A DNA stretch of 56,716 bases from positions 1-56,716 of IMG/VR virus record IMGVR_UViG_3300010403_000026; one strand, 5' to 3'. The translations under genes and the position numbers were made by a program. Position 1 is the stretch's first letter, and each line of letters opens with the position of its first letter. Shown here piece by piece: positions 1 through 56,716 of this stretch. The notes below the pieces were generated by a model. It had not been told where the DNA came from and did no database searches. It worked only from the letters and a program-made list of their open reading frames with translations. The DNA is from a virus. Its lineage: Duplodnaviria > Caudoviricetes.

Positions 1-488
1 GGGTTGACGACCGGGAAGGAACCCGTGAAGTTCCCCAATCCATTCGTCGTGTGGGTGATCTGCGCCACGCTCTCATGGGGAAGGAACATCCGGAAGACGG
101 TGTTGTAGGACTGCATGGCCGACACTGAGGAGGTGAAGACCATCACCTTCTGAGAATCGAGCTGCCCCGTGATGGCCCCGAAGGTGGTCGGGATGTTGAG
201 GTTCGGAAAGGCCGTGAAGTCACAGATGCAGACTCGTGGGAGTCGGACCGGACAGTTCTGGACGCAGAACCACCTTGGAGGATTCCGGATGAGATGTGTC
301 GAACCCCACAGGGCCTCCGTCTGACCGGCCGCGAGGGATTGGAGGTAAGGGGTCCAAGCCACCGGGAAGGAGGTGCGGTCCGATGCTCTTGGAAGTTTCC
401 CCGTCCACGAAAAGTTGGATTGAAGATAGCCGGTGGTTCCCGACCATCCGGTGACACGTCTGGCCGGGAGCTTGAGGGCGGGGTTCAT
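1..488 (-). CDS. Hypothetical late protein, truncated by the window edge (MNPALKLPARRVTGWSG...)
   Basis: Manual translation: ATG at 488 overlaps the upstream TGA (ATGA) and the frame stays open to position 1; absent from the ORF track. Confidence 0.65.
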   Translation of the reverse strand, partial: MNPALKLPARRVTGWSGTTGYLQSNFSWTGKLPRASDRTSFPVAWTPYLQSLAAGQTEALWGSTHLIRNPPRWFCVQNCPVRLPRVCICDFTAFPNLNIPTTFGAITGQLDSQKVMVFTSSVSAMQSYNTVFRMFLPHESVAQITHTTNGLGNFTGSFPVVN

Positions 489-1645
489 TTCAGTCGTTCA
501 CGGAAGAACTTCTTGGCCGCGTAGGGGGCCGTCAGTTCCTCGTTGGACAGGAAGGGATTGATGGTCCTGAAGAACCCACCGATCAACTGGCCGGTTGAAG
601 CCTGCGGATTGAGGTAGTTCTTGTACTCATCCGGTGGGTACATCTGCTGGATCACCTGATTGAGCGCCGCCAAGCGTTCGTTGGTCAGCATCCCCGGCTG
701 GAGCTGCTCGCGCTTGAAGATGCCTTCGAGAGCAGCGTCGATGGGCGGAAGTTTCCCAGACTGGTCGGGGGTTCCGAGAAGCTCCAAAAGCGGACCGAGT
801 TGCCCAACCGGACCCGCAGGCTGAGGCTGTCCCTGCGAGGCCCGGATGCGGGCGTTGCGGATGTCGGTGATGATCTGGGGAAGGTTCTGGGCGATCCCCT
901 GTCCGGTGTTGGCTTTAATCATCGCCTCGGTGTCGCGCTGTGCCAATCCAGAGGGGGAGCGCAAAAAGTCATCGACCCCTTTCTGGTGCTCGAACTTCTG
1001 CTGTTGAAGGCCGAATTCCTTGTTCCGGAGCTGGTTCTCCTGATCGAGCGCCGCCATTCGTTGAAGGAGTCCGGCGCTCTGGTACTGGTTGTGCTGCTGG
1101 GCCTCCGCGAGACGTGCCTGCGAAGCTTGCTCGGAGACGGCGGCATTCAGGTTCGCCAGATAGCGGGCGTTGGCCGAGTGCTCGGATTCGTCCATGTGCC
1201 GCCACGGGGCCTCGACGCGGACGCCGGGATTGTCGGTCTGGACGGGTTCGATGACCTGCTGGGCCATTGGGCCAGCGTCGATGGAAGGTCCGCCAGCCTG
1301 ACCGCTCTTCATCTTGTTGACGAGATTGCCGAAGTATCCCGGTCCTGAAGGCGCAGGCCCCTGACCCATCATGTCCGCGATACCGCTCATGAACCCAAGG
1401 GACTTTTGCGGAGGAGCAACTTCTCGCGGCATCAACGGCAGTTCTTCTACCGGAATCGGACCGCTGCTCCCCATCTCCATGATTGGGCCTCTTCGCCCCT
1501 GCTTCTCCGCAAGGTCCAGCGCCCCCATCTTGGGACGGAAGTTCCCCTGCTGGGCCGCGCCTTCGTCGATGGCGCGCTGCCACCACGGGCGGGAGTCTCC
1601 CTGAACCCCTTGACCCAACATCGCCAAAATCTGCTGAATGGCCAT
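485..1645 (-). CDS. Putative internal virion / DNA ejection protein
   Basis: 386 aa, Q/G/A/M-rich with a coiled-coil segment, downstream of tail genes. Confidence 0.5.
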   Translation of the reverse strand: MAIQQILAMLGQGVQGDSRPWWQRAIDEGAAQQGNFRPKMGALDLAEKQGRRGPIMEMGSSGPIPVEELPLMPREVAPPQKSLGFMSGIADMMGQGPAPSGPGYFGNLVNKMKSGQAGGPSIDAGPMAQQVIEPVQTDNPGVRVEAPWRHMDESEHSANARYLANLNAAVSEQASQARLAEAQQHNQYQSAGLLQRMAALDQENQLRNKEFGLQQQKFEHQKGVDDFLRSPSGLAQRDTEAMIKANTGQGIAQNLPQIITDIRNARIRASQGQPQPAGPVGQLGPLLELLGTPDQSGKLPPIDAALEGIFKREQLQPGMLTNERLAALNQVIQQMYPPDEYKNYLNPQASTGQLIGGFFRTINPFLSNEELTAPYAAKKFFRERLK

Positions 1646-2280
1646 TATCCGAATCCTGCAAGGGCGGAAAGAAGGGCGCTGATCTGATCGGCCTGAATCT
1701 TCCGGGAACCGAGTTCCTGGTCGCTTCTGGCCGTCTGACTCTTGAGAAGCTGGGCGGCATTCCCCTCCGCCGCGCCAAAGCGGATGTTTCGTTCACTCTC
1801 GGCGTTCTGGGCCATCCCCTGTCGGCCGAAGGAGCCTTGCAGAGCCGCTAGAAGAGGGCTGTTGGACCCGAATCCCCTTCCGGACAGGGATTGGGCGGCT
1901 TCGCGTCCCCTGGAGGCCGTGGCGGCGTCCGTGTTGGCCCTGGAGGCGTTGACTTGCTGCTGAACCATCTCCTGGTTCCAGATTGGGCCAGCGGAGATGG
2001 TAGGCAAAGGTCCGCCCGGACCTCCTCCCGTTCCGGAGATCGCCTTCGTGAAGTAGGGGAAAAGGGCCTGGAAGCGCTGCTGTTTCTGGTCCGCGACGTA
2101 TTTCCCAAGAGGCTCGTACTCCAGCCCATCCACGGGACTGCCGTGGCCGAACTTGGTCCTCACGAGTCCCGGAAGAGCGCCGTACCACGCGGAACTGAGG
2201 CTCGACTCCGGGGCGGTCAACGTGTTGGTCATCCACGGGAGCATGGACCCTTGAGCGCCGGGATAGATGTTTTGTGCCAT
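1645..2280 (-). CDS. Putative internal virion / pilot protein
   Basis: 211 aa, G/A/Q/S-rich, 'SLSGRGFGSNS' segment typical of podovirus ejection proteins. Confidence 0.5.
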   Translation of the reverse strand: MAQNIYPGAQGSMLPWMTNTLTAPESSLSSAWYGALPGLVRTKFGHGSPVDGLEYEPLGKYVADQKQQRFQALFPYFTKAISGTGGGPGGPLPTISAGPIWNQEMVQQQVNASRANTDAATASRGREAAQSLSGRGFGSNSPLLAALQGSFGRQGMAQNAESERNIRFGAAEGNAAQLLKSQTARSDQELGSRKIQADQISALLSALAGFG

Positions 2281-2289
2281 TGAATCACC

Positions 2290-2814
2290 CTAGAGCCAAA
2301 CGCTCGCCTGAAAGTAATACTGCGTCCCTACCTGGCTGACCATCGTGAACGTACCGGCCGGGACAGAGTCGGCTGGGTCAATCTGAAGCTGGATGGCGGA
2401 GACTCTGGACGACGGTCCCGGATAGCCCTGTTTATACAAGTCTACTTGGTAGTTGCTTCCCGTGCCAGACACGATGACGCCGATGATCTGTCCCTGGACC
2501 TGCCTCTGGGAGATCAGGTTCGAGAGATCGGACCCATCGGACTCCGACCCGGAGAGCAGGCCAAGGTCGTCGTAGGTCAACTCTTTCGACTGGTCGTTGC
2601 TCTCCAGCGCGAGCAATCCATCCGTCGAGGAAGGCTGAAGGCGGTCGATGATCTTCAGCGGGGGGCGTCCAGTCTGCTTGACGATCTCCAGTCCCCCTTC
2701 GATGCGGACCGGAATATTGGACGTGAAGAGGGCGTAGAGTTCCTTCGCAAGTTCATCAATGCTCTTCCAGTTTGTCCGCATCAGGCGGTTGGAGGCTTCG
2801 CCGAAGAGGCTCAT
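2290..2814 (-). CDS. Hypothetical virion protein
   Basis: 174 aa, coupled to the upstream tail gene. Confidence 0.6.
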   Translation of the reverse strand: MSLFGEASNRLMRTNWKSIDELAKELYALFTSNIPVRIEGGLEIVKQTGRPPLKIIDRLQPSSTDGLLALESNDQSKELTYDDLGLLSGSESDGSDLSNLISQRQVQGQIIGVIVSGTGSNYQVDLYKQGYPGPSSRVSAIQLQIDPADSVPAGTFTMVSQVGTQYYFQASVWL

Positions 2815-5546
2815 TTCTCGACGCCCTCAAGTCCCAATCTGAATATGGTTACTGGGTCCGGACCCGTGACTCCCCGAAGCTCCAGTGTAACGCGCCGGAT
2901 GCCGTCCATTGATTCCTCCCTCCGTCCGGAGAGGGCTTTCTTCGCATACCCGATTCGTTTCGAGAGCGCGACCACCATGTCGGGGTCGCCCCTCTGGGTT
3001 GCGACCTCCATTTCCTGAGCGCCCGTCTGGTCGATCCCCATGTTCTCCGGGTCTTCATCCTGATCGACGAATCTTCGCATGTCGAACGTCATGTCGGACT
3101 TGGTGGGGATGAACGACACGTCGAAGCTCCTCTGCTGGTCGGCTTCGCTCATAGCCAGTTGGTGCGACCCTCCTGACCACACCCACGGGACGCCCCCGAT
3201 CTGGTACTTGGAGGTGTCGTCCGGAACGATCATCCACGGCCACGAGAAGGTGAGCTTCGTTGAAGTCCTCGCGGAAACGATCCGCGTCTGTCCCTTCCCT
3301 CTGCCGGAGGTGATCGTCACCGGAAGTCCGATGGTATCCGCGAGGAAAGAGGCGCTTGAGTCCGTGAGGGACGAGAATCCACCGGAGGTCGCGGTCCCAC
3401 GCTCCGATCCCCCGGTCGCGCCGTCCAGTTGCCCAACCCAATAGGCGAGCACTTCACGGAACTGTGAGCCAAGGTAGCACTGCTCAGTTCCGGACCCCCA
3501 TCCTCCCGATTGGGGGCCGATGCGCCCCACGCAGGAAGCTCCCACGGGGACTTTGAATTCCTCGATCCACCAGCGCTTCTTCAGGTACGAGAAGCACAGC
3601 GCATGACGAGGGAGGTAGTCCCCGGAGAGAGCGACGAACCACCGGATTACCCCCTGAGTCTGGTAGTGCAAGCAGTGGAAGAATCTCTGCGAGGACCAGT
3701 TGATCTGGTGAAGGGAATTCGGGTCGGAGCGGAAGACGCTCTGGATCGCATCCGAGACCGCCCCTCCACCTTCACCGCCGTCGAACAAGTGAACCCCCTG
3801 CTCATCCAGCATGTAGACCCCATCGTCCGTGATCGCCCAACACCTGTTGTTGATGCAGCCACGGAGTTTCGCCATGTAGACCACCCCGTCTCTTGCAGGG
3901 TTGGTCTGGAAGGTCAGACGGTGGATGTGCCGCCTTTCGAGGAGGAACACGAAGGAGCGGTACGAGAACCCTCCCGTGAAGTCGTCACCGTCTTCTTCGA
4001 TGGAAAGCCCGTTCGTGACCGGGACGGCTTCCGCGAGTCCGGCCTCCGAGTAGTAGCAGATGCGGCGCTCCGCAGGGGCAGGACGGATGGAGTAGAAGGA
4101 ATAAGTGGAAGTCGCGCCACCGTAGGCTTCCGTCAGCGTCAGCGTTGACCCAGAAGCGCTCGCGATCTCGTAGGGCTTGGGAGCGCCGTCGATGTAGATG
4201 AAGCGATTCGCGAACGTAACGGGCCAACTGGCGTTGATGGCCGTGACGGTCGTGGACCCGTTCGTGACCGCGACGTTTCCTTCCGAGTAGGGGACTTCCC
4301 CGAAGTAGAACATCCGGTCCTGATGGGCGACCGGGAAGCATTTCCAGTTCGGGGGGACGGTGTAGATGTTGACAATATCGTTCCCCTCCACGTCGAAGAA
4401 GGGGACCGCTTCCTGCGCGGACAATTGGGAGTCCGAACGGGTCGAAGTGGCCGTAGTCGTCAACAAAGAAGTCGTGTCCACATCCACGTAGAAGGTCGTC
4501 GCCTGCCCATCGGTGTTCCGGAGAATCTGCCTTCTGACTACTTTGGGTTCGACGGGAACAGGGAAGCCCGTGTAGGTGATCGTCAGACACCCGGAGGTCC
4601 AGATCGCATTGGGGCTTGGCGAAAAGGCGAAGATTCCCGAAGAGCCATTGAGGTTGAAGCGATTCTGGTCCAGAACCGTGACTTCCCACGTCCCGTTGGC
4701 GTCCTCGTTCCCCAGGACTCCGGAGACCTTGACGATCAGGCCCGTCGTCAGCCCGTGTCCGTTGGACGTGATGGTGATCGGGGTCGTGGGAGAAGCATCG
4801 GTGATAATCCCCGTCGTCCCCGTGGTGATGATTCCGCCGCTGACGTAGTTGGCGTTTCCACCGCTCGTCTGGTTGATGGCGAACGTCGTCCCCGAAGGGA
4901 CGGTGAGGACAGTCCACGTTCCGTTGGCGTCCGTGTTCCCCACGACCCCCGTGATGACCACCGTGGCCCCGACGTTGATGAGGTGAGCGACCGCCGTCGT
5001 GATCGTGATCGGAATCTGGAGCTTCCACGTCGCTGAATTGTTGACGTAGACGCCGTTGCTCGTTGAACCGTTGAGCCTGAACTGGGTGGCGGTGACGACC
5101 GTGATCGTCCACGTCCCGTTCATCGCCGTGTCCCCAAGAGCGCCCGTGATCTTCAGAATGTCGTTCGTGGCCCTTCCATGAGGGGTGGCCGTATTGCAGA
5201 CGATGGGGGTTCCACCCGCCCCGGTCGGAGAGGAGAGGACGGTCCCGGAAGCTGAGTTGGAGGCGTTCGTGACCTGAATGGTCCTCCCCCCACGGGCGTC
5301 GAGCTGAGCCGACACGGGGGAGAGGTTGGAGAAGTTGCCGAAGCGGTCAACGAATCTGGAGTACGCGAAGTAGCTGCCGATGATGTTCCCGATCCCGGAA
5401 CCACTCATCGTCAGCGCCGTCAGTGGAGGAAGAACGCCAGCCGGTTCAGCTTGCGCTGACTGCCCGTCCCACCTGAGCGAATTTTCTATTCCATTGCAAA
5501 TAAGAAGGATATTTGATCCCGGCTCTAACGCAAAATTATCAGGCAT
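2811..5546 (-). CDS. Large tail protein (tail tubular B / stabilisation-like) with three FCCH-like beta repeats
   Basis: ~911 aa; repeats of the form PITIT..HG..TG..V.I.GV.G...ANGTW.V; start ATG 5546 (or GTG 5555) overlaps the HNH stop. Confidence 0.7.
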
Positions 5547-6174
5547 TTTGGCCACGAATCTTTCTGGGCGGCTTGGTTAGCGCATCTTCAACGCTCCATC
5601 CACGGTCAAGCCTTTTAACAACCATCAAGCTATTCACCCTCATCCTCTCAGCGAACATCGAAACGCATCCTCGCTCACCACGAAACTCAATGATCCGATT
5701 AGACCTTGTGTTCCTAGCTTGCTCTTTTGGAGTCGCCCACCGGCAGTTGTCAGGCTCGTAGTTTCCATTATTGTCGATTCGGTCAATCGAATGAACGCTA
5801 GAAGGCATCGGCCCCATATCGTCATAGAAGTTTTGGAAAACAAGCCATCGCTCACAAACCGTGATTCCTCTGCCTCCATAACGTGGCCACGATGGGGAGT
5901 TGGGGTTTAAGCACCGCGATTTCATCGCATTCCAAGAGTAGTATTCCTTTTGGCCGTACATGCCGTGCGTTGTCGGAATTTCTCTTTGTCTTTCTCGGTG
6001 GAGGCATCCGCAGCTTCTTGTTTTTGAAAGAAGAAGAACTTCTTTTTCGGTTCCGCAGGCGCACCGACAAAGCCAATAAATTCGGTGCTTCCCGCTGTGA
6101 AATGCTTTTCTTGCGATTCTGAGAACTGTTAACCTTCCAACAACGTCACCTGTCCGGTCGATAAATCTGCCCAT
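5539..6174 (-). CDS. HNH homing endonuclease (cassette 1)
   Basis: [44 protein letters not shown] motifs; AT-rich; probable start MGRFID at 6174. Confidence 0.85.
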
Positions 6175-6280
6175 GTTGTGTACCTTGGCGGGCCAACCCG
6201 AACAGCCGCGAGGCGGTACACTGCCAAGCGGCCATTCGGATTTTCGATGGATCATGACTTCCACCGTTCCCAATTGGATT

Positions 6281-6346
6281 TTACGAAATGCCGTTGCAGA
6301 TGAGCAGGATGTTGGACCCGGATTCAAGCGCGAAATTATCGGGGAT
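6281..6346 (-). pseudogene. Stranded original N-terminus of the large tail gene ([21 protein letters not shown])
   Basis: 18/20 aa identical to the N-terminus encoded at 5487-5546; preceded by GGAGGT. Confidence 0.85.
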
Positions 6347-6349
6347 ACG

Positions 6350-7012
6350 TCACCTCCCGTACCGGCCTTCGGCGATCTGAGCGGAGATGCGACTGGTGTC
6401 TCGCTGAACGACGCCGACGAAGGTTTGCGTCTTGGCGAAATCGTTGGCTGATCGCACTGAGGACTGGGAGAAAATGACGGTCTCGCACCCGTCTTCGACC
6501 GGGCCGCTGTAGTACACGGTGATTTCGCAAAAATCCACCCACGCCTCAACGGGGTCGGTGCCGCTGTTTTCAAGAACGAGCAGGAGCGAACCGAAGTCGT
6601 CGCTGTTCACGACATCGACATCAATCGACGGTTCGCTCCAGAGGTCGGAGGAATTTCCGTAGACATAGGTCGTCTGAGTCGTGGTCCAGATTGCCGGGTC
6701 AGCGCCAATCGACCCCGCTACGGAGACTCCCGGACCAATAGTCAGAAAGACCCCTTGATCCTTTACTTCCCCGGCCTCGGTGTTTTTCCGCCTCGTCCAT
6801 GCGATTTCGACTCCACGGATCATCGACCCGTCAGGAATCTCGAAGCCGAAGGCGCGTGCCTCAAGGTAATTCGTCTGATCGGACGCCACCATGTCCGCAA
6901 CGGCGTAGTTGTGGTCGTCGGAAAGGATGTTGGACGTGTTGGTCCAGTCAACGGTCCCTCCACCGGCAGGCTCGTTGTCGGCAAACGTCGGCGAAGAGGT
7001 GACAGATGCCAC
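6350..7012 (-). CDS. Virion-associated protein (acidic, beta-rich)
   Basis: 220 aa, GTG start, in tail cluster. Confidence 0.6.
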
Positions 7013-7016
7013 TGCG

Positions 7017-7169
7017 TCACTCGATGGTCAGGTAGGGGCGAGTGTCCGAATTGATTCCCGTTACAGGGACTTGGCTCTGATCCAATAGTTGGACTCTGGC
7101 ATCCATCGCCAGTTGCTCAGGAGTCAAAAGAGCCTGAAGCTTGTCGATCAATTCCTGCCATGTGAACAT
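7017..7169 (-). CDS. Small hypothetical protein (MFTWQELIDKLQALL...)
   Basis: GAGGA Shine-Dalgarno before ATG 7169; fills the gap between neighbours. Confidence 0.5.
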   Translation of the reverse strand: MFTWQELIDKLQALLTPEQLAMDARVQLLDQSQVPVTGINSDTRPYLTIE

Positions 7170-7177
7170 CGTCATCC

Positions 7178-7663
7178 TCATTGAAGGGTGTTGGTGTACG
7201 TGGTCTGGAGCACCTGACCGGATTCCAAGGTTCGTGGGGTCGAGAATGCCCCCGTGGCCCACAGGGTTCCGACCGCCCCGCCCTTCGTCGAGTCCGAGGC
7301 GAGGAACTGGCCGTAGACCACGTTCCCGTTCGTGACGTTGGTGAAACTGCAAACCGTTGGGTTCGTCACCGACCCGCTGGCCGAAGACCCCGGCGTCCAC
7401 GTCTGCCTTACTGACTCCGAGTAGTCGGTGAACTCGCTCCACCCCGTATGGGAACCCATCGTGTCGTCGGCGGAGAGGGCGGAAAACCCTGAGTTGTTAA
7501 TCAGCCCAAGAAACCACGGCGTCAACTGCGACGTGCCGCCCAAGGCCACGTCGTTCATGTAGTTCAACCCAACCGTCGTGGCCCCGTTGGGGAACTTTTC
7601 TTCCCAGGCGAGTGAGCCATCGGGGTTGTAGCATCGGGTCGTGAAGTAGCCGTTTTGCTTCAT
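7178..7663 (-). CDS. Tail fibre-associated structural protein
   Basis: 161 aa; GLNYM..WFLGLI..DTMGSH.GW.E pattern common in phage tail modules. Confidence 0.6.
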   Translation of the reverse strand: MKQNGYFTTRCYNPDGSLAWEEKFPNGATTVGLNYMNDVALGGTSQLTPWFLGLINNSGFSALSADDTMGSHTGWSEFTDYSESVRQTWTPGSSASGSVTNPTVCSFTNVTNGNVVYGQFLASDSTKGGAVGTLWATGAFSTPRTLESGQVLQTTYTNTLQ

Positions 7664-8097
7664 GACACACTCGGATTTTTCAGGCGGAACAACTTACCGG
7701 AGTCAGCTTGGGACACCAAAAACCTCGCATGGGGAAGTTCGTGCTGCGTCATGGCGATGATGGACCCGTCCACGTTCCCTCCGGGGATCACCGCCCACCT
7801 TGAGAACTTGACCCCCAGATACGTCCCATTCGTCCAGCGCATGACGGCCTCGTAGTAGCCGGTCGTGAACCTTCCGTCGAGAAAGAGCTTGAGGCAGAAC
7901 CTCCCAGTGGCGGTGCCGTCGTCCTTCGGCATCTTGAGTCCGCCGACCACGAGGTTCGTGTTCTTCCACACGTCGAGGATGGGGGGAGAACTCGGCCAGG
8001 AGATTGTGCCGTTTTCACTCGCAATGCACGCCACCGAAAGTGAAAGCTCCTGACCGAGTTGTTTCCTCCCCAACCAGTCGGATAGTGAATCGACCAT
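7660..8097 (-). CDS. Hypothetical virion protein
   Basis: 145 aa, coupled to neighbours. Confidence 0.55.
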   Translation of the reverse strand: MVDSLSDWLGRKQLGQELSLSVACIASENGTISWPSSPPILDVWKNTNLVVGGLKMPKDDGTATGRFCLKLFLDGRFTTGYYEAVMRWTNGTYLGVKFSRWAVIPGGNVDGSIIAMTQHELPHARFLVSQADSGKLFRLKNPSVS

Positions 8098-8098
8098 G

Positions 8099-8605
8099 CT
8101 ACACCACGCAAACGGAGAACGTCTGTACGTAGGCCGTGCCGCTGATCGCGTAGCTCAGATGCACGCTGTAGTTCTGCCCCGCGTCGAGTCCTTTAGCGGC
8201 CGAGCATTCGAGGGCCATGTTGTAGAACCCCGTGACCGTGAATGCCCCACCAGCCGTGTAGACCCCACCGGCTGAAACTGCGACCGAGAAGGTGTTGTCG
8301 TCGATCCGAGTGACGACCCAGGTTCCGTTGACCCCCGTCGAGCCTCCCACGCCGGAGATCGTGACCCTCATCCCGGTTTGAAGCCCGTGGGAATTGCAGG
8401 TGATGACCGCTGGATTGGTGTTTGTGACCCCGGTGATGACCCCGGTGTGCTTGTTCGTCACCGTCCCACCGGCGTTCGCGAGCAGCCCGGAGGCCCCGTA
8501 GACTCTCCACGTAGGAAGGGCGTCCGCTGCCGTGGGGGTGTCGCCGACCCGTGTCTGCACTCCGGCGTTCAGGGTGTCGTCGAGTTCTACCAGACCTAGA
8601 AACAC
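8099..8605 (-). CDS. Virion protein with one FCCH-like repeat
   Basis: PAVITCNSHGLQTGMRVTISGVGGSTGVNGTWVVTRID matches the repeat in 2811-5546. Confidence 0.7.
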   Translation of the reverse strand: MFLGLVELDDTLNAGVQTRVGDTPTAADALPTWRVYGASGLLANAGGTVTNKHTGVITGVTNTNPAVITCNSHGLQTGMRVTISGVGGSTGVNGTWVVTRIDDNTFSVAVSAGGVYTAGGAFTVTGFYNMALECSAAKGLDAGQNYSVHLSYAISGTAYVQTFSVCVV

Positions 8606-8606
8606 G

Positions 8607-8786
8607 TCATCCGTCCTCGAATGAAACTCTCTTGTAGCCCTTTCTGGTGCTCATCTGCCCCAGCACGCAACTGACGATGTTGACCTGATTGTCCGCCGTT
8701 CCATCCGGAATGTCCTCGGAGTCGTAGTCGTCAAGAAGGCCTGGGAAATCACGTATGTCCAGCCGTGTTTCAGCAGGTGAAGCCAT
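8607..8786 (-). CDS. 59-aa protein resembling the N-terminal segment of tail stabilisation proteins
   Basis: Manual translation MASPAETRLDIRDFPGLLDDYDSEDIPDGTADNQVNIVSCVLGQMSTRKGYKRVSFEDG; fills the gap exactly. Confidence 0.65.
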   Translation of the reverse strand: MASPAETRLDIRDFPGLLDDYDSEDIPDGTADNQVNIVSCVLGQMSTRKGYKRVSFEDG

Positions 8787-8789
8787 AGG

Positions 8790-9446
8790 TCACGTCGAGG
8801 GAAACATATCGCCCGATGGCACGGAAAGGGCCTCTTCGAGAGGCCATCCGTTTCTCAGTCTTGCGCCAAGGGTCCCTTGCTTTATTCCAAGCCGCTCAGC
8901 CCATTCGGCAAGGCAGGCTGTTTGACCCATAAAAGTAATCATTTTGTTGCTGCGTCGGTTTCGACAGTTATCTTTTCTCGTTATCCACTGACAATTTTCT
9001 GGCGTGTAGTCTCCGCCGTTGTCCTTCCGGTCTATCTCGTGGTCTTCCGTTGGAGGCTTACCCATGTCGGCTAGGAAATTTTGAAATCCAGTTCCCTTCT
9101 CCAGCCACCGATCACAGACCTTGATTCCTCGACCGCCGTAATTCTCATAATACTTCTGCGCTGGGTAGTAGCACCTTTTCCTCATCGACAGCCATATTTT
9201 GTAAATTCGCGAACTAGACATTCCGTGGGTTTTTGTTGGCCCTATTCCAACGGCGGCGCACCCGCAACTTTTTGAATGTCCGCTCCGAAGGTTACAGGTT
9301 CCAATTACTCTCTCGGTTCCACAGTCGCATCGACAAAGCCATTGAGAAATCTTCGCCTTTCTTTTGCCGACCTCTTTTATGCCAGCCAAACAAATAACTG
9401 TCCAAAGACCAAATCTCAGTCCGGCGATGTTTTTTAGTCTGCTCAT
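8790..9446 (-). CDS. HNH homing endonuclease (cassette 2), paralogue of 5539-6174
   Basis: WLCRCDCG, SCGC, YGGRGIKVCDRW, IDRKDNGGDYTPENCQW; start MSRLKN at 9446. Confidence 0.85.
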   Translation of the reverse strand: MSRLKNIAGLRFGLWTVICLAGIKEVGKRKAKISQWLCRCDCGTERVIGTCNLRSGHSKSCGCAAVGIGPTKTHGMSSSRIYKIWLSMRKRCYYPAQKYYENYGGRGIKVCDRWLEKGTGFQNFLADMGKPPTEDHEIDRKDNGGDYTPENCQWITRKDNCRNRRSNKMITFMGQTACLAEWAERLGIKQGTLGARLRNGWPLEEALSVPSGDMFPST

Positions 9447-9453
9447 GCCGCTT

Positions 9454-9482
9454 ATTGTAAGCGAAATTAGCAGAGGTGCCAA
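9454..9482 (-). promoter_or_regulatory. Sigma70-type promoter for HNH 2 (predicted leaderless mRNA)
   Basis: TTGGCA-17 nt-TACAAT, then 7 nt to ATG. Confidence 0.7.
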
Positions 9483-9484
9483 CA

Positions 9485-10642
9485 CTAGTCTACATCTGGT
9501 CCTGATGGCATGTCACTGAATCGAAGCCGGTAAGCCACCATCCCGCCCGCGACCCGCAAGGACATCGACCGCGAGTCCGCCTCACGGGCGCGAGCGTAGG
9601 ACAACTGGTAATCGGAGTCTTCCACGTTCAACGCCTTCATGCGCTTGTAGGAGCGGAGTTGTCGTTCGCACTCCCTCCAGAACGCGGTCATGAACGCCCC
9701 TTCTTCGAGGTCCATGGGGTCGCTGATGCGGTACTTGACGTTCGTCAGTGTTTCGGGGAGAACTTCATCGACTTCCAAGGCACCAGCCGCGCTCACGCTC
9801 GTCACGACCCGCTCGTAAGCATACGGATAAGCGCCCTCTCGTCCCGTGGGGGCGTACTTCTCACCTGTGGCGGCGAAGCGGATCACGGCCCCGATATGCT
9901 TCGAGGCCCACGCGGTCGATGACCCGGAGACCGAGGCGGACCCGTTGCTGACCGACACAACACCGGACGAGTAGTCCATGATGTTCAACTGGCGCGGTCG
10001 TCGATGGTAGATGAAGTCAAACGAGTAGGCTTGATCGGGCCGTGGGTGAAAGCGGCAGGCGAGAACCCCGAAGTAGTTCGGGTCCGCCGTGACGGCAAAC
10101 CGAGAAGGCTTGGCTGGACCGGCCCGCAACTGCTGGGGGGATAGCCAGTCCGAGTTCGTGACCTGAAGGACCAGTTGGCCTCCCGTCAGCTCCAGCATGT
10201 CGAAGCCTTTGAGGTAGTCACAGGGCATCGGGAAGGTGTCGCGGTAGATTTCAAAACTGGTTGCGGTCGCGATGTCCTCTCCTGGGTTCGACGATTGGGA
10301 GAGGACGAGGACCGTCGCGCTTGTTCGAGAAGCAACCTCGTAGGGAATCTGATTGATAATGACCGACCCGTAAGCCGCCCAGGTAGGCCACGTCCCTCCG
10401 GAGAGCGTCAGTTCCCTCGTGGAGTTGACGTAAGTCACCGTCCCGGTGTCGTATGGTTCCGAGGTGGTGATCCGGTGCCGCGCGAAGTAGTACGACCAGT
10501 CGTGAGAAGACGTGAATTCCCGGTAGCCATTGACGACCGCTCTCTGGGCGTCGGTGAGGGTCCGCTGCTGGGCGTCACCACCCGCGTAGTCGATGAGATA
10601 GCTCACCGCGTCGTGGTACGTCGTTAATTGGATGACCGACAT
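9485..10642 (-). CDS. Head-tail adaptor / tail tubular A-like protein
   Basis: 385 aa; HDWSYY, FPMPCDY, RFHPRPDQAY..Y.RRP pattern; position in the virion module. Confidence 0.6.
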   Translation of the reverse strand: MSVIQLTTYHDAVSYLIDYAGGDAQQRTLTDAQRAVVNGYREFTSSHDWSYYFARHRITTSEPYDTGTVTYVNSTRELTLSGGTWPTWAAYGSVIINQIPYEVASRTSATVLVLSQSSNPGEDIATATSFEIYRDTFPMPCDYLKGFDMLELTGGQLVLQVTNSDWLSPQQLRAGPAKPSRFAVTADPNYFGVLACRFHPRPDQAYSFDFIYHRRPRQLNIMDYSSGVVSVSNGSASVSGSSTAWASKHIGAVIRFAATGEKYAPTGREGAYPYAYERVVTSVSAAGALEVDEVLPETLTNVKYRISDPMDLEEGAFMTAFWRECERQLRSYKRMKALNVEDSDYQLSYARAREADSRSMSLRVAGGMVAYRLRFSDMPSGPDVD

Positions 10643-10677
10643 GGCGGCATCTTACCGGAAGGTTGAGGAAAATACCA

Positions 10678-10851
10678 TCAGTTTGGCTCGTCTGCTCTGG
10701 GTCTGTAGGAACAAGCCGCGTCGGCCCTCATGGGCACATAGGGCAGAATGGGGGCCTGAATCTCATCGGCGTCCACCTGAACTCCGTCGAAGAAGAACTG
10801 TCCGTCCCCTTCATCGGTGATCTGGACTCCATCGGCAAACCAGACTCTCAT
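10678..10851 (-). CDS. 57-aa virion accessory peptide (MRVWFADGVQ...RPRADEPN)
   Basis: ATGA overlap with the upstream stop; C-terminal motif shared with 12456-13649. Confidence 0.65.
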   Translation of the reverse strand: MRVWFADGVQITDEGDGQFFFDGVQVDADEIQAPILPYVPMRADAACSYRPRADEPN

Positions 10852-12161
10852 AAGACGGCCACCTTTGGATCGACGTAACACACGCTGGAAGGTTTGGCGA
10901 AGTTGAAGTGGACCAGCACAACCCCGGCCATCGTCGGGTTGATCTGCACCTGAATGACCTGTTTCGACCCCACTCCGCTTCCGTTCCAGACTGAAGTAGA
11001 ATCCACCGGCCACGCTTCGGGGGTGGCGAGAGGATCGCAGCGAAGACTCTGGTATCTGAACTGCGCGGTGGGGGACACGGCTTCGCTTGGCGACAGGACT
11101 TCTGGCCAGAATTCGTCATCGTTCAACAGCGCTCCACCGGCGACGTAGAAGGTCAACGTCTGCTCTCCGGCTTCCACAAACCGGGCGATCTGTGGAGTTT
11201 CAAACATCAGGACTGAGTTGTTCGCGTTGCTGGTGCTGGCGATCTCCCACGAGTAGGGGTTGGCCTGCTCGCCATCCCACGCTCCCCCGGTTCGATAAAC
11301 GCTGGTCAGCGCCCTCAGCGTGCCAGCACCGTCTGCTTCAACATTTGGCCGCAGGTGAGGGGCCGTCAGCGTTCCGGAAACAAACCCATCGAGGTTGATC
11401 CGGTTCCCCATGTTGGTCGGCACTGTACCGGCGTTGAAGATATTCGTGTACGCGCAGCCCTCGCAGCCGTCGAAGCGATATATCCCTGAGATGTTGGTGC
11501 TGGCGGTGAAGAGATTAGTGACAGTCCCGCTGAACTTGACTCCGCGAAACACCGCTGATCCCGTTGTCGATTGCGATGCCCCGATCAGGTTCGTTTGAGT
11601 CGAACGACAGGTATAGGTTCCTCCCGTCCAGTTGAAGATCGTCGTCGCGGTGTTGAGGAATGGGCCGAAATTGACAGTCGCCGCCGAGGCCCCGGAGAAG
11701 TTGACGCTGGTGTTGATGAAGTCGATGCGGTTTCTGGATGTTGCTGACGTGAAGTCGATTCCCGTTGCCCCAGTTACGGTCAGCGTGCAATTCTCGTATC
11801 GTTGATACCCGGAGTTCGGAGGAGACAGTCGAAGGTTGGCCCCGGAGGTCGCGAACGTGATCCCGTAGGCGAACAAGCTCCCCTGCGGGCCGGTGTTGGT
11901 CACGTTCCAGTTGAAGACAGCACCGCTCGCCAGTGCATCACCGGCGTCCTTGTCCACGCAGATCAACCGGACAGGATTAGAGAAAGTGCCGTTCGACCAG
12001 TTGATGTTCGCCCCGTTGTTGGCCCCGCTGTGAGTCTTGTGGACCTTCACCACGTCCCCGGCCGCGACCCCGTTCGACGAGGCCTCACTCGTCCAGGCGT
12101 TGGCCCAGCTTGTGCCGTCGTTCGCGCCGACGGCCCCGGAGAAGACGAACTTGGTTGCCAC
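10848..12161 (-). CDS. Tail spike/fibre-like protein, probable beta-helix
   Basis: 437 aa; GANDGTSWANAW N-terminus, T/N/G-rich repeats. Confidence 0.65.
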   Translation of the reverse strand: MATKFVFSGAVGANDGTSWANAWTSEASSNGVAAGDVVKVHKTHSGANNGANINWSNGTFSNPVRLICVDKDAGDALASGAVFNWNVTNTGPQGSLFAYGITFATSGANLRLSPPNSGYQRYENCTLTVTGATGIDFTSATSRNRIDFINTSVNFSGASAATVNFGPFLNTATTIFNWTGGTYTCRSTQTNLIGASQSTTGSAVFRGVKFSGTVTNLFTASTNISGIYRFDGCEGCAYTNIFNAGTVPTNMGNRINLDGFVSGTLTAPHLRPNVEADGAGTLRALTSVYRTGGAWDGEQANPYSWEIASTSNANNSVLMFETPQIARFVEAGEQTLTFYVAGGALLNDDEFWPEVLSPSEAVSPTAQFRYQSLRCDPLATPEAWPVDSTSVWNGSGVGSKQVIQVQINPTMAGVVLVHFNFAKPSSVCYVDPKVAVL

Positions 12162-12168
12162 CTATGCC

Positions 12169-12453
12169 TCACGCCGGGGTCGTATCGACCAGTGGAAGAA
12201 GCCACGAATCGCGCGGAGCTGCGCCGACGGGCGCGTTTTCGTTGAAGCTCTTGAAGTCTGCGGTGTAGTTCATGATCCCGGTGATCTCGCCCGTTGTCGA
12301 TGCCGGGGTGTCAACGAAGAACTGGCTCCCGTTGACTTCCTGCAAAAACATCGCCCTGAGCCTCGCTCCTTCTTCTCTGAGATTCTGGATCGACTTGGCG
12401 AAGTTCTGGCAGCGTTCGTGGAAGTTGCGGTTCTTGTCGAGTGAAAAAGCCAT
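12169..12453 (-). CDS. Hypothetical protein
   Basis: AGGAG upstream of MAFSLD; alternative start 12459. Confidence 0.6.
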   Translation of the reverse strand: MAFSLDKNRNFHERCQNFAKSIQNLREEGARLRAMFLQEVNGSQFFVDTPASTTGEITGIMNYTADFKSFNENAPVGAAPRDSWLLPLVDTTPA

Positions 12454-12455
12454 GC

Positions 12456-13649
12456 TCATCTCCTGATATTCGGTTCGTCGGGCTTGGGTCGATTCGTGCA
12501 GGAGCTATCAATCCTGAAGCGTGCCGTCCCGCACCCCTGGTCGTCCCGTGGACGGTCCGTGCAGCCCTCGTCGGACCTCTTTGGTCTATAGGGGGATGGT
12601 GGTTCAGGAAGAGGCGGAGGCGCGACGTAGGGAACCTGCCACTCCTCGGCTTCGTGGATAGTGGTCCGCCACGAAATCTGCTGCCTGCGGTCAAGCCACG
12701 GGTACTCCTCGTCGATCCGGACTGACTTCAGTGAAGACCCGATCTCGTCGTCGAGGGATGGCCGGTTTGTCCACCTCACGCTCTGGACTTGCGCGATCCA
12801 GTATTCATCCTCCACCCGAAGAGTCTTGTGCAGCCCGTCCTCATCGGAAACGACCCGGTTCGTCCAAGTGATTTTCTGCTGAAGAGTAAGGTGGTGCAGT
12901 TCGTCTTCGAGCGGGAACCCTTTAGCGCGGGCGTCTTCGTCCTGGAAGGCCCGTGAGGTCCAGACGATCTTCTCCGTCTGGGCCGTCCAGTGATACTCCT
13001 CTTCGTAGCGGTTGACGGCCACGATCCGGATCACGTCGTCGTCGAGATAGACGCCCTTGAGCCAGGGTTGCGCCTGCTGAACTGACTGGTAGCCTTCCTC
13101 GTTCTCAAGGAAGAAATTCTTCAGGTTCGCCGAGGAGTCTTCGTCGGTGAAGAGCGTCTTAGTCCACGGGTTCGACTGGACTTTGAACTCAGGGAGGAAG
13201 TCCTCTTCGGTGATCCCGAATCCAGCCACCCCTTTGGACTTCGCGAATTCCTCCTCGTCCACAACGACCGTGATCTTCCACGGGACCGACTGTTTGACGG
13301 ACTGATAGCCACCCTCTTCCTCGCGGAAGAAGTTCTTCAGACTGGTGGAGATTTCGTCGTCAAGGGCCGGGCGCGAGAGCCACGGATTGAACTGAAGGCC
13401 GGACTGGTAGCCGCCTTCCTCTTCGGAGTAGAAGTTCTTGGGGTTCGGTTCGGGGTCTTCGTCCTGAACGGCGGGAAGGGGATTTGGTGGCTGTCCCAGC
13501 CACGAGATCAGTTGTCGTTGCTGGTTCCACGGAAAGGAGGGGAAGCCTTCTTCCTGTTCGAGAAAGAAGTTCTTCGCCCCAGCAAGCTCCTCATCGGTCG
13601 GCAGGGAGAGATATTTATTCCTGCCGTCTGAGGTGATGAGGATTTCCAC
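12456..13649 (-). CDS. Acidic repeat protein (about ten ~30-35-aa repeats)
   Basis: Repeating EE(G)Y...Q..PW.....DE pattern; Pro linker; Cys-containing tail. Confidence 0.7.
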   Translation of the reverse strand: MEILITSDGRNKYLSLPTDEELAGAKNFFLEQEEGFPSFPWNQQRQLISWLGQPPNPLPAVQDEDPEPNPKNFYSEEEGGYQSGLQFNPWLSRPALDDEISTSLKNFFREEEGGYQSVKQSVPWKITVVVDEEEFAKSKGVAGFGITEEDFLPEFKVQSNPWTKTLFTDEDSSANLKNFFLENEEGYQSVQQAQPWLKGVYLDDDVIRIVAVNRYEEEYHWTAQTEKIVWTSRAFQDEDARAKGFPLEDELHHLTLQQKITWTNRVVSDEDGLHKTLRVEDEYWIAQVQSVRWTNRPSLDDEIGSSLKSVRIDEEYPWLDRRQQISWRTTIHEAEEWQVPYVAPPPLPEPPSPYRPKRSDEGCTDRPRDDQGCGTARFRIDSSCTNRPKPDEPNIRR

Positions 13650-13657
13650 GTTTCACC

Positions 13658-13912
13658 CTATTCGGGCTTCGACGGGTCTTTCCCCACCAGCCCATCAGCC
13701 TCGATGTGTTCCAGGACGGCTTTCAGGAGATCGACCTTGAGCATCGGGTCCGTGAAGTGGATGCCGCACCCATCGGCATCCATCAGGCTCCGATGGCGGA
13801 CGTGATTGGTTGCCGCCCCGGTGTCGTGCATGTTGTAGAGAATGCCGACGAGGAAGATTTCGTCTCGATAAAGCCGCCACCCCTCGGTGGTGGCTTCGTG
13901 GGTGATCTTCAT
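13658..13912 (-). CDS. Hypothetical protein (MKITHEATT...)
   Basis: AGGAAGG upstream of ATG 13912. Confidence 0.6.
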   Translation of the reverse strand: MKITHEATTEGWRLYRDEIFLVGILYNMHDTGAATNHVRHRSLMDADGCGIHFTDPMLKVDLLKAVLEHIEADGLVGKDPSKPE

Positions 13913-13914
13913 GC

Positions 13915-14445
13915 TCAACCTTCCTGAATCTTCAGCCATCCCCAATGCTCGCCACGATAAATCCGACTTACCTGAGTCTGCCCGATGCCCATCTCGACGG
14001 CGACTTTATCTTGAGACATCCCACTGGCAAGCAGCTTCTTGACTCGAATCACCTGCTCTTCGCTCAACTTATTTTTAGGGTTCTTGGTTCCACGCGAAGT
14101 TTTCCCGTCACGGATTTTATCTTCGCCGTTGTTCTTTTCTCTCGTGCCCCAGCACAGGTTCGACACTCGGTTGTCTTGTTGACCACCAACTCCGTGGCAC
14201 GCTTCCATTCCCTCTGGCCTTGGGCAAACGAAGGCTTCTAGTACAAGAGTGTGAATCATTCTCATCCCGGCAAACGATTCGTTTTTCAAATACGCGCGAT
14301 GGTAGCCTTGAACACTCGGATTCGGAGACAAGATTTTTGGTTTGTCCCTTTTCTTGTTCCGAGAATAGCTTCTGACTCGACCAAGATTCGACACCTCGTA
14401 ATTCGGAAAGCCAACGACCTGACGCCATTCTTCGGCTTCTTGCAT
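13915..14445 (-). CDS. NUMOD4-HNH homing endonuclease with C-terminal HTH (cassette 3)
   Basis: EEWRQVVGFPNYEVSNLGRVRS; IHTLVLEAF..EACH..DNRVSNLCWGT; KLSEEQV HTH. Confidence 0.9.
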   Translation of the reverse strand: MQEAEEWRQVVGFPNYEVSNLGRVRSYSRNKKRDKPKILSPNPSVQGYHRAYLKNESFAGMRMIHTLVLEAFVCPRPEGMEACHGVGGQQDNRVSNLCWGTREKNNGEDKIRDGKTSRGTKNPKNKLSEEQVIRVKKLLASGMSQDKVAVEMGIGQTQVSRIYRGEHWGWLKIQEG

Positions 14446-14499
14446 AGACGAATCTCCAATTAGATTCGTCTATTGTACAGAAGGCTATCCCTCTGTCAA
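14444..14499 (-). promoter_or_regulatory. Promoter plus RBS-sequestering hairpin for HNH 3
   Basis: TTGACA-16 nt-TACAAT; perfect 12-bp inverted repeat 14444-14455/14462-14473. Confidence 0.8.
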
Positions 14500-14509
14500 C
14501 TAGATATAT

Positions 14510-15043
14510 CTAACCTTCTTGCACGTCCAATTCATGCTCGAACGACAGAGAGACAGTCGGGGACGAGGAGAACAGGTCCGCCGACTTGTTGGCCCCACCG
14601 TCCAGCGAGGGAACGTCATCCGGATTCGCCGCCACCCACCCGCCCGGACCCGAAGCCCCGCAACCCGCGAAGCCGACGATGTTCGGTCCGCCTGTCCCGG
14701 AGGTGATGGTCCCGGCTGCGACGGTCGCCATCCCAGCGGTCGAGACCGCTGCGGGAGCCAGATTGTGTTTGGGTGCTGGAGTCACCGATGTCCCGCCGAC
14801 CGTCGTGGAGCTGGTGGAAGTCCAGTGTTTCAAGCGGTTGACGATGCCGGACAGGGCCGTCAGACCAGCGCCTTTGCCCTGAATACGCAGAGCAAGGACG
14901 GTGGAAACGCGGGAGGCTCCCGGTTTCAGGAACGCAAAGTCGTTTTCCGTGTTGGCGGTGCCGTTGGTGGTGAGATTTTCAAGCGCCTGAGCGCCAGACT
15001 TGCTGTTAAGAGCATAGACGAATGGGATAAAGCACCTCGTCAT
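14510..15043 (-). CDS. Virion structural protein
   Basis: 177 aa, G/T/A-rich; start uncertain. Confidence 0.65.
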   Translation of the reverse strand: MTRCFIPFVYALNSKSGAQALENLTTNGTANTENDFAFLKPGASRVSTVLALRIQGKGAGLTALSGIVNRLKHWTSTSSTTVGGTSVTPAPKHNLAPAAVSTAGMATVAAGTITSGTGGPNIVGFAGCGASGPGGWVAANPDDVPSLDGGANKSADLFSSSPTVSLSFEHELDVQEG

Positions 15044-15099
15044 GGGCGACGGCGGGCTGCACGTAGCTTACAAACAAATCACTTTGGATGCCAAGCCTT

Positions 15100-16470
15100 T
15101 TACCTGTTCTGCGGGTCGTTTTCCGGGACCAGAGGAGCTTCCTGCGGGACCGGCCACTGGAACCACTCTCCGTAGGAACCTGAATTCTGTTCGTCGGAAG
15201 CCTTGTTCCCCCACGGTTGGGAATTCGTGAAGGCAATTTGCCCCCAGTGGTCGCAGACCACCGCGCGGGTGGCGAAGACCCTAAGATCGAGCTGGTTCAA
15301 CAAGTGGGAGAAGAACCAGTCCTCCGATACCGTCTGGGTGACGAACATCCCATCTGGCCTTCTGAGGATGCGACTCCGGTTGTCAAACCACACCTTCTCG
15401 ACCCACGGCTTCGTGAAATCCGCGATCCAAAGACCGGAGGAGATCAACAGGTCTCGGCCGGGGAAGTTCTTCTTCGAGAACGTGTCCACCGGAAGACCAT
15501 AGACCTCACGCATCGTCAAGCGCCTGACGGCCCCGGTCTTCCGGTCCATCAAGGCCGTCGAGGTATAGCCATCCGTGTCCTTGATGGGCAGCACGACCGC
15601 CAGCACGTCGGCTTTGTGTTTCCGCATCAAATCCACCATCTGGTCCAGCCAGAACCCATAGGGCGTCACGTCATGGTGGATCATCGCGTAGTGCGTCCAC
15701 CCCAGAGTCCTCTGGTTCAGAGCTTCGCACCACGAATCGTTGAAGTTCTTGATGTGGAACGGCCCGCCCATCGGGAACTTCACGTACCCATTCTCGCTGT
15801 CGGGTCCGACCCCTTGGTCGTAGCCTTGAATGACTTGCCCGATGAAGGACTGGTAGAAGGGCAGCGAGAGGTAGATTTGAGCGCCTTTCTCCTGACGGAG
15901 TTTCAGTGGCGCTGGCTCCGGAGCGCACCTTCCGAGGACCATCAGGCCGTTGTTGTTCTTGAAGTCAGCCCGGACCTCGAAGGTGCCTCTTTGAAGGAAC
16001 TCCTCGACGGCAGGCAGCAGTCCTTTGTGACCGGGGGATTCACCGATTTCCCCACAGGCCACGGTGTCGTGCAGGACGATGAACTGCCGGACCTTCGGAG
16101 AGTGCTTCTCGAATTCGCTTTTCAACTGCTCGTAGACGTGCCAGGTGTCGATGAAGAGCACGTCTGTTTCCTCGATCTCGACTTCGAGGACGTTCTTCTG
16201 GTGGAAGGCCATCTCCGGGTGACGCGCTTGAAGTTCCCGGCATTGAGGGGATTCCATGAGGTCGTAGCAGACCAGCTTCTTGGGCTTCCCCGCCAGAAAC
16301 CCGATGGTCGAGACGCATAGCCTCGTCCCCATCTCGGTGACGTGCCGGTCTTTTGCGAGCGCGTAGAGGGTGGGAAGGTGCTCGTTGATGTCCGAGGGGA
16401 CTTCGCAGCACATCTTGTAGGATTCTTCGATGGTGCCGTCGAGCATCACCTGTTCGAGCATGGGCGACAT
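15100..16470 (-). CDS. Class I SAM methyltransferase fused to a GT-A glycosyltransferase-like domain
   Basis: SDINEHL, VTEMG, VLFIDTWH, IVLHDT; then MIHHD, SGLW, SEDWFFS. Confidence 0.8.
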   Translation of the reverse strand: MSPMLEQVMLDGTIEESYKMCCEVPSDINEHLPTLYALAKDRHVTEMGTRLCVSTIGFLAGKPKKLVCYDLMESPQCRELQARHPEMAFHQKNVLEVEIEETDVLFIDTWHVYEQLKSEFEKHSPKVRQFIVLHDTVACGEIGESPGHKGLLPAVEEFLQRGTFEVRADFKNNNGLMVLGRCAPEPAPLKLRQEKGAQIYLSLPFYQSFIGQVIQGYDQGVGPDSENGYVKFPMGGPFHIKNFNDSWCEALNQRTLGWTHYAMIHHDVTPYGFWLDQMVDLMRKHKADVLAVVLPIKDTDGYTSTALMDRKTGAVRRLTMREVYGLPVDTFSKKNFPGRDLLISSGLWIADFTKPWVEKVWFDNRSRILRRPDGMFVTQTVSEDWFFSHLLNQLDLRVFATRAVVCDHWGQIAFTNSQPWGNKASDEQNSGSYGEWFQWPVPQEAPLVPENDPQNR

Positions 16471-16473
16471 TCT

Positions 16474-16884
16474 TCATCCTTTCGGTCGGTGGTCGTGAGA
16501 AGGGAATGGGGAATCGTTCAACAGAGCCATGAGTTCAGGTCCAAGGGTATTGTCCTCAAGGGCGCGGGCGATGTTCTCGACTGTCCCTCCTCCGGGGCCG
16601 AAGCGCTTCTCCAGTTCAAACGCCACGTCCTTGACGAACTCCTCATCGGGCTGCACCCACGTATTGGCGATGGTCCCGTGGGTCTCAAAGCACTTGGCGC
16701 AGAGGAAGAACGAGAAGGTGGTGTTCTCCCTTGGAACGTGGCCCCAGAATTTACCGCAGTTCGCGCAGTAGATTTTCTCGGCCTCAATCCGGACCGTCCC
16801 CCCACCGGGGAGCCGCCACTGGACCATCTCGGTCCCGATCTTGTGGTGCTTGAGTCGTGAATCAGGAAGGACGAGTTCGCTCAC
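16474..16884 (-). CDS. Hypothetical Zn-finger protein
   Basis: CANC...CAKC. Confidence 0.6.
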   Translation of the reverse strand: MSELVLPDSRLKHHKIGTEMVQWRLPGGGTVRIEAEKIYCANCGKFWGHVPRENTTFSFFLCAKCFETHGTIANTWVQPDEEFVKDVAFELEKRFGPGGGTVENIARALEDNTLGPELMALLNDSPFPSHDHRPKG

Positions 16885-17687
16885 CAGATCAACCTCGGAA
16901 CGTAAAGAAGCTCGCTGTCCTCATCCAGAACGCTCGTTGCCGGATTCGGGGGAGGGAGGAAGAAACGCAGGTTGTCCTTGTAGGTCGAAATCACATTCGA
17001 GAAGAAATCCTCGGCGTCACGGGCACTGTATTTGAGTCTTGGGCACCTCTGGGAAAGCTGTGGGACTCCACCGAGGTTTGCCTCCATCGGCCAATGGGGG
17101 CCAAGCAAATTGAGCTGACGTGCCCCTTTCTGCTCCAGGGTCCAAAAGCCGATGATGTCCTTCGGTTCGATCATCCAAGGAGGCATCCCGGTGGCGAGAA
17201 GTTCAACCTGATGGTCGAGTAACGCTTTTCGCCACACCACGATGTCGGAGAGCGATCCCCTCATCGGGCCGGAAATTGTCCCGGAGTTGATCCTCAGCGC
17301 CCCGATGGACATCGTGTTCATCCCCGTGGGGGCCGAGGAGTTGGTGTCCGACCCCCTTCCTCCTCCGTCGAGAGTGGACCATCTGGAGGTCGTGCTCTCG
17401 AACACCGCCATCGCGTGGTGCCAGTAGTTGGTTCTGTACCTTGTGGAAGTGACTGAATTTCGCTCCACCGCCGCCGCGTTGGAAACCGCGTTCACGGCCC
17501 CAGCGGTGTTGTTGGAAAGCGAGAGTCCAAGGTAGGGGTTTCCTGCGCTGTTGATCCCCTGAAACCAGACGTTGTGCGCTGCCGTGTCCTCGACGAAAAA
17601 CCAAGCCGAGACGGACAGGCCCAGTTCGAGCTGAGTGACCCCGCCCCGGACCTCCAGATAGTCGTTGGCTCGTTGTTTGAAGTACAT
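16881..17687 (-). CDS. LamG/concanavalin A-like virion protein
   Basis: SVSAWF, WHHAMAVF, IGA, G.LSDIVVW..AL; start MYFKQ with TGATG overlap. Confidence 0.75.
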   Translation of the reverse strand: MYFKQRANDYLEVRGGVTQLELGLSVSAWFFVEDTAAHNVWFQGINSAGNPYLGLSLSNNTAGAVNAVSNAAAVERNSVTSTRYRTNYWHHAMAVFESTTSRWSTLDGGGRGSDTNSSAPTGMNTMSIGALRINSGTISGPMRGSLSDIVVWRKALLDHQVELLATGMPPWMIEPKDIIGFWTLEQKGARQLNLLGPHWPMEANLGGVPQLSQRCPRLKYSARDAEDFFSNVISTYKDNLRFFLPPPNPATSVLDEDSELLYVPRLIW

Positions 17688-18079
17688 CAGGTGTTCAAAA
17701 CGCCCGTGAGGATGTCGGCGGTCCCGACGAGGAAAGACCATGTGGTCGTGCATGACCCCGCGCTCGTGAGCCTCAAGAGCCACTGCCCTCCGGGGATCGT
17801 GATCGAAACCTGATCGGTGGCTGCGGGATTTCGAGCGATCACCCGTGAGTAGGAGGGGACGGTCTCGTAGGTTCCACCTCCATCCGTTGAGCGATAGACG
17901 TTCGCCTCCCACCCGGCGCTATTGGCAGTCGTGTTGGGCTGGAGGCCCTTCACTTCAAAGTTGATCTCGAAGCCGAGGAACGACACCGGGATCGTCAGGT
18001 CGGCGGACTTTGGGAGAACGGTCCCGGAGAGCAGGACAGCGCCCGTGAACGCATGTTGTGGAACAGAAATTGTGGCCAT
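17687..18079 (-). CDS. Virion protein
   Basis: 130 aa beta-rich, VYRSTDGG; first codons A/T-ending. Confidence 0.7.
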   Translation of the reverse strand: MATISVPQHAFTGAVLLSGTVLPKSADLTIPVSFLGFEINFEVKGLQPNTTANSAGWEANVYRSTDGGGTYETVPSYSRVIARNPAATDQVSITIPGGQWLLRLTSAGSCTTTWSFLVGTADILTGVLNT

Positions 18080-18080
18080 A

Positions 18081-18203
18081 TCAAATCCTTTGGTGTGATT
18101 TTCCGGTCACAATTCTCCAGACCGTGTTCTTTGACACGGAGAACCTTCGCCCTATAGCCGTCAGCCCATTGCCTTCGCTATACAAACGCTTGATTTCACG
18201 CGC
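18081..18203 (-). pseudogene. Remnant C-terminal HTH of a deleted HNH endonuclease (cassette 4)
   Basis: Start-less frame AREIKRLYSEGNGLTAIGRRFSVSKNTVWRIVTGKSHQRI*, similar to the HTH tails of the 13915 and 21261 HNHs. Confidence 0.75.
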
Positions 18204-18226
18204 TAAGGCGTACTGACAGTCGCCAT
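18203..18226 (-). pseudogene. Stranded original N-terminus of 17687-18079 (MATVSTP*)
   Basis: Matches MATISVP; ATG lies 1 nt after the upstream stop. Confidence 0.7.
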
Positions 18227-18227
18227 G

Positions 18228-18920
18228 TCACACGATCCCTTGGGCGTCCTTGAGTCTGATCGGTTCTACTTTGGGCTTACGGTAATCTTTCAGCGTAATC
18301 GACCTTGTGACAAGGTGCGGGCACTCGATCCGGGCATCCATGTAGGGTTTGATGCCCAGTTTTTTCAGCCTTGTGAAGAACGCCATGTCCTCTCCGGACT
18401 GGCCGATCACGTCGAATGGTTGCTCGTTCAATTCTTCCCTGATCCGGTTGAAGACCCTGCGGCGGACCATCAGGCACCCGCCGCCTGCGGCCGAGACAGT
18501 CTGAAGTGGGAGTGCCTCGTCCCAAGCGCCCAATAGCTGAAACTGGCCCTTGTCGTCCTCGCCGAAGATCACCGGAGGATAAGGCTCTTTCTTGAACTGG
18601 TAGACCCCGCAGAGCACGTCCAGATCGTGCATCTGCATCCGGTCCCACATTCTGACCAGGGTATCGGGTTCCGGTTCATGGTCCGTGTCGAGCATGAGGA
18701 TGAACTCCCCCAGCATCCGTTCCGCCAGTTGGTTTCTGGCCCACGAGTGGAAGGAGAAGTCCGCGTAGTCGAGGTGGATGTACTCCGTGTTGGGGTCGCA
18801 GGCGAAATAGTTCGAGTAGGCGATCAGTTGGCCCCACGCTTTGCAGAACGTGGTCAAGACGGCAGGGACGCCGAACATTCCTGCCAGCGTCCCGATGGGC
18901 TTTCGTCCGAAGATCATCAT
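18228..18920 (-). CDS. GT-A fold glycosyltransferase
   Basis: ARNQLA, LMLDTD, GGGCLMVRRRVF, GEDMAF, CPH. Confidence 0.85.
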   Translation of the reverse strand: MMIFGRKPIGTLAGMFGVPAVLTTFCKAWGQLIAYSNYFACDPNTEYIHLDYADFSFHSWARNQLAERMLGEFILMLDTDHEPEPDTLVRMWDRMQMHDLDVLCGVYQFKKEPYPPVIFGEDDKGQFQLLGAWDEALPLQTVSAAGGGCLMVRRRVFNRIREELNEQPFDVIGQSGEDMAFFTRLKKLGIKPYMDARIECPHLVTRSITLKDYRKPKVEPIRLKDAQGIV

Positions 18921-19588
18921 TGCCTCAGTGCAAAAACAGTCGGCCCGTCAATCGAGCCTTCGACGACCGTGAACCCAGCTTTTCCAGTCGTGCTGCCGTC
19001 GAAATTAGCCCCCTGAGACAAATCGGCGAAGACTTTCTCAAGGTTGGTGATCTTCCGGCAGAGAATGGGTTTGACGTTGCTCCACCCCGCGTCCTGAGTG
19101 GTCCCGCCCGTGTTTGATGGAACGTCTGTCAGGGCATCCTGAAGTCCCTGCCAGATTTCCTTCTTGGAGAAGTCGGCGACGTTGACGCCATCGACCTGCT
19201 GAGTGGGGGTTATCAGGGCGATGACGTTCTGCTGGCGCTCCATGATGACGTTCGACCGGCACAGAAAGACGGTCGCGTCGAGCTGAAGGACGGTGGGAAC
19301 CGAGTCCTTGGAGGTCAGCTTCTTCCACTGGATGTTCCCACGGATCAGGGAGCACGGGACCAGCATGTGGTTGGCAAAACAGTCCGTGGCTGGGAATCCG
19401 TTGTACCAGTCGGCGATAAGGTTTGCCGCCGTGCCGTCCGCAGGGTTCGAGTCCTTGATCTGGACCGAGTTCCCATCGACGGTGATGGTGGCCGTGTTAT
19501 TGTTGATGTTGGTGAGCAGCGTGGCTTTCTGGGCGGCGGACAGGGACGCCTGAAGGGTCATGAGGAATTTCCTCAACCAGTCGAGCAT
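18917..19588 (-). CDS. Hypothetical virion-associated protein
   Basis: 223 aa with GGAGG Shine-Dalgarno. Confidence 0.6.
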   Translation of the reverse strand: MLDWLRKFLMTLQASLSAAQKATLLTNINNNTATITVDGNSVQIKDSNPADGTAANLIADWYNGFPATDCFANHMLVPCSLIRGNIQWKKLTSKDSVPTVLQLDATVFLCRSNVIMERQQNVIALITPTQQVDGVNVADFSKKEIWQGLQDALTDVPSNTGGTTQDAGWSNVKPILCRKITNLEKVFADLSQGANFDGSTTGKAGFTVVEGSIDGPTVFALRQ

Positions 19589-19617
19589 AAGTCCTCCGTG
19601 TGGCGATCATCACCCCG

Positions 19618-21207
19618 TTAGGGGGCCATCCTCGCCCGCGCGACCACTCCCCAGCCAGCAAAATTCCCGTAGTCGAGTTCCTGACTTTCGACCAGTTCGA
19701 GGTCGGCATCCCTGAGCCACGATTCGATGACCGACAACGTGATCGGTCGCTCGTGGTAGGCCGACTCACCGGGGGGATACCGCAGTCCTTCAGTCGAATG
19801 CTGAAGGCTGGTGGGACGGTAGTCCTCCGGGCATGTAATGATGATACGACCATTCGGGTTCAGAACGAGCGAGGAATTGCGCAAAACCCTCACCGCGTCC
19901 TCGTCGGTCATGTGCTCCAGGATGTCCCCAAGGACCACGGTGTCGTAGCTAGTGACGGGGAACGGTTCCCTGGCGTCGTGGATCACGTCCGCCTTGGTCT
20001 TCTTGCCCGTCCACGGAATCTCTTCCATGAGGTCCATGTTGGTCCCATGTCTGCCGATGTTGGCCGGATCGTCCGCGCAGCCGACGTTCAGCACCATCCC
20101 TCGAAGATGCTTGAGCTGGAAGGCGAACTGCGCCACGCACAGCCCATCCCAACCGTAGAGCCACGATTCCCACTGATCGACGACCCGCTCCCAGCAGTGA
20201 CGGGAACGGGCCTCAACCATCATCCGTCCCCTGATCTCCTCCTGCGCATTCGGATTGTTCATCAGGGCCACGATCTCCCCTACGAAGTAAGCGCGGATCA
20301 ACTGGTCGTTCGGGTCGCCTTGAATGAAGACACCGTTCAGGACGTTCTCGGCCAGCGCGGCGCGGGGCGAGCAGATCGGGATCGCTCCAAGGGCCTGCGC
20401 CTCCATCGAGGTGATGCAACTGGTTTCATGGAAGTTCGTCGGATAGCACCAGATGGCAGTTTTCATCCACTCCCGGTAAAGCTCGTTCTGGTTCACCCGC
20501 CCGTGCCAGTGGATGCCGGGCTGCTCTAATTGGCCTTCGATTGACTTTTGGACCTCGCCCATCCACGGGTAGCGGTCCTTCAACTTCTCGATGTTGTTGA
20601 ACCCGTAGAAGATGTGAAGTTCGGCGTCCGAGACGAACTCGCGGACCCTTGGGAAGATTCTCAGGAGGGTCTGGAGTCCCCGGTCGGGAGAAGAGGCATA
20701 CATGAGGCGATGGGAATTGCGGTCCTGCGCGGGGACGCTTCTCAGCAGGTCGGTTTTGACACCATTCGACGTGACGACGATCTTCCCCTTCAGGAGCGGA
20801 AGATTCAGCTCCATGTGGCGCTTGTGCCACTCGCACAAAGCCAGCACCTTGTCGATCTTCGGGGCGGTCTCTTCCGTGACCCCACGGGCGATCTCGTCCT
20901 GACACATCAACCAGACGGTTTGCCCTTCCTGCTTGTCCATTTGCGTCAGGCACGACGCATCCCGGTAGATGATCCAAATCCCCTTTTGGGTGAAGTCGGC
21001 CGATTCCAGAGGCTTCCAGACGGTCCCACGCCATTCTCCGGGGCAATCGTCGGGAATCGGGGCGTAGGAGGTGACTTTGTGGCCCCGTCGAGCCAAGCGC
21101 CACGCCATTTCTACCGCGCTCGTTTCAGAGCCTCCTACGCCCCTGATAATCGAAGACCTGTAATCCCATTGCTCAAAAAACACCGGATTGTAGAAAAAAA
21201 AGTTCAA
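19618..21207 (-). CDS. GT-B (GT4-like) glycosyltransferase fused to a SAM methyltransferase
   Basis: GGSE, YASSPDRGL, ETSCITSMEAQALG; then VLNVGC, GDILEH; TTG start after GGAG (in-frame ATG at 21255 also possible). Confidence 0.9.
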   Translation of the reverse strand: MNFFFYNPVFFEQWDYRSSIIRGVGGSETSAVEMAWRLARRGHKVTSYAPIPDDCPGEWRGTVWKPLESADFTQKGIWIIYRDASCLTQMDKQEGQTVWLMCQDEIARGVTEETAPKIDKVLALCEWHKRHMELNLPLLKGKIVVTSNGVKTDLLRSVPAQDRNSHRLMYASSPDRGLQTLLRIFPRVREFVSDAELHIFYGFNNIEKLKDRYPWMGEVQKSIEGQLEQPGIHWHGRVNQNELYREWMKTAIWCYPTNFHETSCITSMEAQALGAIPICSPRAALAENVLNGVFIQGDPNDQLIRAYFVGEIVALMNNPNAQEEIRGRMMVEARSRHCWERVVDQWESWLYGWDGLCVAQFAFQLKHLRGMVLNVGCADDPANIGRHGTNMDLMEEIPWTGKKTKADVIHDAREPFPVTSYDTVVLGDILEHMTDEDAVRVLRNSSLVLNPNGRIIITCPEDYRPTSLQHSTEGLRYPPGESAYHERPITLSVIESWLRDADLELVESQELDYGNFAGWGVVARARMAP

Positions 21208-21260
21208 ATTATCACTCCGCTGGCATTGGATGGACAGAGCAGATTCACTATCCATTCTTA

Positions 21261-21851
21261 ATGGAAGAATTCAAGCCAATACCCGGATATGAAGGCCAAT
21301 ATCAAATCAACTGCAATGGGACGATTCAGTCCTGCAAACAAAGAATTGGGAATAAATGGGAAAACACAAATGAGTGGACGGCCATCTGCTCCAACCGAAA
21401 TAAAACTGGCCACCATGTAATCAGACTGTCTTCGTCCGGAAAACGCCAACAGTTCCTTGTCCATCGGATAGTTTTGACAGTATTTGGTCCACCGATGCCG
21501 TTTGATGGCGCTCTCGGATTGCATAAAGACGACAACCCAGACAATAACCACATCGACAATTTGTACTGGGGAACATCCAAGCAAAACCGCGCCGATGCGA
21601 TGAGGTCCGGACGCGCCTATATTCCAAAAGGAGAAGAAAACGGGAAGTCGATCTTGACCATTGAGCAAGTCAAAGAAATCAAAGAGTTTCCAAAGACACG
21701 AGGATACCGCATAGTCCTTGCGAGCAAGTATGGCGTTACGATTGCCACAATAAAAGACGTTGTTTCTGGCCGATCTTGGGCTGCTGTTGATTGTGAAAAT
21801 CCAGCCCCAAGGACTTACGGAACTGGTCCTGATGCCGGACGGATTCGGTAG
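21261..21851 (+). CDS. NUMOD4-HNH homing endonuclease, inverted relative to the operon (cassette 5)
   Basis: EEFKPIPGYEGQYQIN; VHRIVL..LHKDDNPDNNHIDNLYWGT; HTH tail. Confidence 0.9.
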   Translation: MEEFKPIPGYEGQYQINCNGTIQSCKQRIGNKWENTNEWTAICSNRNKTGHHVIRLSSSGKRQQFLVHRIVLTVFGPPMPFDGALGLHKDDNPDNNHIDNLYWGTSKQNRADAMRSGRAYIPKGEENGKSILTIEQVKEIKEFPKTRGYRIVLASKYGVTIATIKDVVSGRSWAAVDCENPAPRTYGTGPDAGRIR

Positions 21852-21935
21852 CTCGGAGCCACCGATTCCGCCTTGGACGGATGAGCGCCAATCCCACTGC
21901 TCGAAGTGGACCGGCGAGTAAAAGAAGAACTGCAT
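21852..21935 (-). pseudogene. Stranded original N-terminus of the GT4 gene
   Basis: MQFFFYSPVHFEQWDWRSSVQGGIGGSE, 19/28 identical to 21124-21207. Confidence 0.9.
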
Positions 21936-21943
21936 TGGGCGAA

Positions 21944-22381
21944 TTATCCTTTCATGGCCTCCCGGACGCGGGCCTTCAGGCTTTTCTTCTTCCTTCCCAG
22001 TTTGGGGATATTGAGTTCGTCCACCCGCCCGTCCGCCTTGTGGGTCATGGAGCCATCGACAATGTTCAGGTTCCGCTCACGGCAGACGCGCTTCACGTCG
22101 TCTTTCCCGGACACCCATGCCCTCGGATCACCGGGGTACTCAGCCAGTCCGCCGATGTAGACCTTTCCGGTCGTCGAGCCGCCTTTGGCCCTCAGTTCGC
22201 TCGCGAGTGCCTCGCCCTGAATGTTTCCCAGTTTGGTGTTGAACTTGTTGTGCTGGCGATTCGCCATCCCGGCGAACATGGTGGCCTCTGTGGAGATGCT
22301 CGGAGGAGCGCACGAGCTGAACATCTCGCACAGCTTGCAGGATTCTTCGGTGCGGTTTCCGCCGCAGGTTTCGCAGATCAT
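21944..22381 (-). CDS. Hypothetical protein downstream of portal
   Basis: 145 aa, PGDPRAWV motif, ATGA overlap. Confidence 0.65.
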   Translation of the reverse strand: MICETCGGNRTEESCKLCEMFSSCAPPSISTEATMFAGMANRQHNKFNTKLGNIQGEALASELRAKGGSTTGKVYIGGLAEYPGDPRAWVSGKDDVKRVCRERNLNIVDGSMTHKADGRVDELNIPKLGRKKKSLKARVREAMKG

Positions 22382-24318
22382 TGGGCCACCACGGGTTTCT
22401 TGGAAGCGCCGTTGCTTGAGGGTTTAGGCGGTCCCTTGCCTCCCTCTATAGAGGGAGGTTCAGGCGGCGGGGGAGGCTGGAGCATGTAGCCAGCCGTCTC
22501 CAGATCGTTGCTCTTCCCCCAGTCCGAGATGAGGTTGTTGACCGGCCGCACGTCCCCGGTCTGCTGGGCGTAGGTGTAGAGCGGGGTGAAGAGGTTCTGC
22601 ATCGCGCTCGTGAGGTTGGCGGACTGACGGTCGCGATTCGGCTTCCGCGTCGAACCGGCCTCGATGCGGTACTGGAGCTGACGGGTGATGTCCTCGGAGC
22701 TTCCGTTGGCGATCAGGACTTTCCAGAAGTAGGCCCCTGCGGGTCCGAGGATGGGGAGAACGTCCTGCGGGGTCAGGTGAGTCCTTGCGCAGATGGCTTC
22801 TTTCTTCGCCACTTCCGTCATGGCTTCTTCGACTCTGGTCGCCATGTCGTCAGGACGAATCTTCAACTGGTCGTTCTTGACTTCCGCTTCCGAAGCGGAG
22901 CGGTACTGGTGAGTGGTCCCGCCGTACATGAGTTCCGTCAGACCCACTCGTTTTTCAAACTGCTCACCCACCATCGCGATCACTTTGATGATGTCCTGAT
23001 TCATCTCCGGGTGCTGAAGGAACTGGACGACGGACTTCAAATCCTGTCCGGGAGCATCAGAGACCCCCACTTCCAGAAGGGTCAGGTCCGGCCCGTGAGT
23101 AATGGCTTTCTTGAACTCCTCGTTCATCCCCTTCCGAACAGCAATGAAGTCCCGGCTCGTGACCCGCATCTTGCTGGCGAGGAACGAGTACGCCCAGTTG
23201 AGGAATTTCAATTCACCGATTCCAGCCTTGACATGGCTCATCGGCCACGCCTGTCCGGGGACGGGATGAATCTCGAAGAACGTGCATGGCCATGTCCCGT
23301 CCTTCCAGTACGGGGTCGGCCAGCGGAGTCTTTCGATGACCTCCTGATCGGGTGCGCTTTCGAGGACGTGCGGTGGCAAATTGAGCGGATAGGGGACGTT
23401 CTCAGCCACGGCGAGAAAGACGTAATCCCCATAGGCGTCGAGAGTCGGCCTCAGTCCTTGGGGGATTCCTTCAAGTCGTCCCCCAAGGCCCATCTTGGAG
23501 TAAATCTTCCAGTAAACCAGAAGGTCGGAGGTCGTCCCTTTCTGCTGCCAGTAAGTCGATTTTTGAACGTCTTCCTCGGAAGCCTGATTCAACGACTTCA
23601 GGTTCCCGCTCAGCGAACCCGGCGGGAGTTGATAGTCACGTTCCACCATCCAGACCGGGTGACAGCACCTTCGGTAGATGTACTGGCAGTCTTCCCGGCA
23701 ATCAGCGTCGGGGTCTTGGCCGTAGTTGTTCACCGAGTCGTAGAAGGAACCCGACATCTTCCAGCCGGACTCCGGGACGGTATAGACCTCCGTCCACAGA
23801 ACCCCCATCCCCTTGATAATCATCTCGTCGATGGCGCAGCGGGCGTTGTCCTTCAAGTTGAGTTCGTATGGGGTGAAGTTCAAATACCCTTCGAGAAGTG
23901 CGGCGCGGGCTTTGTCCTGCTGGAGCGCCATGTCGGCTGGCCCTTGGATTGCCTGCATCATCATCTGCGTCATGGGGTCATTGGGATCGCCGTAGAACTC
24001 CGGGGGAATCTGCGGATAGCTCCTTGGGGAGACCATCCGATACGGGTTTTTGTGATAGAGGGACGGGCCGAAGAGTTGCACCATCTCGGCGACCCGGTTG
24101 GACTGCATCCTGAGTCCGGGTTGGGGCCAGTCCTCGTCGTCGGCGAACATTCCAACCGGCTTGCTCTTCGACCCCTGGGTGTAGAGCCAGTCGTAGGGTC
24201 CGTTGAAGAACCGCATCGCCTCGTCGGCGTCGTCCTGAAAGAGCTTCTGCTTGACCTCCTGGGCGGCGCGAATCTTTCTCACCCAGGCGGCGCAGATCGG
24301 CTTCAGAGGATGGTCCAT
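22378..24318 (-). CDS. Portal protein
   Basis: 646 aa, helical, SASEA motif, follows terminase. Confidence 0.75.
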   Translation of the reverse strand: MDHPLKPICAAWVRKIRAAQEVKQKLFQDDADEAMRFFNGPYDWLYTQGSKSKPVGMFADDEDWPQPGLRMQSNRVAEMVQLFGPSLYHKNPYRMVSPRSYPQIPPEFYGDPNDPMTQMMMQAIQGPADMALQQDKARAALLEGYLNFTPYELNLKDNARCAIDEMIIKGMGVLWTEVYTVPESGWKMSGSFYDSVNNYGQDPDADCREDCQYIYRRCCHPVWMVERDYQLPPGSLSGNLKSLNQASEEDVQKSTYWQQKGTTSDLLVYWKIYSKMGLGGRLEGIPQGLRPTLDAYGDYVFLAVAENVPYPLNLPPHVLESAPDQEVIERLRWPTPYWKDGTWPCTFFEIHPVPGQAWPMSHVKAGIGELKFLNWAYSFLASKMRVTSRDFIAVRKGMNEEFKKAITHGPDLTLLEVGVSDAPGQDLKSVVQFLQHPEMNQDIIKVIAMVGEQFEKRVGLTELMYGGTTHQYRSASEAEVKNDQLKIRPDDMATRVEEAMTEVAKKEAICARTHLTPQDVLPILGPAGAYFWKVLIANGSSEDITRQLQYRIEAGSTRKPNRDRQSANLTSAMQNLFTPLYTYAQQTGDVRPVNNLISDWGKSNDLETAGYMLQPPPPPEPPSIEGGKGPPKPSSNGASKKPVVAQ

Positions 24319-24320
24319 GC

Positions 24321-24638
24321 TTATTTCTTCACGAGTTCGTCGATCAGCTTGTTGATCTTCTTGTCCCGGTCGAGCAAGTCCCAGCAGCCTTCGGTGGTTT
24401 CCCTTCTCCGGAGGTCGGGGTCGTCGATGTGGTAAACCCCGTCCCTGGGCTGGCCGTTGAACCGTCCGATGGACAGAACCCAGACTTCGAGCACCCGTCC
24501 GTTCGATGAAGTCACGATGGCGGCGACCGGGTTTTCATCCGAGGGGGAGTGACGCCACAGGACGGTCTGGCCGACCTCCACCGGGGGAGGGGCGAACGGA
24601 GCATTGGCTTTGACGGGCGCTTGGGCTGTTGCGGTCAT
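24321..24638 (-). CDS. Hypothetical protein
   Basis: 105 aa, P.VGQTV.W...AAIVT. Confidence 0.65.
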   Translation of the reverse strand: MTATAQAPVKANAPFAPPPVEVGQTVLWRHSPSDENPVAAIVTSSNGRVLEVWVLSIGRFNGQPRDGVYHIDDPDLRRRETTEGCWDLLDRDKKINKLIDELVKK

Positions 24639-24689
24639 GGGAATCTCCTTTGGTGAAATCGTAGCGGAAACACAGGGCCTTTGCGAGCC

Positions 24690-26387
24690 TTATCTGCCGG
24701 GTCCGAGGTTGACGAACGACCGACCAAGTTTCTTCCTCTCTTTTTCCTTCTTCTCCCGCACGGCTTTGACGGCGTAGCTCTCCCGTTTCTTGGCCGGAGG
24801 GGGTTTGACGTACGCGCAGCCGTGCATGGCGGCGTACCGCAGGGTGTCCGGGCCGTCGCAGTTGAGCTGTGCAGGCTCATCCGTCAGGACGTTTTTAATC
24901 ATCTTGTTGTGGTAGCGCTCCATCTGGTGGGCGAGTTTGTTCGTCCTCGAAAGAGCGAAGAGGACGGTCGGTCGCCCGTCTGGCGCTATGTGGAGCCACG
25001 AACGGACAGCTTCGACCCCTGCCTTGATGTCGTCCGCCCCCCAGTGGAACCCGTGCCCGGTCTCCAGTGAGAAGACGTTGTTCTTCTGAAGTTCCTGCGA
25101 GTATTGAAAGCCAACCGTTTTCCCCGACCCCATTTCGGTCTGCTTTGCCATGTGGGAGTCGATCAGGAACGCCTGAAAGTGCTGCCCGGAGCACTTCTTC
25201 GCCATCTCCTCCCCGTACTTGATCGCCGTGCAGTTCTCGATGTAGAGTTCGTCGTAGACGTACTTTTTGTTCCCCTCCTCTGGCGGAGGGACGGCAACGA
25301 AGGTCGTGACGCACAACTGCCTTCCTGGGTCCGTGATCGCGTAGCGGGTCCAGTGAGGGGGAGGCTCTGTCATCTCGACTCCATGAACCGCAAGGGTAAA
25401 TTCCGGGTAGACCCTCCGGCGCAGGTAGGCGAATTCACCAAGGATGCGGACCCGGTACTGCTCCGGGTCGGCGAACTTAAGGGCCAGCAGTTTCTTTTGA
25501 TCGGATGGAAGATAAGGATTGTCTTCGAGGAGCAGGCGGAATTCCACTACTCGCGGGTCTTTGCGCTCCCGCTCCTTCTCGGCTTGAAGGCTCAAATCAA
25601 AGAGCCGATCAGTCCCCGCTTGAGGGGTTGCGGACCAGATGAACTTTCCCTGACGGTCCACGAGTCGTGAGGCCATTTCCGGATACCACTCCGGGTCTTC
25701 GATTTCCTCGTCGAAAAAAGCCAGGTCAATGTCGCTCCCCTGTGGGGGTTTCCCCAGCGAGGAGTAGAAGTTGATCTCCCACCCGGTCGAGAGGACGACC
25801 AGTTGCGGCTGACTGGCCTTCTTGTTCTCCCACGCGATGTCCTTGACGTACCTTCTGGGGATCAGTGGAGGCGCTGGTCGGGACTCGTGCTTTCTTGTCG
25901 CGTCCTCCTCGGTCCACGGGCGGAAGGCCCGCCATCTTCCGGTCGTCTTGTCACGGACGATCCGGAACGCATTGGGTTTGAAGAGCTTTCGGAACATCAC
26001 GTCCGCGACGTGTTTGCCATCCTTGCCGACTGCGAAACAGCGCCCGTCCAGTTCCGGGTACTTGTGGTTAGGGTCTTGCCCGGTCAGCGCGCGGGCGACC
26101 TCGACGGAGGTGAGGAGTGTTTTGCCAGCCCGGTTCGATCCACGAGCGAGACGTTCCGGGGCAGTGGATTTGTGGAACTCGTCCGCGCTGACGATTTTGT
26201 CGTTCAGCCAGATCGCGGGAAGTGGTTCATACAGCTTCAGGGCCTCGATCTGCCTCCTCGCCAGTTCGTGGGCCAGGTGTCTCAGGTCTTCGCTCACTGC
26301 CTGGAGGAACTTCAGGTCCGGTTCCTGTCCCCGGTCCAGCGCTTCCTCCTGAAGCTCCTCCGGGGTTACTGGTACGTCCCGCGCCAT
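24690..26387 (-). CDS. terL: Terminase large subunit
   Basis: GSNRAGKT Walker A, FFDEE Walker B, SATP, ITDPG and DGPDTLRY nuclease motifs. Confidence 0.95.
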   Translation of the reverse strand: MARDVPVTPEELQEEALDRGQEPDLKFLQAVSEDLRHLAHELARRQIEALKLYEPLPAIWLNDKIVSADEFHKSTAPERLARGSNRAGKTLLTSVEVARALTGQDPNHKYPELDGRCFAVGKDGKHVADVMFRKLFKPNAFRIVRDKTTGRWRAFRPWTEEDATRKHESRPAPPLIPRRYVKDIAWENKKASQPQLVVLSTGWEINFYSSLGKPPQGSDIDLAFFDEEIEDPEWYPEMASRLVDRQGKFIWSATPQAGTDRLFDLSLQAEKERERKDPRVVEFRLLLEDNPYLPSDQKKLLALKFADPEQYRVRILGEFAYLRRRVYPEFTLAVHGVEMTEPPPHWTRYAITDPGRQLCVTTFVAVPPPEEGNKKYVYDELYIENCTAIKYGEEMAKKCSGQHFQAFLIDSHMAKQTEMGSGKTVGFQYSQELQKNNVFSLETGHGFHWGADDIKAGVEAVRSWLHIAPDGRPTVLFALSRTNKLAHQMERYHNKMIKNVLTDEPAQLNCDGPDTLRYAAMHGCAYVKPPPAKKRESYAVKAVREKKEKERKKLGRSFVNLGPGR

Positions 26388-26682
26388 GAATGATTCCCTC
26401 CAGGGACTTCATGAGGTCATCGTCGGACAGTTCATCATAGTTCCCGGCCCCCGTCTTCTTGCTCTTCGTCGAGGAGACGATCAGGCGCATCACGTTGTCG
26501 AGCATCTTCCCTTTCTGGAAAGACGTTTTGGAACTCTTGTAGACCTTCAGGTACTCGTCAACGAACTTGTCGATCCCGCCGAATTTCTCGACGAACTTGC
26601 CGATGAGAATATCGGTGTTGGGGAGAACGGATTTGTTCTCGAAGACGGTCTTCAGCGCGGAAGCGAGTTTGTTTCTGGCCAT
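26227..26682 (-). CDS. Putative terminase small subunit
   Basis: Directly upstream of terL, DELSDDDL motif; 3' end overlaps terL by ~160 nt. Confidence 0.55.
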   Translation of the reverse strand: MARNKLASALKTVFENKSVLPNTDILIGKFVEKFGGIDKFVDEYLKVYKSSKTSFQKGKMLDNVMRLIVSSTKSKKTGAGNYDELSDDDLMKSLEGIIHGAGRTSNPGGASGGSAGPGTGTGPEVPPGSERRPETPGPRTGEEADRGPEAV

Positions 26683-26752
26683 AAAAAGGCGGGGCGGGAC
26701 TGACCAAGCTGACCCGTCGCCCAAGCGGGCAACCCAGCCAGCCCGCACCCAT

Positions 26753-27634
26753 CTACTTCCTTGCTTTGCGTCCCGTCAGGGCCTTGGGCTTGCCGTTGGC
26801 AATTGCCTTGGGAGGCTCCCATTGGGGATCGAACTTGCCGCCGATCTGCTCCATCGGGGTCTTGTCCACTTCCTGCTTTCTCAGCAGGGGCGCGCGGAGG
26901 GTTTCCGCCACCGATTCCTCGGTCTGGAGATGAGGTTTGCCGACGCATTTGAGCTTCCAGTGTCCAGCCCAGCAGTCCCACGCGCAATACTGCTTGACCC
27001 CCACGAGAGCCAGATTCCGCGTCAGCACCACGTCCTCCGTCGAGGCTTTCTCGGCCATCTTCTCGTCCTTCCACTCGTACTCGAAGTAGGGATGGTCGAG
27101 ATGGTCGAAGGCCCGCATGTCGAAAAGAATCAGCCCGGTCGGGAGAGCGGCCACCTGCTCGATTCCGGTCCGGGTCGCGCACTCCGAGCGCGTGAACTGT
27201 TCAAGGACTCTTCCAACCTCGGAATCGTCCGGGCAATCGGACTGCATGTTTTGCCAACGAAAGACGTAGATGTTCTCGTGAGGAGGAGGACCGCAGTACG
27301 GGGCCGCGACGGCGCACGGCCCTTCATGCTTGACGGCGAAGTCGAAAGCCGTCTTCCAGAACTGCTTGGCGCTGGGGTCTTTCCCGAAGTACAGGTCAGG
27401 GGCCATGTCGGAGTCGATCATGAACAGGTAGTCGGAATTGGTCTTCCTAGCATTCTCGACTGCTTTGTTCCGCGTCATCGTGATCGGTGTGTCATCCAGG
27501 ATGATCCGGGCGATGTTCCCGATCCTATCGTCGCGCTTCATGTCGAGGACGGTGGAGACCAGCCAGTCGGCGACCGTTGAGTTCTCCTCTTTCTTGTAGG
27601 GGAACCGCGCGATGGCGATGTTGAACTTGGGCAT
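26753..27634 (-). CDS. GT-A fold glycosyltransferase
   Basis: TRNKAV, FMIDSD, PTGLILF, TEDV, AGH. Confidence 0.85.
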   Translation of the reverse strand: MPKFNIAIARFPYKKEENSTVADWLVSTVLDMKRDDRIGNIARIILDDTPITMTRNKAVENARKTNSDYLFMIDSDMAPDLYFGKDPSAKQFWKTAFDFAVKHEGPCAVAAPYCGPPPHENIYVFRWQNMQSDCPDDSEVGRVLEQFTRSECATRTGIEQVAALPTGLILFDMRAFDHLDHPYFEYEWKDEKMAEKASTEDVVLTRNLALVGVKQYCAWDCWAGHWKLKCVGKPHLQTEESVAETLRAPLLRKQEVDKTPMEQIGGKFDPQWEPPKAIANGKPKALTGRKARK

Positions 27635-28357
27635 CTAGTCGGACTCCTTGCGAAAAGCCCAAAAGTTGCTGATGATGGTCGGGGCCTCCTCGTTGGGCAC
27701 GACGGCGACCTCGAAGCCGGACTTCTCAAGCTTCCGGCAGAACGCTTCCGAGTTCCATTCCCACGGAACCAGTTTACGGATAAAGGCGGTGTGGAGTTCA
27801 CCGCAGATCACCCGGCACTTCCTCAACTGTTTGGGAGAAGCCGTCATGACGGCCGCGTACTCCGACCCCTCGCAGTCCAGTTTCAACAGGCGAACTTCTT
27901 TGTGCCTTGAGAGTATCTGGTCCAGTCCCTTGCTGGGGATCGGCTGTCCGGAGGTGTGGAGCGTGATCCCCATCGCGGTCAACCCGTTGCTGACCCGTGC
28001 GATCTTGAGGTTTTCCTTCCGGTCTGAGCGTCCCACCGCATGGGGGTAAAGCTCGACCTTCCGGTGCTTGAGGTTCTTTTCCAATAGCTCGAAGTTGTCC
28101 GGGTCTGGTTCGTAGCACTCGACCCGGCGCGCCCCGCGCGCCAGACAGGCCATCGTGAAGAACCCGATATTGGCCCCGATGTCGATGACGAGGTCGGTCT
28201 TCAGGAATCGGTCGGGGAGCCGGTATTCGTTTTCGCAGACGACGTGATCGTAAACGACCCCATCCTGGGAGTAGAGGCGGGCGTAATAGGCTGCGCCTTG
28301 GAGGTCGCGCAGTTCCGCGCCGGCATGGCAGAGAGTGACTTGGGGCGATGGAAGCAT
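27635..28357 (-). CDS. FkbM-family methyltransferase
   Basis: VIDIGANIG, YEP, LKLDCEGSE, GELH. Confidence 0.9.
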   Translation of the reverse strand: MLPSPQVTLCHAGAELRDLQGAAYYARLYSQDGVVYDHVVCENEYRLPDRFLKTDLVIDIGANIGFFTMACLARGARRVECYEPDPDNFELLEKNLKHRKVELYPHAVGRSDRKENLKIARVSNGLTAMGITLHTSGQPIPSKGLDQILSRHKEVRLLKLDCEGSEYAAVMTASPKQLRKCRVICGELHTAFIRKLVPWEWNSEAFCRKLEKSGFEVAVVPNEEAPTIISNFWAFRKESD

Positions 28358-28371
28358 AGGGCGAACTCAAA

Positions 28372-29028
28372 TCACCATGACAAAAACGTATCCACCAAAA
28401 TATCCGCGTTGGTCTCGCCGGTCGTGCGGGCGCTCAGCGCCAGACCGATCCTGTTGGCGATCATGTCGTACAGACCCGTGGTGTCGTAGGTGGTGACGCC
28501 GGAGGTAGCGGCGGTCAGGGACGTGTCACGGACCCCCACTCGTCCGGCCGTGGTCGCCCCGGAGGTGACGGCGGTCTGCGCCACGAGATGGGCGTTGAGG
28601 GCGATGCTGTTGGTGATGTCGCCCGCCATACTGGTCCGCATGATTGCCGGACCCTGCACGACGACGTAGAACAGGTCGCCGTTCCGCACCCCTGCGGGCG
28701 GAAGATACTCGTCAATCGGGAACCCACGGGTGGCGGCGGTGGCCACCAAACCGGAAGCGTACTGAGTCACCTTGCCAGCGGTGACTCCCAGGAGTGCGCA
28801 ATACTTCCCGAACAGGGTCGTGCCGGAGAGGTTCCGGACGATCCGACACTTCACCGGACGGCCGGTTCGTGTCGCGGCCACGCCAGCGGCGGAACGGGGG
28901 TCTTGGTCCTCGAAGATGTATTCCTTGCCTTCGAGGTTGATCCCGCCGAGGTTGTTCAAGTCAATCGTGCCATCGGTGTCGTGGTAGGTGGTCCCACGAG
29001 CGAAGGGTGCTTCTTCTTGTTTGGCCAT
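28372..29028 (-). CDS. Putative capsid decoration protein
   Basis: 218 aa, directly after the major capsid gene. Confidence 0.55.
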   Translation of the reverse strand: MAKQEEAPFARGTTYHDTDGTIDLNNLGGINLEGKEYIFEDQDPRSAAGVAATRTGRPVKCRIVRNLSGTTLFGKYCALLGVTAGKVTQYASGLVATAATRGFPIDEYLPPAGVRNGDLFYVVVQGPAIMRTSMAGDITNSIALNAHLVAQTAVTSGATTAGRVGVRDTSLTAATSGVTTYDTTGLYDMIANRIGLALSARTTGETNADILVDTFLSW

Positions 29029-29070
29029 CTAACGCAACTCCACGGGGCGATACTGGAAATCAAGTAAGAA

Positions 29071-30231
29071 TCACGCGCCGTCTCCGCCGATGTTTCGACC
29101 GACGAAGAAGTTGCGAGGGCTGGAGAACATCATGTTGCCGTAGAAGTCCACGGCGAACCGCCACGACTGACCGGCGATGTCGAAGTCCGGACCTTCGGGG
29201 ACGAACAGTTGTCCTTGGAGGCTGCGCAGCTCCATCTGGTTTGTGTTGAACCCGTAGACGGTGTTGGACGGGACGCCGTACTCGTAGGTGACTTCGCAGC
29301 CGTCGAAGTTGATGACATCCGTGAAGCCCAGTGACTTCAGGGAGTTCGGCTTGGCGTCCTGAACGACGATCCGTTCCTCGGTCTGGAGCAAGGCGAGGAA
29401 CTGCCGGTAATACTCGTCCGAGGTCAGCACCATGTCGATCTGACCCTTCTTGGACTTGTTCTTTCCGGCCTTGATGAGACCGTAGCGGATGATCTCCATC
29501 CCACGGGCCGCGAAGGTCGCGGTGGCGGATGCCCATCCACCGGACGCCGCCGCCAAGGTGGAGGTAATGTCCATGATGAGCGGTGAGTAGAAGTCGTATT
29601 CGGCGGACCCGGAACCCGAAGGCCACGGCCCTGCGGAACCCAAGGCGGGAGACCACGTTCCACCGTAGTCACCAAGCCCCGTCGTGATACCCGCGTAGGT
29701 ATCCGAGGGGGCGTAGAGTGGCGTGCCGATGATTTCGCCTGCGGCCGAGATGCCGGTCCCCAGCGCGGAGGTGGCGCGTCCGAGGAAGCTCTCGATGCCG
29801 TGGATGCGCTTGTCGTTGCCGGAGGCGTTGCCGTCAACGTAGAACTCGTCGCCGAAGTTGTCCTCGATGTCGTCCATCATCATCTCGGTCAGGGACGTGA
29901 ACCGATTGACGATGGCCTCCGTCGAGGCGTTCATCAGCTTTTCTTTCTTGGTCACGGAGTCCGGGATCGCGTAACCGCGCCAGTCGAGGTTGGCTTTCTT
30001 GTGGCGGTTGACGCGCGCGAAGGTCAGGGTGTCGGCGTCGGCCATTCCCTGTAAAGCTGCGCGACGGAAGCGGACGCGCCATTCGACTTGATCGCCGGAC
30101 CAGTTATAGGAAACCCGGCCTTTGGATTGGAGTTTGGCGAGAATCTTGCGATTCCGCATGACCTCTTCTTCCACCTCCCGGATGTACTTTCGGATGGTGG
30201 TGTTGAGAATCCCTTGCCATTCAGCAGGCAT
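29071..30231 (-). CDS. Major capsid protein
   Basis: 386 aa after scaffold; YVDG, IHGIES, F.G..V..E..VP, FYGN....PR pattern. Confidence 0.8.
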   Translation of the reverse strand: MPAEWQGILNTTIRKYIREVEEEVMRNRKILAKLQSKGRVSYNWSGDQVEWRVRFRRAALQGMADADTLTFARVNRHKKANLDWRGYAIPDSVTKKEKLMNASTEAIVNRFTSLTEMMMDDIEDNFGDEFYVDGNASGNDKRIHGIESFLGRATSALGTGISAAGEIIGTPLYAPSDTYAGITTGLGDYGGTWSPALGSAGPWPSGSGSAEYDFYSPLIMDITSTLAAASGGWASATATFAARGMEIIRYGLIKAGKNKSKKGQIDMVLTSDEYYRQFLALLQTEERIVVQDAKPNSLKSLGFTDVINFDGCEVTYEYGVPSNTVYGFNTNQMELRSLQGQLFVPEGPDFDIAGQSWRFAVDFYGNMMFSSPRNFFVGRNIGGDGA

Positions 30232-30277
30232 GGATGCCCCTTAAAAGCCGCCGCTTGGCACGTAACGGTGGCGGTTT

Positions 30278-30508
30278 TCAAGTTTTCCTTGAGCGAATCT
30301 TCTTTGCCTGAGCGATGGTGGTATTCATCGCCTCGACAAATGCGACAGCCTCTTGGGGCGTTAAGAGGAGATCGGGCACCGGCTTTCCAAACAGCACGAT
30401 GATGCTGCCATCTTGCGTTAAACCAAAACGGAATTCAAGCCTTTCTGGTGAAATGGGCGTTTTTTCCAAAATCTTGAACTCCATCTGGCGCGTGAGGTAG
30501 TACCTCAT
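30278..30508 (-). CDS. Hypothetical protein
   Basis: Open frame between scaffold and capsid genes; start uncertain (30508 or 30529). Confidence 0.55.
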   Translation of the reverse strand: MRYYLTRQMEFKILEKTPISPERLEFRFGLTQDGSIIVLFGKPVPDLLLTPQEAVAFVEAMNTTIAQAKKIRSRKT

Positions 30509-30533
30509 TCTGATCTTCGCCTGTTCGATTTCG

Positions 30534-30728
30534 TCACCCTTCGATGGGCGCGAACAGGAGCCGGAACAGCCCGTCCGTGAGGACCACCGGGGTCTGGTGA
30601 TCGACGTAAACAATCCAGTCGCCCACTTGAGCGCCTTTCGGAGCATCGGGAGCGTCCTTGACCCGGCAGGCCCGCACGACCTGGTTGCTTCTCATGAAGC
30701 GCGGCATGTCATTGTAGTCCACGATCAC
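30534..30728 (-). CDS. Small protein with GDWIV motif
   Basis: 64 aa, GTGA overlap. Confidence 0.6.
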   Translation of the reverse strand: MIVDYNDMPRFMRSNQVVRACRVKDAPDAPKGAQVGDWIVYVDHQTPVVLTDGLFRLLFAPIEG

Positions 30729-31768
30729 CTCGTCTTGAACACGTCGTCATTGATGCCGTTTTCCTTCGCGGCCGTCATCAGGCGCTCCTTGAGGGAAGTC
30801 CCCTTCGGGAATTCACCCACGGCGGCTTGCCTCTGAGCGTTGTTCCCCAGACCGGCGATCCGGTTGACCCCCGGTTTCGTCGTTGTGGTTTGCTGGGTGG
30901 TCGCTCCCTGAGCGCCTTTCTCCTGCTCGTACCGTGCGCGCCACAAATCCCCCTCCGTGCAGCGCTCCGCGTACTCCTGCTGGGCCGCGATGTCGCGGAT
31001 TCCCAGTTGTTCGGCCTTTTGAACGTAGGAGGCGAAGATACGACCCGTGGGGGAGAATACCCGCTCACCTTTATGGTCGGTTTTGATGGCCCCGTTGGCG
31101 TCTTTCTCGAAGAGCCACGATGAATTCTGCTGCACGTAGCTCTGCGCAGCCTGCGCGGCCTGGAAACCACCCAGTTTCTTGTCCAGAAGCTCCTCAAGGA
31201 TCGGAACCAGGCTGTTTTTAAGCCCCGGTTCGAGCATTTTCAGGGGGTCTTGGGTGAACTGGTTGATCTTGTCCCTCTGAAACTCCCGATAGGCAGCGAG
31301 TTTCTGAGGAATCGTCGGGTCAAACCCCGGTTTTGCCAGTCCGGTCTGAGGATCAATGGCTTTTTCCCACGAAGGATCGAATGGTGGAGGGGTCCACCAC
31401 GAGGATTGGGCCTTCTGGGACTCCTCTTTGGCCCGTTTCTCTTTATCGGCGAGCCATTGGTCGAATTCCGAGGCGTGAGGGGCGTAGCGGTCCGCCAGTT
31501 GAGCCTTCTGGGCGTACTGAGCGGTCTGTCGCGCCACGTCCACGAGCTGACGGAGGGCGGTCTCATCGTTCTCCCACGTCTTTTCCAAATCCGGCTGGCC
31601 GAATTCCTTGGCGAGAAAAGACCGCGCCGAGAAGGGGGTCGGCTGAGGCGCTGGAGCGCTCGCCGTTTGCGCCGCCATCTCGGACGCGCTCTGCGGTTGA
31701 GGACTTGGTGCTGGTGTTTGTTGTGCCGGAGTGGTGGTCTGTTGGCCGTTCTGAATTTCATCGGGCAT
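30725..31768 (-). CDS. Putative scaffolding protein
   Basis: 347 aa, disordered N-terminus, helical, upstream of capsid; AAAGGAG. Confidence 0.65.
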   Translation of the reverse strand: MPDEIQNGQQTTTPAQQTPAPSPQPQSASEMAAQTASAPAPQPTPFSARSFLAKEFGQPDLEKTWENDETALRQLVDVARQTAQYAQKAQLADRYAPHASEFDQWLADKEKRAKEESQKAQSSWWTPPPFDPSWEKAIDPQTGLAKPGFDPTIPQKLAAYREFQRDKINQFTQDPLKMLEPGLKNSLVPILEELLDKKLGGFQAAQAAQSYVQQNSSWLFEKDANGAIKTDHKGERVFSPTGRIFASYVQKAEQLGIRDIAAQQEYAERCTEGDLWRARYEQEKGAQGATTQQTTTTKPGVNRIAGLGNNAQRQAAVGEFPKGTSLKERLMTAAKENGINDDVFKTR

Positions 31769-31822
31769 GTTGGTCTCCTTTGCTCTCCATCATGGGGAAC
31801 TCACGAGAAAAAGGCAATGCAA

Positions 31823-32098
31823 TTACTCGCTACGGCCCTCATCGCACTCCGTGATCGTCAGCCCCCAGTTGTCCATGCACTTCCGACAAGCGGGTCTTCC
31901 ACCACCGACTTTGAGGCAGAACTGGCAGAGCGACTTCCTCAATCCAAGGAGGCCGATCTCACGATTGCACGTTCCCCTCAGCCACTCGGAAAGTTCAAGA
32001 CCCTTGGAGCGCGCGGCTTCCACCCACGCCAGTTTCTCGACGTGGGTGATCCGGATTTCCAAGCGCTTGTCTTTCTGTCCGAGGATGACCTGTTCCAT
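31823..32098 (-). CDS. Ribbon-helix-helix regulator with C-terminal Cys4 motif
   Basis: RLEIRI..EK..W..AA...GL.LSEWLR; CQFC...CRKC. Confidence 0.7.
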   Translation of the reverse strand: MEQVILGQKDKRLEIRITHVEKLAWVEAARSKGLELSEWLRGTCNREIGLLGLRKSLCQFCLKVGGGRPACRKCMDNWGLTITECDEGRSE

Positions 32099-32107
32099 GC
32101 TTTCGTC

Positions 32108-32299
32108 CTAGAGCCGGATGTGGATGTTGGTCAGGCGGTTTGGTCCATTGATGGGGATGTTGAGATCGATGCCATCGAAATGGTCGTCGTAGATGAAGAG
32201 TTCCCGGTGCCAGTTTGAGGAAGGGATGCCGAAGATGGTGATGATCTGAACGTGGATGGCAGGGACTTCACGTTCCTCAAGGCGCTCAAGAGACAGCAT
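32108..32299 (-). CDS. 63-aa peptide starting with a Planctomycete export-type motif
   Basis: MLSLERLEEREVPA; GGAG upstream. Confidence 0.6.
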   Translation of the reverse strand: MLSLERLEEREVPAIHVQIITIFGIPSSNWHRELFIYDDHFDGIDLNIPINGPNRLTNIHIRL

Positions 32300-32735
32300 G
32301 CTTCTCTCCGTGTTGACAGACTTCGCCCATCCGCTCCGGGGCGATCAGAGAATGGCAACCATTGCAGTGCCACTTGTTGCCGATGACCGTTCCTCCCTGC
32401 CCGTAGTGCGAGCGGTCGATGACGAGTTCGTGCAGGTCTCGAACGGCTTTCCCAAAAGCCACCTCGGATTTCGAGAGTGGCCGGTAGTTCTCCAGCAGGG
32501 CCGCGACAGCCGCTTCAAGCGAGAGCGACTCGTGGACGAAGAACTCAGCTTCGCACCAAGGAGTCGAGCGGTAGAACGAGCTTTTGTATCGTGGTCTGGC
32601 ACACAGGTTTAACGGAAGGTCTGGCGGGTCATTCGACGGAAGAGGCTCGTGAACCTGCATAAGTCCACCGCGAGCATTATCGGCTTCCCTTCTTTGGCCG
32701 TCCCACGGACCACCAACGAACAAGTAAAGTCTCAT
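32286..32735 (-). CDS. Hypothetical protein, GGPxDG family
   Basis: MRLYLFVGGPWDG; GGAG upstream. Confidence 0.65.
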   Translation of the reverse strand: MRLYLFVGGPWDGQRREADNARGGLMQVHEPLPSNDPPDLPLNLCARPRYKSSFYRSTPWCEAEFFVHESLSLEAAVAALLENYRPLSKSEVAFGKAVRDLHELVIDRSHYGQGGTVIGNKWHCNGCHSLIAPERMGEVCQHGEKHAVS

Positions 32736-32867
32736 TTTTCAACTCCGTAGTGATGGCTCACTGTTGCCCAGACTCCATTCTTCCAGCAATGCGTCCGCCT
32801 TATCTCGTTGCAATGCACCTTGCTCTCGCGTGCCGACGAGTTGAATCCGGACTTCTTTGATTGCCGT

Positions 32868-33065
32868 CTAGGCTTGTTTTTGCTCTTCACCGTCAGCCTC
32901 CAGTTGCCCCAGTTTCTTTTTGGCCTCTTCCTCAGTGGCGCACCGGGCCTCAATTGTCGAACGATTCATAGCAATGACGTTGCCGACTCTCGAATACTGA
33001 CCGCCACCGGAAATAAGAAACCACGAACCGTCAGGCTGAGGACAAATCCGCAGGTTTTTCTTCAT
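32868..33065 (-). CDS. Hypothetical protein (MKKNLRIC...), possibly nonsense-truncated
   Basis: ATG lies in the repeat; the same frame continues ~42 codons past the TAG. Confidence 0.5.
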   Translation of the reverse strand: MKKNLRICPQPDGSWFLISGGGQYSRVGNVIAMNRSTIEARCATEEEAKKKLGQLEADGEEQKQA

Positions 33066-33093
33066 TTGGGACCACCAACGAACAAATAAACGC

Positions 33094-33294
33094 TCATATC
33101 GGCACCAGTCCTTTGAAAACACCAACCACCTTCTCGCCGCGCATCTCCCACTCGTAGACCGCTTTCAGCCAGTCCTCTGGGGCCTGCCACTCGCTCCGAG
33201 CCACCGCGTGCTCGTAACGAATGGCCACAAACTCCACGATCTTGCCGTCGAACGGGCCACCAATCAGCTCAGCGTGCTCAATCTGCGTCGTCAT
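33094..33294 (-). CDS. Hypothetical protein, GGPxDG family
   Basis: AELIGGPFDG; ATG lies in the repeat. Confidence 0.65.
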   Translation of the reverse strand: MTTQIEHAELIGGPFDGKIVEFVAIRYEHAVARSEWQAPEDWLKAVYEWEMRGEKVVGVFKGLVPI

Positions 33295-33325
33295 TTGGGA
33301 CCACCAACGAAAAGGTACTCAGCAA

Positions 33326-33547
33326 TCACTCGTCCTTGACTTGAAAGAACTTCTCCGGAGTCCGACCGGAGAGCCACTCCAGAACCCCATCTCCATCCGT
33401 GACGCCTTTCCGTTCCCCAATATGACCGGGACCGATCACCGTTGACTCGTAGCACGCCCACCCGAACAGACACTCTTTTGCGGCCCGATAAGGATGGGCC
33501 TTGCTGACAAACACGCCATCTTTGTGCCAGCACTCGACCCCATCCAT
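33326..33547 (-). CDS. Hypothetical protein
   Basis: TGATG coupling to the upstream gene. Confidence 0.55.
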   Translation of the reverse strand: MDGVECWHKDGVFVSKAHPYRAAKECLFGWACYESTVIGPGHIGERKGVTDGDGVLEWLSGRTPEKFFQVKDE

Positions 33548-33966
33548 CACTTGTCCTCCATAGCTTCCACGTCGAACGCATCGAGCGCTGACTTGGCGTT
33601 CGCCTTCCGACAGGCATCGCAAGACGGACGGCCCTTCCGAGTGCAGCTTTGGCAGAGCTTCCCCTTCTTGGCCACGGGCCTTGGAGGAGAGGGTTTGCCC
33701 AGCACCTCGATGGTGTCCTTGAAGCCACCGTGGACAGACCCGACAGACTCCAAGTCCGACTCGACTGCCGATTCCCTGATGGCAATCGGGTTAGGAGCCT
33801 CGACGCCACGGTACTGAAGCATCTCCTCAGCGGACGGAAGCGTCACGTCCCGATTCGCCTGCCGCCTCACCCACTCCGAGAGCTTCAAGCCTGAGTCCGC
33901 CGCCCGGCGCTGCCACTCCGCCTTCTCCTCATCGGAAATCCTGATCTTAATCTCACTGCCCTTCAT
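33547..33966 (-). CDS. Ribbon-helix-helix regulator with Cys4 motif, paralogue of 31823
   Basis: EIKIRISDEEKAEWQRRAADSGLKLSEWVR; CQSC..CDAC; AAGGAGG. Confidence 0.75.
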   Translation of the reverse strand: MKGSEIKIRISDEEKAEWQRRAADSGLKLSEWVRRQANRDVTLPSAEEMLQYRGVEAPNPIAIRESAVESDLESVGSVHGGFKDTIEVLGKPSPPRPVAKKGKLCQSCTRKGRPSCDACRKANAKSALDAFDVEAMEDK

Positions 33967-33975
33967 ACTCCCTCC

Positions 33976-34048
33976 TTGTGGGAACAATATCCATTGTGGG
34001 AACAAAAGTCAACCACCATTGTGGGAACAATGCCATGACGTTCCCACA
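33976..34048 (-). promoter_or_regulatory. Leftward promoter with repeated operator boxes
   Basis: TTGACT(34007-12)-17 nt-TATTGT(33984-89); TTGTGGGAACAA at 33976, 33994 and 34019, inverted 9-mer at 34040. Confidence 0.8.
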
Positions 34049-34303
34049 GTCCAATTTCCCGGATATGTGAAAAATTCCGGGGGGAACTGGTACTCCACTC
34101 CCAGCCTCCGCCTGGGGGCCATCCGGGTGTCTGGAGACTGGGAAACAGAGCATCGCGCGCGTGCACGCGCAGGCGAAATCGTTTGTTTTCTTGCGTGAAT
34201 TGCAGTAAAGATGCGAGGAAACGGAGCTGGCAAGATGGACAAACGTTGCGCGGGCCGGTTGTTTGTCCGTACACTCCGTTCGTTCCCTTGCTACAATCCC
34301 TCT

Positions 34304-34531
34304 ATGGCGATTGCCCCACACTCTCGTTTGTGTGTCGACTCCCCTCTAACTCAATTGAGGCTTAGGCGTGGATTAACTCAAGATGACCTTGCGAAAATGA
34401 TTGGTGCATCCCGTCGCACTGTGATTCGTTATGAATCCGGTCAGCATGCGCCCACCCGTCGCAAGATTGCTCTCCTCGCGGCAGCGCTCCGCGTCTCCCG
34501 TTCTACCCTCGCAAGCCGAATTTTTGCTTAA
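34304..34531 (+). CDS. XRE/Cro-like HTH regulator
   Basis: LRLRRGLTQDDLAKMIGASRRTVIRYESG; TGcTACAAT 6 nt before ATG. Confidence 0.85.
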   Translation: MAIAPHSRLCVDSPLTQLRLRRGLTQDDLAKMIGASRRTVIRYESGQHAPTRRKIALLAAALRVSRSTLASRIFA

Positions 34532-34829
34532 TCAACCGTATCACAACGCTAATACACTGAATTTTCAAAATAATTCTATCTCTTATCCGATATAGAGTTA
34601 CGTCAATTCCTTTGTTCACTACTCTGTACACTAACCGATATGGCCGATACGATGGGTTTAGCCTGAAAACGTGGGAATAGCTTGCACCTAGTAGACGCGC
34701 AACCATTTCCTATAGGGTAGAGGGACTTCGTGACAGTTTATGACAAGAGGATTCACCGATGATCGTCGCACTCGCAGTTTTGGGCATCGTTTCGCTTCTA
34801 TCCGCGTTCCTTGTCTGGGGGAATTGAAC

Positions 34830-35048
34830 ATGACGATTCAAGAAATGGCATCGAAGTATGGTTTTGAGCTGTTCTATTCGTGCGGTGGTCATGGCGGACC
34901 CTATTGGACGTTTGAAGAGGCGCAATCGGCCGCACGTGCGAAGCTTCGCGGAATGCCAACAATGCAAGCCGTTTCCATCGTGGAACGGACCCCGTACGGC
35001 ATCGGTGGATATGGCATGATCGTGGAAAAAATCAAGCAAGGGGAATGA
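34830..35048 (+). CDS. Hypothetical early protein
   Basis: Shine-Dalgarno plus ATG; GGHGGPY. Confidence 0.55.
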   Translation: MTIQEMASKYGFELFYSCGGHGGPYWTFEEAQSAARAKLRGMPTMQAVSIVERTPYGIGGYGMIVEKIKQGE

Positions 35049-35051
35049 CCT

Positions 35052-35354
35052 ATGTTCGGATTACTTTCCGCTGTTGCGGTCGGAGCGGGTCTAGGCTATG
35101 CCAAGCGCACCGTTGCCCAGCTCCGAGAGGATGAGAAGCGCAATCGGGACAACGCAAGGGAACTAGCCCGAATGAACCGCGCTTACGTCAAGGAACTGGG
35201 GTCACTTCGTGTGCTCCATGTGCTCTTGAAGCGCCCGGTGAATGATGATGTACGGGCCGAGCTGCAAACGAAATACGCTCGGCATGAGCTGCGCGCCCGC
35301 ATCCTGGCGGGACAAATCAGTGAGCTATCCGTTCCAGTGGTCTATCCGGTTTGA
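35052..35354 (+). CDS. Hypothetical protein with hydrophobic N-terminus
   Basis: 100 aa. Confidence 0.55.
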   Translation: MFGLLSAVAVGAGLGYAKRTVAQLREDEKRNRDNARELARMNRAYVKELGSLRVLHVLLKRPVNDDVRAELQTKYARHELRARILAGQISELSVPVVYPV

Positions 35355-35379
35355 ACACTATTTTTTGAGGGGAAATGCA

Positions 35380-35757
35380 ATGAAACCGCTCTGTATCCAA
35401 ACCGCCATTGATCGGATTCATACTGGCGAATCTGTTGATGCGGCTTGCAACTGGGTTTGGCAATGGCTCACCAGCGAAGATCGGAATAGCGTTGACGCCT
35501 ATCTGGTCGAAATTCAGCATTCCTTGGCATTTGAGGCAGGCACGCAAGAGGGCCGATACAAGGCAATCGTCCGTGAGTTAACCGCACAATGCCCAACATG
35601 CTGCCGTGCGCCCGAATCGCCACTTCGCCGATATGACAAGCGCGGCAAGGTAGTTGAGGGATGTGTTGACGGTTTCCATTCTGGCAAATTGGTCAGTCCG
35701 TCCGAATCTGCCCATTGGCATAACCGAAGGAAAGCAAAGCGATTCGCAAGCAACTAA
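35380..35757 (+). CDS. Hypothetical early protein
   Basis: GAGGGG Shine-Dalgarno. Confidence 0.55.
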   Translation: MKPLCIQTAIDRIHTGESVDAACNWVWQWLTSEDRNSVDAYLVEIQHSLAFEAGTQEGRYKAIVRELTAQCPTCCRAPESPLRRYDKRGKVVEGCVDGFHSGKLVSPSESAHWHNRRKAKRFASN

Positions 35758-35816
35758 ACCGTTTGGCGTGATTGTGTCCGCATTTACTCTTTTCACCAGC
35801 AACAGAGGGGGAAGCA

Positions 35817-36242
35817 ATGAAGAGCTATTGCGAGCGACAGGGCCAAACTGAGATTGGCGTGGTCGAGTTTGAGGGAAGAGAATTCCGCGCACTGGGCGCA
35901 TCGGTTCAAGGGAAGCGCGTTTCAGGCTATCTAGGGAAGCGCGACCAGCTCCAATCGTGGTGCGGCCGCACGATGATGGATTGCAGATCGGAGCGATTCG
36001 GCGAATACCGGACCGATTGCGACGACGACACTTTCGGCGTGGTCTACTTCCTGACGCGCGGCCGCGCTATCGTCGGCTATTGCCTAGGCGTGGGAATGCT
36101 CTTTCGCGGGGAACTGGTCGAGATTGAATCCCGCGAGGATGCTATCCGCCAGTGCGAAGCGGAATGTGAATACTGGCTCAATATCGACCACGACGATTAT
36201 GAGCGCGATCAAGCCGAACAAATGGCGGAAATCGACGCTTAG
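35817..36242 (+). CDS. Hypothetical early protein
   Basis: GAGGGGG Shine-Dalgarno. Confidence 0.6.
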   Translation: MKSYCERQGQTEIGVVEFEGREFRALGASVQGKRVSGYLGKRDQLQSWCGRTMMDCRSERFGEYRTDCDDDTFGVVYFLTRGRAIVGYCLGVGMLFRGELVEIESREDAIRQCEAECEYWLNIDHDDYERDQAEQMAEIDA

Positions 36243-36342
36243 CGCGTCTACGGGCCGATTGCGTGAAAGCGCGGCACTCGCAAGCCGCGCGGCCATTGCC
36301 CGATTGTGGGCGGATTCAGCAAACAAAAAGAGGGGAAAGAAC

Positions 36343-36906
36343 ATGAAAGCTACGTTGCATCAGGGCAGGAACGCGCCGAATTTTTGCTTTGAACTGGTCG
36401 ATGAATCGGGCAAGTCTCTGACGTTTGTGCAAACGGATTGGGACTATGCTCCCCTGGCTCGTTCGTGCGGATGGGACATGTCGGAAGTGCAAGCCGAATC
36501 TAGAACGGCTCATTTTGAGCGATTCGCTATCGAGCTGCCCTCTGAAGCAATCGCCGATTGTTCCCATCAAGGCGCTTGCGACGATGACGTAAAGCACTGG
36601 GCAGGGGAGATTAATCGGCCAGAGCGGTGCACGCCGCAAGCTCTGGCTGCGGAACTGAAGGAATATGGCGCATGGGACACCGATCAATTAACCGATGATG
36701 ACGCAAACTGGGGACGCATCGTCTGGATTGCAGCGGGCAATCTGAAAGAGGAAAAATGCGACCACAACGGTACAGACGGCACGATTGATTGTGACAAATG
36801 CGGATGCAAGGTTAGCACGTTCTTATCGGCCGCATTCGACTACCTGGCGGCGCACGACGGCGATGAATTCGACGTTGACGATTGCTATGCCGATCTCGCG
36901 GAATGA
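36343..36906 (+). CDS. Hypothetical acidic early protein
   Basis: GAGGGG Shine-Dalgarno; DCSHQGACD, YGAWD. Confidence 0.6.
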   Translation: MKATLHQGRNAPNFCFELVDESGKSLTFVQTDWDYAPLARSCGWDMSEVQAESRTAHFERFAIELPSEAIADCSHQGACDDDVKHWAGEINRPERCTPQALAAELKEYGAWDTDQLTDDDANWGRIVWIAAGNLKEEKCDHNGTDGTIDCDKCGCKVSTFLSAAFDYLAAHDGDEFDVDDCYADLAE

Positions 36907-37011
36907 GTGACTAGTTCCAGTCCCCTCGCATGCGCCGGTCCGTCAAGCCGGCGCGCGCGAGGCGATTGCAACGGGCAAGCGTCGATCTGGACACCGAAAG
37001 AGGGAAAAGCA

Positions 37012-37356
37012 ATGAAACGGGTAGTCGACGGATCAATGGTTGCGCACCTATGGGCGCATCAATCGCAATCCGACGCGCGAAACGGAACAGGGAAGCTGTC
37101 CGTCGAGGTGCGCGGCGGATGGCACACTCCTGGCCAATTGACGGCAGAAGAGGCTTGCCGCCCGGAAGAGTTCTGTATCCTGCTCTCGACTGGAGGCCCA
37201 GCGCTGCGGATCATGGGCGAGCTTGACGAGCATTGCCAGCCAACTCGCGCCTACTTGCAGTATCAGGACTGGGGCACGCCCTGGACCGACTACTACGAAA
37301 CCGGCATTGGCGAAGTCCTGCTCAAATGGGCCAGCGTGTTCTACTTCGGAGATTGA
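37012..37356 (+). CDS. Hypothetical early protein (TGGPA...QDWGTPW)
   Basis: GAGGG Shine-Dalgarno. Confidence 0.6.
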   Translation: MKRVVDGSMVAHLWAHQSQSDARNGTGKLSVEVRGGWHTPGQLTAEEACRPEEFCILLSTGGPALRIMGELDEHCQPTRAYLQYQDWGTPWTDYYETGIGEVLLKWASVFYFGD

Positions 37357-37416
37357 CCGGGGAGCGGTGCGCGGGCCACCTCGTCAGCCGCAAACCCGGA
37401 CGAAAAGAGGGAGCCA

Positions 37417-37698
37417 ATGAAAGTCCAAGAGTATCGAGACCTGATGGATAATGTCGGCCATTTGTGGGCCAGTTGCAGAAGCGGCGCGACCGATGATGAG
37501 CTGGAAAGCGAATGCGCCCGACTCGAAAAAGCCTTGAACGAATTGCGCGACGCGCCAATCCCGCGTCGGCTTATCGTCCGCGAGATGCACAAATCGGCAG
37601 CGCTGCAAAAGCGCGTGCGGCAGCATCTTTTCACGGTGCGAATGTATCTGAACTGCAACCAACGAATTGGGGCGGAATACTTTGGAACATCGCGGTAA
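37417..37698 (+). CDS. Hypothetical protein
   Basis: GAGGAG Shine-Dalgarno. Confidence 0.6.
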   Translation: MKVQEYRDLMDNVGHLWASCRSGATDDELESECARLEKALNELRDAPIPRRLIVREMHKSAALQKRVRQHLFTVRMYLNCNQRIGAEYFGTSR

Positions 37699-37922
37699 AC
37701 GTAACCGCGATTATGGGCGTGCTGGTGTAGCAATGAGGGGGAGACTTTGAAGCGGGCTAGGTCCGAGGCCAGACGGTGAACAGCGGTCGCGCCGCTCAGT
37801 AGCCGTTCAACTGTAGACGATACGCTCGCGGAGTCGCCAACTGAAAGACCCCTCCTCACGCCCAGCTAGTTTTCGTGGGGCCGCCTCGTCAGCCGGATAG
37901 CCGGGGACTGGTGGCCCACAAT

Positions 37923-38022
37923 GGCGCAGGGGCGGGCAAGGCGACCCGCAAAACGTGAAAGCTGGTAGCCGCGCGCGAGGCTCGCAATCCAGCTCCAGCC
38001 GGTTCGATTCCGGCCTGCGTCC
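37923..38022 (+). ncRNA. tRNA-like structured RNA, non-canonical
   Basis: GGCGCAG/CTGCGTC acceptor-like stem and GCCGG-TTCGATT-CCGGC T-arm; no standard anticodon arm. Confidence 0.5.
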
Positions 38023-38080
38023 CTACGGCAAATGGGCCATTAGCTTGACTTTCCGTTGTTAATCCATGACAATGCTTTGC

Positions 38081-38275
38081 ATGAGCGAGCTTATGACGAT
38101 TGCCGACTACGCGAAACGGGAAAACGTCACCGCCCAGGCGGTCTACAACTGGATCAACCAGCAGAAGATCACGCCTGAGGTCGTCGAGGGCCACTACTGG
38201 ATACCCTCCGACACCGTGAGGCCAAAGAAGCGCCCACCGGGGCGCTTGCCTAAGCCCAAGCTAATCTTGTCTTGA
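38081..38275 (+). CDS. Excisionase-like HTH protein
   Basis: LMTIADYAKRENVTAQAVYNWI; TTGACT-17 nt-GACAAT then 7 nt to ATG. Confidence 0.75.
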   Translation: MSELMTIADYAKRENVTAQAVYNWINQQKITPEVVEGHYWIPSDTVRPKKRPPGRLPKPKLILS

Positions 38276-38352
38276 CAAACCGTTGAAAATCTTTAGGATT
38301 TATGTTGACAACCGGGGACAGGAACCGTAAATTTCTCTCAAGAGGAAGAACC

Positions 38353-38598
38353 ATGAAAGGCTTTGCTTACTATCTCGACCACGAAGCCGCGACGGACGCG
38401 GCGCGGCTGTTCTCCTGCGGCTCTCCGGGGAAGCCCTCGATAGTCGCGGTCTTTGACGACACCGACAAGGAGACTGGAACGCCCCGGTACGGCATCAGGG
38501 CTGAGGGGTTGTTCCACCCGGACGTGGTGTCCGTGTGGGCTGGGGGAAATGAGATGGAACTGGACCGCGAGAGCGTAGCGGGGATGGTGAGATCATGA
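38353..38598 (+). CDS. Hypothetical protein
   Basis: GAGGA Shine-Dalgarno. Confidence 0.55.
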   Translation: MKGFAYYLDHEAATDAARLFSCGSPGKPSIVAVFDDTDKETGTPRYGIRAEGLFHPDVVSVWAGGNEMELDRESVAGMVRS

Positions 38599-39224
38599 CC
38601 AACGAACAAAAGCGTGACGCATGGCTGCAAGCCTACTGCGCGGCACTTTCGCAGGGCTTGGCGTGGTCTATTGACCGATGCGTCGATCAGGGGAATTCGG
38701 ACTGGAAGACGGCTTATCAAGAAGCCGATGAAATCGCCATCTCCGCTGCTGACGCCGCTCTCGTGGCTCTACTGGAACGCTTCCCTGAACCACAAGAAGG
38801 ACCGTCGCAACCTGAAGCGGATGCCGTCTGCGCCGCCAAGGTTGAGATGGACGAGCAACGAGAAAAGGATGTGCTGGCGCTGGTGGACGCGGCACGAAAC
38901 GTGATTCACTCAAACGAGCAGGGACGATACGGCAAACCTTCGTGGCCCGAAGCGATAACCGCCCTTCGCGCCGCCCTCGTCCCGTTCTCTGGTAAGGCAC
39001 CGAAGGCCAAACTGCCACCACCGTCGATGGACGAAGGTGAATGTTGCACAACCTACCGGATCAGCAGCGGCATTTCGATTTGGTCATCGCTAGATGAACG
39101 ACATCAAGGCGAGTGGTGTGCAACCAACCTGCACGATAGCGATCACGGACCAAATATGCGTTACTTCCCCACCCCGGAAGCCGCTCTGGACGCCTTGGTC
39201 GAGGCAGGATTGGTGAAACCATGA
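38595..39224 (+). CDS. Hypothetical protein
   Basis: 209 aa, ATGA overlap. Confidence 0.6.
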   Translation: MTNEQKRDAWLQAYCAALSQGLAWSIDRCVDQGNSDWKTAYQEADEIAISAADAALVALLERFPEPQEGPSQPEADAVCAAKVEMDEQREKDVLALVDAARNVIHSNEQGRYGKPSWPEAITALRAALVPFSGKAPKAKLPPPSMDEGECCTTYRISSGISIWSSLDERHQGEWCATNLHDSDHGPNMRYFPTPEAALDALVEAGLVKP

Positions 39225-39327
39225 CGCTCGAAGTCTGCGTCGTGCCACTGCTCGTAATGATCGCGCTCATGCTTGCGATGATCTCGTTCCAAATCGCCGT
39301 AAGAAACGACGGGAAGGACCAGCAGTC

Positions 39328-39603
39328 ATGACCCACCTGACCTTCGGCATCTCCGAACACCAGACCTTGGAACTGTCGCACGACTACTTCCCGGACAACG
39401 GTCAGACGGACGAGTGGGGATGCGTCAGGATGACGCTCAAGGCCGCTTACTTCGAGTCGGCTACGGTATCGCTCCATTTCTCCTCGGTGGAGGAGATCGA
39501 CCGGCTGACGAAAGAACTGGAAGCCCTGCGGACCGCGTGGCTCTGCGAGAGGGCGGCAGAGGGAATCAGATACGAAGAACAGAAACCCATTGAGGTGAAG
39601 TGA
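39328..39603 (+). CDS. Hypothetical protein
   Basis: 91 aa, coupled. Confidence 0.55.
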   Translation: MTHLTFGISEHQTLELSHDYFPDNGQTDEWGCVRMTLKAAYFESATVSLHFSSVEEIDRLTKELEALRTAWLCERAAEGIRYEEQKPIEVK

Positions 39604-40052
39604 TGAAACTTGCGGACCTGACTCTTGGGTGCCACTACAACGCATGGGCGGTGCTGCACATTCTGGCTGGTAAAGATGTCGATACGGACAATGGGTGGCG
39701 CGTCGAGACCGCCCCGTGGTACAACGGGCGTGAGCGTGGCTTCACGTTCACGATCAGCAACTTCAAGAAGACGCTCCACGTCGCCGTCTTCGAGCATCGG
39801 AACAGCGACGACATCTGCGCCCTTCGATGGGAGGGAGAATCCGACATCAACCCGCCGACCTGTGAAAGCGACTGCGAGAAGGCTTACCACGGCAAGAACA
39901 AGTGGGACGGCATCGCACACACGGTCGAGTACAACGAGGCCGGAAAGATGGCCGAGTGGGTGCAGAACGAACTGGAAAACTTTGCCGATCAACACTCAAA
40001 GGAGGTAGAAGATGACCCCGTTGTGGCCCCTGATCGAAGCCGCCACCCGTGA
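39600..40052 (+). CDS. Hypothetical protein (WYNGRERG, FEHRNSD)
   Basis: 150 aa, coupled. Confidence 0.6.
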   Translation: MMKLADLTLGCHYNAWAVLHILAGKDVDTDNGWRVETAPWYNGRERGFTFTISNFKKTLHVAVFEHRNSDDICALRWEGESDINPPTCESDCEKAYHGKNKWDGIAHTVEYNEAGKMAEWVQNELENFADQHSKEVEDDPVVAPDRSRHP

Positions 40053-40163
40053 GTACCGGACCCGGCAGGCGCAGCAGAGAAGCGAAGCACAGACCGTGAA
40101 GGCTTGCCGCACTGTAGCGGTCAAGCGTGATGGGTGGTGGAGTAAACTCTTGAGGAGGTTCAA

Positions 40164-40715
40164 GTGAAACTGTTGGAAATCGGCGATGAGTTTCGTGCCC
40201 TCGACGCCCTCTTGGCTGAGGCCGCGTGGGACGCCAACGACGTGACGCAAGAGAGCTTGGAAGCCATGCAGGACGCGCATGAAGCGCTCTCGAAGTGGTT
40301 CGATGAACTCTCGACCGGCGAGAGTCAGAAGATCGACAATTACAGGGCCTACATCCGCACCCTTGAGCGGGACATTGCGGTCGCACAGTCCCTTGAGGAC
40401 CAGTACCGCAAGGAGCGGAAGACACGCGAAGGCCGCATCGAGTGGCTGAAGGGACGGATGAAAGCCTACCTCGAACTTCGGGGCAAGGACCGCATCGTCA
40501 CCGACACCTTGGGTGAAGTGAAGCTCCAGACCAACGGAGGCAAACTCCCCATCGTCCCTGAAGGGTGGGCGGATGGACTGGACCCGGCGACGATTGACTC
40601 TCAGTTCCGCAAGCTGGCTGTCAACACCGAGGCAGTCCGAGCTGCTTTAGAAGGCGGAGAAGAACTACCGTTCGCCAAGCTGGGCGAGCGTGGGAAGCAC
40701 ATTCGATTAAAGTAA
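40164..40715 (+). CDS. Siphovirus Gp157-family protein
   Basis: KIDNY..YI, coiled coil, AVRAALEGGEELPFAKL..RGKHIRLK. Confidence 0.8.
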   Translation: MKLLEIGDEFRALDALLAEAAWDANDVTQESLEAMQDAHEALSKWFDELSTGESQKIDNYRAYIRTLERDIAVAQSLEDQYRKERKTREGRIEWLKGRMKAYLELRGKDRIVTDTLGEVKLQTNGGKLPIVPEGWADGLDPATIDSQFRKLAVNTEAVRAALEGGEELPFAKLGERGKHIRLK

Positions 40716-40733
40716 CCAAACCGAGGGAAGCAA

Positions 40734-41552
40734 ATGAGCGCCGAAGTGAAACTCTACCATCCGCGCGGCCCGGCCGTGTTGATGACGCTGGAAGGCGACC
40801 TGACGACCTACTCAAGCCAAGTTGACAATCTGCTCAACGGTGGCTGGCTGGTGGCCCCGCCGGGACTGGAGGCCGGTGAGGAAAAAGATACCGTGGGGTT
40901 CGTCCTTCACGGGGAACTGGAACGGGACGGAAAGGCGACTCCGTTCCTGCTCCTGTACTCCACCAATGACGCCATGAAGTGGTCGTTCCTGAAGGTCTAC
41001 CTGAACAAGCTCGAACAGATCGAGGACTTCGAGTTCGCGTCCGGGATGAAGTTGGCGCAGATTCCCGTCTATGTCGGCAACGACAAACCGGAACGGGGCA
41101 AGTCGAGCCGGGTCGATCAGTTCATCAAACCCACTAGGCCCTTCGTGGTCGTCTTCAAGGCCAACCCGAAGTGGAACAAGGAAGACGCCGACGCCCACGC
41201 GGCCAGGCAGGAAATCTACCCGGTCCCCAAGCGGTTGTTCGTTCGCTGGGCGGATCAGCGGCCGCAGAGCGACCATCCAGAGCCTTCTGGAACGCCTACG
41301 ACCGCTCATGAGCCATCATCCCAGTCTCAACCGGCCCAAAGAGCGCCCGTGCAGAGGAGCGGCGTAGCGAGCGAACTGGCGGCTTGGCTGGCCAAAGACC
41401 CAACCCTCCAGCAGTTGAACGACTGGCTCCCGGACTTGGGCAAGATGACTCCCGATACGAAGCGAGAGTGCTGGACGATGATCCAGGAATTCGCACGGGC
41501 CGGTGGGCTGACGTTCGATGAGCAGACGAAGAAGTTCAAACCGTTCTTTTAA
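40734..41552 (+). CDS. Hypothetical protein, possibly recombination-related
   Basis: 272 aa after Gp157; no motif recognised. Confidence 0.55.
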   Translation: MSAEVKLYHPRGPAVLMTLEGDLTTYSSQVDNLLNGGWLVAPPGLEAGEEKDTVGFVLHGELERDGKATPFLLLYSTNDAMKWSFLKVYLNKLEQIEDFEFASGMKLAQIPVYVGNDKPERGKSSRVDQFIKPTRPFVVVFKANPKWNKEDADAHAARQEIYPVPKRLFVRWADQRPQSDHPEPSGTPTTAHEPSSQSQPAQRAPVQRSGVASELAAWLAKDPTLQQLNDWLPDLGKMTPDTKRECWTMIQEFARAGGLTFDEQTKKFKPFF

Positions 41553-41565
41553 CCAAGGAGTTTCC

Positions 41566-41835
41566 ATGTCCGAAGAAATCGAAGTGACCAAGATCATCCT
41601 GAAGATCGGCAAGAAGTCCATCGAGCTAACGCCTGCCGAGATGAAGGAGTTGCGCGACGTGATCGACCAGACGTTCCCAAAGGAGAAGATCGTCAAGGAA
41701 CACATCTATATCCCGACCGCGCCGCCGCTCGTTCCGTGGTACAGGAGACGGTACTGGGATGAACCGCGATGGACATATACGAGCAAGACAACCGAAGGTC
41801 GAAAGTCGGCAACGATGATGCTTTCGACCAAGTGA
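41566..41835 (+). CDS. Hypothetical protein
   Basis: AAGGAG Shine-Dalgarno. Confidence 0.65.
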   Translation: MSEEIEVTKIILKIGKKSIELTPAEMKELRDVIDQTFPKEKIVKEHIYIPTAPPLVPWYRRRYWDEPRWTYTSKTTEGRKSATMMLSTK

Positions 41836-41976
41836 CCTTTGTCCGGGGGAGATCGGTGGCCTGCTTGTCGCAGGTGCCACGTTATCCTCGTGGTTTCCGC
41901 AAAAACGCCGGTCTTCCCCGGACAATGCTTTTGATGTGTACCAGTTACGGAAGCTGGAAAACTAGGGCGAAAAAGC

Positions 41977-42210
41977 ATGGCATGCCCAACTTGTGATCAC
42001 ACGATGCAGTATTGCGGAAACGGACGTAGCCACTGCCCCCGATGTGGAACCATGTGCATCGACGGAGCTAATTACGTTCCGAAGCTGGTGGAGCGGTGCC
42101 GACGCTTCGAGGATGAGCGCATTCCGCTGACAGGAACGCTCGCCGAAGAATGGTTTCGTCTCGGCATCGCTGAGTCGATCAACAAGCCAGAAAACAGGTC
42201 CACTACCTAA
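41977..42210 (+). CDS. Zn-ribbon protein
   Basis: CPTC...CPRC. Confidence 0.6.
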   Translation: MACPTCDHTMQYCGNGRSHCPRCGTMCIDGANYVPKLVERCRRFEDERIPLTGTLAEEWFRLGIAESINKPENRSTT

Positions 42211-42212
42211 GA

Positions 42213-42527
42213 GTGCCGGACCACGAGGGTAAAAAAGTGTCCGAATTTCGATTGCCTGACCTTGTGACTGATGACCGCACGCTAGAGCTGCAAAACTACG
42301 CGAGCGAACAAGAGGCTAAACTGCTGCCCTGTCCGTTCTGTGGATCGAAAGCCTACTACGTTCGTTCAGTCAATGGAAGCAATATGCACCGTTGCGGTTG
42401 TCACGCATGCGGGGTGTATTTCAAATCGCCGGAGGTTTACCATCCGGGCGGCGACTATCTGACCAAGGACATTGTGTCAGCGTGGAACCAGCGCGCTGAT
42501 CCGTGCCCGAAAGGTCACGACGAGTAG
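42213..42527 (+). CDS. Lar-family restriction alleviation-like protein
   Basis: LLPCPFCG...CHAC...AWNQR. Confidence 0.7.
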   Translation: MPDHEGKKVSEFRLPDLVTDDRTLELQNYASEQEAKLLPCPFCGSKAYYVRSVNGSNMHRCGCHACGVYFKSPEVYHPGGDYLTKDIVSAWNQRADPCPKGHDE

Positions 42528-42564
42528 CCCAGCCTACCGAGCTAGAGAACCAAAGGAGAAAGCA

Positions 42565-42762
42565 ATGACTGACTTGTTGTGTCCACTGACCCACAAAAGG
42601 CTGTGCTCCATCCCCCAGCCCCAGATGACGCTCGCGGACGTGAAGCAGTATTTGGCCCACGTCTTCGGAAACGAAGTGGCCGCGCAGTCGAGGTGCCGGT
42701 CGAGGGACACGGATTGGATCGTAGACGTTCCGGTCGGGCTGAAGATCGTGGAACGGAACTGA
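42565..42762 (+). CDS. Hypothetical protein
   Basis: AAGGAG Shine-Dalgarno. Confidence 0.5.
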   Translation: MTDLLCPLTHKRLCSIPQPQMTLADVKQYLAHVFGNEVAAQSRCRSRDTDWIVDVPVGLKIVERN

Positions 42763-42766
42763 GCGC

Positions 42767-42958
42767 TTGACTCCTCTCAGGGGCGAGCGTACAAATGAAA
42801 TCGACGCCGGATGTCAGACCCCGGCAGGCCGCAAGCTATGGGACAACTTGAATTTTTCCTGGGGCCATGCCCCTTCGGTGCCGAACATTCGCTTCCATAG
42901 CGGCGGGTGGGATCGGGTCTGACGCCGAAGGGGTGTGGCCCCCGGTGTTTTCAAGGAG
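42767..42958 (+). promoter_or_regulatory. Promoter and structured 5' leader of the replication genes
   Basis: TTGACT-17 nt-TACAAA; long stem 42861-80/42923-42. Confidence 0.65.
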
Positions 42959-42964
42959 TCTAGG

Positions 42965-43798
42965 ATGGTCTTCCGAGTTGACCCGGAGATTCAGAGTTTT
43001 CTCCCCAAGATGGGAGAAGAGAGCTACGGGTTGCTGAGAAAAAACATCATCGCACGCCACGAGGCTGGCCACAAAGTAGACAATCTCGTCATCATCAACG
43101 TCAACGGCGATCACTTCCTCGGCGACGGACACAACCGCAAAGACATCTGCGACGGCGAGGGCATCCCCTACGAGTTCTCGATTCTGAAAATGAGCACCCG
43201 CGAAGAGGCTATCCAGTGGATTATTGAGAACCAACTAGGCAAGCGCAACCTGACCGACGCCCAGCGCAGCGACCTTCGCGGAAGGCTATATCTGAACACC
43301 AAAAACGGGCACGGCGGCGACCGAGCAAGTTCCCAAAATGGGAACTTGAAAACAGCGGAAAAAATAGCAAAAACAGAGGGTGTATCGAAAAATACCGTGC
43401 TTCGAGACGCCGAGTTTTCCAAGGGCCTTGACGAGCTAAAACCAGAAGCAAAAGCCAAAGTTCTGTCCGGCGAGGCCACGGTCACGAAGTCCCAAGTCGC
43501 CACCGGAATCTTCTGCCCGAACTGCACGAAGAAAGGCCCCAAGTCCATGTGCCGGGAATGCTTTGCTTTGCGCGAGAAAGCGAAAGAGAGCAAACCAACC
43601 AACGGCAAACCCAAAGAACCCAAGTCCGGTCGATTGAAGTTCGATGACCGCAAGGTCGAGGACATGATCGGCAGGCTGACTAGGCTTCTGAACGACCGGG
43701 CGCAAGCTTTGGGGCACCAGAAGCATCCGGGGTGGAAATCAACCCACTCGAAGATGAGCGACCTCATTGAGGCTTGGGAAGCATGGCAGAAGGCATAA
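42965..43798 (+). CDS. ParB/Srx-like domain protein
   Basis: DGHNR..IC, NQLGKRNLT, HTH AEKIAKTEGVSKNTV.RD. Confidence 0.75.
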   Translation: MVFRVDPEIQSFLPKMGEESYGLLRKNIIARHEAGHKVDNLVIINVNGDHFLGDGHNRKDICDGEGIPYEFSILKMSTREEAIQWIIENQLGKRNLTDAQRSDLRGRLYLNTKNGHGGDRASSQNGNLKTAEKIAKTEGVSKNTVLRDAEFSKGLDELKPEAKAKVLSGEATVTKSQVATGIFCPNCTKKGPKSMCRECFALREKAKESKPTNGKPKEPKSGRLKFDDRKVEDMIGRLTRLLNDRAQALGHQKHPGWKSTHSKMSDLIEAWEAWQKA

Positions 43799-45342
43799 TC
43801 CTGCCCACGATGTGGCCACATCAGGAGTACGCCGTTGGTGAAGTGCCACGGCGTATCCTTGCTGGCGAAAAGAAAATCTGCCTGACCTCTCCAACGGGAG
43901 GAGGAAAGACGCGGATCGTCTGCGAACTGATCGAGTGGGCGGTCGCGCAAGGATGGAAGGCCATCGTCTACACAAATCGGAAACTGCTCATCAATCAACT
44001 TTCCAGAGTCCTCACCGCTCATGGATTAACCTTCGGCATTCGTGCGGCCGGACATGAGGACAATCGCCAGCACGACGTACAGGTATCCTCTCTGCCGACC
44101 GAAAACCAGCGCGTCTTCAAAATGGACAAGTGGCAGATTCACGGCCACGGAGTAAAGACCCTGGCCCTCGTGGACGAAGCGCACCTGAACAAAGCCGCAA
44201 TGGCCGAGCAGGTTTTGAAGCTTCACGTCGAGCACGGCGGAGCGTATGTGGGGATCACGGCCACGCCAATTGACCTAGCGCACCTGTACGACTCGCTGGT
44301 CGTCGCCGGGACGATGGGGGAATTGAGAAAATACGGATGTCTGGTTCCCGCCATGCACTACGGGCCGGACGAACCGGACATGCGGAACTTCAAGCAGAGT
44401 GTTAAGACCGGGGAATACAAGGAAGGCGATGTCAAGAAAGCCATCATGACCAAAGCGATCTTCGGTCGAGTCCTGGACCAATACCGCCAACTCAATCCCG
44501 ACCAAAGGCCAACCGTTCTCTTTGCTCCTGGGGTCGAGGAGTCGATCTGGTTCGCCGAGCAGCTTTGCAAGGCTGGTGTTCGCGCGGCCCATATCGACGG
44601 CAACGGAGTCTGGATGGAAGGCGAGTATTACCCAAACGGGCCACGGGAAGAACTCCTTGCCTCCGTCAGAGACGGGTACACAAAGATCATCTGCAACCGC
44701 TTCGTCCTTCGGGAAGGACTGGATATTCCCGAACTCTCGCACGCCATCGCCGCCACCGTGATGGGGTCGCTCCAGACCTGGCTTCAGTCGATGGGGCGCA
44801 TCCTACGGGCCTGCGCTGGAAAACAGTCAGCCACCATTCAGGACCACGGCGGGCACTACTGGAGGCACGGTTCAGTCAACGCGGATCGCGAGTGGGCGCT
44901 TGGCAAGACCGAGGCTCAGTGGAAAGAGGAACGAGCGGAGCGGATCATCGCCAAGCAGGATCAGGAACCGATCCGCTGCCCTCAGTGCGGCCGGATTCGA
45001 CCATCTGGCCCAAAGTGCCCTCAGTGCGGACACGAATCAAGCAAGCGAACCCGCATCGTCATGCAGTCCGATGGCTCTCTTCGCCAGCACGAAGGCGACG
45101 TGTTCAAACCCAAGCCTGTGAAGGTCGAGCCGGACACCGCCAAGCTGTGGAGCAACAAGTATTACCAAGCCAAGAATTCGAAGAATCGCATGAACTTCAA
45201 ACAAGCAGAGGCGATGTTCTTCTTGGAAAACCACTACTACCCACCACGCACGCTTCCCCTGATGCCCATCGAGAAAGCCGACTGGTCTTTGCCAGTGGCC
45301 GACGTTCCCTATGACCGCCTGATCCAAAAGGAGAAATCATGA
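43774..45342 (+). CDS. Superfamily 2 helicase with C-terminal Zn ribbon
   Basis: SPTGGGKT, DEAH, TATP, EGLDIP, QSMGRILR, CPQC..CPQC. Confidence 0.9.
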   Translation: MGSMAEGIILPTMWPHQEYAVGEVPRRILAGEKKICLTSPTGGGKTRIVCELIEWAVAQGWKAIVYTNRKLLINQLSRVLTAHGLTFGIRAAGHEDNRQHDVQVSSLPTENQRVFKMDKWQIHGHGVKTLALVDEAHLNKAAMAEQVLKLHVEHGGAYVGITATPIDLAHLYDSLVVAGTMGELRKYGCLVPAMHYGPDEPDMRNFKQSVKTGEYKEGDVKKAIMTKAIFGRVLDQYRQLNPDQRPTVLFAPGVEESIWFAEQLCKAGVRAAHIDGNGVWMEGEYYPNGPREELLASVRDGYTKIICNRFVLREGLDIPELSHAIAATVMGSLQTWLQSMGRILRACAGKQSATIQDHGGHYWRHGSVNADREWALGKTEAQWKEERAERIIAKQDQEPIRCPQCGRIRPSGPKCPQCGHESSKRTRIVMQSDGSLRQHEGDVFKPKPVKVEPDTAKLWSNKYYQAKNSKNRMNFKQAEAMFFLENHYYPPRTLPLMPIEKADWSLPVADVPYDRLIQKEKS

Positions 45343-45623
45343 GACTTCAATGCTGGCTTTGGGGATGCGAAGACACTCATCGTCTCGATGACGAAGAAGG
45401 GCTTCTGTCCGAATGCCGCCGATGCCGCGAGCCGTCGTATGGAGAAAACTGGTACTTTTCGCTACTCAATCGAATCGAGTTTGACTGGTTGTACCCCATC
45501 GTTCACCGCTGCCTGTGCGGCAAGCTCGACTGGTTCAATAGTAAGAAGCACGAAGACTGCTGCGGCAAAGCCCATCAGGAATGGATGGACAAGAACCAAA
45601 TCGGCGACGACATCCCGTTTTGA
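45339..45623 (+). CDS. Cys-rich hypothetical protein
   Basis: 94 aa, DDIPF tail. Confidence 0.6.
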   Translation: MRLQCWLWGCEDTHRLDDEEGLLSECRRCREPSYGENWYFSLLNRIEFDWLYPIVHRCLCGKLDWFNSKKHEDCCGKAHQEWMDKNQIGDDIPF

Positions 45624-45630
45624 GGCTCCT

Positions 45631-45858
45631 ATGGCCAAGAAAACTGACGAGACTCTTCATCGTTACGACTTCAAGTGCTGCAACGGCCTCTGTAAGCGCT
45701 CTGGGTCCATCAAGTGCAACTGGATCGAGCTGAACTACCTCAGAGAGTGTAAGCCTCCGATGGAGTGTTCGTTCTGCAAGCAACGAAAGAAGCGCCACCC
45801 GACGCCGGGTTTGTTTGATGGAGTTGAAGAAGGAATCCACTTGGGAGAAATCGAGTGA
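45631..45858 (+). CDS. Cys-rich hypothetical protein
   Basis: GAGG Shine-Dalgarno. Confidence 0.5.
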   Translation: MAKKTDETLHRYDFKCCNGLCKRSGSIKCNWIELNYLRECKPPMECSFCKQRKKRHPTPGLFDGVEEGIHLGEIE

Positions 45859-46073
45859 AGCTCAATCTGCGAATCAGGCGCTATCCTTCCGATCCGAACC
45901 ACTGCGACGTGTGGCTGCTCGACGGCGTGCTCGGCGCTGAATGCCTGCTTCACGGCCAAGTCCTTCCGAGTCGGGCCGATGCTTTGAAGGAATGGTTTTC
46001 GGAGCACGGGGTCAAATGCGAAGAAGAGTCATCGCCGATTGAAAACCCAAAGGACTTGGGAGGCGAAGCGTGA
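45855..46073 (+). CDS. Hypothetical protein
   Basis: GTGA coupling. Confidence 0.55.
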   Translation: MKLNLRIRRYPSDPNHCDVWLLDGVLGAECLLHGQVLPSRADALKEWFSEHGVKCEEESSPIENPKDLGGEA

Positions 46074-46285
46074 GCCAGCCATTCCTGACGGTCTCATACG
46101 TCAACGACCACAAGCTCCAGGGCCGTCAGGTGGAGGGAAGGTGGGAGTGGAGCTGCCCGGCCTTCCCCTCTCTCGCCAGCCTGCACGACGGCTGCACGGA
46201 CCCCTCGGAGTGCCTTCTGGACTTCATGAAACTGTGCGTAGAACCGAGTTTGAAGAACCGACGAGCGTGGGAGGAGAGCAAGTGA
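46070..46285 (+). CDS. Hypothetical protein
   Basis: GTGA coupling. Confidence 0.55.
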   Translation: MSQPFLTVSYVNDHKLQGRQVEGRWEWSCPAFPSLASLHDGCTDPSECLLDFMKLCVEPSLKNRRAWEESK

Positions 46286-46506
46286 GCGAACAGGTCAATC
46301 ATCCGACACACTACGGCGGTGAGGCTAATCCCTACGAGGCCATCAAGGTTATCGAAGCGTGGGGCTTGGGATTCTGTCTCGGCAACACCGTGAAGTACAT
46401 CAGCCGCGCCGGGAAGAAGGGCGATGTATTGACCGATCTGAAAAAAGCAGCGTGGTATCTGAACCGTGAAATCCAAAACCTTGAAGGGAAGCCCAATGGA
46501 GTTTAA
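46282..46506 (+). CDS. DUF3310 protein (T7 gp1.7-like nucleotide kinase family)
   Basis: VNHPTHY...FCLGNTVKYISRAGKK..DLKKAAWYL. Confidence 0.85.
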   Translation: MSEQVNHPTHYGGEANPYEAIKVIEAWGLGFCLGNTVKYISRAGKKGDVLTDLKKAAWYLNREIQNLEGKPNGV

Positions 46507-47218
46507 GTCAACGGTTGATGTGAAGCTCATTCAGAGCATGGGCGGCGATCATATGGTCGTCGCAGCCGCGAAGGTCAGCACGAACGGACGGGACTGTTTG
46601 CAGTTTGCCGAACCGGGCGCTGCTGACGAAAACTTCGGCCTCATCAACTACCTGATGAAGCACCGCCACGGAACACCGTTCGAGCACGCCGCCGCGACGT
46701 TCTTTGTCCACGCTCCGATTTTCGTCTGGCGTGAATGGCACCGTCACAGAATTGGGTTCAGTTACAACGAGGAGAGCGGGCGTTACAAGCAGCTTGAACC
46801 AATTTTCTACGTGCCCGACCGGCACCGCCCCATGATGAAAGTCGATGGGTGGAAGCCGGGTCGCCCAAAGTTTGCTCACTGTGACAGCGACGACGTTTAC
46901 AACCACTTGGTTGGCAATCTCGAAGGCATGTACGAAGCAGCGTACCAGACCTACGAAGACAACCTTTCTCTCGGCATCGACCCCGGACTGGCCCGCGACT
47001 GTCTGCCGGTAGGCATCTATTCCGGTTGTTGGGTCACTTGCAATCCACGGTCGCTGATGGCCTTCCTGTCGCTCAGGACGCACGATCCCAACGCCAAGGC
47101 AGTTTCATACCCTTTGTGGGAAATCGAGATGGCGGCACGGGCCTGCGAGAAGATGTTCGCGGAGGGGTGGCCGCTTACCTACAAAGCGTTTTGCGAGAAC
47201 GGGCGGATGGCCCCATGA
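46496..47218 (+). CDS. thyX: FAD-dependent thymidylate synthase
   Basis: HGTPFEH, REWHRHRIGFSYNEESGRY, AR..LP, NPRSL..FLSLR. Confidence 0.95.
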   Translation: MEFKSTVDVKLIQSMGGDHMVVAAAKVSTNGRDCLQFAEPGAADENFGLINYLMKHRHGTPFEHAAATFFVHAPIFVWREWHRHRIGFSYNEESGRYKQLEPIFYVPDRHRPMMKVDGWKPGRPKFAHCDSDDVYNHLVGNLEGMYEAAYQTYEDNLSLGIDPGLARDCLPVGIYSGCWVTCNPRSLMAFLSLRTHDPNAKAVSYPLWEIEMAARACEKMFAEGWPLTYKAFCENGRMAP

Positions 47219-47553
47219 GCGACCAAGACGATATGCTCCGCGCCCAAGAGCGTGCCCTGAGCAACGATCTGGCCCTGATACTCCTCAAGGCCATCACGAC
47301 GGCCTCCATCGCCCAACCGGACATCCTCCGCACGGCTTTGGCTTCCGTCTTCGACCTGAAGAGGACCGAGGAACTGTACGAGAAGATGCAGCAGCGTATC
47401 TTCCTCGCGACCCAAAAGCTGGAAGCCTTGGAGGAACGGTGCAGGTTGGCTGAAGAGGAACTGGGGAAGCTCCGCAAGACGGTCGCGAACGCACAGGAGT
47501 TCTTGTCCCATCGAAATGGAAAACATGCCGGACCAGCGCCGAGAATACGTTGA
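47215..47553 (+). CDS. Coiled-coil hypothetical protein
   Basis: ATGA overlap. Confidence 0.55.
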   Translation: MSDQDDMLRAQERALSNDLALILLKAITTASIAQPDILRTALASVFDLKRTEELYEKMQQRIFLATQKLEALEERCRLAEEELGKLRKTVANAQEFLSHRNGKHAGPAPRIR

Positions 47554-47584
47554 CTTCTTTGCCACAGTAGTTATTATTACTATT

Positions 47585-47716
47585 ATGAAGACGACCAAGA
47601 AACCCCTGACGTGCAAACGGTGCGGCCAGTCATGGACGCCACGGATTGAAGCCGTGCCCGTCCAGTGCCCGCGATGCAAAAGCCCGTTATGGTCCAAACC
47701 AAAGGTGCGAAAGTGA
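47585..47716 (+). CDS. Small Zn-ribbon protein
   Basis: CKRCG..W.PR...CPRCKS..W; TTGACT-16 nt-TATTAT then 7 nt to ATG. Confidence 0.7.
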   Translation: MKTTKKPLTCKRCGQSWTPRIEAVPVQCPRCKSPLWSKPKVRK

Positions 47717-47940
47717 TTAAAGAAAAACTGGCCGAGTTCGTGTCTATGCTTGAGGCCAAGGACACGCCGAAGAACACGGCGAAACTACAGTCAGTCCTCA
47801 TGATTATCACCGGGCTTGCTCAAGACGAGTCTTTGGAAGTGACTCACGACGACTTCGCCTCGCTCAACAGCGAAGTCAGAAAAATGATGCTTTTGTGTTG
47901 GGCTGCTCTGTTCCTTCAACAAATTCAGGAGAAAAAGTGA
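47713..47940 (+). CDS. Hypothetical protein
   Basis: GTGA coupling. Confidence 0.55.
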   Translation: MIKEKLAEFVSMLEAKDTPKNTAKLQSVLMIITGLAQDESLEVTHDDFASLNSEVRKMMLLCWAALFLQQIQEKK

Positions 47941-48149
47941 GCGAAGACAACAATCTGGCTGCACCGCCAAAGCAACCCAAAACCAAGGCCCGTTCACGTC
48001 GGAACTACCAAGCCGAACTGATCGACTTGCAAGGACGGGTCGATGTGGCGGTGCGGATTCTCAAGAAGTCCACCGACAGCGAGGCTAACTCTCCCGCCGC
48101 CAAGGAACTGGTCAGCGTGGCCGTCGAAACCCTGACCGGGGAGGAGTGA
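47937..48149 (+). CDS. Hypothetical protein
   Basis: GTGA coupling, AGGAG. Confidence 0.55.
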   Translation: MSEDNNLAAPPKQPKTKARSRRNYQAELIDLQGRVDVAVRILKKSTDSEANSPAAKELVSVAVETLTGEE

Positions 48150-48385
48150 TGCCACGCCTTCATTTGCTCATCCACGGGAAGCTGTATCTGGTTATGACCA
48201 AGCTGATCGAAGGAGTCAGGACCGTCAGCCTGTGCGACCAGATGGGTGTCACGAAGTTCGAGATCAACGAGCGTGGCTCATGCACCTGCGGGAGCGACCA
48301 CCAAAGGCTCCTTGGAACGACAGGGAAGGGCGAGTTCCGCCGTTGTCCACACGCCAAAGCCGCTCAAAAGGTTGGTCTGCTGTGA
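48146..48385 (+). CDS. SWIM-type Zn-finger protein
   Basis: CTC...CPH. Confidence 0.6.
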   Translation: MMPRLHLLIHGKLYLVMTKLIEGVRTVSLCDQMGVTKFEINERGSCTCGSDHQRLLGTTGKGEFRRCPHAKAAQKVGLL

Positions 48386-48789
48386 TCTACCGGACGAAAG
48401 AAAGCCGTGAGGCCCTGAAGGAATGGTGCATCACGATTGGAAAATGCGAACTGTGCGGCAAGCGCCCGCCGAGCGGTGTTCGCTTAGAACCGCATCACCT
48501 TTTTCTGAAGGTCGGCGGGGCTGGCTCAGACTTCCGCTGCAACGTGATCGTGACGTGTCGTGCCTGTCATCACGACGCGGAGTCCAGCACGGCCAAAAAC
48601 GAAGCCGCCAAGCGTCTCGTGGCCGACAGGGAAAAGACGACCGTAGAGGCCATCATGGAAGCCCTGTGGTTCATTCGGCGAACGCCAAAAGGCACCTCGC
48701 CGGAGCGGATCGCGGCCCAGCTTCGTGAGCTGTCGGCTGAAGTCCGCAGGCTGGTGACGGGGTGCCTACGAGAGTGTGGGAGAATTTGA
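48382..48789 (+). CDS. HNH-type nuclease domain protein
   Basis: CELC...HH...N....CRACH; codon usage like the genome backbone. Confidence 0.7.
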   Translation: MIYRTKESREALKEWCITIGKCELCGKRPPSGVRLEPHHLFLKVGGAGSDFRCNVIVTCRACHHDAESSTAKNEAAKRLVADREKTTVEAIMEALWFIRRTPKGTSPERIAAQLRELSAEVRRLVTGCLRECGRI

Positions 48790-48791
48790 CC

Positions 48792-49301
48792 ATGTGTTTT
48801 TACCAAGGCGACTACGACTGGCTTGCTTCTGTCAGCAGCGAAAAATCCGAGCCAGCGCCGAAAAAGATTTGGTGCAACGAGTGTCATCGCACAATCGAGG
48901 CTGGCCAGATAACGCACCATATTTACCAGCAAGAGCACGAAGAGTGCCGCCGCTGCTCGGAAGGCGAGTGTGAGTGCGTCGGCTCTCGCAACGATGAGGA
49001 TGATCCTCAAGACCACGACTGCAAATGTGCCGAACCGAACTTTGGCGAGACGTTCGACTACGACCGCTGCGACGATTGCCACAAGTTCCTCTGTGCTATC
49101 GAGGCCGCAGAAATCGACGCTGGTTGCAAGCCCTACGAGGCCCGCCCATCGCTTTGCGGCATGATCGAGAACATCACCAACGCCGATAACTCGATGGATG
49201 AGGCCAAGAGGTATTTCAAGAAAGCGCGGTCGATGTTCCCGGAACTGGTTGCATCGAAGTATCTGGCGTGGCTGTGGCGAAAGATGTTTCGGGTTGGGTG
49301 A
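48792..49301 (+). CDS. Cys-rich hypothetical protein
   Basis: CNEC..I..G, CDDC. Confidence 0.6.
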   Translation: MCFYQGDYDWLASVSSEKSEPAPKKIWCNECHRTIEAGQITHHIYQQEHEECRRCSEGECECVGSRNDEDDPQDHDCKCAEPNFGETFDYDRCDDCHKFLCAIEAAEIDAGCKPYEARPSLCGMIENITNADNSMDEAKRYFKKARSMFPELVASKYLAWLWRKMFRVG

Positions 49302-49332
49302 CGGGGTGCCTCAAGGAAGCGGGGAGGATGTG

Positions 49333-49503
49333 ATGGCTCGTTCGTGGCTGGAGTGGCGGCTGTTGCGACCGGATGGGACGCTTTACTTCCCAGCTTTCTC
49401 GGAAGAAAAGTACGCTCGGAATCACGCCAGCACCATGATCGGCTGGCGTGTCGTCCGTGTGCGGGTGACGGTCCACGAGAAAGGCAAGGGGAAAAAGAAA
49501 TGA
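49333..49503 (+). CDS. Hypothetical protein
   Basis: GGAGG Shine-Dalgarno. Confidence 0.5.
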   Translation: MARSWLEWRLLRPDGTLYFPAFSEEKYARNHASTMIGWRVVRVRVTVHEKGKGKKK

Positions 49504-49706
49504 TAGCTAAAGTTGATTCTTACGTTTTTCAGACGGCTGGGTTTGGCAAAGGCGATGTGCTGAAATTCGACCCTAACCCAATCCGATGCGGCCAAGTCGA
49601 AGATGGTGTATCGGTTATGATCCCTGGCCTTTCTGGCTGGGGAGTGATTGCCTACGAGGATTTGCTGGAAATGGCGCGACTGGCCAAAGAACGGAGGGAG
49701 CGATGA
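49500..49706 (+). CDS. Hypothetical protein
   Basis: ATGA coupling. Confidence 0.5.
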   Translation: MIAKVDSYVFQTAGFGKGDVLKFDPNPIRCGQVEDGVSVMIPGLSGWGVIAYEDLLEMARLAKERRER

Positions 49707-50020
49707 CTCACGACGAGGCAAAGGCAAAGGCCGAGGCCGCGAAGCTGTGGAACCTGCTGCGAGTCGAAGGCGAAGGCAGTATTGACGACATCGCCGCCGC
49801 CCTGGTCGCGGCCCGCCCACAATGGCAGCCGATTGAGACAGCGCCGAAAGATTCGAGTTGGCTTCTTGGTCTGATGCGGACGCGAAGGCAAGCCGTCGTG
49901 CGTTGGGGCGGTGGCGTATGGGAAGACGACAATCGGCTATGTCGTGATCCGATTGCTTGGATGCCACTCCCCGCACCGCCTGTCGAAGCCCTGTTGGCCG
50001 CCCCGGAGAACCAGAAATGA
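49703..50020 (+). CDS. DUF551-like protein
   Basis: WQPIETAPKD...WMPLPAPP. Confidence 0.7.
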   Translation: MTHDEAKAKAEAAKLWNLLRVEGEGSIDDIAAALVAARPQWQPIETAPKDSSWLLGLMRTRRQAVVRWGGGVWEDDNRLCRDPIAWMPLPAPPVEALLAAPENQK

Positions 50021-50193
50021 CCCTAGCTGAACTGAGGAAAAAATACCCGACGATGACTTCTTTGAAGTACGAACCGGCTTCGGACTGTCGCTTTTGTGGC
50101 GGGACTGGAGAACGCAAATTGCGCGATGGCGACAATCTCTATCCGTGCATTTGTACGGCGGTGCGAAAGGAGCCTGCCCATGAATCCCTTTGA
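50017..50193 (+). CDS. Small Zn-finger protein
   Basis: CRFCGGTG..CIC. Confidence 0.5.
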   Translation: MTLAELRKKYPTMTSLKYEPASDCRFCGGTGERKLRDGDNLYPCICTAVRKEPAHESL

Positions 50194-50232
50194 CCCCATC
50201 GCCGCCGCCCGCCAGGTGTTGGAGAAACCAGC

Positions 50233-50625
50233 GTGACCACCGAATCCGCCTTTCAAGCCGCCCTGGACGCCGAGCCGGACAACCACGCGCTGCGGGGTGC
50301 GTTTAGCGATTGGCTTGAAGAGCGGGGCGACTGGAGGGCGGCTGGGTATCGGTGGATGAGCGGTAATGAGAAATTCGCAAATGGCAGTTTGGTCGATGGC
50401 CCTTACTGGTCTGGTATCACGCTGGAAATAGGCGAAGAAGGCGACCGTGATGATGTACCGTACAACCAAAGGCGACTGCCAAAGGAAATCCACGCCGCTC
50501 TTCATCGTGGAATCGAGCCGTTTCCGTGCCATTATCGGCAATACCCTACCCGTCAAGCCGCCGAAGAGGCGCTCTGCCGCGCATTGCACGAACACCCCGA
50601 ACTCTTGACAGGAGCCGCAGCGTGA
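50233..50625 (+). CDS. TIGR02996 domain protein
   Basis: ESAFQAALDAEPDNHALRGAFSDWLEERGD.RA. Confidence 0.8.
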   Translation: MTTESAFQAALDAEPDNHALRGAFSDWLEERGDWRAAGYRWMSGNEKFANGSLVDGPYWSGITLEIGEEGDRDDVPYNQRRLPKEIHAALHRGIEPFPCHYRQYPTRQAAEEALCRALHEHPELLTGAAA

Positions 50626-50846
50626 CCACCAACAAGATCGACGTGATGGAAATGCAAGTCATCGAGCCGAAAGGTCAGCGCATCCACAGCGATTTCGATG
50701 TGTACCTTTCGCCGTGGCCTGACTTCAGCCAGCTTGAGCAGTTCCTCGACGGCGCTCCGACCGACGTTCCGTGCATGGTCAGGATCACGATGCGGAAGAT
50801 GACGCAGGCAGACTTCGACGCCAGATGCGAAGGATTTGAGCTGTGA
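50622..50846 (+). CDS. Hypothetical protein, copy A
   Basis: 74 aa, near-identical to 53051. Confidence 0.75.
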   Translation: MTTNKIDVMEMQVIEPKGQRIHSDFDVYLSPWPDFSQLEQFLDGAPTDVPCMVRITMRKMTQADFDARCEGFEL

Positions 50847-51958
50847 CCGACTCCCAATTCCTTGAAACGATCCTCGCCGAGCCTGAGAACGACGCGCCGC
50901 GATTAGCCTACGCTGATTGGCTGGTCGAGAACTGCCCGCTGGGCGCTGAGGGGCAGCAGTGGACGGACAGGGCGGAATTCATTCGCGTGCAATGCGAACT
51001 AGCAGACTGTGCAGCCAGAGAGGTTGAACTGTTCAACGACGATGTTGAGTGGAAGGACTGCGAGGGCGTGTCGGCCAATTGGTGCCCGAACTGCGGCGAC
51101 TGCTGTTGCAAGAATCCAGAGCAGTCGAAGAACGACCACGATTGCCCGTTGCATAGCTCAGAAAGCCCACACGCCCAGCACCATATTTTACAGCGCAGGG
51201 TCAGCACCCTCCGTCGCCGCGAGCGTGAACTGCTGTCAGCAGTCAGCACGGAGACGTGCCCACGATGCAAGGGCAGGAAAACAGTCACGGAGCAAAGGTC
51301 ATATCGCATTGAATCGTCAGGCTGCGGTGAATGCCTTGCAAGTGGCGTCGTGCAGGTGAGTAATTGTGTGCGTTGGGCCGGGAAGCTGGGCGGACGCAAT
51401 GCCAATCATACCAACCCATGCCCAAACCAAGACGGATGGCACGGCTTCTGGTCGGCTGACGTGATGCGCGGCGCTGGCGAAGAGCTTGTGATGTTTCGCT
51501 TCGTCCGTGGCTTCGTCGGCGTGGTGTCGCTGTCGTGTGCCGCCCTCGTCGGGGACGTTTGCCCACGATGCAGCGAAGGCAGGCGGCAATGGCAGAACGG
51601 AATGAACTTCTACACTTGCCCAACATGCAAAACGACTGCTGGCCGCGTTAACTCCCTCGCGGGCGAACTGTCACGGCTGCCACTGACAGGGGTGCAGGTA
51701 AGCGGCAAGAGACCATACGATGCAACGGTCGAGAATATGGCGTTTGGTTTGTTCGATGAAGCCTTTCGTCCTGACGGAGATAATGATCCAGAAAGCAACC
51801 TGCCGACCGTTCTTTTTGATGCCTTGGAAGGCGGCACGTTTAACGAAGAACTGGACCCGCAACGGTCCTTGTGGTACGCCACGTCTGCCGCTGCGACTGA
51901 TGCCCTGGAGCGGGCGGCGCTGCTGCTGGTGAGGAAACGAATGGAGGTGATGGCATGA
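50843..51958 (+). CDS. TIGR02996 domain protein with Zn-finger inserts
   Basis: FLETILAEPENDAPRLAYADWL..RAEFIRVQCELA; RRRERELL; F.RGFV. Confidence 0.85.
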   Translation: MTDSQFLETILAEPENDAPRLAYADWLVENCPLGAEGQQWTDRAEFIRVQCELADCAAREVELFNDDVEWKDCEGVSANWCPNCGDCCCKNPEQSKNDHDCPLHSSESPHAQHHILQRRVSTLRRRERELLSAVSTETCPRCKGRKTVTEQRSYRIESSGCGECLASGVVQVSNCVRWAGKLGGRNANHTNPCPNQDGWHGFWSADVMRGAGEELVMFRFVRGFVGVVSLSCAALVGDVCPRCSEGRRQWQNGMNFYTCPTCKTTAGRVNSLAGELSRLPLTGVQVSGKRPYDATVENMAFGLFDEAFRPDGDNDPESNLPTVLFDALEGGTFNEELDPQRSLWYATSAAATDALERAALLLVRKRMEVMA

Positions 51959-52431
51959 GCCGATTTGGGACCATCAACGCTGAGACACAAGCCAAACTGC
52001 TTTCGGAAGGAACAGTCCGGGGAGCGCCAAAGGAAGGGCAAAAAGCGGCAAGGATGCCGTTCACGGGGTTCTTTTCCCTGCCGGTTCCGCCATCGACAAA
52101 CAACCTTTTCCGAAACGCTGGCAAGAAGAGAATCAAAACTGAACGATACATAAACTGGCTGGTGGACGCTCAGTTATCCATGCACCAGCAGCGCGTCCGT
52201 GGCGAAGCTCCAAACCCGTGCAAGATCACGATCTCCATATCGAGCGGGAAAGGCTTTCGTGAGGATCGGGACTTGGATAACTTCGCCAAGGCTGTCTTGG
52301 ACCTGTTGGTTGAAAACGGGATTCTCGCAGGTGACAGCGTTAAGTTCGTCCCACGCCTGTCCCTGCACTATTACGAAGGCAACGAGGGAGCGCTGGCCAT
52401 GTGCCACATCTGCATCGAAAAGCTGTGGTAG
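51955..52431 (+). CDS. rusA: RusA-family Holliday junction resolvase
   Basis: LPVPPSTN, RDLDNFAKAVLDLL..G....D. Confidence 0.8.
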   Translation: MSRFGTINAETQAKLLSEGTVRGAPKEGQKAARMPFTGFFSLPVPPSTNNLFRNAGKKRIKTERYINWLVDAQLSMHQQRVRGEAPNPCKITISISSGKGFREDRDLDNFAKAVLDLLVENGILAGDSVKFVPRLSLHYYEGNEGALAMCHICIEKLW

Positions 52432-52568
52432 CCATGCACCACCTATGCTTAATCATCCTGCTCGCCTTGGCCTTCGTCGGCCTTCCCCTGTTGGTGGGGT
52501 GGATGTTATGGAAAATTGGTCGTGGTGATCGGTAAAGTACAACAGCACACGCAGCTAGAGAACCTGAA

Positions 52569-52787
52569 ATGACGACGAACGCCGGACCAACGGCAATTAG
52601 CCGAATGCTTGACGCTATCGAATGGAAAGCTCTTGCTCACGATGCGCCAACAGATATTCCCGTGGCCACGCATGAGGGCCTTTTGAAGATTATGGGGTTT
52701 GAACTCCGCGTGTATCAACTGAGCAACGGCCAAAGAGTGATCGAAGAGAATGACCTGATTCGATTTTTCGGAGGAGATTGCGAATGA
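52569..52787 (+). CDS. Hypothetical protein
   Basis: THEG.L.I....LRVYQLSNGQRVI. Confidence 0.65.
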   Translation: MTTNAGPTAISRMLDAIEWKALAHDAPTDIPVATHEGLLKIMGFELRVYQLSNGQRVIEENDLIRFFGGDCE

Positions 52788-53017
52788 CCGAATCAAGGAA
52801 TGCCAAGAAGAAGCGGAAGCCAAGCGAACTAGAGAGGCTTCAAAAAGACGAGTTCGAGATTAGGGGGATGCTGCGTAAGCACGACAACGCCGATGACTGT
52901 ATTGGATGCGGTTGTTTTGTGGCCACCGCTCCTGAGTTGGTCGCCGGTCTTTTGTGCGAGAGCAAAGAAATGGCCGAGCGCCTGAAAGAGATAGCAGCCC
53001 TGACCAAAGGCTATTGA
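52784..53017 (+). CDS. Hypothetical protein
   Basis: ATGA coupling, GGAGG. Confidence 0.55.
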   Translation: MTESRNAKKKRKPSELERLQKDEFEIRGMLRKHDNADDCIGCGCFVATAPELVAGLLCESKEMAERLKEIAALTKGY

Positions 53018-53050
53018 GGTCCACTGTTCTTGGATGCTAGGGAACCATAA

Positions 53051-53374
53051 ATGACGACCAACAAAATCGACGTGATGGAAATGCAGGTTATCGAGCCTAA
53101 AGGCCAACGCATCCACGGTGATTTCGACGTGTATCTGTCGCCGTGGCCTGACTTCAGCCAACTCGAACAGTTCCTTGATGGTGCTCCGACCGACACGCCA
53201 TGCGTGGTCAGGATCACAATGCGAAAGATGACTCATGAAGACTTCGATGCCAAGTGCGAAGGGTTTGAGCCATGCCCACTAACGGCTTCAAGCATGACCG
53301 ATGGGGACGCGATAGAGACACCGGCGCTCGCGGGCTTGCATTTGGGATTCGTAAGGTCAAAGACGGCATGGTGA
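53051..53374 (+). CDS. Hypothetical protein, copy B with read-through extension
   Basis: First 73 aa match 50622 at 67 positions. Confidence 0.7.
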   Translation: MTTNKIDVMEMQVIEPKGQRIHGDFDVYLSPWPDFSQLEQFLDGAPTDTPCVVRITMRKMTHEDFDAKCEGFEPCPLTASSMTDGDAIETPALAGLHLGFVRSKTAW

Positions 53375-53544
53375 AGATAGCTGGCGAGCTTTGGGAAGCG
53401 ATACCGTGGCGCGGGTCGCTGGCGAAGTACGAAGGCAAGAAGGTCGAGGTTGCGGTTCAGGACGCATGGGCTACGGAATACATCGCGAGAGACATTGACA
53501 CGCTTGACTCCGTAGCCATGCTGCATCGAGTCAAGGTTGCCTAG
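53272..53544 (+). CDS. Hypothetical protein
   Basis: 90 aa, last rightward gene. Confidence 0.55.
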   Translation: MPTNGFKHDRWGRDRDTGARGLAFGIRKVKDGMVKIAGELWEAIPWRGSLAKYEGKKVEVAVQDAWATEYIARDIDTLDSVAMLHRVKVA

Positions 53545-53563
53545 CTAGCTGGAACAGAATACT

Positions 53564-53597
53564 AAAAAGGCCGCGCCAGTTAGCCCTGACGCGGCCT
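53564..53597 (-). terminator. Intrinsic terminator where the two transcription units converge
   Basis: AGGCCGCG...CGCGGCCT stem with a T5 run on the minus strand. Confidence 0.7.
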
Positions 53598-53624
53598 CAG
53601 CCTCGACGGTGGGAAGCACGTCGA

Positions 53625-53885
53625 TTACGCGAAGATTTCGATGATCTGCTTGATAAATTCCAAAATTTCTGCGCGGTGATCGAAAAGCCACTTCAGCAGC
53701 GCGCCATCACCAAGCTGGCCGACCTTGCCGTTATCGGCTTGGGCGACGTGCAGGGCTGCGGCGCGAAGGGCCTTGCGATCATCGAGCGCGAGGCGGATCG
53801 TCGCCTTCTGCTGGTCGCTCGTGGTCTGGTGAGCCAACTGCTTCTTCAGGTGCCGCTTCAGCAGCATGATCTTGATCGGCTTCAT
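53625..53885 (-). CDS. Hypothetical protein with amphipathic C-terminus
   Basis: GGAG Shine-Dalgarno; GDGALLKWLFDH..EILEFIKQII. Confidence 0.6.
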   Translation of the reverse strand: MKPIKIMLLKRHLKKQLAHQTTSDQQKATIRLALDDRKALRAAALHVAQADNGKVGQLGDGALLKWLFDHRAEILEFIKQIIEIFA

Positions 53886-53896
53886 GTGTTCTCCGG

Positions 53897-54094
53897 TTAG
53901 GTTGTCAGTTCTTCCCACTTGTCACAAATCTCACGGGCCTTCTGGCAGTACGGGCAGGCGATCATCTCGTCGTAGGGGAGCGCTGGGTTTTTAATGCTCC
54001 CCGTCCCGTCGCACTTCAGGCAGGTGTCGATGTGGACCTTCAGCTCAGCCATCCCCGCGCGGAGCAGTTTGTATTCTTCAGTCTCTTCCATCAT
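53897..54094 (-). CDS. Small Zn-finger protein
   Basis: CLKCDGTG..CPYC. Confidence 0.55.
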   Translation of the reverse strand: MMEETEEYKLLRAGMAELKVHIDTCLKCDGTGSIKNPALPYDEMIACPYCQKAREICDKWEELTT

Positions 54095-54213
54095 CTTCTC
54101 CAGTTGGCTCGCGCTCCGTTGTCCCGACGCGGGGCGCTTGCCATTGAACGAGCGAGGTCACGCTCTCATTCCTCTCCACTGACTCCTTTCGGTGGCTAAG
54201 GCAATTGACCCGA

Positions 54214-54648
54214 CTAACGACGAAAGATGCGAAGGGGACGACCGCCCCCGGAACTCTGTGGACAGCCGCCCGGTGGACACGATTGGAAAGATGGCAGGAC
54301 AGGAAGCGGACCGTCTTTCGACTGCCCAGCAACTACGCTGGACCTAGCAATACCAGCCCCCTGTCCTGCCAAGATCGGATTATGCCAAGCGCACGGTTCT
54401 TTTCCGCACAGACTAGCCGGATTGCAATGACAGCCGAAGCCCGTCGCTCCGCAAGGGCAGCTTCCACGGTTCAACGGCTGGGCCAGATACGTTTGGATGG
54501 CCTTTGGGAGCGTCTGGGTGGCCACAGGAGCCACGATCTTGTTCTCAACGATGAATTGTGGGACTTTGTTCTCCACGACGAACTGGGGCGTCTGTGCCCC
54601 AGCGTCGTAAACGAAGAGTAAACAGAAAGTAAGCGCGGCAATTCTCAT
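54214..54648 (-). CDS. Secreted Cys-rich protein
   Basis: Signal peptide MRIAALTFCLLF..AGA; PQF.VENK twice; CPPGGCP..RIFRR. Confidence 0.65.
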   Translation of the reverse strand: MRIAALTFCLLFVYDAGAQTPQFVVENKVPQFIVENKIVAPVATQTLPKAIQTYLAQPLNRGSCPCGATGFGCHCNPASLCGKEPCAWHNPILAGQGAGIARSSVVAGQSKDGPLPVLPSFQSCPPGGCPQSSGGGRPLRIFRR

Positions 54649-54655
54649 AATTACC

Positions 54656-55492
54656 TCACTGGGCGGATGCCGACGACAACCGGATCGCCAATCCCCCGTT
54701 GCAGATCGCCTGAGAACCACGCAGGACCGCCAATCCGTAGCGGCCCCAGTTCAGCCACGAGTTGAGGATCAACTGCCCCCACGAACCTCTCTCGATGCGG
54801 ACCCAGCGGATGCCGCAAACGCTGTGGCTCCAGAAGTTGTAATCCCTCGGTCCGGGGATGTTGTTGAACCCGCAGGTCGCGCACTGGGCGCGGGTCAAGT
54901 TCTGGTCGTAGACCTGTTTGGTCAGGTCCGTCCACTCCTCCTCAACCTTGTGGAGCGACATGGCGGCACGAAGCTGAGGAGTGTCGTACTTCAGGTTCCG
55001 CGACTGAGCGGGCCACTCTCCTGGCCCGGTGCCCTCAATGGCGTAGCCGTTCTCCCGCGCCCACTTGGCCGATAGCCCGCACCACCCGCCTTCGTTCCTT
55101 CCCCCCTTGATGATCGCTGCCGTCGCGGCCCCGCTCAAACGGATGACGGGGAGGTTTTGTTTCAACCGATCCATCATGATCGAGTGGGCAGTGGAATAAC
55201 TCCAACAAAAACCATTGTTTCCTTGATCGAGATTGATGAACTTCGGGGTTCCGTTCGGGCCGGAGAGGTAGATGTGCTCCAACGAGCTTTGGGTTGCCTC
55301 CTGCTCGTCAAAGCGGGCGTCCCACTCCGATTCGGGGATCAGGACCATCTGGTCAGGCTGGGCGAACATCATCTCCGGGTCCACCGAGTAATCGCGCGGC
55401 ACCATGCCGAACGTCGCCCCCGGAGGATGAGACAGATTGGTGGCCGGAAGGTCGGTTTCAAGTATTGGGATATTTCCGTGGAAAAAATCCAT
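54656..55492 (-). CDS. Papain-like (C1) cysteine peptidase
   Basis: DQGNNGFCWSYS, HSV, LNSW..WG..G catalytic motifs. Confidence 0.85.
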   Translation of the reverse strand: MDFFHGNIPILETDLPATNLSHPPGATFGMVPRDYSVDPEMMFAQPDQMVLIPESEWDARFDEQEATQSSLEHIYLSGPNGTPKFINLDQGNNGFCWSYSTAHSIMMDRLKQNLPVIRLSGAATAAIIKGGRNEGGWCGLSAKWARENGYAIEGTGPGEWPAQSRNLKYDTPQLRAAMSLHKVEEEWTDLTKQVYDQNLTRAQCATCGFNNIPGPRDYNFWSHSVCGIRWVRIERGSWGQLILNSWLNWGRYGLAVLRGSQAICNGGLAIRLSSASAQ

Positions 55493-56184
55493 TATTGGCC
55501 TCCGTATGATTGCAAAGTTTTCAGGGCATCGGCGACGGACGTGGGGAGGGGAAGGATGTCGGCCTTCCCGTTCCGCTCAATTACCCAGCATGGAACTCCG
55601 GTCATCTTCGCTTTGGCGGCTTCCCACAAAGCCTTCATGTTCGGCAGTTCGTTGGCGGTGTTGACGTTCTGGTCGTACCTGCGCCAATCGGGATGCCCGC
55701 TCTCTCTCGTGCAGTGCGAGTTCAGGTAGTCCGCTACCTGCTTGCCGTAGATGACGCTGTTCTGCACGGCCGTAAGCGTGCTGGCGGACTCGAAGGAAAA
55801 GATCACGCGAAAGGACGTTACGGGCTGGGGAGGGACTGGAGGGGCCGGGCCGGGATCAGGCGGAGGTCCGGGAGGCGGGCGTGGTCCAGTGACGGTCAGG
55901 ATCACTTCCGTCGAGAGTACATCGTCCCCGCTCGGCACCTGAGCGATGAACTTGTAGACCCCTTCGGTCGCCCACACGGCCAGCCTTTTGCCGTCGATAG
56001 CAAGCGTATCTGGTCCCAGCGGGGCGCGCCACGTCACCTTCTTGGCCGTCGTCTCGATGGTCAGAATGCACTTCTTCCCCACCTCGACGGTAATGGGTTT
56101 CCCTTGGGAAATTGTGACAGCCTTTGGCGCAGGATCGGCCCCGAAGATCGGTGTCACGAACAGGAACAACAGGCATATTCGCAT
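55492..56184 (-). CDS. Secreted protein with Pro-rich linker
   Basis: Signal peptide MRICLLFLFVTPIFGA; PPPGPPPDPGPAPP. Confidence 0.7.
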   Translation of the reverse strand: MRICLLFLFVTPIFGADPAPKAVTISQGKPITVEVGKKCILTIETTAKKVTWRAPLGPDTLAIDGKRLAVWATEGVYKFIAQVPSGDDVLSTEVILTVTGPRPPPGPPPDPGPAPPVPPQPVTSFRVIFSFESASTLTAVQNSVIYGKQVADYLNSHCTRESGHPDWRRYDQNVNTANELPNMKALWEAAKAKMTGVPCWVIERNGKADILPLPTSVADALKTLQSYGGQ

Positions 56185-56186
56185 CG

Positions 56187-56393
56187 TCAACCCCCAGCCA
56201 TTGGAATGACTTTTACTTCGAGCACGCACTTCATGTTCACGTAAAGCTCAGGCTTCTCTTTGCACGTCATGTCCGGCAACGTCGCCCCCGTGGTCAGGTT
56301 TCGGAACCGCACCGTCCACAACGGGTCGCCGGGGAGTTGCTCCACCATGATGACCTGAACGATGTCCGCGACTGATAGGATCACGGTTTTCAT
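56187..56393 (-). CDS. Hypothetical protein
   Basis: 68 aa, ATGA coupling. Confidence 0.55.
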   Translation of the reverse strand: MKTVILSVADIVQVIMVEQLPGDPLWTVRFRNLTTGATLPDMTCKEKPELYVNMKCVLEVKVIPMAGG

Positions 56394-56521
56394 TTCCCGC
56401 TCAGTTTCGACCTGACGTACTCGCTGATCGTCTGACCCGCCATCCGTGCGGAGCGTGCAATGCGGCGCTTCTCGGCTTTCGTCATTCTGATTTGAACACG
56501 CTCGGATAGGCGTTCTGTCAT
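56390..56521 (-). CDS. Ribbon-helix-helix regulator (43 aa)
   Basis: RVQIRMT.AEK..I...A...G.TISEYVR. Confidence 0.75.
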   Translation of the reverse strand: MTERLSERVQIRMTKAEKRRIARSARMAGQTISEYVRSKLSGK

Positions 56522-56527
56522 GAAGGA

Positions 56528-56556
56528 AGGATAACTGATTTGTCTGACAAATTCAA
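56528..56556 (-). promoter_or_regulatory. Promoter with palindromic operator
   Basis: TTGAAT-17 nt-TATCCT then 6 nt to ATG; ATTTGTC-T-GACAAAT at 56538-56552. Confidence 0.75.
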
Positions 56557-56716
56557 TTCCCGTATTTGCGCACCAATCCCCCTCGGCACTCCCTTCTCTC
56601 CCTCCCTCTGTGCTGCACGCCTTCGAGTTCTTGTCTGGGTGCTGTGTTGGGGTTATCCCGTCACCGCGCCTCACCCGGCCCGGAAAATGGTTCCGGTCCA
56701 GCCGTACAAATCAGCA

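Follow-up and report, generated by a model that had tools for sequence, protein, structure and literature searches.

An inverted HNH endonuclease gene and a second, foreign gene start inside a glycosyltransferase–methyltransferase gene of a soil phage

How can an endonuclease gene lie within the coding sequence of another gene and leave that gene readable? Homing endonucleases are usually said to persist in genes in only two ways: inside an intron or intein, or at the price of a split host gene. We analysed a 56,716-nucleotide stretch of DNA from a soil phage (IMGVR_UViG_3300010403_000026), hereafter the window, in which an HNH gene lies on the opposite strand inside a GT4 glycosyltransferase gene and is flanked by two unlike copies of the first 28 codons of that gene.

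Layout of the interrupted gene

The product of the invaded gene is a fusion of a GT4-type GT-B glycosyltransferase with a methyltransferase, as judged from Pfam matches (Glyco_transf_4, 35.1 bits against a cut-off of 28.5; Glyco_trans_1_4, 28.8 bits against a cut-off of 27). A 728 bp cassette of low GC content, the largest low-GC island of the whole window, is placed exactly between codons 28 and 29 of this gene (Table 1). It holds an inverted, intact HNH gene, which is the sole plus-strand gene in its stretch, a 53-nt spacer and a diverged second copy of codons 1–28. Both junctions fall after codon 28, at the same base of the GT4 gene, and are in frame. On the stub side the block ends with the stop codon of the nuclease gene, with zero spare DNA. 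The ATG of the stub (21935–21933) is positioned 11 nt behind the AAAGGA that serves it (21952–21947), which lies inside the last codons of the upstream 145-aa ORF; the replacement starts with TTG at 21207–21205.

Several of these features had been proposed in the first-pass annotation, which set a stub behind AAAGGA against a second copy with its own GGAG and TTG. The positions are correct to the base, and a recount agrees with its figures for the two copies, namely 19 of 28 residues identical, 13 of the 19 with different codons. The HNH stop (TAG, 21849–21851) does abut the stub, base 21852 belonging to the last codon of the latter. The assignment of the inverted plus-strand ORF to the HNH endonucleases is upheld by the domain and structure matches described below, and the insertion lies, as claimed, right after the GGSE of the GT4 gene: the junction directly follows a G..G.SE motif whose residues G23, G25, S27 and E28 do not vary across 30 sequences.

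Table 1. Features of the GT4 locus, in coordinates of the window
Feature	Position	Strand	Properties
Upstream ORF, 145 aa, minus-strand operon	21944–22381	-	Pfam: no match
Stub, the native 28-codon GT4 N-terminus	21852–21935	-	GC 0.58, GC3 0.79; last residue is the E of GGSE
Read-through ORF, 225 codons (stub plus antisense of the whole HNH gene, codon-aligned)	21258–21935	-	TAA at 21260–21258
Whole inserted cassette	21124–21851		728 bp, low GC
HNH gene (predicted homing endonuclease), free-standing, inverted, 196 aa	21261–21851	+	NUMOD4, HNH_3 and C-terminal helices
Spacer borne by the cassette	21208–21260	-	GC 0.43; GGAG at 21218–21215, 7 nt before the TTG
Replacement codons 1–28 borne by the cassette, in frame with the body	21124–21207	-	TTG start; GC 0.42, GC3 0.54
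Native GT4-methyltransferase body, codons 29–529	19618–21123	-	Host composition resumes immediately, GC3 0.79

From the TTG start, a single frame of 529 codons runs without internal gap or stop. The AlphaFold model of the hybrid protein has a pLDDT of 92.9, with residues 2–6 forming strand beta1 and helix alpha1 beginning at residue 26, so that the replacement encodes beta1, the following loop and the first turn of alpha1. When this model was searched with Foldseek, the best folds were PimA (2gej, E 2.8e-13), glycogen synthase and PimB', with MshA and BshA also found. Lacking the replacement residues, a Rossmann domain of the GT-B type would miss its first strand. The replacement keeps every invariant N-terminal residue of the family and, judged from sequence and model, the hybrid gene looks functional. 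Two relatives of the gene (P0040 and P0104) carry an intein at another of its motifs, after ETSC.

Two gene starts of different origin

Stub and replacement share 50 of 84 bases, a likeness that is not due to chance. Comparison of the left with the right HNH flank by tblastx gives E = 7e-12 for this pair, and a tblastn search of the whole window with the GT4 protein matches the N-terminus at these two places only. The 13 codon differences among the 19 shared residues compare with 11.8 expected for independent draws, a divergence which, at the level of the sequences, is that of independent lineages. Six mismatches separate the copies in the 18 nt before the junction.

Which of the two copies belongs to the phage gene is indicated by both family likeness and composition. 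A profile of the first 28 residues of the family, which itself includes the replacement sequence, scores the stub at 61.4 bits and the replacement at 51.1 bits. Homologue N-termini are nearer the stub in 85 of 109 cases and nearer the replacement in 7, with 17 ties; the 109 are the 119 listed homologues minus 10 with the motif GIG[A/C/N/Q]SE, in which N-terminus and body are likewise contiguous. On these two measures the stub is the native copy. GC3 follows the same division: on the host side it is 0.79 in the stub, 0.75–0.79 in host genes and 0.75 in body codons 29–56, and on the cassette side 0.54 in the replacement, 0.47 in the spacer and 0.48 in the HNH gene. Of the 28 codons, 15 are GC-ending in the replacement (P = 0.0036 under host usage), as are 22 in the stub (P = 0.0009 under HNH usage); compared directly, the two 28-codon copies show a weak contrast in GC3 (Fisher P = 0.089). 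Since the composition of the replacement matches the cassette and that of the stub matches the host, the replacement was imported rather than duplicated in place, and the earlier reading of the second copy as a replacement stands.

The first-pass annotation would have been refuted had stub and body never been contiguous in relatives; a stub-like N-terminus does adjoin the body in all 119 listed homologues and in 80 viral loci; two N-terminal copies around an insert occur only in the window, among 81 sources. It also proposed a survey of GT4 homologues for the same insertion point, and none of the 80 viral GT4 loci or the 119 listed proteins has an insert between codons 28 and 29. The junction is thus no more than a candidate homing target. 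An insert-free or sister allele was likewise not found by blastn of 18000–25000 against cultured phages, by single-protein scans of viral and metagenome contigs or by a P0136 scan of genome contigs, and four collections gave no close relative. The contigs of the probable source run, a form of data that drops rare variants, contained no joint skipping the cassette. One viral contig, L014, ends one base before codon 29 and was considered as an assembly break at the same junction. This candidate was rejected: the opposite end of the contig carries residues 2–71, and about 130 nt are common to both ends, which differ there at a single base of codon 30, so that its GT4 gene is intact on a circularly permuted contig.

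The nuclease and the recurrence of the layout

The 196-aa ORF matches the Pfam families HNH_3 (33.5 bits, cut-off 24.8) and NUMOD4 (25.5 bits, cut-off 23.4). Its closest solved protein is I-HmuI of Bacillus phage SPO1 (PDB 1u3e; E 5.9e-13 over residues 3–170), a nicking enzyme to which it is about 30% identical as estimated by eye in the alignment. The two have in common the N-terminal sheet, the HNH motif and the C-terminal helices; I-HmuI is encoded within a group I intron, whereas the window enzyme is free-standing. H88 and N109 align with H75, the catalytic histidine, and N96, the metal-binding asparagine, of I-HmuI, and both are kept (I-HmuI residue names here and below are from PMC12724721). 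The equivalent of I-HmuI D74 is leucine in the subfamily of the window enzyme, which counts against the explanation that we favour below. The C-terminal tail is common to the nearest relatives, of which the three closest (P0121, P0122/P0136 and P0123) show 48–64% identity. Judged by its sequence, the ORF is an intact I-HmuI-like HNH protein and a predicted homing endonuclease. In cultured phages, tblastn matched 1128 records, of which the best reached 36% identity and none as much as 60%, and alignment-based scans for HNH context returned only relatives at most 42% identical over long stretches. Among 41 HNH loci that were fetched, the nuclease never adjoins a GT4 gene.

The arrangement of stub, nuclease and replacement recurs around other HNH genes. 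At another place in the window (site 1), 18 of 21 residues are duplicated around an HNH-like ORF unrelated to the one at the GT4 site. On an unrelated metagenome contig (L121), an HNH gene whose product is 37% identical lies in a primase gene, where a 28-codon primase stub is fused in frame to the HNH_3 nuclease and is followed by a replacement start. Within the HNH family of the window enzyme, only 2 of the 50 sites open to testing show flanking duplication; the majority of relatives therefore behave differently, which weighs against the explanation favoured below. That count leaves out the window copies (L001 and L002) and three untestable sites at contig ends, and near-duplicate loci such as L089–L092 and L095–L097 make the 50 sites fewer independent cases. 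L087 was set aside as a low-complexity artefact, with 111 hits in GC-rich off-frames, and around the second HNH gene of the window (13915–14445, 25% identical) flanking duplication did not rise above noise.

The antisense strand of the nuclease gene has a peculiarity of its own. The stub frame stays open through the whole of it and ends 50 nt before the new TTG, and three public gene callers annotate this read-through ORF and miss the HNH gene. The chance of such an open frame depends on the codon model, being 0.005 under uniform usage, 0.10–0.15 under HNH-like usage and 0.56 under host usage. Among 32 distinct HNH regions that are 130 codons or longer, two lack an antisense in-frame stop, those of the window HNH and of L088. 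The open frame is thus unusual, and suggestive rather than decisive. Promoter-like sites on the minus strand were as frequent as expected (1 found, 1.0 expected), and RNA around the new TTG start folds no better than shuffled sequences (z = 0.32).

Proposed entry of the cassette and its relation to known elements

Taken together, these observations are probably best explained by the entry of an I-HmuI-like HNH cassette from a lower-GC relative into the GT4-methyltransferase gene between codons 28 and 29, bringing with it the start of the donor's gene. Joined in frame to the native body, the 28 donor codons would allow the full-length enzyme to be made from the new start, with the native 28 codons left upstream as a stub. 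In the mechanism that we propose, the nuclease would nick or cut insert-free alleles at or near the conserved sequence encoding GGSE|T. The body-side end would then invade the donor allele, and copying would proceed leftward through donor codons 28–1, the spacer and the nuclease gene. Thereafter the stub could act as left homology arm and the body as right arm, allowing ordinary homing into intact alleles, and the divergence of the replacement, with its six mismatches just before the junction, may shield the carrier from its own nuclease.

It is unlikely, in our estimation, that the nuclease was a mere passenger, brought in when recombination, illegitimate or one-sided, transferred from a lower-GC phage a block that chanced to contain an HNH gene and the donor's gene start, the enzyme taking no part in the event and not targeting the GT4 gene. 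This would fit the failure to find an insert-free sister allele in the collections scanned, and also the want of visible expression signals for the HNH gene: neither a sigma-70-like promoter nor an obvious Shine-Dalgarno sequence precedes it on the plus strand, and this counts against entry by homing. Nuclease genes are, moreover, described in PMC10448857 as sitting at recombination boundaries between phages. Against chance carriage, the junctions share one base, the block stops at the nuclease stop codon without excess DNA, and the same layout occurs at independent sites, always with HNH-type genes.

Had the first 84 bp been duplicated locally in tandem and the copies then diverged in place, with a separate insertion of the HNH gene between them, direct repeats flanking the insert would also be accounted for. 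We nevertheless consider it improbable, given that the expressed copy is foreign in composition and the unexpressed one host-like, whereas decay in place should leave the reverse pattern, and that synonymous sites are saturated and yet the stub has the higher score on the family profile.

A chimera of two co-occurring strains, joined by the assembler at a conserved motif, might be suspected, the record being a metagenome assembly and the stretch being present in one sequencing run only. It is nonetheless very improbable. A Logan contig of 4476 nt, built by a second assembler from what is probably the source run, spans 19954–24429 and crosses all junctions with zero differences and even depth, although it is not independent since it comes from the same sample. 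A second record in a protein collection (label SRC) has the same arrangement, with the same stub-antisense ORF and a GT4 protein 99% identical that has the same second copy; and a chimera would not yield a duplicated start together with a junction exact to the codon and an RBS left whole. Finally, self-splicing, whether by an intein or by an intron of group I or II that has the HNH protein as its homing enzyme, is hardly credible, even with the inteins of P0040 and P0104 at their other motif, since no Rfam match at E <= 1 is present in 20500–22500, the HNH gene is on the opposite strand, no Hint domain is found and splicing is not needed where a whole substitute start comes with an RBS of its own.

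Homing entry with a donor start has parallels in known systems. Fungal mitochondrial mobile endonuclease ORFs (mORFs) form gene hybrids in atp6 of Allomyces macrogynus and in atp6, atp9, cox2 and nad3 of Glomus sp. (PMC3630166). As that source describes them, they resemble the window cassette in joining an endonuclease ORF to a foreign, diverged copy of a gene terminus in frame with the core, and in leaving the displaced native terminus, nearer to relatives, as an unexpressed or dead duplicate. In mORFs, however, the C-terminus is replaced, the nuclease is of the LAGLIDADG or GIY-YIG type and for the most part shares the strand of the gene, often also its phase, and the genomes are those of organelles (PMC3630166); in the window the N-terminus is replaced, in a phage, with an HNH gene on the opposite strand. 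Replacing the N-terminus in this way means that the cassette must also bring an RBS and a start codon.

The MobA element of phage T4, inside the topoisomerase gene (genes 39/60; bioRxiv 10.1101/2022.08.31.505936, citing Bonocora et al. 2011), is likewise an HNH homing endonuclease within a conserved phage gene. Its homR, according to the same preprint, is encoded by the insert, is homologous to host sequence around the nick site with 67–81% DNA identity, and diverges near that site in a manner that bears on self-immunity. MobA splits its gene into two polypeptides, deletes a host segment and needs translational bypass (bioRxiv 10.1101/2022.08.31.505936), whereas the window GT4 gene is in one piece, with the host segment kept as the stub and no bypass needed. 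The free-standing Seg and Mob endonucleases of T4 carry out intronless homing by cutting the nuclease-less allele beside a conserved gene, and resemble our proposal in that the nuclease is copied in with flanking donor sequence by co-conversion (PMC2988022). Their genes are intergenic, and PMC2988022 treats in-gene insertions solely as split genes, the stem 'duplicat' being absent from its text; the window insertion, unlike these, lies inside coding sequence and is offset by a duplicate gene start. Searches of open-licence papers and preprints yielded no description of an N-terminal stub and replacement around a phage endonuclease. By analogy, we read the window cassette as the phage, N-terminal and inverted counterpart of the fungal mORF and T4 MobA cassettes.

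The inverted cassette may have been adapted further, in that the HNH gene avoids TTA, CTA and TCA and its stop abuts the stub in phase. We hold only tentatively to a joint reading in which recoded end-substitute cassettes, at least two of them in the window, are a third way of living inside essential genes and the inverted version is such an adaptation; ribosomes from the old start may then cross the nuclease gene in antisense, halting 50 nt short of the TTG. If this were true, read-through would spare the late operon transcriptional polarity and pass ribosomes to the substitute start.

For annotation the locus is a trap, the antisense read-through ORF being called in place of the nuclease. 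It offers a precise prediction of what the nuclease would target, namely the DNA that codes for GGSE|T in a GT-B enzyme, and a natural case of target-site 'recoding' that may confer self-immunity. In one phage it shows, down to the single base, another solution to life within a gene, in which the element carries its own diverged first 28 codons and translation signals, and it illustrates the grafting of foreign gene ends onto phage genes.

Structure of the insertion in the GT4 gene

A 728-bp cassette (21124–21851) separates codons 28 and 29 of a gene encoding Glyco_transf_4, Glyco_trans_1_4 and Methyltransf_11 domains. Codons 1–28 persist upstream as a stub, while a second version of them, the replacement, leads into the body of the gene. 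On recounting, the two 28-codon segments share 19 residues, 13 of them specified by different codons, as the first-pass annotation had described, and 50/84 bases are identical; the nuclease stop abuts the last stub codon exactly as it had claimed. When the flanks of the HNH open reading frame were compared with each other by tblastx, the stub/replacement pair scored E = 7e-12, and a search of the GT4 protein against the whole window gave no third N-terminal copy. The cassette is well preserved and precisely bounded.

The record (IMG/VR, 56.7 kb, linear, estimated completeness 62%) has a GC content of 0.578. Every sizeable gene around the locus lies on the minus strand with the sole exception of the HNH ORF, which lies in the window's most extensive low-GC island (GC below 0.47 in 200-nt windows from 21101 to 21801).

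Features of the GT4 locus, in order along the minus strand
Feature	Position	Strand	Remarks
Terminase large subunit		-	first in order; Terminase_6N 22.8 bits, barely over the cut-off of 22
646-aa ORF		-	after the terminase gene
145-aa ORF		-	between the 646-aa ORF and the GT4 gene
GT4 gene		-	after the 145-aa ORF
AAAGGA		-	11 nt before the stub ATG
Stub	21935–21852	-	ATG, 28 codons, GGSE at end
Reverse complement of HNH TAG stop		-	directly after the stub
Antisense of entire HNH ORF		-	after the TAG complement; ORF itself 21261–21851 (+), 196 aa
Spacer		-	53 nt, after the HNH antisense; GGAG 7 nt before TTG (21207)
Replacement	21207–21124	-	28 codons, again GGSE at end
Body		-	501 more codons, joined to the replacement without break
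GT2 gene and others		-	after the GT4 gene

The matches to the predicted structure of the host protein (pLDDT 92.9) are GT4-type GT-B enzymes, PimA among them. Since strand β1 spans residues 2–6 of the model and helix α1 begins at residue 26, the 28 codons account for that strand together with the glycine-rich loop and the opening turn of the helix, and the model places the insertion point at the N-terminus of helix α1.

Provenance of the two N-terminal copies

The GT4-methyltransferase fusion family comprised 798 proteins at E <= 0.001, the best 120 of which were examined; 119 homologues are listed here, excluding the window's own cluster. A stub-like segment was directly joined to the body in all 119 and also in 80 viral-contig loci, so that the two parts do occur contiguously in relatives, a point on which the first-pass reading depended. 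The placement of the junction at a conserved motif was likewise borne out: GGSE closes both copies, and G[IVLM]GGSE is present in 109 of the 119 listed homologues, the other 10 having a variant glycine. In 87 of these 109 the last motif residue is number 27 or 28, which makes TTG at 21207, not ATG at 21255, the true start.

The suggested survey for the same insertion point produced no second case among the 119 listed proteins and 80 viral loci: neither an interruption at codon 28/29 (0/80 viral loci) nor an insert bracketed by two N-terminal copies (0/80) was seen, and no insert-free sister allele of the phage was found. Two N-terminal matches in 4 of the 80 loci arose solely from tandem pairs of complete GT4 genes; such pairs were noted on some viral contigs (loci L011, L040, L041 and L048). 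Other variation was observed in the family. In two 866-aa homologues (P0040 and P0104) the conserved ETSC motif of the C-terminal GT domain is followed by an intein that contains a LAGLIDADG domain; mobile elements therefore strike the family at a second conserved motif. P0029 and P0087 have an extra domain of 135–190 residues between the two GT halves. Locus L014 (record G001) is a circularly permuted contig, classed as linear without end repeats, whose two ends share ~130 nt of the GT4 gene, with a single base difference at codon 30 (His/Tyr).

Which copy is native was addressed by composition and by closeness to homologues. GC3 was 0.79 in the stub, 0.75–0.79 in neighbouring genes and 0.75 in body codons 29–56, as against 0.54 in the replacement, 0.47 in the spacer and 0.48 in the HNH gene. 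The replacement has 15/28 GC-ending codons (P = 0.0036 under host usage) and the stub 22/28 (P = 0.0009 under HNH usage), although a direct Fisher test of the two sets of 28 codons gave only P = 0.089. Homologue N-termini (n = 109, from the best 120 of 798) were nearer the stub in 85 cases and nearer the replacement in 7, with 17 ties, and the family profile scored the stub at 61.4 bits and the replacement at 51.1 bits even though the latter had itself gone into building that profile. Divergence at synonymous sites has reached saturation (13 codons differ, 11.8 being expected from independent draws). On this evidence, the low-GC replacement arrived with the nuclease and the high-GC stub is the gene's prior start.

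The nuclease gene and its antisense frame

The inverted ORF matches NUMOD4 and HNH_3, both over Pfam cut-offs, and aligns with solved I-HmuI (1u3e; E 5.9e-13, residues 3–170) with the motif His and Asn in place. The closest proteins in a 5.8-billion-protein collection show 64%, 60% and 48% identity to it, and because all three share even its C-terminal tail, the ORF is essentially full length. The exact protein is absent from the collection (size given as both 5.8-billion and 15-billion proteins), and in its place the gene calls of JGI/IMG, Logan and ENA contain a 225-aa antisense read-through ORF (21258–21935, -); public annotation thus misses the nuclease. No expression signals for the inverted gene were visible at the locus. 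A further gene of the NUMOD4/HNH_3 type, whose product ends in an HTH and is 25% identical to this nuclease, lies at 13915–14445 (-) among neighbours on the same strand; it has one antisense in-frame stop and no flanking duplication above noise.

The stub frame continues, codon against codon, into the antisense of the HNH gene, and that gene uses no TTA, CTA or TCA codon. The old start consequently opens a 225-codon ORF ending 50 nt before the new TTG. Codon models put the chance of such an open frame at 0.005 to 0.56; only 2 of 32 distinct HNH family members have one, and none was found among other members with GC 0.40–0.50. The open frame may have been selected, for example against polarity on the late operon, or may be luck.

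Recurrence of the layout and relation to known systems

A second stub-plus-replacement arrangement, site 1, lies at 5487–6349 (-), where 18/21 residues are duplicated (stub 6349–6287, replacement 5549–5487) and the replacement is the start of a 914-aa tail-like gene (2811–5555). Its central ORF (inside 5539–6573) bears an HNH-like SIDRID..N...N.RW signature and gave no Pfam match at E <= 0.01. The genome thus holds at least one further cassette of the same design.

An I-HmuI-like family profile run over 125 sources (1.14 Mb) identified 53 sites, 50 of them testable, and flanking protein-level duplication was present at two: the GT4 cassette and L121, a locus on an unrelated metagenome contig (4665–6450, +). 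There a gene for a DnaG-like primase has a native GTG that overlaps the upstream TGA stop, its codons 1–28 run in frame into a gene for an HNH_3/HTH nuclease with 37% identity to the GT4-site HNH, and the replacement start overlaps the nuclease stop (19/29 residues and 62/87 bases alike).

Other repeats were noted in the window, all on the minus strand. Two ORF starts of MxxYLFVGGP type (32706–32735 and 33068–33097), 360 nt apart with 8/10 residues alike and no nuclease between them, had been named a nuclease-free cassette array. Diverged paralogous segments ~2 kb apart occur at 50610–50840 and 53039–53269 (77 aa, 66% identity) and at 31949–32074 and 33838–33963 (42 aa, 43% identity), and acidic-rich internal protein repeats (12642–13595) lie within a 397-aa ORF (12456–13649).

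In the proposed mechanism, a break at or near the GGSE/T coding sequence would allow the body-side end to invade a donor allele; synthesis would proceed leftward through donor codons 28–1, the spacer and the nuclease gene, and the new strand would then be joined to the stub end at the nuclease stop codon. Compared with the stub, the replacement has 6 mismatches in the 18 bases leading up to the junction and 11 in the 24 leading up to it, which could blunt self-cleavage by the predicted nuclease. Stub and body would afterwards provide ready homology arms for ordinary homing.

Three papers describe comparable elements. When a relative lacks the nuclease, free-standing phage endonucleases cleave one of its conserved genes and enter along with adjacent donor sequence (PMC2988022), and T4 MobA lies inside a gene and brings its own diverged version of the region flanking its nick site (bioRxiv 10.1101/2022.08.31.505936). 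The mORFs of fungal mitochondria bring in a foreign C-terminus for the gene, and the native C-terminus stays behind as a duplicate (PMC3630166). The present cassette, which replaces an N-terminus, fits a mirror image of these mORFs. Overall, the description and reading in the first-pass annotation were right, and since published analogues exist the cassette is less surprising than had been implied: it belongs to an already known type of endonuclease cassette, in a variant form that is phage-borne, N-terminal and inverted.
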